DNA from: a virus
Reading direction: 5' to 3' (one strand)
DNA length: 36,549 bases
Virus record (IMG/VR): IMGVR_UViG_3300031853_000132
Coordinates: 1 to 36,549 of that record
Shown: positions 1-36,549 of the stretch, piece by piece
Position numbering within the stretch: the first letter of the stretch is position 1
Layout of the letters: every line of letters begins with the position of its first letter
The notes under the pieces: model-generated
The model's input: only the letters and a program-made list of their open reading frames with translations
Told to the model about the DNA's origin: nothing
Database searches by the model: none
Translations under genes and position numbers: made by a program

Positions 1-127
1 AAGAAAGCGCGGCAAAAATCGCCGCTATGGAGCGTTCGGGAAAAGTAAAAGATTACCTTTCGGGCAAAAAGTTTGTAAACAAAATCACACAGGACGCAAT
101 CACCGCGAAAATGTGCGAAGCATTGGG
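1..127 (+). repeat. Terminal overlap copy 1 (identical to 36423-36549)
   Basis: Read base by base: aagaaagcgcggcaaaaatcgcc...gtgcgaagcattggg is present at both window ends. Confidence 0.95.
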
Positions 128-317
128 AGCAGACGAAAGCAAGGGAAAGAATCTTGATGATATTTTCGCCGAAATCACAAAAGACCAGTCGGACATCTTG
201 AAAGACGATACAAAGCCAACCCCGCCGAAAGTTCCGGCAATGGGCGGGAAAAGCGGAAAGTCAGACGATGACGCACAGGCGCGCGCCGTTATGGGATTGC
301 CGCCTAAAAAAGATTAA
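1..317 (+). CDS. Scaffolding protein, 3' part (continues in frame from 36197-36422 across the circular junction)
   Basis: Position 1 is codon position 2 of the ORF starting at 36197, so the frame matches track ORF 27..317. The protein is charged and coiled-coil-like and sits directly upstream of the major capsid gene. Confidence 0.6.
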   Translation, partial: ESAAKIAAMERSGKVKDYLSGKKFVNKITQDAITAKMCEALGADESKGKNLDDIFAEITKDQSDILKDDTKPTPPKVPAMGGKSGKSDDDAQARAVMGLPPKKD

Positions 318-334
318 ACAGGAGATTTTAAACT

Positions 335-1222
335 ATGGCTAATCAGATTGCAAAGTTTAAGAAGTATGTAGACTTGCTTGACGAAGTCTACCAGAGCGTA
401 AGCAAAACAGCCGTTCTTGAAAGCGACGCTACCCTCGCACAGCAGGGAGCAAACGCAAACGAAATTATTATCCCAAAGCTTAGCATGGACGGCTTGGGAG
501 ATTACGACCGCAACAGCGGATATGTAAACGGCGATGTCACGATGACTAATGAGACCGTACAGTTTAACTACGACCGCGGCCGCAAGTTCAGCGTTGACGC
601 TATGGACAACGAAGAAACCGCAGGGCTTGCCTTTGGTAAACTTGCCGCCGAGTTTATCAGAACTAAGGTAGTGCCGGAACAGGACGCTTTCCGCTTTGCA
701 ATTTATGCAAAGCTTGCGGGAACAAAAGTTACAGGTACACTTTCGAGCGGTACAGACGTTCTTGCAGCTTTGCAGACAGCCATTGCAGCAATGGACGACG
801 CAGAAGTACCCGCAGAAAACCGTCACTTGTTTATTACCCCTGCGCTTTTGATTGCTGCGCAGAACGTAGATACTACAAAGAGCCGCGAAATCTTGGGAGC
901 TTTTGCAAGTATTACAAAAGTACCACAGGCGCGTTTCTATACCGCTATCGACCTTTACGACGGCAAAACATCGGGCGAAACTGCGGGCGGTTATGTTAAG
1001 CACGTTTCTACTGGCGAATCAGACCCAGCAGGAAAAGACATTAACTTCCTCATTGCTGAGAAATCAGCCGTATTGCAGTTCACAAAGCACCGCGTTGACA
1101 AGGCTATCCCGCCCGAGGACAATCCCGACGCTGACGCATGGATTTTCAACTTCCGTGAATATGGCTTGGCTGACGCATACGAAAACAAAACAGCAGGTAT
1201 TTATCTGCACCACAAGGCATAA
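335..1222 (+). CDS. Major capsid protein
   Basis: 295 aa ORF with an AGGAG Shine-Dalgarno upstream. It lies immediately after the scaffold gene and before the connector genes. Size and position fit an HK97-fold coat protein; no motif-level proof. Confidence 0.7.
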   Translation: MANQIAKFKKYVDLLDEVYQSVSKTAVLESDATLAQQGANANEIIIPKLSMDGLGDYDRNSGYVNGDVTMTNETVQFNYDRGRKFSVDAMDNEETAGLAFGKLAAEFIRTKVVPEQDAFRFAIYAKLAGTKVTGTLSSGTDVLAALQTAIAAMDDAEVPAENRHLFITPALLIAAQNVDTTKSREILGAFASITKVPQARFYTAIDLYDGKTSGETAGGYVKHVSTGESDPAGKDINFLIAEKSAVLQFTKHRVDKAIPPEDNPDADAWIFNFREYGLADAYENKTAGIYLHHKA

Positions 1223-1233
1223 GGGGGCGCGGA

Positions 1234-1371
1234 ATGAAAACAGTAGGATATATTCCTAAAGCTACAAAGGACAACAAGCCAACAGCTGACGGCGGAAAGA
1301 ACGGCGGCAACAAACCGCAGAACACACCCGACAAAGGCGGGGACAAGCCAACAGCTGACGGCGGAAAATAA
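1234..1371 (+). CDS. Small Lys/Gly/Pro-rich protein (45 aa) with an internal duplicated DKPTADGGK segment
   Basis: ATG follows AAGGGGG. The ORF contains a perfect 25-bp direct repeat (1274-1298 and 1343-1367). It is below the ORF-track size cutoff. Confidence 0.35.
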   Translation: MKTVGYIPKATKDNKPTADGGKNGGNKPQNTPDKGGDKPTADGGK

Positions 1372-1383
1372 GGAGCGGGCGGA

Positions 1384-1773
1384 ATGTTCGAGAATGTAAA
1401 CTACACATATTATAGCGATACTCTAGGGCGTTCCGCCGTTCCCAGCGAAGCGGATTTTAACAACTACGCCGACGACAACAAAATGTTTGTGAAACAACTT
1501 GTAAACGACGGCATAGTAACGGAGCGGGAAGAAAACGGGCTTGATATTGCCGTATGCAGAATGATTGAAATTGATTATCTGACAGCGCAGGAAGCAAGCG
1601 GAGCGGCGGCAGAAAACGGCGGGAGCGTAGCAAGCGAAAGCATTAACGGCTACTCGTACAGCTATGACAAAACCGCACAGCAGGAAGCCGTAAAGCTGAA
1701 CGCCAAGAGCGCGGCGGCTAAGAAAATCGACATCATAAAACTGTATAACGACTATAACGCGGGGGTTTGCTAA
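1384..1773 (+). CDS. Head-tail connector/adaptor protein (by position)
   Basis: 129 aa ORF with a GGAGCGGG SD. Called by synteny between the capsid and tail genes. Confidence 0.45.
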   Translation: MFENVNYTYYSDTLGRSAVPSEADFNNYADDNKMFVKQLVNDGIVTEREENGLDIAVCRMIEIDYLTAQEASGAAAENGGSVASESINGYSYSYDKTAQQEAVKLNAKSAAAKKIDIIKLYNDYNAGVC

Positions 1774-2132
1774 TGGCGCGACCTATAGCAAAAAAGCTGC
1801 TGGTGCACACCTGCACGCTTAAAAAGCCCGCAGGACTTGACCGCGACAGAAACCCGACTTTTTCGGAAACAGTGCTAAAGCGCGTGAGAATCGGCGCGAC
1901 TTTTCAGACTGTACGGGGAAACGTGGGCGAAACCAAAGCCGACACAATGACGCTTGTAATTGACGCGGTTAATTCTGCGTATGAAACGACAAGCGGCGAA
2001 CCTACGGCGCAGGTATTGCCAGCGGAAAACGACGTTATTGTATGGGACGGCAAGAGCTTTACTGTGCGAAGCGTTACGCCTTGCTTTGCGCAGAGCGACA
2101 CCCCGCACCACTGGGAGGTAACGCTTGAATAG
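1773..2132 (+). CDS. Head closure / head-tail joining protein (by position)
   Basis: The ATG at 1773 overlaps the upstream stop (TAATG). The track ORF begins at a TTG at 1767. Confidence 0.45.
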   Translation: MARPIAKKLLVHTCTLKKPAGLDRDRNPTFSETVLKRVRIGATFQTVRGNVGETKADTMTLVIDAVNSAYETTSGEPTAQVLPAENDVIVWDGKSFTVRSVTPCFAQSDTPHHWEVTLE

Positions 2133-2493
2133 TAACGGCGGAATTACATTTAAGGCGACCGCGAACTTTAACAGCGCAGCTGCAAAACGAAAGTTTAGCG
2201 GAGCTATTCATAAAGCGCAGATAAAACTTGACGCGCAGGTTTTGACGGACAGTAACTACTATTGCCCGCTCAAAACGGGAACATTGCAAAAGTCGGGAAT
2301 TATAAACACCGTGTTAGGCAGCGGCCTTGTCGTATGGAAAACACCATACGCCCGCGCCCAGTATTACGGCGTAAACTTTGACAGAAGCAAAGACCCGAAC
2401 CCGAACGCCTGCGCGAAATGGTTTGAAGCTGCAAAAGCTCGGAAAGTGAAGCAATGGGAGAAACTTGTAAATGATACAGTCAAAAATAGCTAG
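2125..2493 (+). CDS. Neck/tail-completion protein, HK97 gp10-like
   Basis: TTG start six nt after GGGAGG. The motifs YCPLKTGTLQKSG and YARAQYYG resemble the gp10/minor-capsid family (from memory). Confidence 0.5.
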   Translation: MNSNGGITFKATANFNSAAAKRKFSGAIHKAQIKLDAQVLTDSNYYCPLKTGTLQKSGIINTVLGSGLVVWKTPYARAQYYGVNFDRSKDPNPNACAKWFEAAKARKVKQWEKLVNDTVKNS

Positions 2494-2863
2494 CGCGATC
2501 AGCGCATACGTTGAAAAAACGCTGCAACTGCCTTTTACAATCTATTGCGACCTTATCCCCGACGAAGCAGCCGACGGCGCTTGTGTTAGGCATGACCCGA
2601 CCCCAGCAGCAGAAGAACGCTACAACGACGGCACCCGCCTTGTGGCTTGGAACTTCACTTTTTACACTCGCTGCAAAAATGCTGCGAACGCGAGGGAATA
2701 CGGCAAACAGATAGTTGATACACTGGACGGCGCAACAGTATTGAGCGCTGAAAACATAAAGATAGAGTGCGAAGCAGTAACACTGCCGCAGTATATCGAC
2801 ACCGACGCAAAAGGTTTTACGACCTACGCCGAAAGTGTTAAATGCACATTTTTAGAGGAGTAA
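2471..2863 (+). CDS. Tail terminator / tail completion protein (by position)
   Basis: 130 aa ORF immediately upstream of the tail tube gene. Confidence 0.4.
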   Translation: MIQSKIASAISAYVEKTLQLPFTIYCDLIPDEAADGACVRHDPTPAAEERYNDGTRLVAWNFTFYTRCKNAANAREYGKQIVDTLDGATVLSAENIKIECEAVTLPQYIDTDAKGFTTYAESVKCTFLEE

Positions 2864-2869
2864 CAGACT

Positions 2870-3403
2870 ATGGGCGATTTAGTTAAAAAGACCAAAATTG
2901 TACCGTTCTTGAATACTGGCACAAGTTCAACACCCGTTTGGACACAGATTAAAAAGTCAACATCGTTCGACTTGAACACAAACCCGCAGGTAAAGACTTT
3001 TGATTTTATCTCAAGCGAACAGCCCGAGGAAGAAATCGACAGCTACCAGCCGAACCTTGCGCAGGCTTTGACAATGTTCAAAGGCGAACCCGACTACCAG
3101 CATATTTTTGATATGCTTTACGAACTGCCTACAGGCGAAAACGCTCACCGCGACGTGCTTATCGTTTTCTATCAAGAAACCGCAGAGTACACACCCGAGG
3201 GCAAAACAGAAAGCGAAACTGTTTATAAGGCTTGGAAAATTGACAGCTTGGTAAAAATTAACCAGCTCGAAACCACAAACGAACAGATTAACTTTGAACT
3301 TGGCTTCAACAACATCAAGCGCGGTGCTGCTGAAATCGTAAGCGGTAGCCCGTCATTCACAGAGGGTACATTCTCTAACGGAACATTTACCCCTGCTGCA
3401 TAA
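2870..3403 (+). CDS. Major tail (tube) protein
   Basis: 177 aa ORF with a GGAG SD, positioned upstream of the chaperone and tape measure genes. Confidence 0.55.
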   Translation: MGDLVKKTKIVPFLNTGTSSTPVWTQIKKSTSFDLNTNPQVKTFDFISSEQPEEEIDSYQPNLAQALTMFKGEPDYQHIFDMLYELPTGENAHRDVLIVFYQETAEYTPEGKTESETVYKAWKIDSLVKINQLETTNEQINFELGFNNIKRGAAEIVSGSPSFTEGTFSNGTFTPAA

Positions 3404-3960
3404 TGGACTTATCAGAAGCAAAGCTGCCCGAAACCGTAAAGGTGGACGGCAGCACATTTTACGTAAAAACATCGTTTAAGTTTTGGCTCAAGTTCTTAAA
3501 GAAACTTGATGATAAAAACGCGCCGCCTGTTGATTTTGACTTTATGTATAACGGGGCACGCCCTCGAAGTCGATTAAACGGAATTATGGCGCTTGTGCAA
3601 TTCTGCAACCCGCCGCAGTTACTACCGCGCCCCGAAGTGTTCGGCAGCGGCAGCAGCGAAAAGGCGACCGACTACATCGTAGACGCTGACTACATCTACG
3701 CGGCGTTTATGGAGCTTTACGGTATAGACCTTATCGAAAGCGATATGCACTGGTACAAGTTTTTAGCGCTTTTTAAGGGCTTACACGGTACGAAACTTAA
3801 CGAGATTATCGGCTACAGATTGTGGGAAAACACCAGCGGCAAGCGCGACGCATACACAAGGCAAATGGAAAAACTGCGCAGAGCTTGGGAACTTCCACAG
3901 ATAGAAACGGACGAAAACGACGAAGCACTGGCAGCGTTTGAAGCACGCTTGAATAAATAG
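3403..3960 (+). CDS. Tail assembly chaperone-like protein
   Basis: 185 aa ORF coupled by TAATG overlap and sitting directly before the tape measure gene. No overlapping frameshift extension is visible. Confidence 0.4.
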   Translation: MDLSEAKLPETVKVDGSTFYVKTSFKFWLKFLKKLDDKNAPPVDFDFMYNGARPRSRLNGIMALVQFCNPPQLLPRPEVFGSGSSEKATDYIVDADYIYAAFMELYGIDLIESDMHWYKFLALFKGLHGTKLNEIIGYRLWENTSGKRDAYTRQMEKLRRAWELPQIETDENDEALAAFEARLNK

Positions 3961-3963
3961 CAC

Positions 3964-3990
3964 GCCCTGCACGATTGCGGGGCTTTTTTT
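3964..3990 (+). terminator. Intrinsic terminator (stem GCCCTGC/GCGGGGC, 6-nt loop, T7)
   Basis: The hairpin at 3964-3983 is followed by ttttttt at 3984-3990. Confidence 0.7.
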
Positions 3991-3997
3991 ATGGGAA

Positions 3998-4011
3998 AAT
4001 GACTATATAGG
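3998..4011 (+). promoter_or_regulatory. Late-promoter-like motif AATGACTATATAGG (copy 1)
   Basis: Exact 10-mer AATGACTATA. The tape measure ATG (4013) lies 14 nt after the motif ATG, with no SD in between. Confidence 0.45.
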
Positions 4012-4012
4012 T

Positions 4013-6574
4013 ATGGCAAACGATGGCGAAATTAGATTTAATACCAAAGTTGACGAAAGCGGCCTTGATAAAGGCTTAAAGAGCGTCAAAGACAAAGTAG
4101 ACAATTTAGGCAAAGACACAAAGGGCTTGAACGCGCTTAAAACGGCGTTTAACGAAACGGGCGGAGCTGCTGCGGGCTTTACAAGCAAGCTGGGCGGCGT
4201 AGCGTCAAGCGGTGGCGTTGCTGCGGCGGCTATCACTGCGGCGGTAATGGCTGCAAAAAAATATATTGAAACACTCAAAGAAGCAAACGAAGCCTACAAG
4301 GTACAGGAAAAGGCAGAAAAGGCACTTTCAAAGGCTGCGGAAAACAACCCGTATATAAACGGCGAGGGCGTGGAGCGCCTTAAAGACTTTGCGGGCGAGA
4401 TCCAAAAAGTAAGCAACTACGGCGACGAAGCAACAATCGACATCATGGCGCAGCTTGCGGCCACAGGCAGAAGCGAAGCCGAAATAATGAAAATTATGGC
4501 GGCAGCTGCGGACTATGCAGCCGCAAAACATATCGACCTTAAAACGGCAGCGGAAACATTAAACAGCACATACAGCGGTATGGCTGGAACTATGGGGCGA
4601 CAGATTGCCGAAATTAAAGACCTTACCGACGAACAGCTCAAGAACGGCGACGCTATCGACCTTATAGCGAAGAAATACAAGGGCTTTGCAGCTGACGCGG
4701 TAGACAGTGGAACACAGGCAAAAAACGCTTTCGGCGACTTCATGGAATCAGTCGGCAAAATGGCAAACCCTATGTTTGAGGGCTTGAACCAGCGTGCAAA
4801 ATCGTTTTGGGAATCCTTGACCGAACAAATGAACAAGTTTAACGACGCGCTGGAAACTGCAAGCCGTAAATGGGGAATCGGCGGCATACACCGCGCCGTA
4901 AACGAGGGCGTAGACGTTATAAACACAACGTACACAAACAGCAGCACAGGCGAACAAAAACGCGGCGCAGACTTCCAAACCACGGAATATTTGAAATGGC
5001 TTAAAGAAGAATTAGAGTGGCGCGAAAAGCTCACAGACGAGGAACAAGCCGCACTCTTTGGAATTAACCTCGAATTAGAGCAGCGCGAACGTTTGGCGAA
5101 GTACAAAAAGGAACAGGCAGAAGCCGAAGCCAAGAAAAACGAAGAAAACAAACGACAGGCAGAAGCCGAAAAGACCGCAAACGACTACGCAGCCGCAAGC
5201 AATAAGGCGCTGCAAGAAAAATTAAAACTTCTTGAAGTTGAAGCAAAGGCAAAGGGCGAATCGGTAGACGCTCAAGACGTTTACAACGCTTATTTGCAGT
5301 CATACGTTGACTTGCTCACAAAGACAAACGGCACAATACAAGAGGGCTACCCGATAGAAGTACGCCGCCGAAAAGAGCTTGAGGAAGCAAAAAAGGCGCT
5401 GGACGCTGCAAGGGATAGCGAAGAAAAGCTCGCAGCCGCAATGCAAATGACGCAGGCGGCCACAAACGCAATTAACAGCATTAAGCGCGAAATGACACCA
5501 GCGCAGGAAATGCAGGAACAAATCAACGCGCTAGAAGAACTGAAAAAGAAAATACAGGAAACAAGCGAAGCAGAAATAGCAGCCGCACAAGCTGGCGAAG
5601 AAAAACAGTTAAGCAAACAAGAGCTTGTAAACGGCCTTGCGGGAGCTGAAAAGGCGCTCATAAACGAAAAAGTGGACGCAATCGCAGCAAAAGAAGAAAG
5701 CTGGTGGGACAAACACGCAAGCAAGCAAAAAGAATTGCTCGACATGAAACAGGCGCTTAACGACAGCGAAGTTTTAAGCGACGAAGAAAAATACAAGAAA
5801 ATGCAGGAGCTTGACGAAGCATACAAGCAGAGCAAGGCGGCGCAGATTGCCGACCTTATGACGCAAGTATCAAGCTACACAAACCAAACGGTAGACATCA
5901 TCAACAACGCTGCAAACTTAATGCTTGAAACTTCCAAGAACAACGCAAAGGCAGAACAGGCAGCGCTTGAGGAAAAATACTTAAAGGGCGAAATCAGCGA
6001 GGAAGAATACGAAGAAAAGATAACCGAGAGCCAAAAGAAAGCTGCAAAGGAACAGTACAAAATACAAATGGTTCAGTGGAGCGCTTCTATTTTGCAGGCT
6101 ACAGCGAACATCGCGCAGGGCGTAACGCAAGCAATCGCGCAGGGCGGTGTTGCGGGCTTAATTACGGGTTCATTGGTAGCAGCAGCGGGTGCGGTTCAGA
6201 TTGCGTCAATTATTGCTTCTAAACCTACCCCGCCGAACTTTGCGGGCGGTGGATTTATCGGCGGCATGAACGGCGCGACAATGGGAAGCGACAACACCTA
6301 TATACACGCACGCACTGGCGAAATGGTAGCGAACGCAGCACAGCAGCGCAACTTGTGGGAAGCCATGAACGGCGGAGCAAACGGCGCGGGCGGCGCGAAT
6401 ATCGTCATAAACAACAGCGCGGCAAACATCGCAACCGCCCAGCCAAAAATTACACGTAATCAAATCGAAATAATGATTGACGCGCGGGTAAATGACAGCT
6501 TGAAAAATGGCCGTTATGACAAATCACTGACGCAGGCCGAAAGCGGCATGGGCGGCGACTATTACGGAATCTAG
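4013..6574 (+). CDS. Tail tape measure protein
   Basis: 853 aa, Ala/Glu/Lys-rich coiled-coil body with a Gly/Ala-rich hydrophobic segment near the C-terminus. Located between the chaperone and tail-tip genes. Confidence 0.85.
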   Translation: MANDGEIRFNTKVDESGLDKGLKSVKDKVDNLGKDTKGLNALKTAFNETGGAAAGFTSKLGGVASSGGVAAAAITAAVMAAKKYIETLKEANEAYKVQEKAEKALSKAAENNPYINGEGVERLKDFAGEIQKVSNYGDEATIDIMAQLAATGRSEAEIMKIMAAAADYAAAKHIDLKTAAETLNSTYSGMAGTMGRQIAEIKDLTDEQLKNGDAIDLIAKKYKGFAADAVDSGTQAKNAFGDFMESVGKMANPMFEGLNQRAKSFWESLTEQMNKFNDALETASRKWGIGGIHRAVNEGVDVINTTYTNSSTGEQKRGADFQTTEYLKWLKEELEWREKLTDEEQAALFGINLELEQRERLAKYKKEQAEAEAKKNEENKRQAEAEKTANDYAAASNKALQEKLKLLEVEAKAKGESVDAQDVYNAYLQSYVDLLTKTNGTIQEGYPIEVRRRKELEEAKKALDAARDSEEKLAAAMQMTQAATNAINSIKREMTPAQEMQEQINALEELKKKIQETSEAEIAAAQAGEEKQLSKQELVNGLAGAEKALINEKVDAIAAKEESWWDKHASKQKELLDMKQALNDSEVLSDEEKYKKMQELDEAYKQSKAAQIADLMTQVSSYTNQTVDIINNAANLMLETSKNNAKAEQAALEEKYLKGEISEEEYEEKITESQKKAAKEQYKIQMVQWSASILQATANIAQGVTQAIAQGGVAGLITGSLVAAAGAVQIASIIASKPTPPNFAGGGFIGGMNGATMGSDNTYIHARTGEMVANAAQQRNLWEAMNGGANGAGGANIVINNSAANIATAQPKITRNQIEIMIDARVNDSLKNGRYDKSLTQAESGMGGDYYGI

Positions 6575-6583
6575 GGGGAACAC

Positions 6584-6949
6584 ATGGCGCAGAACTGGAG
6601 CACATACGTTAATACAAACTTTTACGGACAGGACGGCGGCTACAAGGACAACACCGAAAAAGTGGAGTTTAAGAGCGGGCGCACAGTCAAATATTTGAAA
6701 AACTCGCGCCCGAAAAAAACGCACGCCTTGAACCTGCGCTGCAAGGATAAAGGCACCGTAAAGGTTGACGGGAAAACCGAGTTTGAATGGCTTTTGTACT
6801 GGTACGAAAACACAGCCAAAAGCGGCACCGTTCCGATTTACTTAACGGACATTATAACGGGCAGCGGAACAAAGCAGTATCTTGTCACTATTGAGGGGTG
6901 GAGAGGCCAGCGCTTCAAAGAAGTAAACCTGCAACTTGAGGAAGTGTAA
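6584..6949 (+). CDS. Minor tail protein (lambda gpM-like position)
   Basis: 121 aa ORF, the first gene after the tape measure. GGGGGA SD. Confidence 0.4.
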   Translation: MAQNWSTYVNTNFYGQDGGYKDNTEKVEFKSGRTVKYLKNSRPKKTHALNLRCKDKGTVKVDGKTEFEWLLYWYENTAKSGTVPIYLTDIITGSGTKQYLVTIEGWRGQRFKEVNLQLEEV

Positions 6950-6952
6950 AAC

Positions 6953-7387
6953 ATGAATATTTTAAGAGCTTTAGCAGAGGGCGGCGGCTATAATCTGCCG
7001 TTTCTTTTGCACTTATACGATCCGACAGAAACAACGCATATTTACTTGATAAATGACAATGAGGACTACATCTATAACGGGCAAGAGTATTTATCAAGCA
7101 ATTTTACATACAGCCCGAACCGCGACGGCGACACCAATTTAAGCATAGAGCTTGTAGAGCACGACGAAATTATAGACCTGCTCGAAAATAACTACTATTT
7201 CCACGTGGACGTTATAGGCGTATTCAACGGCGAGGAAGTCGAAGAAATCGGGCAGTATATGCACAAATACGGCGAGGGAAGCTGGAGCGGCGAAAAGCTC
7301 GAAATAAAGCTGAATAAAGACGACCGCGGCGAAATGACTTTTCCAGCGCTTACGCTGAACAGCGACAACAACAGGGGCGGCAACTAA
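6953..7387 (+). CDS. Minor tail protein (lambda gpL-like position)
   Basis: 144 aa ORF between the M-like and K-like genes. Confidence 0.35.
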   Translation: MNILRALAEGGGYNLPFLLHLYDPTETTHIYLINDNEDYIYNGQEYLSSNFTYSPNRDGDTNLSIELVEHDEIIDLLENNYYFHVDVIGVFNGEEVEEIGQYMHKYGEGSWSGEKLEIKLNKDDRGEMTFPALTLNSDNNRGGN

Positions 7388-7797
7388 TGAAATATGACGA
7401 CCTTTTGAACATACCTTTTAAGAAGTTTGGACGCGACAAAAGCGGCTTTGACTGCTACGGCGTGGTTATGGAGTGCTGCAAGAGAGCGGGAACGCCCTTG
7501 CGGGACTTGTACGGCGATATAGTGGACTTACCCGCCGACGGGGTAAATGACTATATAAGCGGGGGCTTGAATGTGCGAGAAATCCCCGCCCCGAAAGTGG
7601 GCGCTATCGTATATTCAATCTATCACGGCAACGTACACGTGGGCTACATCGTAGACCGCGGCATAGTTCTACACGCCACAATCGACAAAGGCGTGAAAAT
7701 CTCACCGCTTGCGGCGTTGCGCCCTATTGCTTATTACGAGGTTATAAATGAAAGCGACCCTATACAAGACACTATCAAACAGACAAACACCGATTGA
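7387..7797 (+). CDS. NlpC/P60-type cysteine peptidase, tail-tip assembly protein (lambda gpK-like)
   Basis: GFDCYGVV (catalytic Cys context), then HVGYIV and LHAT downstream. Start is coupled by TAATG overlap. Confidence 0.65.
   Translation: MKYDDLLNIPFKKFGRDKSGFDCYGVVMECCKRAGTPLRDLYGDIVDLPADGVNDYISGGLNVREIPAPKVGAIVYSIYHGNVHVGYIVDRGIVLHATIDKGVKISPLAALRPIAYYEVINESDPIQDTIKQTNTD
7546..7559 (+). promoter_or_regulatory. Late-promoter-like motif AATGACTATATAAG (copy inside the NlpC/P60 gene)
   Basis: Exact 10-mer; identical over 15 nt (AAATGACTATATAAG) to the copy at 14449-14463. It lies about 190 nt upstream of the host-specificity gene start. Confidence 0.35.
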
Positions 7798-10700
7798 AGT
7801 AAAGGCAGGGCAGACAGTCGCCCGAGCTTTTCCCGAGTTAGATTTAGAAAACGCAATCATCGTAGTAAACGGACGCATAGAAAAGCCCGATTATGTTTTG
7901 CAGGAAACCGACAAAGTTATGATCCGTTTGACACCAAGCGGAACTACTGCGCTTGTTGTTACTCTTGTCGTGGTTGCGGTTGTGGCCGTAGGCGCTGGCG
8001 TTGTCGGCGGTATTGCTGCATATAAGGCAAAACAGGCAGCCGAAAAAGCAGAAAAAGAACTGGAAAAAGTAAAGAAGCTCACCAATAAACCCGAAGTGGA
8101 TAACCGCCCGTTCTTACGGGGCGCAAGCAACACAGACGCGCAGGGCAATTTATTGCCGTTCATGTGCGGTTACAACTTCTTTACACCTTACAAATTAAGC
8201 AGCCCGTTTTATAAAATCGTCGGCACTGACGGCGTGGACGAATACACCTACACCGCGTTTGTGTGCGGCTTCAATAAGCAGCTGATTAAAAAAGTAGCCA
8301 TTGACGACGTAATAATTAAGACCTTTTCTACAAGCGCCCCGCAAGAGGGAGCCTACACGCTCGACACTTCTATTTTTGCCGAGGACGGACGGCTTGAGAT
8401 TGCGCAGGACGGCGCACTATTAAGCGACTTAACAGAATTAAACTACAAGACCGTTTCAAACGCTTGTAACGACGAAATACCAAAAGATACGCTCGTAAGC
8501 GAGGGAACAAAAGAGTATTTAACATATACGCTGAACAAATACGCGAAAGACGTTGACGTGGCAATAGCGTTCCCTTACGGCCTTTATGCTTATAACGACG
8601 ATAACGACAAAGTAAGCAACACCGTTACAATTACGCCGCAGTATTCACTTGACGGCGGCAGCACTTGGACGAACTTTACATTTAACAATAACGGGACTAT
8701 GACAAACACATTTTCCCGCAACGTTTCAGACAAAGAGCTGCGCTTTGTGGCACACAAGGCTTTTACCTTGTCGGACTATGCGACACTCAAGAACAACGGC
8801 CAAGAAAATATTTATATCCGCGTAAGAAGCAACGGCGCGGCGCATGACACAAAAATACATAATGATTGTTACGTGCTTTTCTATCAGTCGGTTTGTTATG
8901 ATCCGAATAAGTCAAGCAAGCCTGCGGGAATCGTGGACGACAGCGGAGCTGCTGGCCTTGTAAGCTGCAAGAACATTGAGGACAGGGAGCGGGCTTTCTG
9001 TACTATTCTAGCGCTTAAACTCAAAGCTACAAAAGTAAACGAAGATAAACTCAAAAAAATAAACATCATCACAAACGGCGTGGCGCGTACATGGAGCGGC
9101 GCAGCTTGGACGACTGCAAAAACCGCGACCCGAAACCCTGCTGCATGGGCGCTTGAGATTGAAACAAGCGACAGACACCCAGCAAGCCAGCGCCTTGACA
9201 GTGAGATAGACTTAGAGAGCTTTGGCGAGTGGTACGAATACTGCGAGGACAAGGGCTACAAGTTCGACTATGCAGTAACACAGAACACCAAAAAAGACAC
9301 AATCCTGCAATACATCGCAGAAGCTACAGGCGCGTGTATTTACTGGGACATTAACGGACGGCGTGCGGTTGCGCTTGATAAGCCGCAGGAAAACGCGCTC
9401 GCAGTTTACAACCCGCAGAATATTATTAGTATTCAGAATAAAAAAAGTTTTGGACGACGCACCGACGGCTTGAGAATTAAATATAATTCCAGCGATAACG
9501 ACATTTTCCAAGAGCTTACATATCTTGTCATGCGCGAAGTGGACGGCAGACCGCTACCGCTTACAGACGACAGCATAATTAAAGACGTGACAATAACGGG
9601 CGTTACAACACGCAGCCACGTTGTAAAATACGCCCGCCGCCTTATGGCTATAGAAGCGCTGCGCCCGAAAACGACAATTATTGAAGTCGGAAACGAGGGC
9701 ATTTTCTACACGCCATTTTCAAAAATCCTTATTCAAGACGACAGCCTTAAAATAGGACTTGGCAAGGGCTACGTAGTGCAGGATATAGCCTATAGCGGCG
9801 GCATTATCGACAAGATTTATATTGACGGGCAGGTAACTTTTGAGGACGGCAAGGAATACGGAATTATTGTTAACTGCTACGGTGCCGACGCTGGCGAAAC
9901 ACCGCTTGCAATCAAAGTAAGCGGAACGGGAACAACCGACACGCTGAACGTTGATACAATCATAGCACAAAGCGCAAGTATTAAACCCGAAATAAATTGT
10001 ATTTTCTCTTTTGGTGAGTTGGACGACGACGGCGAGTTTACAAAGGTAACGACAGAATATTTAATCAATCAGATCAGACGAAGCGACAAGGGTTTTAACT
10101 TGGAGCTTGTAAACTATAACGAAGCTATCTACGACACGGGCACAATTCCCGACTATCTGCCGAACATCACACAGAAGCAGACAAGCGCCCCCGCGCCTAT
10201 TCCTGCGGACTACGTGACAAAACGCGAGCTTGACGAAGTTATCGACAATATGCAAAGCGGAAATATACCAGTAGGCAAACCCGACGCGCCGACTTTGGTT
10301 GTAGGTTCAGCTTTCCGCGACGGCATAAACTTGAGCTGCGTACACAATACAGACGGCCTGCGTAATGATTTACGCGCTATTGTATTCACTATCACAAAGG
10401 CAGACGGCACAACGGCTACTATAAGCGTAAGCGGACGCACTGGGACATATACGTTTGACCGTGAAGTGGACGGCTACCCCGAAAAAACGGACTTGCAGCA
10501 ATGGACAGTAAGCGCCCGCGCCGTAAACATCTACGGCAAGGAAAGCGTAGAAAGCGAAGCCCGCCCCGTTTCTACTGCTTTATATGGCACTTGGCAGCTT
10601 TCAGCGCCAGTTATCACAAAGCGCGAAAGTAACCGCGTTATTACTCTTTACTTTGAGCAGCCGACACGCTCGGACGGCTTGGAACGCTACGGAAATATAC

Positions 10701-12679
10701 AGCACCGCGTACAGATTAAGAGATTGACCGCGCCAGCTGACAGCGCATATTTTAAGCCAGCGACAGGGGCGAACCCATACGAAAACGAAGCGAACTACAA
10801 AGACGGCAGCGGCTTTGTAATTGCTGGCAGTAGCTACGCGCAGACATTGCCACTTGCGGGGCAGGACTTGACCGACCCAATACCCGAAGATACAACCTAC
10901 GGCTTTTGTATTGTGGCATACAACGAAGCAAGCGAAAGCCCAGCTACAGAAATTAACGCCGTTGCACACGCTACGAGCATACGCGACATTGTAGAAAACG
11001 CAATCGGAAACGCGCAGATTAAGCAGGACGCAGTAACAGCGGACAAAATCTACGTGCGTATGCTTTCAGCAATACAAGAAAACCTCGGCTATATTACGGG
11101 CGGCGTTTTTGAGGGAACCGAGAACAACCGCTGGGCGCTTTCAACTATTACGCTTGAGGACGGCAGCACACGCTACGAGGGCGCAATGCGCGTCGGCGGT
11201 GACGATGAATACTTTGAGGTAGAGCCTTACAACATCGTTAACGGAGTGCCGCAGAATTACCACGTAAAGTTTAAGGCTGGTAACTTTGAGATTGCGGCGC
11301 AGGCGTCAAGTATTAACGGAATCCTTTATATACAGGAAAACGAAAACGCGCTTGACCGTACGAAGATAAGCCCGAACGGTACGTACTACCAGCACCGCGA
11401 AACCGTAAACAGCGAATGGCAGACTATTGCAAGCTCGAATGTAAACGGCGTTATGACAAAGCAGGTATTTTCAGACGATACCCTTTTTATAACAAATCAA
11501 GACATGGTCGAGCGACGCAAGCAGGGCTACGACATCGGAAACGCTTATTTGAGCAGCGCGTCAAAAGTGTATCATTTTGACACTGACATTTTCGACCAAA
11601 ACGGCGTAAACGATTTAACGGTAGAGGACGCAGAAATCGACGGCGGCCACAACCTTGTCGGAAAAGACAACGAAAGCGACGACATAGACTTTACGCCCGC
11701 TATTCTTGCGATTGCGCCTTATGCAACGCTCGGCAAGTCACTTTATGGACGCTACGGCATTACTGCCGCCTATGGTTCTTGTGACAAGTTCACCGTTGAC
11801 TTTTGGCTGCAATACATCTACGCAGAAAATCAGACCATATTTGACATCGGAAACGCTGGCGACAAAATCAAGCTGATTATTGCTGCGAGCGAGTGCTATT
11901 TTGAAAAAGGCGCAGACGACAAAAGCGGAATACCGTTTAACGCTGAAATCACACAAAGCCGACTTTATAACCTTTTGCCGTTGCGTGACGTGCTTTTTAA
12001 CAAGGCAAGCGAAAGTGAAATAGCATTTAATGCAGCTGCAAACGGCGAGTGCCCTTTTGAATCTATCGCAGTAAAAGAGTTCAACGCAAACTATGTTTAT
12101 TACGTGAAAACCACTACCGCAGGCGTTGAGGTTTGGAGCGTGGCAACAGTTACGGCGGCCACATATTACACACTGTTAGCGGCTGGACTTTACGAAAAAA
12201 CGCTGCCGTTCAACTCACCAGCTGCCGCACACAGCTATTTGCAGCATGACGGACAGACACAGAGCGAACAGCGCGAACTTTCCGACATCGGCGTATCGTT
12301 TACGCCTAATTCTTGGCTGCATATTGGAATTATTGCAAGCGCAAACAAAATCACGGTGGCGCTGAACGACCGCGCCGCAGAGTTTACCCGCTACGGAACA
12401 GCAGCAGCGGCTTTGTCGGTTGTGCTCAATAGCAGCCGCAATTCTTTTATGCTCGACGAGCTTTTAGTAGATATTACAGAAGCCGAAGCGGTAGACACGT
12501 TCTACGAGCACACAACAAACCGCGTGCCGTGGGCGAACCTTTCAAAGAGTAATGATTATTTCATTCTTACGGTTAAGGACTTGCAGAACTTCAAGACCAA
12601 TATTTTTGATACGCAGCTGTTCAAGGATAAAGTCGCAGAAGTTATACAAGACTATATAAATAACAATACACAGGAGTAA
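7748..12679 (+). CDS. Tail-tip host-specificity protein, gpI-like N-terminus fused to a gpJ-like body
   Basis: 1643 aa. The N-terminal ~70 aa are followed by a hydrophobic stretch (LVVTLVVVAVVAVGAGVVGG), as in lambda gpI. The large body carries Fn3-like repeats (PDAPTLVVGS..., SAPVITKRES...). GAGG SD. Confidence 0.7.
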   Translation: MKATLYKTLSNRQTPIEVKAGQTVARAFPELDLENAIIVVNGRIEKPDYVLQETDKVMIRLTPSGTTALVVTLVVVAVVAVGAGVVGGIAAYKAKQAAEKAEKELEKVKKLTNKPEVDNRPFLRGASNTDAQGNLLPFMCGYNFFTPYKLSSPFYKIVGTDGVDEYTYTAFVCGFNKQLIKKVAIDDVIIKTFSTSAPQEGAYTLDTSIFAEDGRLEIAQDGALLSDLTELNYKTVSNACNDEIPKDTLVSEGTKEYLTYTLNKYAKDVDVAIAFPYGLYAYNDDNDKVSNTVTITPQYSLDGGSTWTNFTFNNNGTMTNTFSRNVSDKELRFVAHKAFTLSDYATLKNNGQENIYIRVRSNGAAHDTKIHNDCYVLFYQSVCYDPNKSSKPAGIVDDSGAAGLVSCKNIEDRERAFCTILALKLKATKVNEDKLKKINIITNGVARTWSGAAWTTAKTATRNPAAWALEIETSDRHPASQRLDSEIDLESFGEWYEYCEDKGYKFDYAVTQNTKKDTILQYIAEATGACIYWDINGRRAVALDKPQENALAVYNPQNIISIQNKKSFGRRTDGLRIKYNSSDNDIFQELTYLVMREVDGRPLPLTDDSIIKDVTITGVTTRSHVVKYARRLMAIEALRPKTTIIEVGNEGIFYTPFSKILIQDDSLKIGLGKGYVVQDIAYSGGIIDKIYIDGQVTFEDGKEYGIIVNCYGADAGETPLAIKVSGTGTTDTLNVDTIIAQSASIKPEINCIFSFGELDDDGEFTKVTTEYLINQIRRSDKGFNLELVNYNEAIYDTGTIPDYLPNITQKQTSAPAPIPADYVTKRELDEVIDNMQSGNIPVGKPDAPTLVVGSAFRDGINLSCVHNTDGLRNDLRAIVFTITKADGTTATISVSGRTGTYTFDREVDGYPEKTDLQQWTVSARAVNIYGKESVESEARPVSTALYGTWQLSAPVITKRESNRVITLYFEQPTRSDGLERYGNIQHRVQIKRLTAPADSAYFKPATGANPYENEANYKDGSGFVIAGSSYAQTLPLAGQDLTDPIPEDTTYGFCIVAYNEASESPATEINAVAHATSIRDIVENAIGNAQIKQDAVTADKIYVRMLSAIQENLGYITGGVFEGTENNRWALSTITLEDGSTRYEGAMRVGGDDEYFEVEPYNIVNGVPQNYHVKFKAGNFEIAAQASSINGILYIQENENALDRTKISPNGTYYQHRETVNSEWQTIASSNVNGVMTKQVFSDDTLFITNQDMVERRKQGYDIGNAYLSSASKVYHFDTDIFDQNGVNDLTVEDAEIDGGHNLVGKDNESDDIDFTPAILAIAPYATLGKSLYGRYGITAAYGSCDKFTVDFWLQYIYAENQTIFDIGNAGDKIKLIIAASECYFEKGADDKSGIPFNAEITQSRLYNLLPLRDVLFNKASESEIAFNAAANGECPFESIAVKEFNANYVYYVKTTTAGVEVWSVATVTAATYYTLLAAGLYEKTLPFNSPAAAHSYLQHDGQTQSEQRELSDIGVSFTPNSWLHIGIIASANKITVALNDRAAEFTRYGTAAAALSVVLNSSRNSFMLDELLVDITEAEAVDTFYEHTTNRVPWANLSKSNDYFILTVKDLQNFKTNIFDTQLFKDKVAEVIQDYINNNTQE
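12648..12660 (+). promoter_or_regulatory. Degenerate copy of the late motif (AAGACTATATAAA)
   Basis: Shares the GACTATATA core and differs from the consensus at one position (T to A). It lies about 35 nt upstream of the tail-fibre ATG. Confidence 0.25.
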
Positions 12680-12685
12680 AACACT

Positions 12686-14353
12686 ATGGCTACATTAGAC
12701 TTAACACTGGCAGCATTGCGACTTGCGGGGCTTACAAACTTTACGCCCGAGTTCGGCACAAAGGAAGCCGACGGCGTAAGCGTAAGCACTGAAAACGTAT
12801 GCAAAGATATTATGCTGCCGTTTACATTCCAGCGCCCCGTACTCGTAAGCGAAACGAGCGACACTGGAAACATCGAAGCAACCCGCACGCTTGTTTTGAC
12901 AAACAGCGGAATTGTTTTGACACTTGGCCGCGCAACTTTTGCAGGCTGTAAAATCACAGTGCAGACGGGGTTCTCAAGCGGCAGCGCACAGGTTCGCTAC
13001 TTGACCGCCGCCAACACTTACGAAACCGTTACGCTTGCAGCTGGCAACAGCGTTGAGATTGTAAGCAACAGCGACCTTTATTTTTACAAACGGCTGCGTA
13101 TCAATAATTCAATCATCATCAACACAAACGAAAACTTGATACTTAACCGTCGTTATCTTTACCCGTCGGTTTTCCCAGTGGCAAACAGAAACAAAGATAC
13201 CGACTTTGTGGTACAGAATAACCAGCTTTACAGCAAGAACAGCGTATTTATTAGAGCGGGCGCAACCCTGCCGCCGTTCTACGTTGAAAACGTGGGGCTT
13301 TTGCAGTTCCACACAGAAAGCGACATAGAGCTTGACGTAGACGACTGCGACGACACTTGCACAGGGCTTGAAGCAGGAAAAGACTATTTTATTTATTTGA
13401 TTTACAGCCCGGCTTTATTCCCGAACGAAAAAGACAACCTCGGCTTTAAAATCAGTTTGAACGACCCCGACGGAATCAGCTTGTACGGTAATTCAGACAT
13501 TGCAGGCAGCGGCGCGAAACCGATTAAGGCATACGCAGAAGTTGACGGCGCGATTTTGAATGAACAAAACTGTATGTGTATAGGCGGCTTTCATACCGTG
13601 CTTGTAGACTGCGACGCACTCGCAGCAGGCCAGCAGGTGCACCCGCTCACAGATTATACAGCGGGAGCTATTCACCCGTTCACCGTTTGGGACTTGTACC
13701 ACCGCCCGAACGGTACAAGCGTAGGTATGCTTTACAATCCTTGTATAGACAAGTGGGGTTCTTTGTATCTGCTTTCAGAGCGTGCCTTTGACAAGACGGG
13801 CACAGCTGCAAGTTACGGCGGCACATACCCGAAAAACAATATAATTCTTATTTCAGCAGCAAACAAAGAGTTTGTAACTGGAACAACTACAGGCCGCGTT
13901 TTCCCTTGTTTGCGCGGCGAACAGATATTGAGCTTTCAGAAACAGCGCTTGCCGACTTTGCAGGAGTTCACAGCGTTTACACTTGGAAGCCCGCAGGGTT
14001 TGGCAATCAAAGGAGCTGCAAACCCCGTTACTACAGGCGGACACCTTGCAAGCGACAATACGCAGATTATTTCATACTGCGGTATGTTCGACGGCGTGGG
14101 CGTTCTTTGGCAGTGGGGACAGGAAAACGGCTACACTGTTTCTAGCGACTGGCAGACTAACTACAACACAACGCACGACAAAGACGTTAAAGGCGACGCT
14201 TTCAACCCGCAAACACGCGTCTTTTTTGGTGGCCGCTGGGACGATGGTTCGCACTGCGGTTCGCGGGCGTGCATTTGGAGCCATGGGGCATTGGAACTGT
14301 ATGACCATATCGGTTTTCGGGCGGTTGCCGAGCCACGCCATATTAAGGGGTAA
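12686..14353 (+). CDS. Tail fibre / receptor-binding protein with a C-terminal FGE/C-type-lectin-fold domain; DGR target
   Basis: 555 aa. The C-terminus FFGGRWDDGSHCGSRACIWSHGALELYDHIGFRAVAEP carries the GxW..GS.CGSR...GFR(A/V)V signature of the formylglycine-generating-enzyme-type lectin fold used by known DGR targets. It contains the VR. Confidence 0.85.
   Translation: MATLDLTLAALRLAGLTNFTPEFGTKEADGVSVSTENVCKDIMLPFTFQRPVLVSETSDTGNIEATRTLVLTNSGIVLTLGRATFAGCKITVQTGFSSGSAQVRYLTAANTYETVTLAAGNSVEIVSNSDLYFYKRLRINNSIIINTNENLILNRRYLYPSVFPVANRNKDTDFVVQNNQLYSKNSVFIRAGATLPPFYVENVGLLQFHTESDIELDVDDCDDTCTGLEAGKDYFIYLIYSPALFPNEKDNLGFKISLNDPDGISLYGNSDIAGSGAKPIKAYAEVDGAILNEQNCMCIGGFHTVLVDCDALAAGQQVHPLTDYTAGAIHPFTVWDLYHRPNGTSVGMLYNPCIDKWGSLYLLSERAFDKTGTAASYGGTYPKNNIILISAANKEFVTGTTTGRVFPCLRGEQILSFQKQRLPTLQEFTAFTLGSPQGLAIKGAANPVTTGGHLASDNTQIISYCGMFDGVGVLWQWGQENGYTVSSDWQTNYNTTHDKDVKGDAFNPQTRVFFGGRWDDGSHCGSRACIWSHGALELYDHIGFRAVAEPRHIKG
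14226..14331 (+). repeat. DGR variable repeat (VR)
   Basis: Aligns without gaps to 14559-14664 (offset 333). There are 10 mismatches, and all are at positions where the TR base is A. Weaker homology extends back to 14216. Confidence 0.9.
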
Positions 14354-14419
14354 GCACAACCAAGCGGACACCCTACTACGGGAAAAGGGGACAAGGGGGA
14401 ACAGCCCTACAACCCTACA

Positions 14420-14446
14420 GCGGATAGGCACTTTTAGCCTATCCGC
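14420..14446 (+). terminator. Perfect 10-bp hairpin (GCGGATAGGC / GCCTATCCGC, 7-nt loop) downstream of the VR
   Basis: Seen directly. There is no T-tract after it, so it may be a DGR-associated hairpin or an atypical terminator. Confidence 0.4.
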
Positions 14447-14449
14447 ATA

Positions 14450-14463
14450 AATGACTATATAAG
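14450..14463 (+). promoter_or_regulatory. Late-promoter-like motif AATGACTATATAAG upstream of the DGR template repeat
   Basis: Exact 10-mer, about 95 nt upstream of the TR and on the same strand as the TR and RT. Confidence 0.45.
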
Positions 14464-14558
14464 TATAAGCGGCAATCTTGGGTAGCGCGTGACAAAAAAA
14501 CAACCACGACCCGAAAAACGCCCGCCGAGATACTCACATCTTAGCGGGCGCGTCATTC

Positions 14559-14664
14559 TTGGTGGCAACTGGGACAATAGTTCGCACTGCGGTTCGCGGG
14601 CGTACAATTGGAACAATGGGGCATTGGAACTGAATGACAATATCGGTTTTCGGGCGGTTGCCGA
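14559..14664 (+). repeat. DGR template repeat (TR)
   Basis: Non-coding copy of the VR. Read in the VR frame, the variable positions are AAY/AGT/TAC codons (N, N, S, Y, N, N, N, N, N). Homology ends abruptly after 14664. Confidence 0.9.
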
Positions 14665-14840
14665 TACTGAATAAGATTGTAAGAACCCACTTACGCAATA
14701 TCTTTTTAGGCTGGCGCGTTATCCAGTGAGGGGAAACCCTGCAAAATTACTGAATGGGAAGCAATACTCGACTAGTAGGAAATCCGAAAGCCGTTTATTG
14801 ATATACTGGCAGATTGCCGCTATTTTTGGAGTACAACAAA

Positions 14841-16349
14841 GTGAAGCGATACGGTAACTTGTGGCAGCAAGTTTGTACATACGAAAACATAGACAAAGCT
14901 ATACGGCTGACTTTCAGAGGAAAGCGCCGTTATAATGAGTTTAAGGAAATCGAAAAGAACTTGCCGTATTATCGCGAACAGCTGCACGAAATGCTTGTAA
15001 ACGAAAGCTACACCTACGGCGAATATACAATAAAGCACATCTACGAGCCAAAGCCAAGAACGGCACTTGTAGCGCGGACTTTTCCCGACAGATTTTTACA
15101 CCACGCAATAGTAAACGTCGGCGAGCCGATATGGAGCAGCCGCACTTATTACCATTCTTACGCCTGCATTAAGGGCAAGGGCACGCACGCAGCACACAGA
15201 CAGATTGCTAAACTTGTGGCGGGTTATAATTACATTTGCCACTTGGATATACACAGCTTTTACGCCAGCATAGACCACGACGTATTAAAACAGGCATTGC
15301 GCAGGAAAATTAAAGACGTAAAATTTTTACGGTATTGCGACGGCCTTATAGACAATTACCCTACGCCCTGCGGTATTCCTATCGGAAACGCTACAAGCCC
15401 GTGGTTTGGAAATGTTGCACTTTGGGGCGTTGACGACTTCATAAAACACGAATTGAAATTGCCATACGTGCGCTATAACGACGATATGGTAATAGCCAGC
15501 AACGACAAAAGCGAACTGGTAAAAGCCCGTGAACGTGTGCGGGGTTATTTGTGGGAAACAATGGGGCTGACGTTTTCAAAGTCATACATCAAGAACACGC
15601 GGCAAGGTATAAACGCCGTCGGCTATCATTCATATAAAAACAGAAAAAGCGATACAGTAACAATTTTGAAACGCAAAACAGCGCGTAAAATCCGTTTATT
15701 TGTCGCCGAAAAAGCGACCACAGAAGCACTCAAGAGCGTTAAGAGCGCAAACAAGGTGCTGCGAGTGCTTACCAGCTACAACGGGATTTTGACAAATTGC
15801 AGCTGTAATCGGTTCATAGAAAAAATAGACTTTAATAACAAGCTGGAGCTTTTCAAAATCAAGGGGCACGAAATGATTAAACAAATCACAGAATATTATA
15901 ACAACGGAATACTGACGGGCGAAACGCTGACAATAGAAACAGTCGCGGGGCTGCATATTTACATAAGCGGTATTCAGCAGACGAAAAACAAATACTACCA
16001 CGAATATATTTGCGAGGAAAACGGCGAAAAGCTCAAGCAGACAAACGGCAAGAATCCGACGTTATCAGTAATTCAGTTTTATATCGCGGCCAAAGAACAT
16101 GGCAAAGAAGAAAAACAGATACGCGAAAGCGGAAAGTTATATAAAGTATTCAGCTCGGCTTATTCTATTACGAACGCAGCCGAAGCTATGAAAGATATTG
16201 ATTTTAAAAACGACCTTGTTTCTGCAATGTTCACAAAAAGCGGCAAACACCCCGAGCTTGTGCCATACGAAAGCGACTACGCGCAGAAAAAAGGCATAGA
16301 CACTGCGGGCGTATTGCAGAAGCTCGAAACAATCGCAGCCGCTAGTTAA
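14841..16349 (+). CDS. DGR reverse transcriptase with a ~170-aa C-terminal extension
   Basis: GTG start nine nt after GGAG, giving an N-terminus of KRYGNLWQQV. Carries an RT motif B-like PIGNATSPWFGN and the catalytic box RYNDD. The track ORF starts earlier, at a TTG at 14814. Confidence 0.85.
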   Translation: MKRYGNLWQQVCTYENIDKAIRLTFRGKRRYNEFKEIEKNLPYYREQLHEMLVNESYTYGEYTIKHIYEPKPRTALVARTFPDRFLHHAIVNVGEPIWSSRTYYHSYACIKGKGTHAAHRQIAKLVAGYNYICHLDIHSFYASIDHDVLKQALRRKIKDVKFLRYCDGLIDNYPTPCGIPIGNATSPWFGNVALWGVDDFIKHELKLPYVRYNDDMVIASNDKSELVKARERVRGYLWETMGLTFSKSYIKNTRQGINAVGYHSYKNRKSDTVTILKRKTARKIRLFVAEKATTEALKSVKSANKVLRVLTSYNGILTNCSCNRFIEKIDFNNKLELFKIKGHEMIKQITEYYNNGILTGETLTIETVAGLHIYISGIQQTKNKYYHEYICEENGEKLKQTNGKNPTLSVIQFYIAAKEHGKEEKQIRESGKLYKVFSSAYSITNAAEAMKDIDFKNDLVSAMFTKSGKHPELVPYESDYAQKKGIDTAGVLQKLETIAAAS

Positions 16350-17032
16350 TAGCCAAGTTCCATAAAGCGCACGCCACGCACGCGCCCCGTAATAATATTG
16401 TCGTTGATATAGTCGCGTATTTCAGCTCGCAGCGCAGCTTCATTCTTTGGCGAGAAGTCGGCGGTTGTTTTCTGCGCTATAAGGTTTTTAAGATAAACAG
16501 CTATTATGTCATTTTGCGCCGTTATTTCCGTAGCTGTTTGTTTATCATCAAGTTTGAAACCCAGCACAACGGAAAGCGAAACCTTGCCGCCGTCGCTTGT
16601 TTTGTTTTCGGCTGCTATTCCCTTAGACCATGATAAAACCTCACGATTTTGTGAATAATCACTGCTCGGAATTACTGCAAGGTTCAGCGGTATATCGTCA
16701 ATGTTTACGGAGTACGCCGCGCCGTTTGCTTTTGCTACCAGCTTCAAAGGCTTTACTTTGTATATATTGAACCGCTCGCCGTTCTTTTTTGTAAAATCTG
16801 TAAAATCAATAGAATTGCCGCCCGCTGGTAAATCGTCGGTGTAAAAATACTCACCGTTCAGCGTGTATGTGATTGCGGGAATATCTGCGCCCGTGTCATT
16901 GTTTACCCAGTAGAGCACAGGCGCGGCTTTTGGATCGCGTGAGTTATACTCAAGCGAAATATTAAGCTGCTTGGAACATGAGCAAAGCAGAGCCGCAAGA
17001 ATTAAAGATACAAAAATAGATTTTACTTTCAT
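16346..17032 (-). CDS. Lipoprotein with a FliL-like C-terminal domain (accessory gene)
   Basis: The ATG at 17032 follows GAGGTG. Signal peptide MKVKSIFVSLILAALLCSCS has a lipobox-like Cys. The C-terminal pattern (LSVVLGF...IIAVYLKNLI...LRAEIRDYIN...VRGVRFMELGY) resembles the FliL family (from memory). Confidence 0.55.
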   Translation of the reverse strand: MKVKSIFVSLILAALLCSCSKQLNISLEYNSRDPKAAPVLYWVNNDTGADIPAITYTLNGEYFYTDDLPAGGNSIDFTDFTKKNGERFNIYKVKPLKLVAKANGAAYSVNIDDIPLNLAVIPSSDYSQNREVLSWSKGIAAENKTSDGGKVSLSVVLGFKLDDKQTATEITAQNDIIAVYLKNLIAQKTTADFSPKNEAALRAEIRDYINDNIITGRVRGVRFMELGY

Positions 17033-17087
17033 GTTTACACCTCGCAAAAGATTATAACACGACTTTTCAAAAAGTGTGTAAAAAAAA

Positions 17088-18338
17088 TTAACCTGCGCGG
17101 ACAGTCGCCCGCCCGCTATGTTTATCAGCGTAAAAATATCTGTAAATTAAATCTTTTTCAACTGCTGGCATAGAATCGCCCACAATATCGCAAAGCGGTT
17201 CGGCAAGCTCGATGGGGTAATACTTGCCGCCGATATAAGCCCGCAGCCCGTAACGCTCGGACAAACACAGGGTAAACGAAACGCAAGCGGCGCGAGCTGT
17301 AAGCAGATTAAACTTGTAACCGTGATAAATAAAGCTGCCGTTTGCTCGGGTTTTCTTTTCGCAGCGAACAGAAAAAAGAAAGTCAAAATCTTTGACGGCT
17401 GGCGGGTTTTGCCAGTGCAGCTCGGAATCCTGCGCAGAAACGGAAAAACGGGCGTTAAATCCCTCGACGAAATCGGCAAGAAAAGCGTTTGCTTTTTCGA
17501 TAGTGTCGATTTTTAAGAAGCGGAAAATATAAGGCAATCGGCCTTGCAGCGTTTGCCATAGTCGCTCGATACGCCCTTTTGCCTGCGGGCTATAAGCTGC
17601 AATCAATTCTATGTTTAATTCTTGGCAGGTTTTCTGCCATTGCGTTTGTGCTTTTTCCGCGCCTGCTAATTGCTCCTCAAGAGTTGCGCCACGGTTCACA
17701 AAAAAGCAGCTGGATCTATCCGAGTAAATCGCCCGCGGCAGCTTTCCGCCCGTTCGCTCGAACACTTGAAAAAGCAGCTGGTAATAGCCCAGCAAACATT
17801 CATTTTCGCAGAAATACAAAGCTACTACTTTGTGCGTTGCGTCGTCGATTGCACCGTGCAAACAAACTTTGTGGCCGTTCATAAACCAGTTATGGCTTGA
17901 ACCGTCAATCTGTATTAAGTCGCCCTCGTTTGGTCGTTCGGAGCGCGGCAGGTGCAGTTTTTTTTCGCGTACAGGAATACGAGCACGCGGCGAAACAATA
18001 CCAGCACCCGAAAGCGCATTGTAAACAGTGGCATAAGAGGGCACTTTTTTATAGTGCAGATAGTCGGCGCAATCGTCGCGAAAAGAAGCAAACGGGGTGC
18101 CGCTGAACTGCTCATAATCTGCGACAATCTTTGCAGAATCGTATTGTTTATTCTTTGGAGTGCGCCCAGTGTTGCCGTGAATAAAGATTGAATCGCCGTA
18201 TTTTCTGTAACGATTTTTTAATCGCGTGACAGAATACGGCGCTATCCCGATAGCTTTTGCAGCTTTACGGACTGAGATTTTACCAGCGCAGCACATCGGT
18301 ATATACTGCATTTTCTTTGTGTGTAACTCGTAATTCAC
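17088..18338 (-). CDS. DDE (rve/integrase-core) transposase with N-terminal HTH, IS481/ISNCY-like
   Basis: 416 aa. HTH region ISVRKAAKAIGIAPYSVTRLKNRY. Candidate catalytic residues in IQIDGSSH, IYSDRSS and KGRIERLW. Confidence 0.75.
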   Translation of the reverse strand: MNYELHTKKMQYIPMCCAGKISVRKAAKAIGIAPYSVTRLKNRYRKYGDSIFIHGNTGRTPKNKQYDSAKIVADYEQFSGTPFASFRDDCADYLHYKKVPSYATVYNALSGAGIVSPRARIPVREKKLHLPRSERPNEGDLIQIDGSSHNWFMNGHKVCLHGAIDDATHKVVALYFCENECLLGYYQLLFQVFERTGGKLPRAIYSDRSSCFFVNRGATLEEQLAGAEKAQTQWQKTCQELNIELIAAYSPQAKGRIERLWQTLQGRLPYIFRFLKIDTIEKANAFLADFVEGFNARFSVSAQDSELHWQNPPAVKDFDFLFSVRCEKKTRANGSFIYHGYKFNLLTARAACVSFTLCLSERYGLRAYIGGKYYPIELAEPLCDIVGDSMPAVEKDLIYRYFYADKHSGRATVRAG

Positions 18339-18384
18339 GCCGTAACAATCGGCGACAAGTGAAACAAACTTTAATTAACTTGGT

Positions 18385-18410
18385 ACAAAATGGAACAATT
18401 GGAACACTTG
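18385..18410. repeat. Left arm of a 26-bp inverted repeat (ACAAAATGGAACAATTGGAACACTTG)
   Basis: The reverse complement matches 18538-18563 at 25 of 26 positions. Contains two GGAACA boxes. Confidence 0.85.
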
Positions 18411-18537
18411 CTCCATTTGTCCCACGTGTTCCATTGTAAAAAACAGCGTATTTTTAACGCATTTTTGCACGCGCGTTAAACGCTGCGCCCCGTAAAAACC
18501 GCCCCTTGTAAATCCTTATAGTATATAGACTTTGGAA

Positions 18538-18563
18538 CAAGTGTTCCAAATGTTCCATTTTGT
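18538..18563. repeat. Right arm of a 26-bp inverted repeat (CAAGTGTTCCAAATGTTCCATTTTGT)
   Basis: See the left arm. An extra TGTTCCATTG box lies at 18427-18436. Confidence 0.85.
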
Positions 18564-18569
18564 CGCTAT

Positions 18570-18617
18570 GTATATGTATTTGTATATGTATATGTATTTG
18601 TATATATATAATATATA
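18570..18617. repeat. AT-rich tandem repeat: 18-bp unit GTATATGTATTTGTATAT x2, then an (AT)n tract
   Basis: Units at 18570-18587 and 18588-18605 are identical and are followed by atataatatata. Confidence 0.85.
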
Positions 18618-18718
18618 GGCGCATTGCTGCGCCCGCCCTGCGTTGAGGAACTGCGGCCAGCTTCTTTTTTTTCGGGGCGGCATTATCGGCAAGAAATAAA
18701 AAATATTTAATTTAGCGC

Positions 18719-18748
18719 TTGACAGATTTTAAAAAACGGCGCTATAAT
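18719..18748 (+). promoter_or_regulatory. Consensus sigma70-type promoter (TTGACA, 18 nt, TATAAT) with an AT-rich UP-like tract
   Basis: TTGACA at 18719-18724 and TATAAT at 18743-18748. The upstream tract aagaaataaaaaatatttaattta is A/T rich. Confidence 0.7.
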
Positions 18749-18754
18749 CAAAAT

Positions 18755-18977
18755 ATCAGCGGAAACAAGCCGCTGCATATCTTGGGTGTACACCTTTTCA
18801 AATCAATGTTGACAGTATCAACATTAAGCAAAAAAGTGCACACCAAGCAAACGAACGGCTACTTTTTGGTCTGTTGAGTAGCCGCTTGTTTCGGTACGAG
18901 CGACTATTTTACGGTAACTCGTAAATCAAAACCCGCAACGGATAACAGACCAATCCGAAGCGGGTTTTATTTTTTTT
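18755..18977 (+). ncRNA. Structured non-coding leader / candidate regulatory RNA (~220 nt)
   Basis: No ORF is present. It has several hairpins (CAGCGG/CCGCTG, AATGTTGA/TCAACATT nested within GGTGTACAC/GTGCACACC, CGGCTACT/AGTAGCCG, TACGAG/CTCGTA). A 9-nt long-range complement (GAAACAAGC / GCTTGTTTC) is also present. It ends in a terminator. Confidence 0.4.
18928..18977 (+). terminator. Intrinsic terminator 15 nt upstream of the first early gene
   Basis: AAAACCCGC pairs with GCGGGTTTT. An inner CGGA/TCCG stem is present, followed by tta and a run of eight T. Confidence 0.65.
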
Positions 18978-18992
18978 GCAAGAGGTCTGAAA

Positions 18993-19205
18993 ATGGCAAA
19001 AAGGAACACCAGCAACAACCCGCTTTTTCGGCAAATCCGAGAACTGGAAGAAAAGGCACTGAAAGCGGGAATCATCGGAAAAGACGACATCAAGACATCG
19101 GAAGCCATGCGCGAAGAAGCGTGGGAATGTTACTTAGTAGGTCGCGCAGAAAGGCTTGAAAAATCAATCAGAGAACACGAACTAGACACGGGGGCTGAAT
19201 CATGA
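18993..19205 (+). CDS. Hypothetical early protein (70 aa)
   Basis: ATG after AGAGG; first gene of the rightward early operon. Confidence 0.5.
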   Translation: MAKRNTSNNPLFRQIRELEEKALKAGIIGKDDIKTSEAMREEAWECYLVGRAERLEKSIREHELDTGAES

Positions 19206-19534
19206 GCGGCTACCCTATCGAACTAATCACCAAGAACAGGGCTGGAAAAATCAGCCACCAGCAATTCACAAAACAATTCAGCGGCTGGCAGAAATCGCGC
19301 GGCATTAACTACGACTGCAAGGGAACGGCGGACAGGCTGGGCGTTCATGTTGAGTACAGGGGGATAACGGCAACAATTCGCGACGGAAAATTAAGTTTTA
19401 TCACGGGCGACAATTGTGAGCCGAACAGCCCAACACGTTTTTTATGGCATGAAGCAAATTCTGTTTTTGAATTCCGCCGCAAGGTTGATTTTTCCCTCAA
19501 TGCGAGAAACGACGGGGGCGCGAAATGGAACTAG
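19202..19534 (+). CDS. Hypothetical early protein (110 aa)
   Basis: Coupled to the upstream ORF by ATGA overlap. Confidence 0.5.
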   Translation: MSGYPIELITKNRAGKISHQQFTKQFSGWQKSRGINYDCKGTADRLGVHVEYRGITATIRDGKLSFITGDNCEPNSPTRFLWHEANSVFEFRRKVDFSLNARNDGGAKWN

Positions 19535-19869
19535 AAGACATACCCGAGAGCGCCGTAGTTCAGCAGGTAAAAACAGTTATTAAAGCTACGGGTTTGAAAT
19601 TGCAGCGAATAAATACGGGCTGCTTTCAAATTGGCGAGGGACAGCACAGGCGTTTTGTAAAAACGGCAGAAGCTGGCACCTGCGATTTTGAGGGCTACGA
19701 CAACCACGGGCGATTTTTGGCGGTTGAGTGTAAGCGGCCAGTGGGCGGGAAATTGTCACCCGCACAGGAAGCGCGAATAAACGACATAAACCACAAGGGC
19801 GGCGTTGCCTTTGTAGTTCATAGCGGGGAAGAGTTCCTGCAAAAGCTTAAAGAAAGACATTGCATTTAA
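19525..19869 (+). CDS. VRR-NUC domain nuclease
   Basis: GTCDFEGY...FLAVECKRPVGGKLSPAQEARIN...GGVAFVV matches the D...E.K core and layout of VRR-NUC/resolvase-like nucleases. Confidence 0.65.
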   Translation: MELEDIPESAVVQQVKTVIKATGLKLQRINTGCFQIGEGQHRRFVKTAEAGTCDFEGYDNHGRFLAVECKRPVGGKLSPAQEARINDINHKGGVAFVVHSGEEFLQKLKERHCI

Positions 19870-19881
19870 GGGGGTGCGACA

Positions 19882-20430
19882 ATGTTTGAAAACGAAGAAG
19901 AAGAAATCGAGAAAGTGCCAACACCAGCGGCATTTTTAACACTGGTAAAACAACTTAACACCATTGCATACGAAAAAGAAGCCGTTTTGCAGTGCGAGGA
20001 AAGCGGCGCAAAGGTTGCGAACTTGCAGGGCTTTTTAGCTGGCGTGCGTAATTACAAAAAGGTTATGCACGACAACGGCTACGAGTTTGACAGCAAATAC
20101 GAGGGCACAACAGAGCGCGGCGTATCGTTCTTTGACGACGACGGTTGCGTTTTAGAGCTTGCCGAATTGAGAGTAATTAAAAGCGATATTGACGAGTTCA
20201 CGGAAACACAGACTTTTGCGCACTTTAAAGAAAAATGGCAGCAGGCAGTAGAAACAAAAAAAGACTGGTTATTTTACACCAGCGAAAAAGGACGCGACCT
20301 GCATTTTTGTAAGGGCTGGTATGAAGCCATGAAAACAATAGACGACATAATCGAAAGACTTGGGCGCGAGCTTGAAGCTGCGGAAAAAGACGCAGCAAAC
20401 AGCCTGCCTTTTGACGAAATCGGGCAATAA
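19882..20430 (+). CDS. Hypothetical early protein (182 aa)
   Basis: GGGGGTG SD. No recognisable motif. Confidence 0.5.
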   Translation: MFENEEEEIEKVPTPAAFLTLVKQLNTIAYEKEAVLQCEESGAKVANLQGFLAGVRNYKKVMHDNGYEFDSKYEGTTERGVSFFDDDGCVLELAELRVIKSDIDEFTETQTFAHFKEKWQQAVETKKDWLFYTSEKGRDLHFCKGWYEAMKTIDDIIERLGRELEAAEKDAANSLPFDEIGQ

Positions 20431-20432
20431 GG

Positions 20433-20483
20433 GGAACACGCGCAGAGGGCGCTTAAAGGCGGGTTCAAATCCCGCGTGTTTCA
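20433..20483 (+). other. tRNA-like minihelix (7-bp acceptor-like stem + canonical T-arm GCGGG-TTCAAAT-CCCGC + short GCGC hairpin)
   Basis: GGAACAC (20433-20439) pairs with GTGTTTC (20476-20482). The T-arm spans 20459-20475. At 51 nt it has no D arm or anticodon arm. Confidence 0.4.
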
Positions 20484-20538
20484 AGAGGTAAACAGCTGGC
20501 CAGCGTTCGACCTTAATAATTTTTACGAGGTGCGAAAA

Positions 20539-20712
20539 ATGAAAAATGCTATTTTGAAAATCTGCGAAAAGTTGCGCGGATATTCAGACACAGAGCCGTA
20601 TTTTGAAGTTACGGAGATCAAGCAGAACGACAACGGGACTTTTACAGTTACTTGTAAAGTCGTAGACCCAGCAGCAGAAGAACAGGGGGCAAAGAATGAA
20701 AGTAACGAATAA
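20539..20712 (+). CDS. Hypothetical small protein (57 aa)
   Basis: The internal ATG at 20539 follows GAGGTG. The upstream part of track ORF 20476.. overlaps the tRNA-like element. Confidence 0.45.
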   Translation: MKNAILKICEKLRGYSDTEPYFEVTEIKQNDNGTFTVTCKVVDPAAEEQGAKNESNE

Positions 20713-21556
20713 TTTACACCTGCCCGAAGCGTTTGTAAAAGCTGTAAGTGTTGAGCGCCACAATAAAGCTGGCAGCTATTCTGCAACAACCCTTAACAAG
20801 GGCACAAAAGAAGTAATACTGCAAGAGCGCCACTGGGACGAGTTCAGCGTAGACGCTGCCGACCAAGTATGGGCGACTTTTGGGACTGCGGTTCATGCAA
20901 TCATGGAAAAATACGAGGACGGCAATTTTCACGAAGAAACTTTCGACATTGCCGTATCAAATAGCCGTGTAACTGGAACAGTCGACAGCTACGACATGGA
21001 ACACGGAGTTATAAACGACTGGAAAACAGCAAGCGTTTACAAAGTAATGCACGGCGATTTTTCCGACTGGTACAAGCAGGGTATGACCTACGCATGGCTT
21101 TTGAAGCAGAACGGGCTTGACGTTCGCCATTGTAGATTTATTGCGCTTCTTAAAGACCACAGCAAGAGCAAGGCCAAGACAGACGCAAGCTACCCGCAAA
21201 GCCCAGTATTTACATACGAGTTTGACGTAACGCCCGAGGAATTGCAGCAGACGGGCGAAAGAATCTTAAACAAAGTAAAGGACATCGAAGCCGCCGAGCT
21301 TATGAGCGACGACGAAATAGCACCATGCACAGCCGAGGAACGCTGGGCAGACAGTGACAAGTACGCCGTAATGAAAAACGGCAGAAAAACAGCGGTGCGC
21401 GTTTTCGACCAGCTTGTAGACGCGGAAGCCTGCGCGGGTGCTTTGGGTAATTCCCACTACGTCGAGCACCGCCCCGCAGTGTCGAGAAAGTGCGGCGATT
21501 ATTGCTTGTGTAAAGATTTTTGCAGCTTTTACAAAAAAGAACAGGAGAACAAATAA
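20696..21556 (+). CDS. PD-(D/E)XK (Cas4/RecB-like) exonuclease with a C-terminal Cys cluster
   Basis: 286 aa. Contains GTVDSYD and INDWKT (D...D/E.K-like). One Cys lies upstream (IAPCTAEE) and three at the C-terminus (CGDYCLCKDFC). This matches the single-plus-triple Cys layout of Cas4-type Fe-S nucleases. Confidence 0.6.
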   Translation: MKVTNNLHLPEAFVKAVSVERHNKAGSYSATTLNKGTKEVILQERHWDEFSVDAADQVWATFGTAVHAIMEKYEDGNFHEETFDIAVSNSRVTGTVDSYDMEHGVINDWKTASVYKVMHGDFSDWYKQGMTYAWLLKQNGLDVRHCRFIALLKDHSKSKAKTDASYPQSPVFTYEFDVTPEELQQTGERILNKVKDIEAAELMSDDEIAPCTAEERWADSDKYAVMKNGRKTAVRVFDQLVDAEACAGALGNSHYVEHRPAVSRKCGDYCLCKDFCSFYKKEQENK

Positions 21557-21559
21557 AAA

Positions 21560-21979
21560 ATGACTGACTTAAACCATGTAATCGAAATTGGCCGACTTAC
21601 CCGCGATATTGGCGAGCGTGATTTTGGTTACACAACAGGCGGAACAGCACGCCTTAACTTGAGTATTGCTGTAAACCGCAGCGTAAAGAAAAACGGCGCG
21701 TGGACTGACAGCGTAAGTTACTTTGACGTGACCGTTTGGGGAAAGCCTGCGGAAAACATCAAGCCGTATCTGCACAAGGGCAAGCAGATTGCCGTTGACG
21801 GTTTTCTTGATCAACAGCGCTGGGAAAAGGACGGGCAGAAGTTTTCAAAGGTTGTTATCGTCGCTAACTCGGTGCAGCTTTTGGGCGGCAACGAAAACAA
21901 CGCAGCACCACAGGAACCAGCGGGCGACTATGCGCCAGCAGGCAGCGGGGACGACTTCCCCGAGGATTTACCGTTTTAA
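21560..21979 (+). CDS. ssb: Single-stranded DNA-binding protein
   Basis: OB-fold-like N-terminus (IGRLTRD...NLSIAVNR...FDVTVWGK), a Gly/Pro/Ala-rich linker and an acidic tail DDFPEDLPF. Confidence 0.85.
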   Translation: MTDLNHVIEIGRLTRDIGERDFGYTTGGTARLNLSIAVNRSVKKNGAWTDSVSYFDVTVWGKPAENIKPYLHKGKQIAVDGFLDQQRWEKDGQKFSKVVIVANSVQLLGGNENNAAPQEPAGDYAPAGSGDDFPEDLPF

Positions 21980-21991
21980 TGGGGGTACGGC

Positions 21992-22795
21992 ATGAAACAG
22001 GACGAAGCAATTAAAATCTATGAATCATTATCACGCCCGCCAAAAGACGCGTTAAGGCAGATTGAAGCGGGAAAGCTCAAGGGCAAAACAGATATAAACC
22101 CGCAGTGGCGCTATAAGGCAATGACTGAAAAGTTTGGGCTTGTCGGCTGCGGCTGGAAGTACGAAGTACAAAAGTTATGGACTGAACAGGGCGCAGGAAG
22201 TGAAAAGCTCGCGTTTGCGCAGGTTGCCGTTTTCGTAAAGGACGGCGACAAATGGAGCGAGCCTATTGTCGGAATCGGCGGTAGCCGCCTTGTTCAGTTT
22301 GAAAAAGGCGCAGCCGTAAGCAATGACGAGGGCTACAAAATGGCCGTAACTGACGCTTTCAGCACAGCGTTAAAAATGCTCGGCGTTGCAGCTGACATCT
22401 ACGCGGGACGCTGGGACGGCAGCAAATACAAAAACGCTTTGCCGCCACAGGTTGAAGCCGTAAAAGAAGCGTTCAAGGGCGAAGTAGTACAGCCAAAAAA
22501 GCAGCCTGCAAAACTTGCCTTTGAGCCAAAGGGCGGCGAAACAACACCCGAGGAACGCAAGGAAATTGCAGCGCTTTTGAACAGCAAGTATACAAACGGC
22601 CAGCCGATTTTCACAAAAGACGAAATGAAGCATTACAGCGATATGCGCAAGAACTACACAGCCCGCGAAGTTATCGACGCTATCAAAGCCGAATTGCAGA
22701 AGCGCGTATCACCTGCACCACAGAAACCAGCGCAGCAGAGCTTTGACGAAATACAGCCCGTAGAACAGAGCGAAAACGGCTTTGACATTTTTTAA
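21992..22795 (+). CDS. Rad52/Sak-like single-strand annealing protein
   Basis: DINPQWRYKAMTEKFGLVGCGWKYEV and VTDAFSTALKMLGVAADIYAG resemble the Rad52/22 family core (from memory). Confidence 0.6.
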   Translation: MKQDEAIKIYESLSRPPKDALRQIEAGKLKGKTDINPQWRYKAMTEKFGLVGCGWKYEVQKLWTEQGAGSEKLAFAQVAVFVKDGDKWSEPIVGIGGSRLVQFEKGAAVSNDEGYKMAVTDAFSTALKMLGVAADIYAGRWDGSKYKNALPPQVEAVKEAFKGEVVQPKKQPAKLAFEPKGGETTPEERKEIAALLNSKYTNGQPIFTKDEMKHYSDMRKNYTAREVIDAIKAELQKRVSPAPQKPAQQSFDEIQPVEQSENGFDIF

Positions 22796-22807
22796 GGTGG
22801 CGGCGGT

Positions 22808-23230
22808 ATGGTGCAGTATGTGCTTAAACGTGTGGATATTGCGGGGCGCATAGCCTTTGAACCGCCAGCAGACAGCGGAGCGCAGGAAGCTATAAAACGC
22901 GAGCTGCGCAAATGCAGGGATAAGCACCACGACTACGTATTGCTTACCCTGCAACCGCCGAAGCGGCCACGGACTACGGGCAAGGGTTCACAAAACCACC
23001 ACTTGAACGGCCATATTATCCAAATCTGCAACGAAACGGGGAACAGTTACGACGCAATTAAATACTGCGTCAAAATGCTTGCCGTTGAGGAAATGGGCTA
23101 CCCGTACGAGATAATCGACGGGCATATATGGCCGAAAGCGGAACATGAGTGCAGTACAGACGAGTGCGCCTTACTGATTGAAGCCGCGCACGTATGGGCT
23201 GCACATCACGGAATCATATTGCAGGAGTAG
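22808..23230 (+). CDS. Hypothetical protein (140 aa), His-rich segment SQNHHLNGH
   Basis: ORF in the operon. Function not recognised with confidence. Confidence 0.45.
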   Translation: MVQYVLKRVDIAGRIAFEPPADSGAQEAIKRELRKCRDKHHDYVLLTLQPPKRPRTTGKGSQNHHLNGHIIQICNETGNSYDAIKYCVKMLAVEEMGYPYEIIDGHIWPKAEHECSTDECALLIEAAHVWAAHHGIILQE

Positions 23231-23236
23231 AAAAAA

Positions 23237-24076
23237 ATGATTGGATATAAAGCCTTTGATAAAGATTTAAAGTGTCGTGGTATGCAATTCGAGGTTGGAA
23301 AAACATACAAAACCTACGCAAAAGAAAACTTAAAACTATGCAGTGACACTGTAATACATTTTTGTAGAGAGTTAAACAAAATTGAAAGAGTTAGTAGCTA
23401 CACAATTGCTAATAGTCGAATTTGTGAAGTAATCGCCAGCGGCGAAATTGTAGACGACGGCGAAAAATACGGAACGAATGAAATAACAATTTTGCGTGAG
23501 TTGTCTGAAGAAGAAAAAGTTAAATATAACAATTGGAACTCGGGCGATTGGAACTCGGGCAATTGGAACTCGGGCGATTGGAACTCGGGCAATTGGAACT
23601 CGGGCAATCGTAACTCGGGCGATTGGAACTCGGGCAATCGTAACTCGGGCAATTGTAACTCGGGCAATTGTAACTCGGGCAATCGTAACTCGGGCGATTG
23701 GAACTCGGGCAATTGGAACTCGGGCGATTGGAACTCGGGCTTTTTTAACACAAACGAGCCGCCAGTAAGAATCTTTAATAAAAATACAAAAACAAAAAAA
23801 GAAAATATTAACTTTCCGTCGTTTCTTTCTTTTGATTTAACTTTGTGGGTGTCACACGACACAGCAACAGAGGAAGAAAAGAAAATTCATAAAAAAGAAA
23901 TCGAAACCGCAGGCGGATTTTTAAAAACTCTTACGTACAAAGAGGCATTTAGACGCGCTTGGAATAGAGCAACAAAAGAGGAACATAAAAAACTTTTAGC
24001 GCTGCCTAATTGGAATAATAAGATTTTTAAAGAAATTAGCGGCATAGACGCAGAAAAGGAAATTGAGAACGAATGA
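23237..24076 (+). CDS. Repeat protein with 14 tandem (W/R/C)NSG(D/N) pentapeptide units
   Basis: 279 aa. The central region is encoded by 15-bp tandem repeats. Confidence 0.6.
   Translation: MIGYKAFDKDLKCRGMQFEVGKTYKTYAKENLKLCSDTVIHFCRELNKIERVSSYTIANSRICEVIASGEIVDDGEKYGTNEITILRELSEEEKVKYNNWNSGDWNSGNWNSGDWNSGNWNSGNRNSGDWNSGNRNSGNCNSGNCNSGNRNSGDWNSGNWNSGDWNSGFFNTNEPPVRIFNKNTKTKKENINFPSFLSFDLTLWVSHDTATEEEKKIHKKEIETAGGFLKTLTYKEAFRRAWNRATKEEHKKLLALPNWNNKIFKEISGIDAEKEIENE
23531..23740 (+). repeat. 15-bp tandem repeat x14 ((a/g)at(tgg/cgt/tgt)aactcgggc)
   Basis: Counted unit by unit. All units are in frame and vary only at the first base and at the tgg/cgt/tgt codon (bases 4-6). Confidence 0.95.
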
Positions 24077-24372
24077 CCGAGGTAGAGGAAGCGCAGCGTC
24101 GCTACGCGCTGGCAATCAGCGGCGGCGTTTGCGAGGTTTGCGGGCGACCATTGGCGGACGGACAGTCGCAGGGGGCGCACCGCATAGGGAACACGCAGGC
24201 GAACCGCGCGAAATACGGTTCGTTTGTAATCGACCACCGTTTTAATATCGGCATGACGTGCAGCTTAAAATGTAACGCCGAGCTGGATATAAGCGGGGAC
24301 ACGGGAAAAGTAATAAAGTTGTGCTGCAAGATTTACGCGGCAGAAAGTAAAAAATACGGGGTGGAAAAGTGA
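24073..24372 (+). CDS. Small HNH-like endonuclease (tentative)
   Basis: CEVCGRP...AHRIGN...IDHRFN...CSLKCN gives a Cys pair, His, Asn/His and a second Cys pair, as in HNH folds. Confidence 0.4.
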   Translation: MTEVEEAQRRYALAISGGVCEVCGRPLADGQSQGAHRIGNTQANRAKYGSFVIDHRFNIGMTCSLKCNAELDISGDTGKVIKLCCKIYAAESKKYGVEK

Positions 24373-24977
24373 GAGAATCTTTTGTATTTCACGCGGAATA
24401 TATAGCCGACTTGCCCGACGACTACAAAGCCGGCTTTGCAATGTACGCTATAAACTACGCGCTGAATGACGAACAGCCGCCGCTTATGCAGGGGACACTT
24501 GAATATAGCTTATGGGCAAAGATTGAGCGGCGTATAGACCAAGAGCGGGAAAAGTACGAGCGCGTAAAGGAAAAACGCGCCGCAGCTGGAAGAAAGCACA
24601 CGGGGAACCAGTACAACGCCCCGAAAGCTGAAAGCCCGCAGGTTCCCGAAAAGGAAACGCCCGCAGAAGTTCCCGCAGAGGGAACCGAAACGGCAAAGCC
24701 TGCGCCAAAGGCTGAAAAGCCGAAAGCGCCGCAGTTTGTAAAGCCTACCGTTGAGGAAATCGACGGGTATTGCAAGGAACGGCGCAACGGACTAGACGCG
24801 CAGCAGTTCTTTGACTTCTACGAATCCAAAGGCTGGAAAGTGGGCGCGGTGAAAATGAAAGACTGGCGGGCTTGCGTGAGGACGTGGGAAAAGCGGCACG
24901 CTGACGAACGGCACAAAGCGGGCGGAATGTGGGGAAACGAAAACGAAGTACCCGAGGACATTATAAACAGCATATAA
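24369..24977 (+). CDS. Phage replication/replisome-organiser-like protein
   Basis: The C-terminal motif EEIDGYCKERRNGLDAQQFFDFYESKGWKVG..MKDWRACVRTWEKR is typical of phage replication-associated proteins. It sits directly upstream of the DnaC-like loader. Confidence 0.45.
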   Translation: MRESFVFHAEYIADLPDDYKAGFAMYAINYALNDEQPPLMQGTLEYSLWAKIERRIDQEREKYERVKEKRAAAGRKHTGNQYNAPKAESPQVPEKETPAEVPAEGTETAKPAPKAEKPKAPQFVKPTVEEIDGYCKERRNGLDAQQFFDFYESKGWKVGAVKMKDWRACVRTWEKRHADERHKAGGMWGNENEVPEDIINSI

Positions 24978-25003
24978 GGCAAAAAGTATAGGGGTGCGGA
25001 GAT

Positions 25004-25681
25004 ATGGACGAGATTAAATCAATACAGGACGTTTTCAACATCGACTTGTCAAAATATGGCTTGCGTGACGAAGAAGTCGAAGAAATGGAGCGAAAGCAGG
25101 CAGAAGCCGAAAAGCTGGCGTGGTATAAAAAGACAGTTCCCGAGCGATACTGGAAAGAATCGTTTGAAACTTACGGGGCAGAAACGGACGAACAGAAAAA
25201 CGCGCTTGAGCAGTCGCGCCGTTTCTTGGAAGCCGTAAAGTGCGGGAAGTTCTGCACGCTGATTATGTTAGGCACAGTCGGCACAGGAAAAACACACCTT
25301 GCCTGCGGAATTGTTCGCGAGTACGGCGGGCTTTATAGGCTTGCCCCGAACATCGTTGAGGAAATCCGACGCGCAAAGAGCTTCACGGCCAAAGAAACAG
25401 AAGCCGACCTGCTGGAGAACTACGGGCGGGCAAAGCTGCTTGTTATTGACGAAATCGGGCGCGGAGTTGCTGGAACTGACGAACAGTATATGCTTTATCA
25501 GATCATAAACGAGCGCTACAACCGCCGAAAGCCTACGGTTTTAATCTCAAACCAAACAAAACGCGACTTCTTAAATTATATCGGAATTGCCGCCGCCGAC
25601 CGCTTAACCGAGAGCGCGAAAACGGTTGAGTTCAAAGGCCAAAGCTACCGCGCGACATTGCGCAGAAACGCCGCCCAGTAA
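25004..25681 (+). CDS. DnaC/IstB-like AAA+ helicase loader
   Basis: Walker A GTVGTGKTHL and Walker B LLVIDEIG. Confidence 0.75.
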   Translation: MDEIKSIQDVFNIDLSKYGLRDEEVEEMERKQAEAEKLAWYKKTVPERYWKESFETYGAETDEQKNALEQSRRFLEAVKCGKFCTLIMLGTVGTGKTHLACGIVREYGGLYRLAPNIVEEIRRAKSFTAKETEADLLENYGRAKLLVIDEIGRGVAGTDEQYMLYQIINERYNRRKPTVLISNQTKRDFLNYIGIAAADRLTESAKTVEFKGQSYRATLRRNAAQ

Positions 25682-26142
25682 TGGAACCCGTACAGCTGGA
25701 GTTTGATTTTGAGTTTGACGAGTTACCACCGACAAGGCCACTGCCCTACTATCCCGCGCCGAAAAACGACAACGAAAAGCTGCTGAACTGGCAGTATGAA
25801 TACAGGATAAAGGGCGACGAAAAGGCGTTAAATAAAATGTACCGTTTGGGCGAAATTATCGCGCTGCGGTACATAAACACGGTTGCGAAGAAAAACAAGG
25901 CCGTGGCAAAGCTGGCGCAGTGCGACAAGGAAGAAAAGGCACACAACGCCATAACATACATAATAGCCCGCTATTTGCGGGTAAAGGATTTTGCAATAAC
26001 AGAGAGCTTTACAGGCTATTTGTTTCTGCGAATAAAACACGAATTATTTTACCAGCGCAAAGTTGACAAGATTGTGGACTTTGTGGACTGGGAGAGTTAC
26101 CGAGGTGTAAAAAATGAAAATTGGGAATTATGCGGCCATTGA
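25681..26142 (+). CDS. Sigma-70 region-2-like protein (candidate late transcription factor subunit)
   Basis: ALNKMYRLGEIIALRYI...EEKAHNAITYIIARYL...ESFTGYLFLRIKHELFYQRK has the spacing of sigma region 2.1-2.4. No region 4 is present in this ORF. Confidence 0.4.
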   Translation: MEPVQLEFDFEFDELPPTRPLPYYPAPKNDNEKLLNWQYEYRIKGDEKALNKMYRLGEIIALRYINTVAKKNKAVAKLAQCDKEEKAHNAITYIIARYLRVKDFAITESFTGYLFLRIKHELFYQRKVDKIVDFVDWESYRGVKNENWELCGH

Positions 26143-26329
26143 AAGGATAGATTTTATCAGAGAGGGAAAAAAATTCACACTGGAACAATATATGCGTAAA
26201 TTTGAAATTTCAAGAAGAACGGCTTTTAGAGATTTTGACTTCATAAGAAGTTATAGGCGAGAACCGTTGTATTTAGAATGTACAAATGGAGTGTATCAAT
26301 TCTCATCGACAAGGAGGGATAATAGATAA
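26114..26329 (+). CDS. Small HTH DNA-binding protein
   Basis: FTLEQYMRKFEISRRTAFRDFDFI is a DeoR/HTH_11-like helix-turn-helix. It has its own GAGGTG SD seven nt upstream. Confidence 0.5.
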   Translation: MKIGNYAAIERIDFIREGKKFTLEQYMRKFEISRRTAFRDFDFIRSYRREPLYLECTNGVYQFSSTRRDNR

Positions 26330-26427
26330 TGCTGATATTTCCACTGAAAAAGCAATGGTATGACAAAATCAAGAGCGGCGAAAAGCGGATTGAATACCGA
26401 GAGGTCAAGCCGACATACATATATTAG
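26329..26427 (+). pseudogene. Truncated ASCH-domain-like ORF (32 aa)
   Basis: MLIFPLKKQWYDKIKSGEKRIEYREVKP resembles the N-terminus of ASCH proteins but stops after 32 codons. AAGGAGGG SD upstream. Confidence 0.35.
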
Positions 26428-26462
26428 AAAATGGCTGGGAATATCCCGAATAAAATAATAAA

Positions 26463-26476
26463 AATGACTATATATG
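26463..26476 (+). promoter_or_regulatory. Late-promoter-like motif AATGACTATATATG (head of the packaging operon)
   Basis: Exact 10-mer. The downstream ATG (26478) is again 14 nt after the motif ATG, with no SD. Confidence 0.45.
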
Positions 26477-26477
26477 T

Positions 26478-26885
26478 ATGGAAACACGAGAAAAAAGCGC
26501 AGTTTTTGAAGTAATAGCGCAAAAATTGATTGATACCGCGCCCGAATTGGCATACATAAAAAACAGCCAAGTCCGCATAGTTTACCTTGTAAGCAACCAA
26601 GCAAAGAAAGCGGGCGCGAAAGTAGTACACGGCGAGTGCGAGAAAATCCCCGCAAAATACCGCTGGGCAATTCCCGCCGATTTTTCTATAACCCTATTCG
26701 CGCCGAACAATGAACACATGAGCACGAAACAATTTGAAATCCTATTGTTTCACGAATTACTACACATCGGCATAGGACCAGCAGACGACGGCGGGGAAAC
26801 ATACAGCATAGTTCCGCACGACCTCGAGGACTTCAAAACAATTATAGACAAATACGGCACAGATTGGAGCGTAAAAAATGATTGA
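26478..26885 (+). CDS. Putative Zn metallopeptidase (SprT/phage-metallopeptidase-like)
   Basis: HExxH motif in LLFHELLHIG. 135 aa. Confidence 0.55.
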   Translation: METREKSAVFEVIAQKLIDTAPELAYIKNSQVRIVYLVSNQAKKAGAKVVHGECEKIPAKYRWAIPADFSITLFAPNNEHMSTKQFEILLFHELLHIGIGPADDGGETYSIVPHDLEDFKTIIDKYGTDWSVKND

Positions 26886-28308
26886 AATTAAATGCACGGG
26901 TTCGGACACAATCGACATAGACCAGCTCACAGAGTTTCAAGGCGCATTGAAAGAGCGCGACGCGGGCGACGTAGAGAAAATCACAAAGAGCATTAAAAAG
27001 CACGGGTTCAGTTTTCCCTTTTTTGTATGGGCGCACGCAGGCGAAAACGGCGCGTATATTAACCACGTATTCGACGGACATGGCCGCTTAATGGCATTAA
27101 AGAAACTACGCGCGCAGGGCGAAAAAATCCCCGAACTTCCGTGCGTCTACGTATCGGCGAAGAACGAAGCCGAAGCAAAAGAGCTTTTATTAAAATTAAA
27201 CAGCCAATACGGACACATGACAGCTGAAAGCGTCCGCGACTTCATTAAAGATTTAGAAATCGCGTTCGACGATATACGCCTGCCATGCGGCACAATCGAC
27301 CTCACCCCGCTAGATAAAAAGAAAATGGACGACACCAAAAAGACATTGCGGCAGCAATTTCTAGTGCCGCCGTTTTCCGTATTAGACACCCGCCAAGGCT
27401 ATTGGCAAGACCGTAAAAAGCAGTGGAAAAGCATAGGCATAAAATCCGAAGAGGGGCGCGATAATAAAATGCTCAAACACCTAAAAGAAAACGCCAGCAA
27501 AGTGAACGGCGGCGCAGAAAACACATTGAGCGAAGTATCAATCTTTGACCCCGTATTATGCGAAACAATGTACACATGGTTTTGTATGCCACACGGCAGC
27601 GTTTTAGACCCATTCGCAGGGGGAAGCGTTCGGGGCATTGTAGCCAGCTATAAACACATGAAATACACGGGCTTTGACATTCGCCCCGAACAGGTAGAAG
27701 CGAACGAAAAACAAAAGGTGATCTGCGACGGCAACGAATACGCCCCGCAATGGATTTGTAAAGACAGCGCAAAAATGGGCGAAGTGCTGGGGGGGGGCGA
27801 AATGTACGATTTTGTATTTAGCTGCCCACCCTATGCAGATTTAGAGAAATACAGCGACATTGACGGCGACATCTCAAATATGGATTATCCGCAGTTTTTG
27901 GAAACATACCGCGCAATCATCAAGGCGGCCGTTTCACATCTGAAAGATAACCGTTTCGCCGTTTTTGTAGTCGGCGAGGTACGAAATAAAAAAACGGGCG
28001 AATATTATAATTTTGTACCCGACACAATAAAGGCATTTGAGGACGCGGGCTTAAAATATTACAACGAAATTATATTGCTAAATGTAGCAGGCGGGAAAGC
28101 GTACACAGCAGGACACGACGCAAAGAAAAGCCGCAAGATTGCAAAAGTACATCAGAACATACTCGCATTTGTAAAAGGCGACGCAGACGAAGCGGCGAAA
28201 ATCCACGAGCAAGTTTTAGTTTTTCTCAAAGGAAACAACAAAGAAGCTAACGCCGATTTAGGCGACTTCCGCGCCGATAACTGCATATTGCCCGAAATGT
28301 TCGAGTAA
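26878..28308 (+). CDS. ParB-like nuclease domain fused to an N6-adenine/N4-cytosine DNA methyltransferase
   Basis: N-terminal ParB-N-like region (FDGHGRLMAL). Methyltransferase motif I LDPFAGGSVRG and motif IV FSCPPYADL. Confidence 0.7.
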   Translation: MIEIKCTGSDTIDIDQLTEFQGALKERDAGDVEKITKSIKKHGFSFPFFVWAHAGENGAYINHVFDGHGRLMALKKLRAQGEKIPELPCVYVSAKNEAEAKELLLKLNSQYGHMTAESVRDFIKDLEIAFDDIRLPCGTIDLTPLDKKKMDDTKKTLRQQFLVPPFSVLDTRQGYWQDRKKQWKSIGIKSEEGRDNKMLKHLKENASKVNGGAENTLSEVSIFDPVLCETMYTWFCMPHGSVLDPFAGGSVRGIVASYKHMKYTGFDIRPEQVEANEKQKVICDGNEYAPQWICKDSAKMGEVLGGGEMYDFVFSCPPYADLEKYSDIDGDISNMDYPQFLETYRAIIKAAVSHLKDNRFAVFVVGEVRNKKTGEYYNFVPDTIKAFEDAGLKYYNEIILLNVAGGKAYTAGHDAKKSRKIAKVHQNILAFVKGDADEAAKIHEQVLVFLKGNNKEANADLGDFRADNCILPEMFE

Positions 28309-28335
28309 ATCCGATTTATCCGAAACGGTGGCACA

Positions 28336-28698
28336 ATGGGCAGAAAGAAAAAGCTTTATAAAAAAGCAGATATTCTCGAAGCTATAAAAGGCAGCGGCGG
28401 CATAGTAACAACCGTCGCCCTTGCCCTAAATTGCGATTGGCACACCGCAAAGGCAAACATAGAGAAATACGAAGAAACCCGCGAAGCGTTCGACGGCGAA
28501 TTAGAAACAGGGCTGGATTTGGTAGAGGGTAAAGCATACCAGCAGGCAAAGAACGGCGACGGCGCGATGATACGCTTTATTTTAGCAACTAAAGGACGCA
28601 AACGCGGCTACGGCGAAACAGCCCCGCAGGAATTGGACGACGCAGAGGATAACGAGCTGACAATCGAAATAGTGGACGGCGGCGACGATGAAGATTAA
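28336..28698 (+). CDS. Terminase small subunit
   Basis: 120 aa with an HTH-like N-terminus and an acidic tail, immediately upstream of and overlapping the large subunit gene. Confidence 0.65.
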   Translation: MGRKKKLYKKADILEAIKGSGGIVTTVALALNCDWHTAKANIEKYEETREAFDGELETGLDLVEGKAYQQAKNGDGAMIRFILATKGRKRGYGETAPQELDDAEDNELTIEIVDGGDDED

Positions 28699-29959
28699 AT
28701 CAGATACGATATTTGCAAAGGTATACAATAAGATTTTCCGCTGGATAATGAATCACGAATACACCGAGTACACGCTAACAGGCGGGCGCGGTTCGTGCAA
28801 ATCCTCGTTTATATCGCTATGTATAATTATCTTGATTGTGATGTTCCCGCAATTCAACGCGCTTATTATCCGAAAGAACGCAAACACCTTGCGCACCAGC
28901 GTATACGAACAGATTGTATGGGCGATTGAAAAGCTGGGATTACGCGGGCGTTTCAAGATACCTAAATCAGAGACAAGCGCGCTCCCGATAGTCTACAACC
29001 GAAAGAACGGCGTAAAGCAATACATTATTTTCAGAGGGTGCGACAATCCCGAAAAAATCAAGTCAATCAAGATTGCAAGCGGATATTTCGGCATTATATG
29101 GTTTGAGGAAAAAACGGAATTCACGCCCGCCGAGATACAGAATGTTAAAGTATCGGCAATGCGCGGCGGCTCAAAGTTCTATGTATTTGAATCATACAAC
29201 CCACCCAGCGCAAAGCGGCATTGGTGCAACACGGACGCACGCACACCGAAAAAAGACCGCGTAGTTTTCCACACGACATATTTAGACATACCGCGCGAAT
29301 GGCTGGGCGAAGCGATACTTAACGAAATCGAACACACGAAGAACACGAACGAGCGGGCATACAGAAATATATTTTTAGGGGAAGCGACAGGAACAGGGCT
29401 TAACATATTTGAGAATGTGGAACTGCGGGAAATCAGGGACGAAGAAATAGCGGCGTTTGATTTTTTCTACAGCGGCATAGACTGGGGCTATTATCCCGAC
29501 CCGTTCGCCTATTCGACATCATCATACAACGCACAAAAACAGACGCTCTACATTTTTGATGAATTGTATCTGAACAAGCGTGGAAACTATGAAGCGTTCC
29601 AAGACTTGACCGAACACATGAAAGCGCACGGCATGAGCATAGCGACCGACCGCATAACGGCGGACAGCGCAGAGCCTAAGAGCGTGGCGGATTTCAGAAG
29701 CTGGGGCGGAAATGTGCGTGGCGCAATTAAGGGAATAGGAAGCCGTGACGCGTCGTTTAAATGGCTACAGGGATTAAAACGGATTGTAATAGACCCCGCG
29801 CGATGTCCGAGAATCGCCGACGAGTTCACGCTATACGAGCACGAAATAGACAAGCGTACAGGCGAGGTTTTGAGCGGCTACCCCGACGGACAGCCCGACC
29901 ACGGGATAGACACGGTGCGATATGCGCTGGAAACGGTTTGGAGACACGCGGGCGAGTAA
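28688..29959 (+). CDS. Terminase large subunit
   Basis: Walker A-like LTGGRGSCKSS, Walker B-like IIWFEE, and a C-terminal nuclease region with DHGIDTVRY. Confidence 0.85.
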   Translation: MKIKSDTIFAKVYNKIFRWIMNHEYTEYTLTGGRGSCKSSFISLCIIILIVMFPQFNALIIRKNANTLRTSVYEQIVWAIEKLGLRGRFKIPKSETSALPIVYNRKNGVKQYIIFRGCDNPEKIKSIKIASGYFGIIWFEEKTEFTPAEIQNVKVSAMRGGSKFYVFESYNPPSAKRHWCNTDARTPKKDRVVFHTTYLDIPREWLGEAILNEIEHTKNTNERAYRNIFLGEATGTGLNIFENVELREIRDEEIAAFDFFYSGIDWGYYPDPFAYSTSSYNAQKQTLYIFDELYLNKRGNYEAFQDLTEHMKAHGMSIATDRITADSAEPKSVADFRSWGGNVRGAIKGIGSRDASFKWLQGLKRIVIDPARCPRIADEFTLYEHEIDKRTGEVLSGYPDGQPDHGIDTVRYALETVWRHAGE

Positions 29960-29972
29960 ATGACTATAAGAG
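29959..29972 (+). promoter_or_regulatory. Late-promoter-like motif AATGACTATAAGAG
   Basis: Exact 10-mer overlapping the terminase stop codon and upstream of the portal gene. Confidence 0.4.
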
Positions 29973-29986
29973 CGAGGAAAAATTAA

Positions 29987-31375
29987 ATGTTAGAAAAAAT
30001 AAGGGGCTTTTTTATGAACATTCTAGGATTGTTTCACAATTATTCACTAAAGGAAGTCACAGGCATTGACACCAACCTATCAAGCGAGATGTACGCCGCT
30101 ATTGAGTTGTGGTCAAACATGGCAAGCGGCAACGCGCCGTGGAACGGAAAAGCCCCGTCATGCGGAGTATTGGAGCAGATAAGCGGGCGGCTTGATATGC
30201 TCGTTTCCCGCGAAATTGGGCTGGAAGTAAAAAACGAAGCCATTAAAAGCGCAATGGAACACATCAACAAGAATGTAGACAAGATTGTAGACTACATCGC
30301 GCTTATAGGCGGGTGCATTGTACGCCCGATTTACACCAACGGCAAATTGCAGTATGAAACGCTCCCGCTGGGTAACTATCTGCCGATTGCATACGACTTT
30401 GACGGAACGCTTACGGGTGCATTGATTTTGAAGCAGATACAGAACGGCTCTAAAAAATGGCTACTTACCGAAAAGCACACCTACGAAAATAAAACGCATA
30501 CCGTAGAATGTACATTGTACAGGAACGAGGGCGGTGCATTGTATAAAACAGGTTTGGGCGACTGCCCGCAGACGGCGGAAATAACGCCGCATTATTCGTG
30601 GGAAAATGTGGCGTTCCCTATGATTATCGAGTTCAGAAACCGCGCCGTGAACAAGATTGACGGCTCAAATGTTCCAGTGCCAGTAATTGCGGGCGCGGAA
30701 GATTTGATAAAGGACGCGGACGAACAGTTTGAGCGCATGAACTGGGAGCAGAAAGGCGGCGAAATGCGCGTATTTGCAGACCGTGATATGTTCCAAAAAA
30801 GGCAGAAACGGAACGGCGAAGCAACAGGCGTGAAATTGACACCCGAACTTAACCGCCTTTTGGTACAGATTGAGGGCGACGGAAGCACAGAGGGGAAGAA
30901 AATCACGGAGCACGCCCCGACACTACGGACAGCCGCACAAAATGAAATGTTCCAGCAGATACTGCGCCGCATTGAATTGACCTGCAATATCGGCAAAGGA
31001 ACAATCAGCGACATGGAGAGCGTGCAGCAGACCGCGACACAGTACAGCGGCGGACGCGCGGAACTTTACGCAATCGTTGACAAAATCGAAGATGAAATTG
31101 AAACGAAATACCACCAAACGGCGGCAGTATTGGCGCACATGGCGGCGGCCTATGGAATAGGCGAGAACAACGCAAAAATTAAAGTGACATGGAACAACGA
31201 CGCGACCCGCAAGGACGAGACGGCGGCCAAGCAAATGGCATTGCAGGAAATCAGCGCGGGAGTGAAAAACAAATGGGAATACCGAAAGGACTTCTACGGA
31301 GAGGACGAAGCGCAGGCAAAGGCAAACGTACCACCCGAAGCACTCGCGCCCGACCCTTTTAATTTTGGAGCGTAA
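29987..31375 (+). CDS. Portal protein
   Basis: 462 aa, directly after the terminase large subunit gene. GAGG SD. The start could instead be the Met at 30014. Confidence 0.75.
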   Translation: MLEKIRGFFMNILGLFHNYSLKEVTGIDTNLSSEMYAAIELWSNMASGNAPWNGKAPSCGVLEQISGRLDMLVSREIGLEVKNEAIKSAMEHINKNVDKIVDYIALIGGCIVRPIYTNGKLQYETLPLGNYLPIAYDFDGTLTGALILKQIQNGSKKWLLTEKHTYENKTHTVECTLYRNEGGALYKTGLGDCPQTAEITPHYSWENVAFPMIIEFRNRAVNKIDGSNVPVPVIAGAEDLIKDADEQFERMNWEQKGGEMRVFADRDMFQKRQKRNGEATGVKLTPELNRLLVQIEGDGSTEGKKITEHAPTLRTAAQNEMFQQILRRIELTCNIGKGTISDMESVQQTATQYSGGRAELYAIVDKIEDEIETKYHQTAAVLAHMAAAYGIGENNAKIKVTWNNDATRKDETAAKQMALQEISAGVKNKWEYRKDFYGEDEAQAKANVPPEALAPDPFNFGA

Positions 31376-31378
31376 ACA

Positions 31379-31519
31379 ATGGCACAGCACAACAAACAGA
31401 AAAAAGAAATACTCAAAAACGACATGATCGTAGTAGCGGGATTTTGTGAAGCGATAAACAAGAAACCGCTTAAAACCCGCCTTGTGATTGCATGGCGTAT
31501 CTTGCGGGGCAAGTTCTAG
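31379..31519 (+). CDS. Small hypothetical protein (46 aa)
   Basis: ATG eight nt after GGAG. It fills the gap between the portal and MuF-like genes and is below the ORF-track cutoff. Confidence 0.3.
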   Translation: MAQHNKQKKEILKNDMIVVAGFCEAINKKPLKTRLVIAWRILRGKF

Positions 31520-31522
31520 GCT

Positions 31523-33397
31523 ATGCTTTCCCCTCGCTACTTGGACGGCTTGGCCGACGAAATAACAGAGATTTACTCACAGCTTGAAAGCGAGATTTTG
31601 CAGGACATGGCGCGGCGTATTGCACGGCTTGGCAAAGTAACTGACGCGACAAAGTGGCAAGCGCAAATGCTCATTGAATCGGGCGGGCTGAAAAAGAATA
31701 TTGCCCGTATTCTTGCAAAGTACGACAAGACAATAGCGCAGCAGGTAAAAGACACCGTAACGGCTGCACTGGAAGCAAGCACAAAGAACGATAACAAGAT
31801 TTTCAAAGAAGCCACAGGGCGCACCGTTTCAACACCGAACGCCCAGCAAATGCTTGCAACTATTCAGAAGTGCCACAGCGATTTATCACGCCTTACGCTC
31901 ACGACCGCGGCCACAACACAGACCGAGTTTGTGCAGCAGGCAAACCGCGTTTATATGAACGTGCAAAGCGGCGCGTTTGATTATGATACAGCCATGAAAA
32001 GCGCAGCCGACGAACTGGCAAAGCGCGGAATAACCGCCGTACAGTATGAAAATGGCCGCCCCGTAACCCGCACTATTGAAAGCGCCGTACGCATGAACAT
32101 TTTAACCAGTGTGAACCAAACGGCAGCAAATCAGACTTTGAACAACTGCGAGGAATTAGACTGCGACCTAGTGGAAACATCGGCACACATCGGAGCACGC
32201 CCCGAACATGAGGACTGGCAAGGGCAGATTTTCAGCAGAAGCGGGAACAATAAGAAATACCGCCCGTTTTCCGTTTGCGAGCTTGGCAGCGTTACGGGAA
32301 TCTGCGGCATAAACTGCAAACATTCTTTTTACCCTTACTTTGAGGGAATGGAAAACCACTACACCGAAAAAGAGCTGGACGAAATGGCCGACGAAAAGGT
32401 GGTATATAACGAAAAGGAAATGACACGCTACGAGGGCGAGCAATACTTGCGGGGCATTGAGCGCAATATAAGACATTACAAGCGCCAAGCGTTGACGCAG
32501 GAAGCGGCGGGCGTGGATAACACAAGGGCACGCCATAAAATAAGCGAATGGCAAGAACAGGCAAAGAACTTTACACGCCAAACGGGAATTGCACGGGATA
32601 GCGCCCGCGAATACGTGGGAAGCGCAAAAGGCAAGCAGCCTGCGGGATTGCGAGGAACGCAGCCAAAGCCAAGCAAGCCAATACAGACACCGAACGAACC
32701 GCCCGCGCCTATTACATCGGCAACACAAAAGGCGATTGACGCTTTAGTGGATAACCCGAAAAGCTCAACACGCGGACTACTGGAAGCAAGAAACGTGCCG
32801 ACATTAACAGTAAACGCTTTCACTACACCGAAAACGGAAAGCGAAATAATACAGCGGCTTGCGGGTGGCGATCTAACAAAAGGCAGCTGCTCGTCGCTGG
32901 CGCTTGCATATACAGCTAACAAAAGCGGCTTTGACGTGCTAGACTTTAGGGGCGGCGCGAGCTTGAATATATTTTCAAGTGACGCAGCCATAAGGGAACT
33001 TGCACAGCTCAACGGCGTTAAAAGCGTTATTGCACACGAATACGACGACTACAAAGCGGCGCGGTTCCTTATGCAGCAAATGGAAGTTGGCAAAGAATAC
33101 GAGCTGGCCGTAGGTTGCCACGCGGCCATAGTTCGCAAGCTCAAAGACGGGACTTGTGAATATTTAGAGCTGCAATCTGCGGGTGTAAATGGTTTTATGA
33201 AGTTTGAAGAAAGCACGCTTGATATACGGTTCGGCTGCCAGCATAGCCATACAAGTTATGGGCAGAAGTACCAAATATTAAACTGCTTGATAGATATTGC
33301 GACACTGGGCAAAAACAAAGAGTTTATCGAACTTATGCGCTATATTAACACGGCCACAGGTTCACAATTAAAAGGTTTTGGGGGTTATGCGAAATGA
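31523..33397 (+). CDS. MuF/SPP1 gp7-like head morphogenesis protein with an extra C-terminal Cys/His domain
   Basis: The N-terminal ~330 aa carry ETSAHIGARPEHEDWQGQIF and GICGINCKHSFYPY (gp7/MuF signature). The C-terminal ~190 aa contain GSCSSLALAY and GCHAAIVRK. Confidence 0.7.
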   Translation: MLSPRYLDGLADEITEIYSQLESEILQDMARRIARLGKVTDATKWQAQMLIESGGLKKNIARILAKYDKTIAQQVKDTVTAALEASTKNDNKIFKEATGRTVSTPNAQQMLATIQKCHSDLSRLTLTTAATTQTEFVQQANRVYMNVQSGAFDYDTAMKSAADELAKRGITAVQYENGRPVTRTIESAVRMNILTSVNQTAANQTLNNCEELDCDLVETSAHIGARPEHEDWQGQIFSRSGNNKKYRPFSVCELGSVTGICGINCKHSFYPYFEGMENHYTEKELDEMADEKVVYNEKEMTRYEGEQYLRGIERNIRHYKRQALTQEAAGVDNTRARHKISEWQEQAKNFTRQTGIARDSAREYVGSAKGKQPAGLRGTQPKPSKPIQTPNEPPAPITSATQKAIDALVDNPKSSTRGLLEARNVPTLTVNAFTTPKTESEIIQRLAGGDLTKGSCSSLALAYTANKSGFDVLDFRGGASLNIFSSDAAIRELAQLNGVKSVIAHEYDDYKAARFLMQQMEVGKEYELAVGCHAAIVRKLKDGTCEYLELQSAGVNGFMKFEESTLDIRFGCQHSHTSYGQKYQILNCLIDIATLGKNKEFIELMRYINTATGSQLKGFGGYAK

Positions 33398-33630
33398 GCG
33401 TAAATGCTTTTGTAAATGGGCTTGATTTATACAAATCAGACGAAAGCCTTAAAATATGGCGGGTAGAAACGCCCGACAGAAAAGGCGAATTTCTTTTTAC
33501 GTTTGACTGCAAAAAGGTTTTTAACTTTTTCCATGACTACCCCGAAAAATTGACCGACGAAGAAATAGCGATATTTGAAAAAGAATACCCCGAGCTTGCA
33601 GCCTTAAAACAGCCCCGTAAAGCCCGCTAG
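33394..33630 (+). CDS. Small protein (78 aa) translationally coupled to the MuF-like gene
   Basis: ATGA start/stop overlap. No recognised motif. Confidence 0.5.
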   Translation: MSVNAFVNGLDLYKSDESLKIWRVETPDRKGEFLFTFDCKKVFNFFHDYPEKLTDEEIAIFEKEYPELAALKQPRKAR

Positions 33631-33711
33631 AACGCCGTACACGCGCTTTATAGGGTGCGGACGATAAAAGACACGACCGCGCCCGAATCGACGCGCTACA
33701 CGCAATATTAA

Positions 33712-33740
33712 GCCCTGCACACGTTGCGGGGCGTTTTTTT
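33712..33740 (+). terminator. Intrinsic terminator (same GCCCTGC/GCGGGGC stem as 3964-3990, T7)
   Basis: The hairpin at 33712-33732 is followed by g and ttttttt. Confidence 0.7.
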
Positions 33741-33790
33741 AAATTAGGGGAAATTTTCCCTTGTTTTCCGCTATTTTCCCCTATTGCCCG

Positions 33791-33804
33791 AATGACTATA
33801 AAAG
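33791..33804 (+). promoter_or_regulatory. Late-promoter-like motif AATGACTATAAAAG (lysis cassette)
   Basis: Exact 10-mer, 27 nt upstream of the endolysin ATG. Confidence 0.45.
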
Positions 33805-33817
33805 CAGAGGGCAAACA

Positions 33818-34429
33818 ATGACAATCTACAAACGATATTTAACACCTAACGAATGGAGCAGACCACAAAGCAAAATAAAAGAGTTCCGCGCAATCGTCAT
33901 GCACTGGACGGCAAACCCAAACGCAAACGCCGAGCAGAACTGGCTTTATTTTGAAGCTCGAAAAGCTGGCACCAATAGCTACGGCTCGGCGCATTACATC
34001 ATCGGGCAAAAGGGCGATATTATCCAGTGCATACCCGACGAAGAAGTGGCCTACCACTGCGGCAGCTCGCAGAAAGACCCCGAAAGCGGGCAGATTTACA
34101 CAAACTACGCGCGTAAGAAGTTCGGACACTACGCCGTACACTTCCAAGTATCAAGCCCGAACTATTGCACGCTCGGCATTGAGCTTTGCCCGACAGACAA
34201 CGCGGGCAATTTTACAGAACAGACAATAAAAGCAGCTGCGGAGCTTTGCGCGTATCTTTGCAAGCGCCACAACCTTACACCGCAGGACATCACAACACAC
34301 CACGATATAGTCGGCTGGAAAGACTGCCCGCGCTTATGGACTAAACGCCCCGAACTTTTGGAAGCGTTCAGATTAAGCGTTGCAGACGAAATCGCAAGAG
34401 CTGGGGGCGCAGAATGTGGGAAGCAATAA
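33818..34429 (+). CDS. Endolysin, N-acetylmuramoyl-L-alanine amidase (amidase_2/PGRP type)
   Basis: IVMHWTANP...SAHYIIGQKGDIIQCIP...AYHCG...HHDI..W.DCP. The ATG follows AGAGGG. The track ORF start at 33761 reads through the promoter motif. Confidence 0.8.
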   Translation: MTIYKRYLTPNEWSRPQSKIKEFRAIVMHWTANPNANAEQNWLYFEARKAGTNSYGSAHYIIGQKGDIIQCIPDEEVAYHCGSSQKDPESGQIYTNYARKKFGHYAVHFQVSSPNYCTLGIELCPTDNAGNFTEQTIKAAAELCAYLCKRHNLTPQDITTHHDIVGWKDCPRLWTKRPELLEAFRLSVADEIARAGGAECGKQ

Positions 34430-34911
34430 GCAACGTTCTAACAAGCCCGAACGCTAGAGAAATACTGTTTTTTCTTGCCGTCGTAATCGTGGCGGCAATA
34501 GTTCTTGTCAAAACGGGAGCGGTAACAGTGAGAACAAAGCACGTAAGAATAGGCAGAGCAGAAGCCGAACGTGAAGTAATACTGCGGCAGGTTGAAGCGG
34601 CGCACGACTTCATTATGAGCATTGAGGGGAAAATCAAAGCCGATACAACGCAGTATAACGGCTATTTCACGAAATACATTCTTGAGCGTGTCTATGACAA
34701 AACTATCGAATGGATCATGTTCAACCACATTACAAACAGCACGCTTTACGTGCAGGACAAACAGGACACTATTTGCAACTTGATTTATACGTTTGACGTG
34801 GCCGAGGACTTCAAAACGCCCGAGTTCAAAAAACGTATGTGTAATTGGGTTGCGGAACTTATAGACCGCTTAATTAAAACGCGGGAAATCTACAGCAAAC
34901 AGGGAGAATAA
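34414..34911 (+). CDS. Membrane-anchored protein (165 aa, one N-terminal TM)
   Basis: The hydrophobic segment ILFFLAVVIVAAIVLV is followed by a soluble domain. It lies within the lysis cassette. Confidence 0.5.
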   Translation: MWEAISNVLTSPNAREILFFLAVVIVAAIVLVKTGAVTVRTKHVRIGRAEAEREVILRQVEAAHDFIMSIEGKIKADTTQYNGYFTKYILERVYDKTIEWIMFNHITNSTLYVQDKQDTICNLIYTFDVAEDFKTPEFKKRMCNWVAELIDRLIKTREIYSKQGE

Positions 34912-34917
34912 AAAAAC

Positions 34918-35127
34918 ATGGAAGAAGAAAAGACAGAGAAAAAACACAGCAAGCTAACATCGGCTAAATTGTGGGTGACAATATGGGCAATCGGCCTTGT
35001 GTCTTTTATCGTAATCGCGAACCGCACCGAGTTTATGAGCATAGCGCAGCCGCTTTGCTTTGTTCCGCTTGGTTACTTGGGCGTGAACGTATGGCAGAAA
35101 AAAATTTACGAGGATAGCGCAAAGTGA
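34918..35127 (+). CDS. Holin candidate (69 aa, two hydrophobic segments)
   Basis: LWVTIWAIGLVSFIVI and IAQPLCFVPLGYLGVNVW. Adjacent to the endolysin and spanin genes. Confidence 0.45.
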   Translation: MEEEKTEKKHSKLTSAKLWVTIWAIGLVSFIVIANRTEFMSIAQPLCFVPLGYLGVNVWQKKIYEDSAK

Positions 35128-35231
35128 AATACACCTGCAAAGTGTGCCAGCAACAATATTTTATATGGCGCATGAAAACAAACGACATCTGCATAGATTG
35201 TTTTAGGCGAAAGCTAGGGGGCAAAAGGTGA
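35124..35231 (+). CDS. Mini zinc-ribbon protein (35 aa, CxxC-14-CxxC)
   Basis: GTG start in a GTGA overlap with the upstream stop. Its own TGA overlaps the next GTG start. Below the ORF-track cutoff. Confidence 0.3.
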   Translation: MKYTCKVCQQQYFIWRMKTNDICIDCFRRKLGGKR

Positions 35232-35497
35232 ATATATCAGCATGGATAATTACGGGGCTTGCAGTCGCATTTATGGCGGTTGTAGCTATTGGCGGCGCTT
35301 ATTTGAACGCCGAACGAAAACGCTATGAAAAGCACATAGCAGACTTAAAAAAAGAGGGGGCAGAAAATGCACAGAACGCAGCGGACGCAATCACGCACGC
35401 CGAAGAAATCAAGGAAAATGCAAATACTGGCAATCATACTGACGATATGCACACTATGGCTGACCAGCTGCACAACTACGCGAACGGTAGACAGTAA
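35228..35497 (+). CDS. i-spanin candidate (N-terminal TM + coiled-coil periplasmic part)
   Basis: WIITGLAVAFMAVVAIGGAYL is followed by a charged helical region. It overlaps the lipoprotein ORF. Confidence 0.5.
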   Translation: MNISAWIITGLAVAFMAVVAIGGAYLNAERKRYEKHIADLKKEGAENAQNAADAITHAEEIKENANTGNHTDDMHTMADQLHNYANGRQ

Positions 35498-35684
35498 CCC
35501 CGCCCCGCAATACTACCCGCCCGACCCGTACGACAAAAACGGCGAGCTGGTATGGGTAGAAATTAAGGACGGGGAAACGTTCACGGCCACAGAGGACGGC
35601 ATATATTTGCCGTGGTGGTATTGGCAGAAAGTCTATAACTACATCGTGAACACTCAAGAAGCGCAGAACGCAAAACAGAAATGA
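35418..35684 (+). CDS. o-spanin candidate (small Pro-rich lipoprotein)
   Basis: The internal ATG follows AAGGAAA. Signal MQILAIILTICTLWLTSC has the lipobox LTSC. The mature part is Pro-rich. It starts in a different frame inside the 3' end of the i-spanin candidate. Confidence 0.5.
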   Translation: MQILAIILTICTLWLTSCTTTRTVDSNPAPQYYPPDPYDKNGELVWVEIKDGETFTATEDGIYLPWWYWQKVYNYIVNTQEAQNAKQK

Positions 35685-35693
35685 CTATATAGG
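35680..35693 (+). promoter_or_regulatory. Late-promoter-like motif AATGACTATATAGG
   Basis: Exact 10-mer overlapping the o-spanin stop, upstream of AGGAGG and the ATG at 35711. Confidence 0.4.
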
Positions 35694-35710
35694 CAGGAGG
35701 AAATAGACCT

Positions 35711-36031
35711 ATGAAAAAATGGGGAATTATCGGCGCTTTGCTTTTTGTGGGCGCAGTAGTGTTCGGTTATTTTTGCAACTTTCCAGCTGCAACAATTATC
35801 GAAATCGCAGTAGCAGCGTTCGGCTTTACTGCCGTTGTAATCGCTGCAATTAAAGGCGCAAAAGAAAAACAGATCGCAGTATGGAAAACTATTGTTATCG
35901 TTGTTCTTGCGTCGGTGGGTGGCGTAATCTGCTGTATTGGCGGACTTGCGCAGAATATCTTTGCAGAAATCAGCGGCGCAGTGCTTGCACTTTTGGCCGT
36001 AATTTTTGGAATGATTTATAACAAAAAATAA
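35711..36031 (+). CDS. Polytopic membrane protein (106 aa, about 4 TM)
   Basis: Four hydrophobic stretches and a strong AGGAGG SD. Confidence 0.55.
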   Translation: MKKWGIIGALLFVGAVVFGYFCNFPAATIIEIAVAAFGFTAVVIAAIKGAKEKQIAVWKTIVIVVLASVGGVICCIGGLAQNIFAEISGAVLALLAVIFGMIYNKK

Positions 36032-36046
36032 CGGGTTTTACCCTTG

Positions 36047-36089
36047 CGGCGGCAGTACATCGCACCTCGTATTTGCCGCCGTTTCTTTT
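36047..36089 (+). terminator. Intrinsic terminator candidate (CGGCGGCA/TGCCGCCG stem, T-rich tail)
   Basis: 8-bp stem with a large loop, followed by tttcttttg. Confidence 0.45.
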
Positions 36090-36108
36090 GTATGCAACGT
36101 CATATAAA

Positions 36109-36124
36109 AATGACTATGTATATA
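36109..36124 (+). promoter_or_regulatory. Late-promoter-like motif variant AATGACTATGTATATA (head operon)
   Basis: 9 of 10 match to the 10-mer, upstream of the scaffold gene. Confidence 0.4.
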
Positions 36125-36196
36125 GCGTGAACGGCGCGTAACCCGTTCTAATCCTTTGGCGGGCACGCCGTAAAAAATGCGTAGGGAGATACACAA

Positions 36197-36549
36197 ATGA
36201 AACGTGATTTTTTAGAGGGTTTGAAACTTGAAGCCGACGTAATCGACAAGATTATGAGAGAAAACGGCAAGGACATCGAAAGCGCAAAAGCAAAGTTCGC
36301 CGATTATGACGACCTTAAAAAGCAGCTTGAAACTGCAACCGCAACGCTTGAGAAGTTCAAGGACTACGACCAAACAAAGGCAGATGTTGAAAAATACAAA
36401 GCCGAGCTGAAAAAATCGCAGGAAGAAAGCGCGGCAAAAATCGCCGCTATGGAGCGTTCGGGAAAAGTAAAAGATTACCTTTCGGGCAAAAAGTTTGTAA
36501 ACAAAATCACACAGGACGCAATCACCGCGAAAATGTGCGAAGCATTGGG
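36197..36549 (+). CDS. Scaffolding protein, 5' part (runs off the window and continues at 1-317 via the terminal overlap)
   Basis: ATG after AGGGAG. Coiled-coil Lys/Glu-rich sequence. The combined ORF is 180 aa. Confidence 0.6.
   Translation, partial: MKRDFLEGLKLEADVIDKIMRENGKDIESAKAKFADYDDLKKQLETATATLEKFKDYDQTKADVEKYKAELKKSQEESAAKIAAMERSGKVKDYLSGKKFVNKITQDAITAKMCEAL
36423..36549 (+). repeat. Terminal overlap copy 2 (identical to 1-127)
   Basis: Same 127-bp string as 1-127. Consistent with circular assembly or terminal redundancy. Confidence 0.95.

Follow-up and report, generated by a model that had tools for sequence, protein, structure and literature searches.

The segment of this phage genome in which a tail-protein gene, two closely similar repeats and a reverse transcriptase (RT) gene follow one another raises the question of whether it is a diversity-generating retroelement (DGR), and of what could serve it in place of the accessory protein Avd. 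Our window comprised the whole of the virus record IMGVR_UViG_3300031853_000132 (36,549 nt), and the features of the locus are listed in Table 1. The locus is very probably a DGR of the Bordetella-phage (Mtd) type, carried by a temperate siphovirus-like phage whose host is probably Treponema. The initial annotation, made from the DNA letters alone, had also read it as a DGR, and that reading was supported by the adenine specificity of the repeat differences, a bRT-like RT, an Mtd-like target and hypervariation in the lineage. The element is of an ordinary kind, and is unusual in its absence of Avd and in the extra domain fused to its RT. As a DGR it is expected biology, giving a phage that probably infects Treponema the means to vary its receptor-binding protein over ~1e13 forms.

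Table 1. Coordinates of the features of the locus, as positions in the window, with the evidence or remark for each.
Feature	Position	Strand	Basis or remark
DGR target gene, 555-aa Mtd-like receptor-binding tail protein	12686..14353	+	phmmer vs PDB, PHROG, Pfam, tblastn
Variable repeat (VR), 116 nt	14216..14331	+	TR comparison; inner 106 nt = 14226-14331
Perfect 10-bp hairpin GCGGATAGGC / GCCTATCCGC, 7-nt loop ACTTTTA	14420..14446	+	88 nt after VR
Long-range RNA duplex, 5' arm, closes TR into loop	14468..14492	+	Pairs with 14712-14725 and 14811-14821 (RNAalifold)
Hairpin, 3' arm ends at start of TR/VR homology	14519..14550	+	Inverted repeat, 13-nt arms
Template repeat (TR), 116 nt, 25 A, non-coding here	14549..14664	+	Repeat comparison, relatives
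Spacer (Sp) RNA between TR and RT	14665..14840	+	Conservation, covariation
Spacer stem-loop, loop AACCCA	14679-14694	+	Within Sp
Spacer duplex arms	14712-14725 and 14811-14821	+	Pair with 14468-14492
Spacer hairpin	14726-14742	+	Within Sp
Spacer conserved motif AATTACTGAATGGGAAG	14745-14761	+	Matches BPP-1 Sp109-126
Spacer interrupted stem	14762-14800	+	Within Sp
DGR reverse transcriptase, 502 aa, GTG start	14841..16349	+	PDB, Pfam RVT_1, phrog_1423
RT C-terminal ~160-aa domain (residues 341-502), candidate fused accessory factor	15861..16346	+	AF2, hhalign

Positions 14226-14331 and 14559-14664 align without gaps and differ at exactly 10 sites, all 10 of them adenines in the TR, reproducing what the initial annotation had described down to the individual VR bases; with 24 A in the 106 nt of this inner TR stretch, the probability that 10 random mismatches would all fall on A is ~6e-8. 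The true homology begins 10 nt further 5' (VR 14216, TR 14549), so that the boundaries given earlier hold for the inner 106 nt of a repeat that is 116 nt long. This extension adds an A>T change at TR 14555 and the sole non-A difference, C>T at TR 14558 (VR 14225), bringing the full repeat to 12 mismatches, 11 at TR adenines and one C>T; the earlier statement that no C, G or T differs is correct within the 106 nt and fails over the 116 nt. The C>T change is private to the present VR, because the VRs of the relatives compared all keep C at this site, reading ATTC like the TR in L096, L098, L099, L014 and L009, and AGTC in L006 and L100. When six TR/VR pairs were pooled, 63/145 A sites had changed, compared to 5/551 non-A sites (Fisher 1e-42). 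At the 3' end, VR and TR share an identical, GC-rich stretch of 21 nt that has no adenine up to the terminal A, and homology ends sharply after 14664, the missing adenines and the sharp end both as first noticed; past this point the VR continues with GCCACGCC and the TR with TACTGAAT, and the same junction (CGA/GCC vs CGA/TAC) is also present in L103 and L108. A recheck of the codons gave the residues originally listed, with N, N, S, Y, N, N, N, N, N in the TR standing against R, D, G, C, I, S, H, Y, H in the VR. The TR contains seven AAY codons and holds 22/24 A at codon positions 1-2, in a stop-free design in which no codon is mutable to a stop and ~1.4e13 peptides are possible. A 61-aa ORF at 14489-14674 simply arises from reading the TR in the frame of the VR.

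Residues 511-548 of the 555-aa target come from the VR, which occupies the 3' end of the target gene; this gene lies directly downstream of one for a 1643-aa J-like central tail fibre (7748-12679). Residues 299-549 of the target, VR included, align to Mtd 139-376 (1yu1, E 3e-10, phmmer vs PDB), and Mtd chains overall match ~250 target residues with E values of 3e-10 to 9e-8. The protein belongs to the tail proteins of phrog_11262 (E 5e-34), matches mtd VR1 of BPP-1, BIP-1 and BMP-1 in tblastn, and weakly matches the second Mtd domain in Pfam (17.7 bits, short of the cut-off of 24.6). These results argue for a distant Mtd homologue with a different N-terminus, and the tip of the target is predicted, from Mtd homology across the lectin-fold region, to form a lectin-fold binding face; the original placement of the VR inside an Mtd-like lectin-fold domain agrees with this homology.

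Variation in the lineage follows the same pattern as the present copy. Nine distinct VRs occur among the related loci, and five independent contigs (the present one and four others) carry one and the same TR beside VRs that differ or are missing; such a constant TR with its many VRs provides a clean natural series. Copying of TR markers is visible, with non-A polymorphisms of the TR mirrored in the cognate VR (T15C and G25A in L099/L100, and 12 sites in L009). The eight highest-entropy columns of the whole target protein are VR adenine codons, 18/18 close homologues have distinct VR peptides, and divergence is 73% at TR-adenine codons compared to 4.4% elsewhere. The initial annotation had proposed a test for variation restricted to TR-adenine positions, and such a restriction holds across the related phages, where the TR-adenine codons are hypervariable and the TR is fixed. 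The lineage comparison comes close to the population test that had been proposed there.

The RT reading frame opens at TTG 14814, and its start is most likely GTG 14841, as indicated by the gene calls and by alignment to bRT residue 3. The gene follows the TR as first described, and the motifs PIGNATSPWFGN and RYNDD are present in an intact ORF with a fully conserved core. Its best solved relative is bRT of the Bordetella phage (8ub7, 120 bits, E 6e-34), ~60 bits ahead of the next match, a chain named retron-type RT (58 bits, 4e-15); chains so named score ~1e-15 to 1e-14 overall, retron RTs ~1e-4, and one group II intron RT/maturase reaches 55 bits (5e-14). A grouping with retron or group II intron RTs had been named at the outset as evidence to the contrary, and the matches instead favour bRT. 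The RT is also matched by 140 phage records, all at <60% identity, and the 30 listed of these are annotated RTs, mostly from crAss-like phages and other DGR-carrying phages (BPP-1, ANMV-1, BalMu-1). Judged by best matches, the enzyme would fall in the DGR group of RTs. The DGR hallmark (I/L/V)GxxxSQ reads IGNATSP in the present RT and its close clade, while SQ is retained in P0010, in the aligned short homologues and in bRT, where the Gln that is replaced here contacts the incoming dNTP (bioRxiv 10.1101/2023.10.23.563531).

The RNA around the TR appears to be folded and constrained. No other segment of the locus is as conserved as the spacer (99.4% identity, compared to 85–95% in the flanking genes), the RNA of which is under strong purifying selection. 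In an alignment of four sequences only, the fold around the TR comprises 57 pairs, with 98.7% of cells paired and 15 compensatory pairs, a number equalled in 0/500 shuffles and compared to 2-5 in slid controls. The long-range duplex that encloses the TR contributes 24 pairs (7 with compensatory changes, 98-100% of cells paired) and resembles the cPRT Stop duplex of BPP-1, and the conserved spacer motif matches BPP-1 Sp109-126, the apex of the bRT-binding stem-loop (bioRxiv 10.1101/2023.10.23.563531). The hairpin at the 5' edge of the TR keeps a 7-bp core in relatives, L009 having another stem (9 bp) at the corresponding position, and may act as a stop for reverse transcription. The canonical element after a VR is a GC-rich hairpin or cruciform with a 7-10 bp stem and a GRNA loop, 4-34 bp downstream (PMC3240598). 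No GC-rich hairpin with a GRNA tetraloop was found in that interval here; the earlier description of the repeat end as IMH-like draws only on its A-free 3' end, a candidate IMH. The only hairpin after the VR is that at 14420-14446, which is not a typical terminator because it has no T-run, and is a candidate target-recognition hairpin or cruciform; alignment places a hairpin of different sequence at this position in L009 and L012, the structure being conserved.

From these elements we can postulate how the DGR would operate. A transcript from ~14468 to ~14840 would carry the TR, with the sequences flanking it up- and downstream paired. The RT would bind the spacer and copy the TR from its A-free 3' end, the likely priming site, toward the 5'-edge hairpin, the likely stop, misincorporating opposite TR adenines. 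The cDNA would then take the place of the VR (14216-14331), in the 3' end of the gene for the tail protein, so that as many as 15 residues on the lectin-fold binding face (7 AAY codons) could be randomised and no stop would ever arise.

Other accounts of the locus fare less well. We give almost no credence to an ordinary duplication or gene-conversion tract with normal mutation, beside an RT from an unrelated retron or group II intron: the one non-A mismatch would be in keeping with it, and the NCBIfam models that best match parts of the RT represent RTs of group II introns and retrons, each scoring far under its cut-off, but the adenine bias is extreme in the present copy and in the pooled pairs, bRT leads the solved relatives, the window has no Rfam match to a retron RNA or a group II intron, and the target-VR-TR-RT order recurs in relatives down to 31–37% target identity. 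It is unlikely, though less so, that the locus is a DGR by descent whose present copy is inactive, with a frozen VR and with the diversity of its relatives a product of past activity. The intact RT with its YNDD motif, the pristine TR shared with four other contigs, the strong purifying selection on the spacer RNA and the adenine-specific VR turnover across the SP-motif clade (including L014, L096, L100 and L009) all argue against such an account, which could draw on the change of SQ to SP, the absence of Avd, the identical VR in L008, from a second sample, and the varied decay of relatives. Among the latter, L097 has lost the TR and the 5' part of the RT gene in a deletion that begins 4 nt after the post-VR hairpin, L001 has an internal RT deletion, and L005 has an adenine-eroded TR. 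We infer that the present copy, as distinct from its lineage, is currently active. Points against the DGR reading as a whole are the absent Avd, SP for SQ, the lack of a GRNA hairpin and the one C difference, and further the VR shared with L008 and the readiness with which the cassette decays in relatives. In nature, the TR itself may occasionally be overwritten by adenine-mutagenised cDNA (L005, L006), which, if true, is a built-in route to DGR self-inactivation; the eroded TRs and deleted cassettes of sister phages offer direct examples of how DGRs die.

An avd gene is present in 74% of DGRs, and the bRT of BPP-1 requires Avd. No ORF of the window matched PF22296 (bAvd) or PF05635, whereas the control, BPP-1 Avd, hit PF22296 at 7e-36, and a phmmer search of BPP-1 Avd against the six-frame window gave a best E of ~1; by these searches the ~36.5-kb genome appears to encode no Avd anywhere. 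The absent avd, the 160-aa extra RT domain and SP for SQ had been missed in the initial annotation. The C-terminal domain, present only in P0001-P0010, is modelled as a mixed beta/alpha fold with OB-like strand order (AF2 pLDDT 79.5). Profile-profile comparison relates it to a 109-aa family found in the avd slot of other cassettes (phrog_19665; hhalign probability 94%, E 1.4e-7, 99 columns), and the AF2 models of both show their secondary-structure elements in an identical order. Genes for these 109-110-aa proteins lie between the target and the TR/RT in at least four phage backgrounds (L103, L108-L111, L115, L117), in cassettes that all lack Avd and all have short RTs. Where the RT is long the avd slot is empty, and where it is short the slot is filled. 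The first stem-loops after the TR have related loops in the long-RT and short-RT elements (AACCCA vs AACTCCG).

We infer that the domain is a fused, non-Avd accessory factor that takes over the role of Avd in BPP-1. The chances are about even for the more specific proposal that it is the fused form of a previously uncharacterised ~109-aa small beta-barrel (OB-like strand order), elsewhere encoded by a separate gene in the avd slot and there replacing Avd in holding the spacer RNA, perhaps through the AACYCC-loop stem-loop beside the TR. Somewhat less probable is a phage-specific add-on unrelated to diversification, in an element that needs no accessory or borrows a host factor. Such an add-on would be consistent with the lack of any Pfam, PHROG or PDB match and of any recognisable nucleic-acid-binding family for the domain, with a homology to the 109-aa family that HMMER alone misses, and with a published survey in which DGRs without accessory genes make up 29% and unexplained extensions at the C-terminus are reported for ~20% of DGR RTs (Wu et al. 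2018, PMC5758913); the recurrent gene in the avd position, its pairing with RT length and the related loops speak against it. A domain that is joined to the RT in some elements and has its own gene in the avd slot of others is a concrete, testable candidate for the missing partner in Avd-less DGRs, about a quarter of those known. In the only mechanistic DGR model to our knowledge, that of BPP-1, positioning of the RNA depends on Avd. A single polypeptide combining RT and accessory would also make a simpler chassis on which to engineer targeted mutagenesis.

Comparison with known systems places the element nearest to the BPP-1 DGR (mtd - avd - TR - brt), with which it shares gene order and strand, an Mtd-homologous target with the VR at its 3' end, a bRT-homologous RT, a theoretical diversity of ~1e13, and a TR encoding GGNW..GSRA.NWNNG..N.NIG with 7/7 AAY codons at the BPP-1 AAC positions. 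The spacers (176 nt here, 144 nt in BPP-1) share an ATTAC-TGAA..T-GGRAAG motif like the bRT-binding loop. The present element differs in its missing avd, with a VR-TR gap of 217 non-coding nt, in an RT of 502 aa with an extra C-terminal domain rather than 328 aa, and in SP rather than SQ. Its post-VR hairpin stands at +88 with a 7-nt loop, whereas that of BPP-1 has an 8-bp stem and a GRNA tetraloop directly after the VR; its target has ~170 extra N-terminal residues compared to BPP-1 Mtd, and its genome is siphovirus-like with a probable spirochaete host, while BPP-1 is a podovirus of Bordetella.

'Architecture A' DGRs likewise have a TR-RT core without avd, HRDC, MSL or CH1, and C-terminally extended DGR RTs likewise continue beyond the thumb, here for ~150 aa, without any motif that could be identified (Wu et al. 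2018, PMC5758913); the extensions were left unexplained in that study, whereas here profile homology ties one to a gene that stands by itself in the avd position of other DGRs. The 109-aa family, which may coincide with CH1 or one of PAG1-4 in that survey, has a mean pI of 7.3; CH1 is described there as acidic (pI 4.7) and 160-169 aa long (PMC5758913). Hankyphage of Bacteroides is likewise a temperate, gut-type phage with a DDE-type transposase or integrase and a tail-protein DGR (PMC12135933), a likeness of description and RT family; the present transposase is of ISNCY/rve type and lies at the prophage end. The TvpA DGR of Treponema denticola is chromosomal, with a lipoprotein target and an HRDC accessory gene. 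A Treponema DGR is named as HRDC-containing by Wu et al. (PMC5758913), unlike the present element, for which no HRDC match was found among the window ORFs. The two share a probable host genus and a lectin-fold variable protein, and differ in that the element described here is phage-borne and targets a tail protein.

The retroelement in the window is very probably a real, well-formed diversity-generating retroelement (DGR) of the Mtd type, and the DGR reading of the initial annotation was borne out by adenine-specific mismatches between its repeats, a bRT-like reverse transcriptase (RT), an Mtd-like target and turnover of the variable repeat (VR) within the lineage. Direct comparison reproduced the proposed gapless alignment of VR 14226-14331 with the template repeat (TR) at 14559-14664, in which each of the 10 mismatches lies at a TR adenine, an outcome with a probability of about 6e-8 for 10 random mismatches (24 of the 106 TR bases are A). 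Those bounds held for the inner 106 nt and fell short of the full repeat, which spans 116 nt (VR 14216-14331, TR 14549-14664); the extra 10 nt at the 5' end contain an A>T change at TR 14555 and the single non-adenine change, C>T at TR 14558/VR 14225. The C is retained in all of the related loci compared at this site, which have either the TR-like ATTC (L096, L098, L099, L014 and L009) or AGTC (L006 and L100), indicating that the C>T change is private to the window VR. The adenine-free 3' end and the abrupt end of homology, which stops after 14664, were confirmed, as was the DGR codon design, with seven AAY codons and 22 of the 24 adenines at codon positions 1 and 2. The TR codons have no route to a stop codon, and could specify approximately 1.4e13 peptides.

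Features of the retroelement, of related template repeats and of other window genes
Feature	Location	Strand	Details
Target ORF	12686-14353	+	555 aa; downstream of 1643-aa J-like tail protein
RT	start 14841 (GTG, most likely)	+	502 aa
RNA duplex (predicted)	14468-14492 (upstream of TR) with 14712-14725 and 14811-14821 (downstream)		RNAalifold
Hairpin adjoining 5' edge of TR (predicted)	14519-14550		RNAalifold
Stem-loop after TR (predicted)	14679-14694		loop AACCCA; RNAalifold
Eroded TR	L005 6693-6808		listed for L005, L098 and L112-L114
Eroded TR	L006 10387-10502
Lipoprotein-like ORF	16346-17047	-	between RT and transposase
Transposase, ISNCY/rve type	17088-18338	-	NCBIfam, 311 bits, above cut-off
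DUF7666 ORF	23237-24076	+	replication/early region
DNA methylase-domain protein	26878-28308	+	476 aa; immediately upstream of terminase genes

Residues 299-549 of the target, which include the VR, match the solved structure of Mtd from Bordetella phage BPP-1 (E 3e-10), in agreement with the earlier suggestion that the VR domain resembles Mtd-type lectin folds. Only seven GenBank phage records matched the target; Bordetella phage mtd accounts for five, of which four are annotated with VR1. The BPP-1 TR has AAC at all seven positions of the window's AAY codons, suggesting that both elements randomise the same lectin-fold face. At the other end of the protein, residues 1-165 (12686-13180) share 46-56% identity with tail proteins (L105 and L106) that have unrelated C-termini, and protein clusters P0149-P0151 show 86-88% identity to some stretch amounting to about 28% of the whole target length. 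The N-terminal portion resembles a modular anchor that receptor-binding proteins exchange.

Both RT motifs noted earlier were located in the RT ORF. Its best solved relative is bRT, the RT of BPP-1 (8ub7, E 6e-34), and the next PDB matches were chains named retron-type RT (E 4e-15 and 3e-14); similarity was about 5e-14 to group II intron RTs and only about 1e-4 to retron RTs. The RT matched 140 phage records, each below 60% identity and none covering 80% of the query; among the matches listed were annotated RTs of crAss-like phages, BPP-1, ANMV-1, BalMu-1 and Lagaffe. The SQ motif that is a hallmark of DGR RTs is replaced by SP in the window clade (approximately 15390-15410, RT residues ~182-188). 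At the equivalent site of bRT, Gln187 touches the incoming dNTP (bioRxiv 10.1101/2023.10.23.563531). Adenine-specific mutagenesis is still evident in the lineage of this SP-motif clade.

Comparison among relatives, which were gathered by means of a TR pattern with every A replaced by N and by protein-based searches, indicates that the lineage diversifies; the window copy itself is probably active now. A TR identical to that of the window was present in five independent contigs, and nine distinct VRs were found. When each VR was compared to its own TR, mismatches fell on adenine in 11 of 12 cases in the window, 11/11 in L096, 12/12 in L014, 14/15 in L100, 10/11 in L009 and 5/7 in L099; in these six pairs together, 63 of 145 adenine sites were changed, versus 5 of 551 other sites (Fisher 1e-42), with a spectrum of 42 A>G, 13 A>T and 8 A>C. 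Non-adenine polymorphisms of the TR recur in the cognate VR (T15C and G25A in L099 and L100, and twelve sites in L009), which marks copying of the TR into the VR. Over 43 homologue clusters, variability was highest in eight of the 555 residue columns, all of which lie in TR-adenine codons. All 18 proteins at 88-97% identity had distinct VR peptides, and divergence among them reached 73% at the 15 adenine codons, compared to 4.4% outside. The population test put forward in the initial annotation, for polymorphism restricted to adenines, was run in a close equivalent between assemblies rather than within reads, and the pattern was found.

No part of the locus is better conserved than the 176-nt spacer that separates TR from RT; its identity among relatives is 99.4%, compared to 85-95% for the flanking genes. 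RNAalifold, applied to a small sample of four diverged sequences, predicted the duplex, hairpin and stem-loop in the table, and additional stems in the remaining spacer. In this four-sequence fold 98.7% of cells were paired and 15 pairs showed changes on both sides, versus 2-5 such pairs in slid controls, and none of 500 shuffles reached the observed value. The predicted layout parallels that seen by cryo-EM in BPP-1, where a 'cPRT Stop' duplex of upstream with downstream sequence surrounds the TR, and an accessory-binding stem-loop directly after the TR is followed by a long bRT-binding stem-loop (bioRxiv 10.1101/2023.10.23.563531). In addition, an invariant ATTAC-TGAAT-GGGAAG in the window (14746-14761) resembles ATTAC-TGAAAAT-GGAAAG at spacer positions 109-126 of BPP-1, which form the apex of the bRT-binding element. 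A pairing of the TR 3' end (GCCG) with CTGG in the spacer, similar to the BPP-1 primer duplex, was considered and dropped after whole-RNA folding, because that spacer segment has a better-supported partner upstream of the TR. Rfam models at gathering thresholds and a tRNA scan gave no matches in the window.

The kind of element is ordinary; its accessory arrangement is new. The gap between VR and TR is non-coding, Pfam bAvd and 23S-IVP models matched none of the window ORFs although the positive control worked, and phmmer with the BPP-1 accessory protein Avd found nothing in the six frames of the window. The canonical DGR hairpin, which has a GRNA loop and lies 4-34 bp past the VR (PMC3240598), is absent from that interval in the window. 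A hairpin with a 10-bp stem and a 7-nt loop (14420-14446) is present at +88 from the VR, and L009 and L012 have a hairpin of different sequence at the same position.

The RT carries a C-terminal extension of about 160 residues that occurs in only ten protein clusters; an exhaustive HMMER search of 1.84 billion representatives with the C-terminal profile found no copy outside the clade and its fragments, and a protein-based scan of GTDB representatives recovered distant DGR RTs only (at most 40% identity), without the extension. Wu et al. reported a lack of accessory genes in 29% of DGRs, and unexplained extensions in about 20% of DGR RTs (PMC5758913); our literature search on extended DGR RTs returned nothing relevant. 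A distant relative, L103 (31% target identity; 13 of 15 TR/VR mismatches on adenines), has a short RT of 341 aa and a 109-aa ORF in the avd slot. The family of this ORF comprises 39 clusters, and when its profile was compared to that of the RT extension, 99 columns aligned with a probability of 94% (E 1.4e-7; E 7e-5 in the single-sequence version). AF2 models of the extension (pLDDT 79.5) and the 109-aa protein (86.2) have an equal order of elements, beta1-beta2-beta3-helix-beta4-beta5 in the latter, which is OB-like, and the fused form adds a beta-hairpin insertion. The extension model had no significant fold match in the PDB, and its BFVD matches reached only TM ~0.4 (best E 1.1e-4) and included two other viral proteins that contain an RT; the 109-aa model likewise had no significant PDB match, with several OB-fold proteins among the weak ones. 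In four separate phage backgrounds (L103, L108-L111, L115 and L117), a gene of 109-110 aa separates the variable target from TR/RT, and Avd models matched none of the ORFs neighbouring the L108 cassette, the single cassette scanned. In the long-RT loci (the window clade, L107 and L102), the avd slot is empty. The loops of the stem-loop that comes first after the TR are related, AACCCA in the long-RT element and AACTCCG in the element with the 109-aa gene. Homology, position and the correlation of RT length with slot occupancy lead us to propose, with the chances about evenly balanced, that the extension could be a fused accessory factor performing the job of Avd.

DGR cassettes have decayed repeatedly in the window lineage and a sister lineage. 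L097 lacks the equivalent of window 14451-15492, comprising the TR, spacer and 5' part of the RT (junction at L097 3625-3629), L001 has an internal RT deletion (~1009-1017), and L116 has lost the RT and kept a 110-aa candidate accessory gene. Other relatives have eroded TRs. The L005 TR has 15 differences from that of the window, 13 at adenines, and their spectrum is DGR-like; the L005 VR fits the window-type, ancestral TR (10/10 at A) and misfits its own. An assembly chimera was ruled out as the source of the L005 sequence, which agrees in three assemblies. In L006, 7 of 8 TR changes are on adenines; the more distant L009 and L012 retain the adenines and have mostly non-adenine changes. Most simply, mutagenised cDNA, or a VR, would now and then replace the TR sequence, and the adenine erosion in L005 and L006 suggests occasional self-targeting of the TR. 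Doulatov and colleagues reportedly described in 2004 that a TR given an IMH becomes a recipient; a literature search turned up no account of TRs that erode naturally or target themselves.

The window holds nearly the whole of a siphovirus-like genome, with genes for terminase, a portal-type protein, minor capsid proteins, tape measure, amidase and a replication module. Neither megablast of 12000-17000 against GenBank phages nor a scan for the exact TR pattern in GTDB representative genomes gave a match. The same phage is present as a prophage (L014, listed at 16331-21508) in the 407-kb contig GCA_045634105.1, where the neighbouring host DegT gene falls in a cluster of at least 90% identity with a protein annotated as Treponema sp., suggesting that the host is probably Treponema. 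The ISNCY/rve-type transposase lies at the host-gene junction in this prophage, and occupies the same place in the checked relatives whose contigs reach it. A recent IS insertion was rejected on account of this conserved position, and the transposase is probably the integration enzyme of the phage. The adjacent lipoprotein-like ORF has a signal peptide with Cys, is conserved in relatives, and has a C-terminal half with weak similarity to FliL, well short of the cut-off (E 1.6e-11); the gene may act as a moron or in superinfection exclusion. Elsewhere in the window, the DUF7666 ORF continues into a series of NSG(D/N)W pentapeptide-type repeats, and the DNA methylase domain of the 476-aa protein is of the N6_N4_Mtase family.

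Follow-up and report, generated by a model that had tools for sequence, protein, structure and literature searches.

To our knowledge, all mechanistic and structural work on DGRs, as well as the engineered E. coli DGR mutagenesis systems, rests on the bRT-Avd pair. bRT, the reverse transcriptase (RT) of the Bordetella phage BPP-1 element, lacks additional subdomains, its N-terminal extension being the docking site of Avd (bioRxiv 10.1101/2023.10.23.563531). Avd-less DGRs in the order target-TR-RT are a known class, Architecture A or lineage 3 (Wu et al. 2018, PMC5758913), and crAssphage LMMB has been assigned to lineage 3 (PMC7290462). C-terminal extensions occur in about 20% of DGR RTs, and HRDC, MSL (MutS-like) and CH1 are non-Avd genes of DGR subsets, CH1 being found only in Avd-less cassettes (PMC5758913).

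We analysed a window of 36,549 nt whose terminal 127 nt are identical at both ends, which marks it as a complete circular phage genome of ~36.4 kb and makes the search for Avd genome-wide for the phage. It holds a DGR with the core order of Architecture A1, target-TR-RT without a separate accessory gene, and with an accessory-like domain inside the RT gene:

12686..14353, plus strand: DGR target gene, 555 aa, encoding an Mtd-like tail or receptor-binding protein (ORF, with VR at its 3' end)
14216..14331, plus strand: VR, a 116-nt repeat of TR at the 3' end of the target ORF
14420..14446, no strand: perfect 10-bp hairpin GCGGATAGGC / GCCTATCCGC with a 7-nt loop, 66 nt past the target stop (from reading the sequence)
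14549..14664, plus strand: TR, a 116-nt repeat of VR with 25 adenines
14665..14840, plus strand: TR-RT spacer, 176 nt, non-coding and conserved
14814..16349, plus strand: RT ORF, with a likely GTG start at 14841 and GGAG 9 nt upstream, giving 502 aa
14841..15863, plus strand: RT core, aa 1-341, with N-terminal extension, fingers, palm and thumb, corresponding to bRT in full (phmmer, AF2, Foldseek, Pfam RVT_1)
15864..16268, plus strand: RT C-terminal domain, aa 342-476, predicted beta-rich (AF2, hhalign, bridging HMM match)
16269..16349, plus strand: RT C-terminal helical tail, aa 477-502, and stop codon (ORF, AF2)

The target gene is preceded by a 1643-aa tail protein gene, and its product gives a weak match to Pfam mtd_2nd (E 0.0045). 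VR ends 22 nt short of the target stop and differs from TR at 12 of 116 positions, 11 of them at TR adenines; this adenine-biased TR/VR pair and an RT of the DGR class with YxDD mark the locus as a DGR. The gap between the two repeats is about as short as the initial annotation had it, measuring 217 nt by the present boundaries rather than 227 bp, with 195 nt from the target stop codon to TR. The ORF at 14489..14674 is indeed TR read in the VR frame, as first described, though it is not the sole one in that area: shadow ORFs of 45-155 aa occur in further frames and on the opposite strand, without a match to any family. The hairpin may terminate the tail operon or may instead serve in DGR target recognition. 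The TR-RT spacer probably corresponds to Sp of BPP-1, forming the structured 3' part of the DGR RNA; its identity to related loci exceeds that of the RT coding sequence (98% vs 81% in L002, 91% vs 85% in L007, 76% vs 70% in L001), and RNAalifold predicts stems with 10 pairs showing compensatory changes, in an alignment of five sequences only.

Adenine-specific VR divergence is shown across the lineage of the window. VR-TR pairs are present in seven loci, six of which give 56 of 63 mismatches at TR adenines, the seventh (L005) having a corrupted, adenine-depleted TR. TR is 100% identical in L002, L003, L004 and L009, even with the RT gene at 81% identity, and near-identical phages combine an invariant TR with differing VRs, while orthologues of the target gene in related loci share 72-96% DNA identity and differ in VR. 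L009 and L010 are degenerate relatives with deletions in the RT. A 416-aa ISNCY-like gene was considered as an IS insertion disrupting the cassette, and was rejected as such because it is conserved at the same position in relatives. The RT deletions and the depleted TR of L005 could be read as signs that the DGR is a decaying, inactive copy, or that the long RT ORF is an artefact in which an assembly frameshift joined two genes. We hold this to be most improbable in view of the adenine-specific VR differences between close relatives and of the recurrence of the same uninterrupted fusion in 10 protein clusters from independent samples (488-511 aa, 44-100% identical), as well as in six IMG/VR contigs.

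The RT has 502 aa, about 165 of which lie beyond a complete DGR RT, in good agreement with the ~500 and ~170 aa of the initial annotation. bRT (PDB 8ub7) is its best PDB match by phmmer (E 6e-34, 29% identity), the 328 aa of bRT covering residues ~2-288 by sequence alignment, and the AF2 model of the core (pLDDT 88) aligns by Foldseek to the same structure over 334 columns with a TM of 0.86 normalised to the target. As the alignment and the predicted model together show, residues 1 to ~335, with the catalytic YNDD at 212-215, constitute a complete bRT-like reverse transcriptase, its core being whole in the absence of the tail. Nearly all other RT homologues are 310-440 aa long, with a query coverage of ~40-65%. 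Motif 4 reads IGNATSP (15381-15401), a GxxxSP variant outside the signature [I/V/L]GxxxSQ; IGNATSP is found in P0001-P0008, and SQ is kept in P0010 and in short relatives. The GxxxSQ motif is diagnostic and not essential, since crAssE-Sib has the same GxxxSP variant (PMC11054128) and bRT Q187P retains adenine mutagenesis (PMC7826257). The variant matters in practice, as GxxxSP DGRs are reportedly overlooked by detection tools that look for GxxxSQ (PMC11054128).

A long linker helix joins the RT core to the C-terminal domain, which AF2 models as seven beta strands and helices at a pLDDT of ~80-90 and for which secondary structure predicts an OB-like beta1-beta2-beta3-alpha-beta4-beta5 topology. 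Its pI is 6.6 in the window RT and 8.5-9.1 in relatives. At the 3' end of the RT gene the stop codon overlaps the convergent lipoprotein ORF 16346..17047 by 4 nt, exactly as the initial annotation had reported. The domain is kept in P0001-P0010, and an exhaustive search with the tail alone against 1.8 billion representative proteins retrieved only its own RT clade, so that it is not a thumb extension common to Avd-dependent DGRs; two further matches in that set were discarded as spurious repeat proteins. No fused-tail relative was found among the 185,579 species genomes of GTDB, and the tail matched nothing in deposited phage genomes, whether as DNA or as protein. The tails of five further long DGR RTs (P0064, P0067, P0085, P0091 and P0097) are unrelated to it. 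By Foldseek the tail finds nothing significant in the PDB (best E 0.1, TM < 0.3), and its weak matches in BFVD (TM 0.3-0.5), which include other long phage RTs and a 99-aa 'ssDNA binding protein', are suggestive and not usable for fold assignment. Taken together, conservation and models support the tail as a folded domain in its own right, conserved and restricted to a single clade of RTs.

The identities first suggested as candidates for this extension, an Avd-like four-helix bundle or HRDC, had to be abandoned. Both are ruled out by scans against Pfam, NCBIfam and PHROG and by AF2 models rich in beta strands; the tail is moreover near neutral in the window (pI 6.6), not strongly basic, and gives no match to Pfam 23S rRNA IVP, to PHROG 3206 'Avd protein of DGR' or to Pfam HRDC. 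An extension resembling MutS_I, of the kind that Wu et al. describe for three RTs, was likewise rejected, with no Pfam match. We consider instead, on a homology signal of moderate strength, that the tail domain is homologous to a free-standing, phrog_19665-like protein family of ~100 aa. Profile-profile alignment of the extension with this family by hhalign gives a probability of 82% (E 1e-5), and the small-protein HMM matches residues 374-438 in the extension of P0010, the most divergent fused RT (27 bits, E 1.8e-8). In the reverse direction, the extension profile, run by hmmsearch on a set of 12 sequences, recovered each of the three downstream small ORFs that had been examined first (E ~4e-4). 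The alignment of tail and small protein is full-length and collinear, with shared invariant G, QF, F and K positions, the conserved blocks of the small-protein family being LDGE..I.I, S/T-K-Y/F, xxQF, F-T/S-G/S-S, PF/DF and KK. The homology rests on the profile-profile comparison and on P0010 as a bridge, since the direct match of the small-protein HMM to the window's own RT tail is non-significant (E 1.4) and the PHROG 19665 profile does not match that tail. Relative to the free-standing form (94-118 aa, pI ~8-9 in the members computed), the tail is fused and larger, owing to two insertions, one a beta-hairpin and one helical, and to a helix at the C-terminus. The phrog_19665 family is of unknown function, with no Pfam, NCBIfam or PDB match, neither it nor the tail matches HRDC or MutS in Pfam, and it is unrelated to BPP-1 Avd (hhalign probability 0.08%).

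The family comprises at least 886 clusters from many phyla. Its members directly adjoin a DGR-type RT on the same strand in 7/7 contigs, 80/80 IMG/VR loci and 16/17 informative MAG loci; the RTs of the 80 viral loci fall in several distinct clades, and about ten assigned phyla are represented among the MAG contigs with the small gene. In about 68 of the 80 IMG/VR loci the distance between RT stop and small ORF is -43 to +8 nt, and the usual overlap of the small-ORF start with the RT stop suggests translational coupling. In L045 the small ORF sits between VR and TR, the usual slot of Avd (one confirmed locus, probably two). A neighbour-joining tree, which carries no support values, places the fused RTs as a monophyletic clade nested among small-ORF-linked RT clades. 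Linkage and fusion amount to a functional association, not a mechanism.

The tail might nonetheless merely decorate the RT of this lineage and take no part in retrohoming, for example as a virion or tail docking module or a stabiliser, its similarity to the small ORF reflecting descent of a passenger gene in the RT operon. Such a view would fit a tail to which no biochemical function can be assigned and which lacks a significant PDB match. crAss-like DGRs of similar RT type manage without the domain, having neither Avd nor the small protein, so the factor is not universally required by Avd-less DGRs. DGR cassettes moreover lie where tail modules end, a region in which small phage genes are frequent, and Wu et al. 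2018 warned that conserved flanking genes may be mere phage genes (PMC5758913). We judge a decorative role unlikely, as the small gene is linked to the RT rather than to the phage backbone in all 80 viral loci surveyed, across several RT clades and the phyla of the MAGs; most loci show an overlap of its start with the RT stop, in L045 it has followed the cassette into the gap between VR and TR, and the in-frame fusion is retained across RTs down to 44% identity.

That the locus lacks an Avd-type gene, as initially claimed, is borne out. No Pfam match to Avd or HRDC was found in stop-to-stop ORFs of 80-260 aa in six frames over the whole window, nor any PHROG match among the window's likely genes, in a scan for which BPP-1 Avd served as positive control (phrog_3206, 9e-29); an Avd or HRDC homologue is thus not found elsewhere in the phage genome either. 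None of 19 related or small-ORF-linked loci has an Avd nearby, and none was seen among the flanking genes of small-ORF loci by precomputed Pfam annotation and a PHROG scan of 72 flanking ORFs. The host or a co-resident element might provide Avd or another accessory factor in trans, or the phage might carry an Avd that has diverged beyond the reach of profiles, and the tail would then be irrelevant to the missing Avd; a search for the host gave no match in 185,579 species genomes, and avd genes are poorly conserved (PMC5758913). This is nevertheless very unlikely in our view, given the lack of an Avd match in any ORF of the complete phage genome and near the 19 loci, a 217-nt VR-TR gap that leaves no room for a gene, and the whole genomes with Avd-less DGRs in which Wu et al. 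found no remote avd (PMC5758913). Short-RT relatives and crAss-like phage DGRs are also without Avd, so that its loss needs no explanation by the extension.

Considered jointly, it is likely that the locus is a working Avd-less phage DGR in the order target-VR, TR, spacer, RT, and that its RT is a natural fusion of a bRT-like enzyme with a candidate non-Avd accessory factor. With such a candidate fused to the RT the element would not be minimal, as it had been called at first, and the Avd-less class had already been described; what is new is the identity of the extension, the absence of Avd itself being known. The proposal that the tail acts in cis gains comparative support from its homology to an RT-coupled small protein of Avd-less cassettes, the RNA-binding or accessory role being one that we infer. 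In the mechanism we propose, the TR and spacer transcript would fold into a structured RNA, the RT would copy TR with misincorporation opposite adenines, and the fused domain would be its nucleic-acid-binding or RNP-organising partner, in a role likened to that of Avd for bRT but with an unrelated fold and attached after the thumb instead of to the N-terminal extension. We infer both that the small protein or domain would be needed for retrohoming and what it would bind. More tentatively, the ~100-aa family may be a new DGR accessory class of small beta-barrel proteins that bind nucleic acid and take the place of Avd in a large lineage of Avd-less DGRs (bacterial, archaeal and phage), and the window RT a single-polypeptide RT-plus-accessory enzyme that would suffice with the TR-spacer RNA for adenine-mutagenic cDNA synthesis. 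We found no description of a non-Avd accessory of this kind in the literature outside the poorly documented PAG1-4 of Wu et al. The small protein, whose gene is tightly linked to that of the RT in hundreds of Avd-less DGR cassettes, is a testable candidate RT partner, and a clade is now identified in which it is naturally fused to the RT; if required, the domain would represent a second solution for DGR ribonucleoprotein assembly and possibly a more compact one-protein enzyme for targeted hypermutation tools.

Group II intron RTs carry C-terminal DNA-binding (D) and endonuclease domains, and the window RT resembles them, by analogy only, in having a module after the thumb of a related core. 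Their tails have no sequence or structural similarity to that of the window, where Foldseek matches end at the thumb, and the window element has a TR/VR pair and no intron RNA. BPP-1 (mtd-avd-TR-brt) shares with the window the RT core type, a VR ending an Mtd-like tail protein gene, TR upstream of the RT with a spacer of ~145-176 nt, and adenine-specific mutagenesis. It differs in the 387-nt avd between VR and TR, where the window has only the gap, in an RT of 328 aa with GxxxSQ against one of 502 aa with GxxxSP, and in the position of the extra component, Avd on the N-terminal extension as opposed to a domain after the thumb. Architecture A1 or lineage 3 elements (crAssphage LMMB, crAss-like cr52_1) have target-VR, TR and RT without avd, as in the window, and in deposited phage genomes the RTs most similar to that of the window are crAss-like (36-37% identity), no more than an indirect hint that the window RT may fall in lineage 3; these RTs are ~340 aa long, with no tail and no small ORF after them, unlike the tailed RT of the window. 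CH1 (160-169 aa, acidic pI 4.7) is distinct from the small-protein family (94-118 aa, pI ~8-9). The small-ORF DGR cassettes (target-VR, TR, RT and a ~100-aa ORF; phrog_19665) are Avd-less, have an Mtd-like target and place the domain directly after the RT thumb, as does the window, the difference being that a separate gene of 94-118 aa in these cassettes is an in-frame fusion in the window.

The first and last 127 nt of the window (1-127 and 36423-36549) are identical on sequence comparison, so the window is the assembled genome of a tailed phage, closed into a circle of ~36.4 kb, in which Pfam and PHROG scans recovered head, tail, lysis and replication modules. Neither the 50,697 deposited phage genomes nor the 185,579 species genomes searched contained a close relative of this genome; IMG/VR holds six. 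The diversity-generating retroelement (DGR) contains a repeat whose two copies differ at 12 positions, and because the downstream copy carries A at 11 of these 12, it was assigned as the template repeat (TR) and the upstream copy as the variable repeat (VR), in the following arrangement with the reverse transcriptase (RT):

12686..14353, plus strand: DGR target ORF, 555 aa, last in the tail module
14216-14331, plus strand: VR, 116 nt, ending 22 nt before the end of the target ORF
14549-14664, plus strand: TR, the second copy of the 116-nt repeat
between TR and the RT gene: TR-RT spacer, 176 nt
14814..16349, plus strand: RT ORF, with a GTG start at 14841 (GGAG 9 nt upstream, in agreement with homologue N-termini) yielding 502 aa

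VR and TR lie as close together as the initial annotation had indicated (217 nt by the present boundaries, 227 nt there), and the ORF coordinates bear out its 4-nt overlap between the RT stop and a convergent lipoprotein ORF (16346..17047). ORF 14489..14674 is indeed TR read in the VR frame but not, as had been claimed, the sole ORF in that area; the remainder are shadows on the opposite strand or in another frame and match no family. The lipoprotein gene (16346-17047, minus strand) encodes a signal peptide ending LLCSC and a C-terminal half that is FliL-like below threshold; its place in related contigs L002/L003 is taken by three other small genes (a rubrerythrin-like one of 62 aa and two of 141 and 131 aa), so the slot acts as a moron position with exchangeable cargo. 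Next to it, an ISNCY-type DDE transposase gene (17088-18338, minus strand; 416 aa; NCBIfam 311 bits) resembles an IS insertion; it occurs at the equivalent position in all related phage contigs at 72-96% DNA identity and probably serves the phage itself in integration or transposition. On its 5' side, a 31-nt inverted repeat (18385-18415 / 18533-18563) flanks an AT-rich TATGTA microsatellite, and the first arm contains CAATTGGAAC, the core of a 15-nt unit (CAATTGGAACTCGGG) present in 14 tandem copies at 23530-23740, within ORF 23237..24076 of the replication module. These 15-nt repeats and CAATTGGAAC sites may be iterons or protein-binding sites.

Neither a Pfam scan of all stop-to-stop ORFs of 80-260 aa in six frames over the whole genome nor a PHROG scan of all likely genes and every ORF around the DGR detected an Avd or HRDC gene, with ordinary phage genes being recovered throughout. 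PHROGs includes a DGR-specific Avd family, phrog_3206, and the test is effective since BPP-1 Avd (AY029185) matches it at 9e-29; the proposed lack of an Avd-type gene thus extends to the entire phage genome. Supply of Avd in trans by the host is conceivable but unlikely; in a survey of 372 DGRs, 74% of which have avd, remote avd was absent from the genomes of the avd-less ones (Wu et al. 2018, PMC5758913). The minimal Avd-less architecture loses its claim to novelty, as the same survey describes a TR-RT core without accessory gene ("Architecture A", 75/372 DGRs) and an RT "lineage 3" without avd (PMC5758913), and crAssphage LMMB is an Avd-less target-VR-TR-RT element of lineage 3 (PMC7290462).

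We compared seven VR-TR pairs, from the window and six related phage contigs. In six of the seven, TR adenines account for 56 of 63 VR/TR differences; TR is identical among contigs whose RT genes are only 81% identical; and the TR-RT spacer is better conserved than the RT coding sequence, with stems tentatively predicted from five sequences and showing some compensatory changes. Because of these adenine-biased VR differences, the invariant TR and the conserved spacer, the Avd-less element with its fused RT appears functional. Decaying copies of the window's DGR are found in three contigs: the RT gene of L009 is missing an internal stretch of ~590 nt, L010 has neither TR nor the 5' half of the RT gene, and the copy at the TR position of L005 (8734-8849) retains only 12 adenines against the window's 25, its changes falling where A used to stand, which looks as though mutagenised cDNA had overwritten TR itself.

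The RT of BPP-1 (bRT, 328 aa) aligns with residues ~2-288 of the window RT (E 6e-34), and an AF2 model that drew on 78 homologues (mean pLDDT 88) has bRT in the DGR ribonucleoprotein 8ub7 as its best PDB match (TM 0.86, 334 columns). As the model match spans all of bRT, residues 1-~335 correspond to a complete DGR RT, to which ~165 residues are added. Among 98 homologues from a 5.8-billion-protein collection, this tail is common only to P0001-P0010, the fused clade, of which P0009 (291 aa) is a fragment and eight are full-length, at 488-511 aa and 44-100% identity; the other homologues are nearly all 310-440 aa long and align to the core only. In the 50,697 deposited phage genomes, the best matches to the window RT come from crAss-like phages (36-37% identity); crAss-like cr52_1 shares the Avd-less layout, with target, 264-nt gap and then a 341-aa RT. 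Wu et al. (PMC5758913) give ~300 to 500 aa as the length range of DGR RTs and note extensions lacking any recognisable motif, ~150 aa at most, in ~20% of them, so the extension as such was known but its content was not. Some database RT proteins, such as the homologues P0057 and P0083, start with a VR/TR-like peptide (e.g. GGNWNNGVNAG), an annotation artefact in which gene callers read through TR into the RT ORF and inflate apparent RT length.

RT motif 4 reads IGNATSP (15381-15401, residues 181-187), that is GxxxSP versus the DGR signature [I/V/L]GxxxSQ; GxxxSP occurs in P0001-P0008, and SQ is kept in P0010 and the short-RT relatives. GxxxSP has been called unique for crAssE-Sib, an element that myDGR misses because of it (PMC11054128), and bRT Q187P retains adenine mutagenesis (PMC7826257). 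The VR/TR pattern of the window is adenine-specific despite this motif.

The tail, which includes a beta-rich domain at residues ~342-476, has no match in Pfam, NCBIfam or PHROG; searched exhaustively with HMMER, 1.84 billion representatives yielded only two repeat proteins beyond its own clade, and the tails of other long DGR RTs are unrelated. Modelled alone by AF2 (pLDDT 82), residues 326-502 form a long helix, seven strands interspersed with helices, and a terminal helix, a strand content that rules out a four-helix bundle or HRDC fold and with it the Avd-like bundle or HRDC domain put forward initially. Foldseek returned no significant match for the fold in the PDB and only weak ones in BFVD. 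The tail has a pI of 6.6 in the window and 8.5-9.1 in relatives.

The closest relatives with a short RT (P0013, P0014 and P0021; 337-347 aa, 35-37% identical) reside in loci with an Mtd-like target, TR and RT and, by genomic context, no Avd, and in all three the start of a 99-110-aa ORF overlaps the RT stop codon. Of the flanking ORFs, only these three small ones are matched by the tail profile (E ~4e-4). Profile-profile comparison of the tail with the small-protein family gives a probability of 82% (E 1e-5), and the small-protein HMM matches the tail of P0010, the most divergent fused RT, at residues 374-438 (E 1.8e-8). Since the same HMM alone is not significant against the window's own tail (E 1.4), homology rests on the profile-profile result and the bridging P0010. 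In the joint alignment the two are collinear across the entire small protein, sharing the blocks LxGE..I..i....I.I, (S/T)K(Y/F), xxQF, F(T/S)(G/S)S, (P/D)F and KK, with a hairpin, a helical and a 5-residue insertion added in the tail. The small-protein family has no Pfam or NCBIfam match and, among PHROGs, matches only phrog_19665, "unknown function".

A profile search recovered at least 886 clusters of this family, the best 120 of which are all 94-118-aa "hypothetical proteins". A same-strand DGR-type RT is present in all 80 IMG/VR loci examined out of 196 with the family; the RT stop lies -43 to +8 nt from the small ORF in ~68 of the 80, and in ~10 another ~100-aa ORF intervenes (gap ~310-370 nt). 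In locus L045 the small ORF sits between VR (1430-1563) and TR (1901-2034), the Avd slot, and probably does so in L111, which resembles it; four further diverse contigs have RT then small ORF. GTDB MAGs with the family comprise Treponema, Nitrospirae, Bacillota, Draconibacterium, Desulfobacterota, Fibrobacterota, Saccharibacteria, Omnitrophota and an ANME-2 archaeon, and 16 of the 17 informative loci place the gene beside an RT. Every small-ORF locus checked has VR/TR pairs; no Avd was found near the small ORFs by precomputed Pfam annotation of neighbours or by a PHROG scan covering 72 ORFs that flank them in about a dozen diverse loci, and profile comparison shows the family to be unrelated to BPP-1 Avd (probability 0.08%). 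A neighbour-joining tree of RT cores, drawn with no support values, groups the fused RTs in one clade nested within a set of small-ORF-linked clades, which fits a single fusion event. A second conserved ORF of ~95-125 aa lies directly 3' of the small ORF in 42 of the 80 IMG/VR loci and at L013:5371-5661, L015:5071-5355 and L017:5315-5629, and is absent from the window; acidic in the three members computed (pI 4.2-6.3), with the N-terminus M(R/K)G(F/M)P..L.TKQDYLNCL..YPEETK, it could either belong to the cassette as a further component or merely be a neighbouring phage gene.

The element is best read as an Avd-less DGR whose RT took up a small protein encoded separately in related cassettes. 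Given the tight gene coupling to RT, the relocation into the Avd slot and an in-frame fusion kept down to 44% identity, a functional partnership with RT is the most economical reading of these sequence comparisons. The earlier suggestion of a tail acting as accessory in cis thereby gains comparative support from family homology and RT coupling, but not in its Avd-like form. The partner is no universal requirement, because crAss-like DGRs lack both Avd and the small protein. In the modelled fused form, the shared core of three strands, a helix and two strands suggests the order of an OB-like small barrel, which would suit RNA or ssDNA binding. The literature searched holds no description of the RT-coupled family, which may coincide with one of the "PAG" candidates that Wu et al. 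document only sparsely. The fusion of RT to a candidate accessory protein, like the RT-coupled family that lies behind it, is a new variation within DGRs and opens Avd-independent retrohoming to direct experiment. In the bRT complex, spacer RNA envelops the RT and also lies over Avd, which is docked on the RT N-terminal extension (bioRxiv 10.1101/2023.10.23.563531), whereas the extra domain of the window RT is attached to the thumb via a long helix.

Follow-up and report, generated by a model that had tools for sequence, protein, structure and literature searches.

The early genes of this phage are probably governed by the topology of its DNA. In the overall explanation that we favor, and hold with fair confidence, a consensus promoter and a structured leader RNA span the joint of the two phage ends in the circular form, integration separates them and so silences the operon, the terminator of the leader insulates the integrated genes, and a loop-loop pairing within the leader sets the level of read-through. 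If this is correct, widespread phages of gut and rumen Treponema would switch between lysis and lysogeny by DNA topology and not by a CI-type repressor; in the model, induction would amount to transposase-driven circle formation. This logic is already known from Tn916 and from insertion sequence (IS) minicircles, and the new part would be topology control of phage early genes together with a covarying loop pair.

The window (the whole stretch of 36,549 nt that was analyzed) contains a tailed-phage genome, in which terminase, amidase, SSB, nucleases, and a DnaC/IstB-like ATPase were detected. Its two termini share an exact repeat of 127 nt, which indicates that the assembly is circular and 36,422 bp long. 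The + strand carries the structural genes, a diversity-generating retroelement (DGR), and nearly all remaining genes, and the − strand has two genes only, a 233-amino-acid ORF and a 416-amino-acid DDE transposase. Homologues of the transposase in Treponema genomes carry the name "ISNCY family transposase," and relatives of the phage came from metagenomes of rumen and gut as well as from Treponema genomes, metagenome-assembled and other; an exact-sequence look-up of the window transposase returned no record, and blastn against GenBank phages returned no match. The phage is a temperate, 36.4-kb element of a Treponema host that is moved by an ISNCY-type DDE transposase. Pfam searches of ~35 ORFs found no repressor, although unannotated small ORFs may hide one and the early operon may hold a weak promoter. 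No tRNA or tmRNA was found in the search for them. The leader RNA is unlikely to belong to a retron, group II intron, or DRT, since the neighboring reverse transcriptase is that of the DGR, which has its own TR/VR pair. The features on which the argument rests are the following (window coordinates):

17088 to 18338, − strand: DDE transposase, ISNCY family (NCBIfam NF033594, 311 bits; cut-off, 250; rve and phrog_8463 matches)
18691 to 18718, + strand: UP-like tract (82% A+T), also present in relatives
18719 to 18748, + strand: outward-facing consensus promoter of the right end, TTGACA-18-TATAAT (12/12; predicted start ~18755)
18757 to 18775, + strand: hairpin 1 (hp1), optional right-end RNA, with a compensatory change from GCGG/CCGC to GCCG/CGGC in one relative (L014)
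18781 to 18814, unstranded: IRR, right terminal inverted repeat with terminus ...TTGACA, an imperfect inverted repeat of 18816 to 18847
18815, unstranded: junction spacer of 1 nt, G in the window and G/A/C/T among near-identical joined forms
18816 to 18847, unstranded: IRL, left terminal inverted repeat, TATCAACA..., with host DNA immediately to its left at 13 loci
18849 to 18891, + strand: hairpin 3 (hp3), 11/14 pairs changed on both sides, 95% of cells paired
18895 to 18923, + strand: hairpin 4 (hp4), TACGAG...CTCGTA, 95.6% of cells paired including G-U variants
18928 to 18977, + strand: intrinsic terminator (hairpin 18928 to 18968, −18.8 kcal/mol; U-tract 18965 to 18977)
18982 to 18995, + strand: ribosome binding site (RBS) box GAGGTCTG (18982 to 18989) and ATG (18993) of the first early gene

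The preliminary description had singled out the best sigma-70-type promoter of the window, preceded by an A/T-rich tract, and both observations held. The −35 hexamer (18719 to 18724) and the −10 hexamer (18743 to 18748), 18 nt apart, form a 12/12 site that is unique within the 36.5 kb of the window; every other site scored at most 10/12, and such weaker promoter-like sites were about as frequent in shuffled sequence, i.e., at chance level. The promoter is conserved among relatives. It had also been noted that no promoter follows the terminator: in the promoter scan, no + strand site of at least 9/12 was detected between 18749 and 20792, and no comparable promoter belonging to the early/late gene array itself was found. 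Early-gene transcription from the right-end promoter must cross the terminator, as had been reasoned from the sequence.

The promoter and leader RNA straddle the joint of the two phage ends in the circular form. The right end (to 18814) contributes the promoter, hp1, and IRR and would supply the first ~60 nt of the transcript, and the left end (from 18816) contributes IRL, hp3, hp4, the terminator, and the early operon. The boundaries of IRR and IRL were mapped against integrated forms, in which homology to the window starts at ~18816, within what had been taken for a long hairpin. At 13 loci, unrelated host sequence abuts TATCAACA, where joined forms have ...TTGACA plus 1 nt. One transposase protein (P0049) is known in both states, integrated (L059/L060) and joined (L061/L062). 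These four sequences are identical across the promoter up to ...CATTGTTGACA and then diverge: the integrated copies, which sit in bacterial contigs of 187 and 303 kb with a host GGDEF-EAL gene adjoining, continue into host DNA, whereas in the joined copies A or C comes next, then TATCAACAACAGG..., hp3, hp4, the terminator, and GAGGTCTG-ATG. Right ends also lie beside other host genes (in T. pectinovorum [L057] and in L058, L067/L068, and L077 to L080), the last set representing one phage at four distinct insertion sites. The T. pectinovorum genome UPSF01000001.1 has a prophage right end near 919 to 920 kb. Because otherwise near-identical genomes differ in the spacer base (G, A, C, or T), the junction would be a product of transposition and not of mutation; one relative is exceptional in having a 15-nt spacer. 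The right end finishes in CA-3′, as expected of terminal inverted repeats, and with its rve transposase, its terminal repeats, and its abutted ends around a short spacer, the phage has these marks of a circle-forming DDE element of the IS3/IS2/IS30-like pathway.

Integration places the promoter and the RNA core ~36 kb from each other, one at either end of the prophage; host DNA then lies upstream of the leader, and the equivalent promoter is directed at host DNA. A one-molecule RNA of ~223 nt, and access of the promoter to the early operon, are thus possible with joined ends only, a state that follows infection or excision or that tandem copies provide. The same mapping disposes of "hairpin 2" (18781 to 18847) as an RNA element: it consists of the abutted, imperfect IRR and IRL and is a DNA feature. 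Its covariation consequently reflects coevolving transposase sites and is no evidence for RNA structure, a caution for genome scans, in which abutted terminal inverted repeats can mimic structured RNA. RNA-guided targeting of the IS110 kind was also considered and rejected, given that insertion flanks share no common motif, including any motif matching the leader loops, and that the transposase is of the DDE type.

An alignment-based scan added relatives whose transposases are 33 to 66% identical to that of the window. In these, the right end terminates at CTTGACA followed by 1 variable nt, and a −10 element in the left end (TAAAGT, TAAGAT, or TATAAT) lies exactly 17 nt past TTGACA. Among near-identical contigs, the variable nucleotide is A/T/G (L097, L098, L101, L103) or T/A (L110, L111); the position of the junction in these lineages rests on this nucleotide and on subterminal inverted repeats. 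The distant relatives thus appear to carry a split promoter, with the −35 element in the right end, 1 nt between the ends, and the −10 element in the left end, and this would be the family-wide design. The homologous sites of the window are TTGACA at 18809 to 18814 and, after 17 nt, AAAAGT at 18832 to 18837 within IRL. We interpret AAAAGT as the degenerate remnant of a split promoter in a clade that instead uses the complete right-end promoter, ~90 nt inside the right end. An IMG/VR pattern scan for the L063-type left end yielded chance matches only.

The predicted transcript, from the inferred start at ~18755 to 18977, is ~223 nt long. It contains no ORF preceded by a Shine-Dalgarno sequence (longest ORFs, 13 to 31 codons) and folds with a minimum free energy of −74.9 kcal/mol (z = −6.25 versus shuffles); the left-end core alone (18849 to 18981) gives z = −4.87. 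The initial view of an ORF-less structured transcript was thus borne out, and its structure is conserved. Five hairpins are predicted, in line with the at least five proposed at that stage, the long one being the DNA feature discussed above. Covariation was evaluated over 19 distinct leaders for hp3, hp4, and the terminator stem. Across these three elements, 95.3% of cells were paired versus 33 to 44% in slid controls, 24 pairs were changed on both sides (8/13 pairs in the terminator stem), and none of 500 shuffles equaled the pairing and covariation values. The structural covariation sought in homologues is therefore present. In addition, the G-U pairs of the three elements are compatible with the + strand alone. 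We conclude from these comparative data that the left-end leader is a genuine conserved RNA structure. hp4 is nearly invariant within the clade and is not conserved outside it. Two relatives (L012 and L029) retain the promoter, leader, and terminator, have precisely lost the pair of inverted repeats, and have no transposase nearby; retention of the leader without the repeats suggests that it functions as a unit independent of the joint.

The right-end part of the RNA is, in contrast, not conserved. hp1 is missing from L023-type right ends, and right-end RNA is wholly absent where the promoter is split. This bears on an earlier proposal that a 5′ segment pairs with a distal segment to allow alternative folds. 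Both segments exist (GAAACAAGC, 18762 to 18770, in the loop of hp1; GCTTGTTTC, 18884 to 18892), but their pairing was rejected as a conserved switch, as the hp1 loop varies (ACATCGCC, ATAATCAC, ACAAAAAC) or is absent.

The terminator lies immediately 5′ of the first RBS in all lineages examined. Its G+C-rich hairpin, which directly precedes UUUUAUUUUUUUU (8/9 U), together with the U-tract identifies 18928 to 18977 as a predicted intrinsic terminator. The preliminary description was right that a terminator precedes the first early gene; the 15 nt that it measured to the Shine-Dalgarno sequence in fact reach the ATG, and the RBS box begins 4 nt after the end of the U-tract.

The sole leader feature conserved across the family is a complementarity between two loops. 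The hp3 loop carries seqA, TTGGTCTGTT (18866 to 18875), and the 9-nt apical loop region of the terminator carries seqB, AACAGACCAA (18944 to 18953), which are exact complements of each other; close relatives carry TTGGTGTGTT and AACACACCAA instead. In 13 representative lineages (12 sequence types), the terminator loop, mostly 9 nt of the form AACAnnnCA, is exactly complementary to a segment 38 to 76 nt upstream. The complement measures 8 to 9 nt in 12/13 lineages and 6 nt in L113, and the observed length was reached in shuffles at a frequency of at most 0.028. Matches 3′ of the terminator hairpin were just 3 to 6 nt in the same 13 lineages. In the covariation analysis, the loop-loop helix is 98.4% paired. 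The leader would accordingly represent a new conserved RNA motif, in which the loops of a hairpin and of a terminator pair with each other, and it offers many natural compensatory variants. The conserved loop-to-loop pairing probably gates the leader terminator.

In the subclade of the window, the terminator loop has a second partner, the GGTCTG of the first RBS. The RBS box, GAGGTCTG or GAGGTGTG, follows the type of the loop whichever gene is downstream, and seqA, seqB, and the RBS all covary between C-type and G-type relatives. Loop-RBS pairing is 91%, and predicted duplexes are stronger for cognate (−10.6 and −11.2 kcal/mol) than for noncognate (−4.2 and −7.6 kcal/mol) combinations. This match is limited to a single subclade; L021, L063, L065, L091, and every distant lineage lack it. 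We also considered a relay, in which IRL, being unpaired in transcripts reading in from the host only, would sequester seqA in those alone. Complementarity of IRL with seqA was significant in some variants, such as the L023 type (P < 0.001), and not in the window (P = 0.30), and equilibrium folding of circle versus read-in transcripts gave an inconsistent difference, with none for the window. The relay is therefore unsupported in the window, and action of IRL on seqA is kept as a possibility.

Together, these observations suggest a mechanism in which integration itself would silence the lytic genes, and excision or infection would turn them on. While the phage is integrated, the left-end terminator would insulate the promoterless operon from transcription reading in from the host, like T1 of Tn916. 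Once the ends are joined, the hp3 loop could capture the terminator loop during transcription and delay or weaken formation of the terminator, which would set the level of read-through. In the subclade of the window, a terminator loop left free could also mask the first RBS. The terminated product of ~223 nt would be a by-product or a feedback RNA. Dependence of RNA structure or expression on the integration state or on the start of the transcript, as proposed here, is also a property of lambda sib and of the IS10 fold-back. sib works at a 3′ end via RNase III and IS10 masks the RBS of its transposase, so the parts differ from those of the phage leader.

Several other explanations of the leader were weighed against this mechanism. 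A trans-acting antisense RNA, of the P4 CI or P1/P7 c4 kind that the preliminary description had also raised or an IsrK-like dual sRNA/mRNA, would be released as the terminated leader or a processed terminator hairpin and would pair with the hp3 loop and RBS of other leaders, giving lineage-specific immunity or copy-number feedback. A strong promoter followed by a strong terminator should indeed yield an abundant discrete RNA, covariation between C-type and G-type relatives extends over all three sites, the 12 loop specificity types have conserved flanks (AACAnnnCA), and noncognate RBS duplexes are 3 to 7 kcal/mol weaker than cognate ones. P4 CI, whose RNA logic comes nearest, pairs with a site on either side of itself, seqA upstream and seqC downstream (PMC4825925). 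Like P4 CI and c4, the phage leader has an antisense segment with complements on both sides on its own transcript, the downstream one at a translation start, and its specificity types differ through compensated changes; this internal complementarity (seqB with seqA and the RBS) is the part of the earlier suggestion that survives. We nevertheless consider the antisense explanation unlikely. In the integrated prophage, the RNA core has no promoter upstream of it and should therefore not be transcribed in lysogens, and the separation of promoter from core on integration makes a constitutive immunity RNA of the P4 CI or P1 c4 type in lysogens unlikely. seqA and seqB also lie on one transcript, where their mutual pairing (−15 to −17 kcal/mol) would come first, most lineages lack the RBS site, which is confined to one subclade (unlike the downstream site of P4 CI and c4), and there is neither an Rfam match to C4 or IsrK nor other Rfam-detectable homology to these RNAs. 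A role of the terminated RNA in trans, as feedback or type-specific immunity among circular copies, is possible. A wider formulation combines repressorless lysogeny, through splitting of promoter from operon (or of the promoter itself) and a guard terminator, with a loop pair that serves as an RNA lock; the lock would sense leader concentration or transcript origin and act in trans between coresident genomes as immunity or copy-control specificity. We put this forward tentatively, as somewhat unlikely in its full form.

Processive antitermination is likewise possible and is suggested by two near-identical strong + strand terminators within the gene array (3964 to 3983 and 33712 to 33732). As the explanation of the leader, a cis-acting element comparable to HK022 put, Tn916 canT, or EAR would have hp3 plus hp4, or the right-end RNA, modify RNA polymerase for read-through of the leader terminator and later ones. 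Some 34 kb of co-oriented genes under one dominant promoter, with those two terminators inside, would suit such an element, as would the near invariance of hp4 within the clade and the location of canT between promoter and joint in Tn916. The right-end RNA, however, is unconserved, hp1 being optional, and lineages with split promoters start transcription in the left end; hp4 conservation stops at the clade; known antiterminator families are unmatched; and a processive element 3′ of the joint would not separate phage transcripts from host read-in. We therefore regard this explanation as distinctly unlikely. The 6- to 10-nt motif (seqA, inverted seqB, and the RBS copy) might instead be recognized as DNA by a phage protein, acting as operator or roadblock, with covariation reflecting changed protein specificity. 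A loop-loop helix that is all perfect Watson-Crick, with zero G-U pairs, and lineage-specific repeat sets upstream of the promoter as well would agree with this. It is very improbable in our view, since the motifs fall exactly in the loops of hairpins that have compensatory stem changes and strand-specific G-U pairs, the sites lie 110 to 230 nt past the start and not over the promoter, and spacing varies (38 to 76 nt) while the 9-nt loop size is kept. A metabolite-sensing riboswitch governing read-through, also among the earlier proposals, is scarcely credible. A structured leader does lie directly 5′ of the terminator, but it has neither a conserved multihelix junction nor an invariant unpaired core that could form a ligand pocket, and the Rfam search, which was run both at the gathering score and at E ≤ 10, matched no riboswitch, C4, IsrK, antiterminator, or other family, with chance miRNA and lncRNA matches only.

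The favored mechanism, circularization coupled to a gated terminator, has its closest known counterparts in the junction promoters of IS minicircles and in Tn916. Experiments on Tn916 showed that its conjugation genes are driven by Porf7, located at the opposite end, only once the element is circular, and that T1 insulates them from host promoters (Wirachman and Grossman 2024, PMC11658703). As in Tn916, the phage promoter and operon lie at opposite ends, so that expression would be possible only once the DNA is circular; an intrinsic terminator of the left end, for which we propose the insulator role, is placed right before the first gene; and many insertion sites are used. Tn916 differs in being conjugative and in using a tyrosine recombinase, whereas the DDE transposase of the present element moves a tailed phage. 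Tn916 also places an antiterminator RNA of 452 bp upstream of the joint; the phage has no conserved right-end RNA and carries its loop-loop pairing in the left-end leader.

IS elements provide further parallels. Terminal repeats abutted with a 1-nt spacer resemble the minicircles of IS2, IS911, and IS30, and in Pjunc of IS2 the promoter owes its mandatory 17-bp spacing to a junction spacer of 1 bp (PMC3299598). By sequence, the distant phage relatives have the same arrangement, a right-end −35 and a left-end −10 element whose 17-nt spacing depends on the 1-nt spacer; the clade of the window differs from IS minicircles in its complete promoter inside the right end and its degenerate split version. 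In addition, the junction promoter of an IS drives the transposase, whereas that of the phage would drive the early operon, with the transposase transcribed in the opposite direction. IS110/IS1111 elements express a noncoding seekRNA (bridge RNA) from a circle-junction promoter (PMC11187229), which is likewise a structured noncoding RNA from a promoter functional only with the ends joined. Their recombinases, however, are of the DEDD type and their RNA guides target choice; the phage RNA instead leads into an mRNA.

In the literature searched, we found no account of a junction-coupled early promoter in tailed phages, nor of this phage group or its leader. The IScream phages are temperate tailed phages mobilized by an IS30 transposase, and the paper that reports them contains no promoter, leader, or terminator logic (PMC12823448). 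They share with the present phage the mobilization of a tailed temperate phage by an IS-type DDE transposase and the detectability of circular forms. They differ in having IS30 and IS copies at both ends, whereas the transposase of the window phage is ISNCY/IS481-like.

Loss of the inverted-repeat pair from the leader, the ORF-less RNA upstream of the first early gene, was found in two relatives. The pair has been precisely and independently removed at loci L012 (about 6600-6900, minus strand) and L029 (5900-6120, plus strand), both of which retain the promoter, hairpins 3 and 4, the terminator and the ribosome binding site, and no transposase is encoded near either. These two loci probably represent non-integrating derivatives. 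The junction itself also varies: in one joined form (the L005/L022 junction), ...TTGACA and TATCAACA... are separated by a spacer of 15 nt, TATATTTTTTACGGA, rather than by the usual 1 nt. This spacer may reflect an imprecise junction containing host flank.

On the minus strand, hairpin 1 (18757-18775) followed by ATATTTTGAT scores as terminator-like and faces transcription entering the right end toward the transposase gene, which it might shield from host read-in. Between that gene and the promoter lies a repeat region with the following features:

18385-18618 region: iteron-like set of TGGAACA repeats, whose inverted arms (18385-18415 and 18533-18563) are each 31 nt long
18567-18618: 18-nt tandem repeat (GTATAT/GTATTT), 3′ of the TGGAACA repeat arms
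18618-18633: G+C hairpin, following the tandem repeat

This layout (18385-18633 in the window) is common to all relatives, and the repeat word differs by lineage (ATGCAAAT, TTCGTAAT or ACGACCA). The region could be a replication origin or could provide binding sites for a regulator or the transposase.

Adjoining the transposase gene is a further ORF:

16346-17047, minus strand: 233-aa ORF with only a weak FliL-like match, at its C terminus

The prophage of T. pectinovorum (L057) also carries this 233-aa gene, and YjcQ-type winged-helix genes occupy this position in other relatives.

The window termini share an exact 127-nt direct repeat (1-127 = 36423-36549), so the assembly is circular and its unit measures 36,422 bp. 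The long plus-strand gene array contains two strong, almost identical terminator hairpins (GCCCTGCAC...TTGCGGGGC, then a T-run), a placement that implies either additional promoters or antitermination:

3964-3983, plus strand: terminator hairpin
33712-33732, plus strand: terminator hairpin

Elsewhere, the window carries a complete diversity-generating retroelement (12686-16349), in which 11 of the 12 differences between template and variable repeats fall at template adenines:

14216-14331: variable repeat; the 555-aa ORF that holds it at its 3′ end has an Mtd-like domain
14549-14664: template repeat
14814-16349: reverse transcriptase of the retroelement
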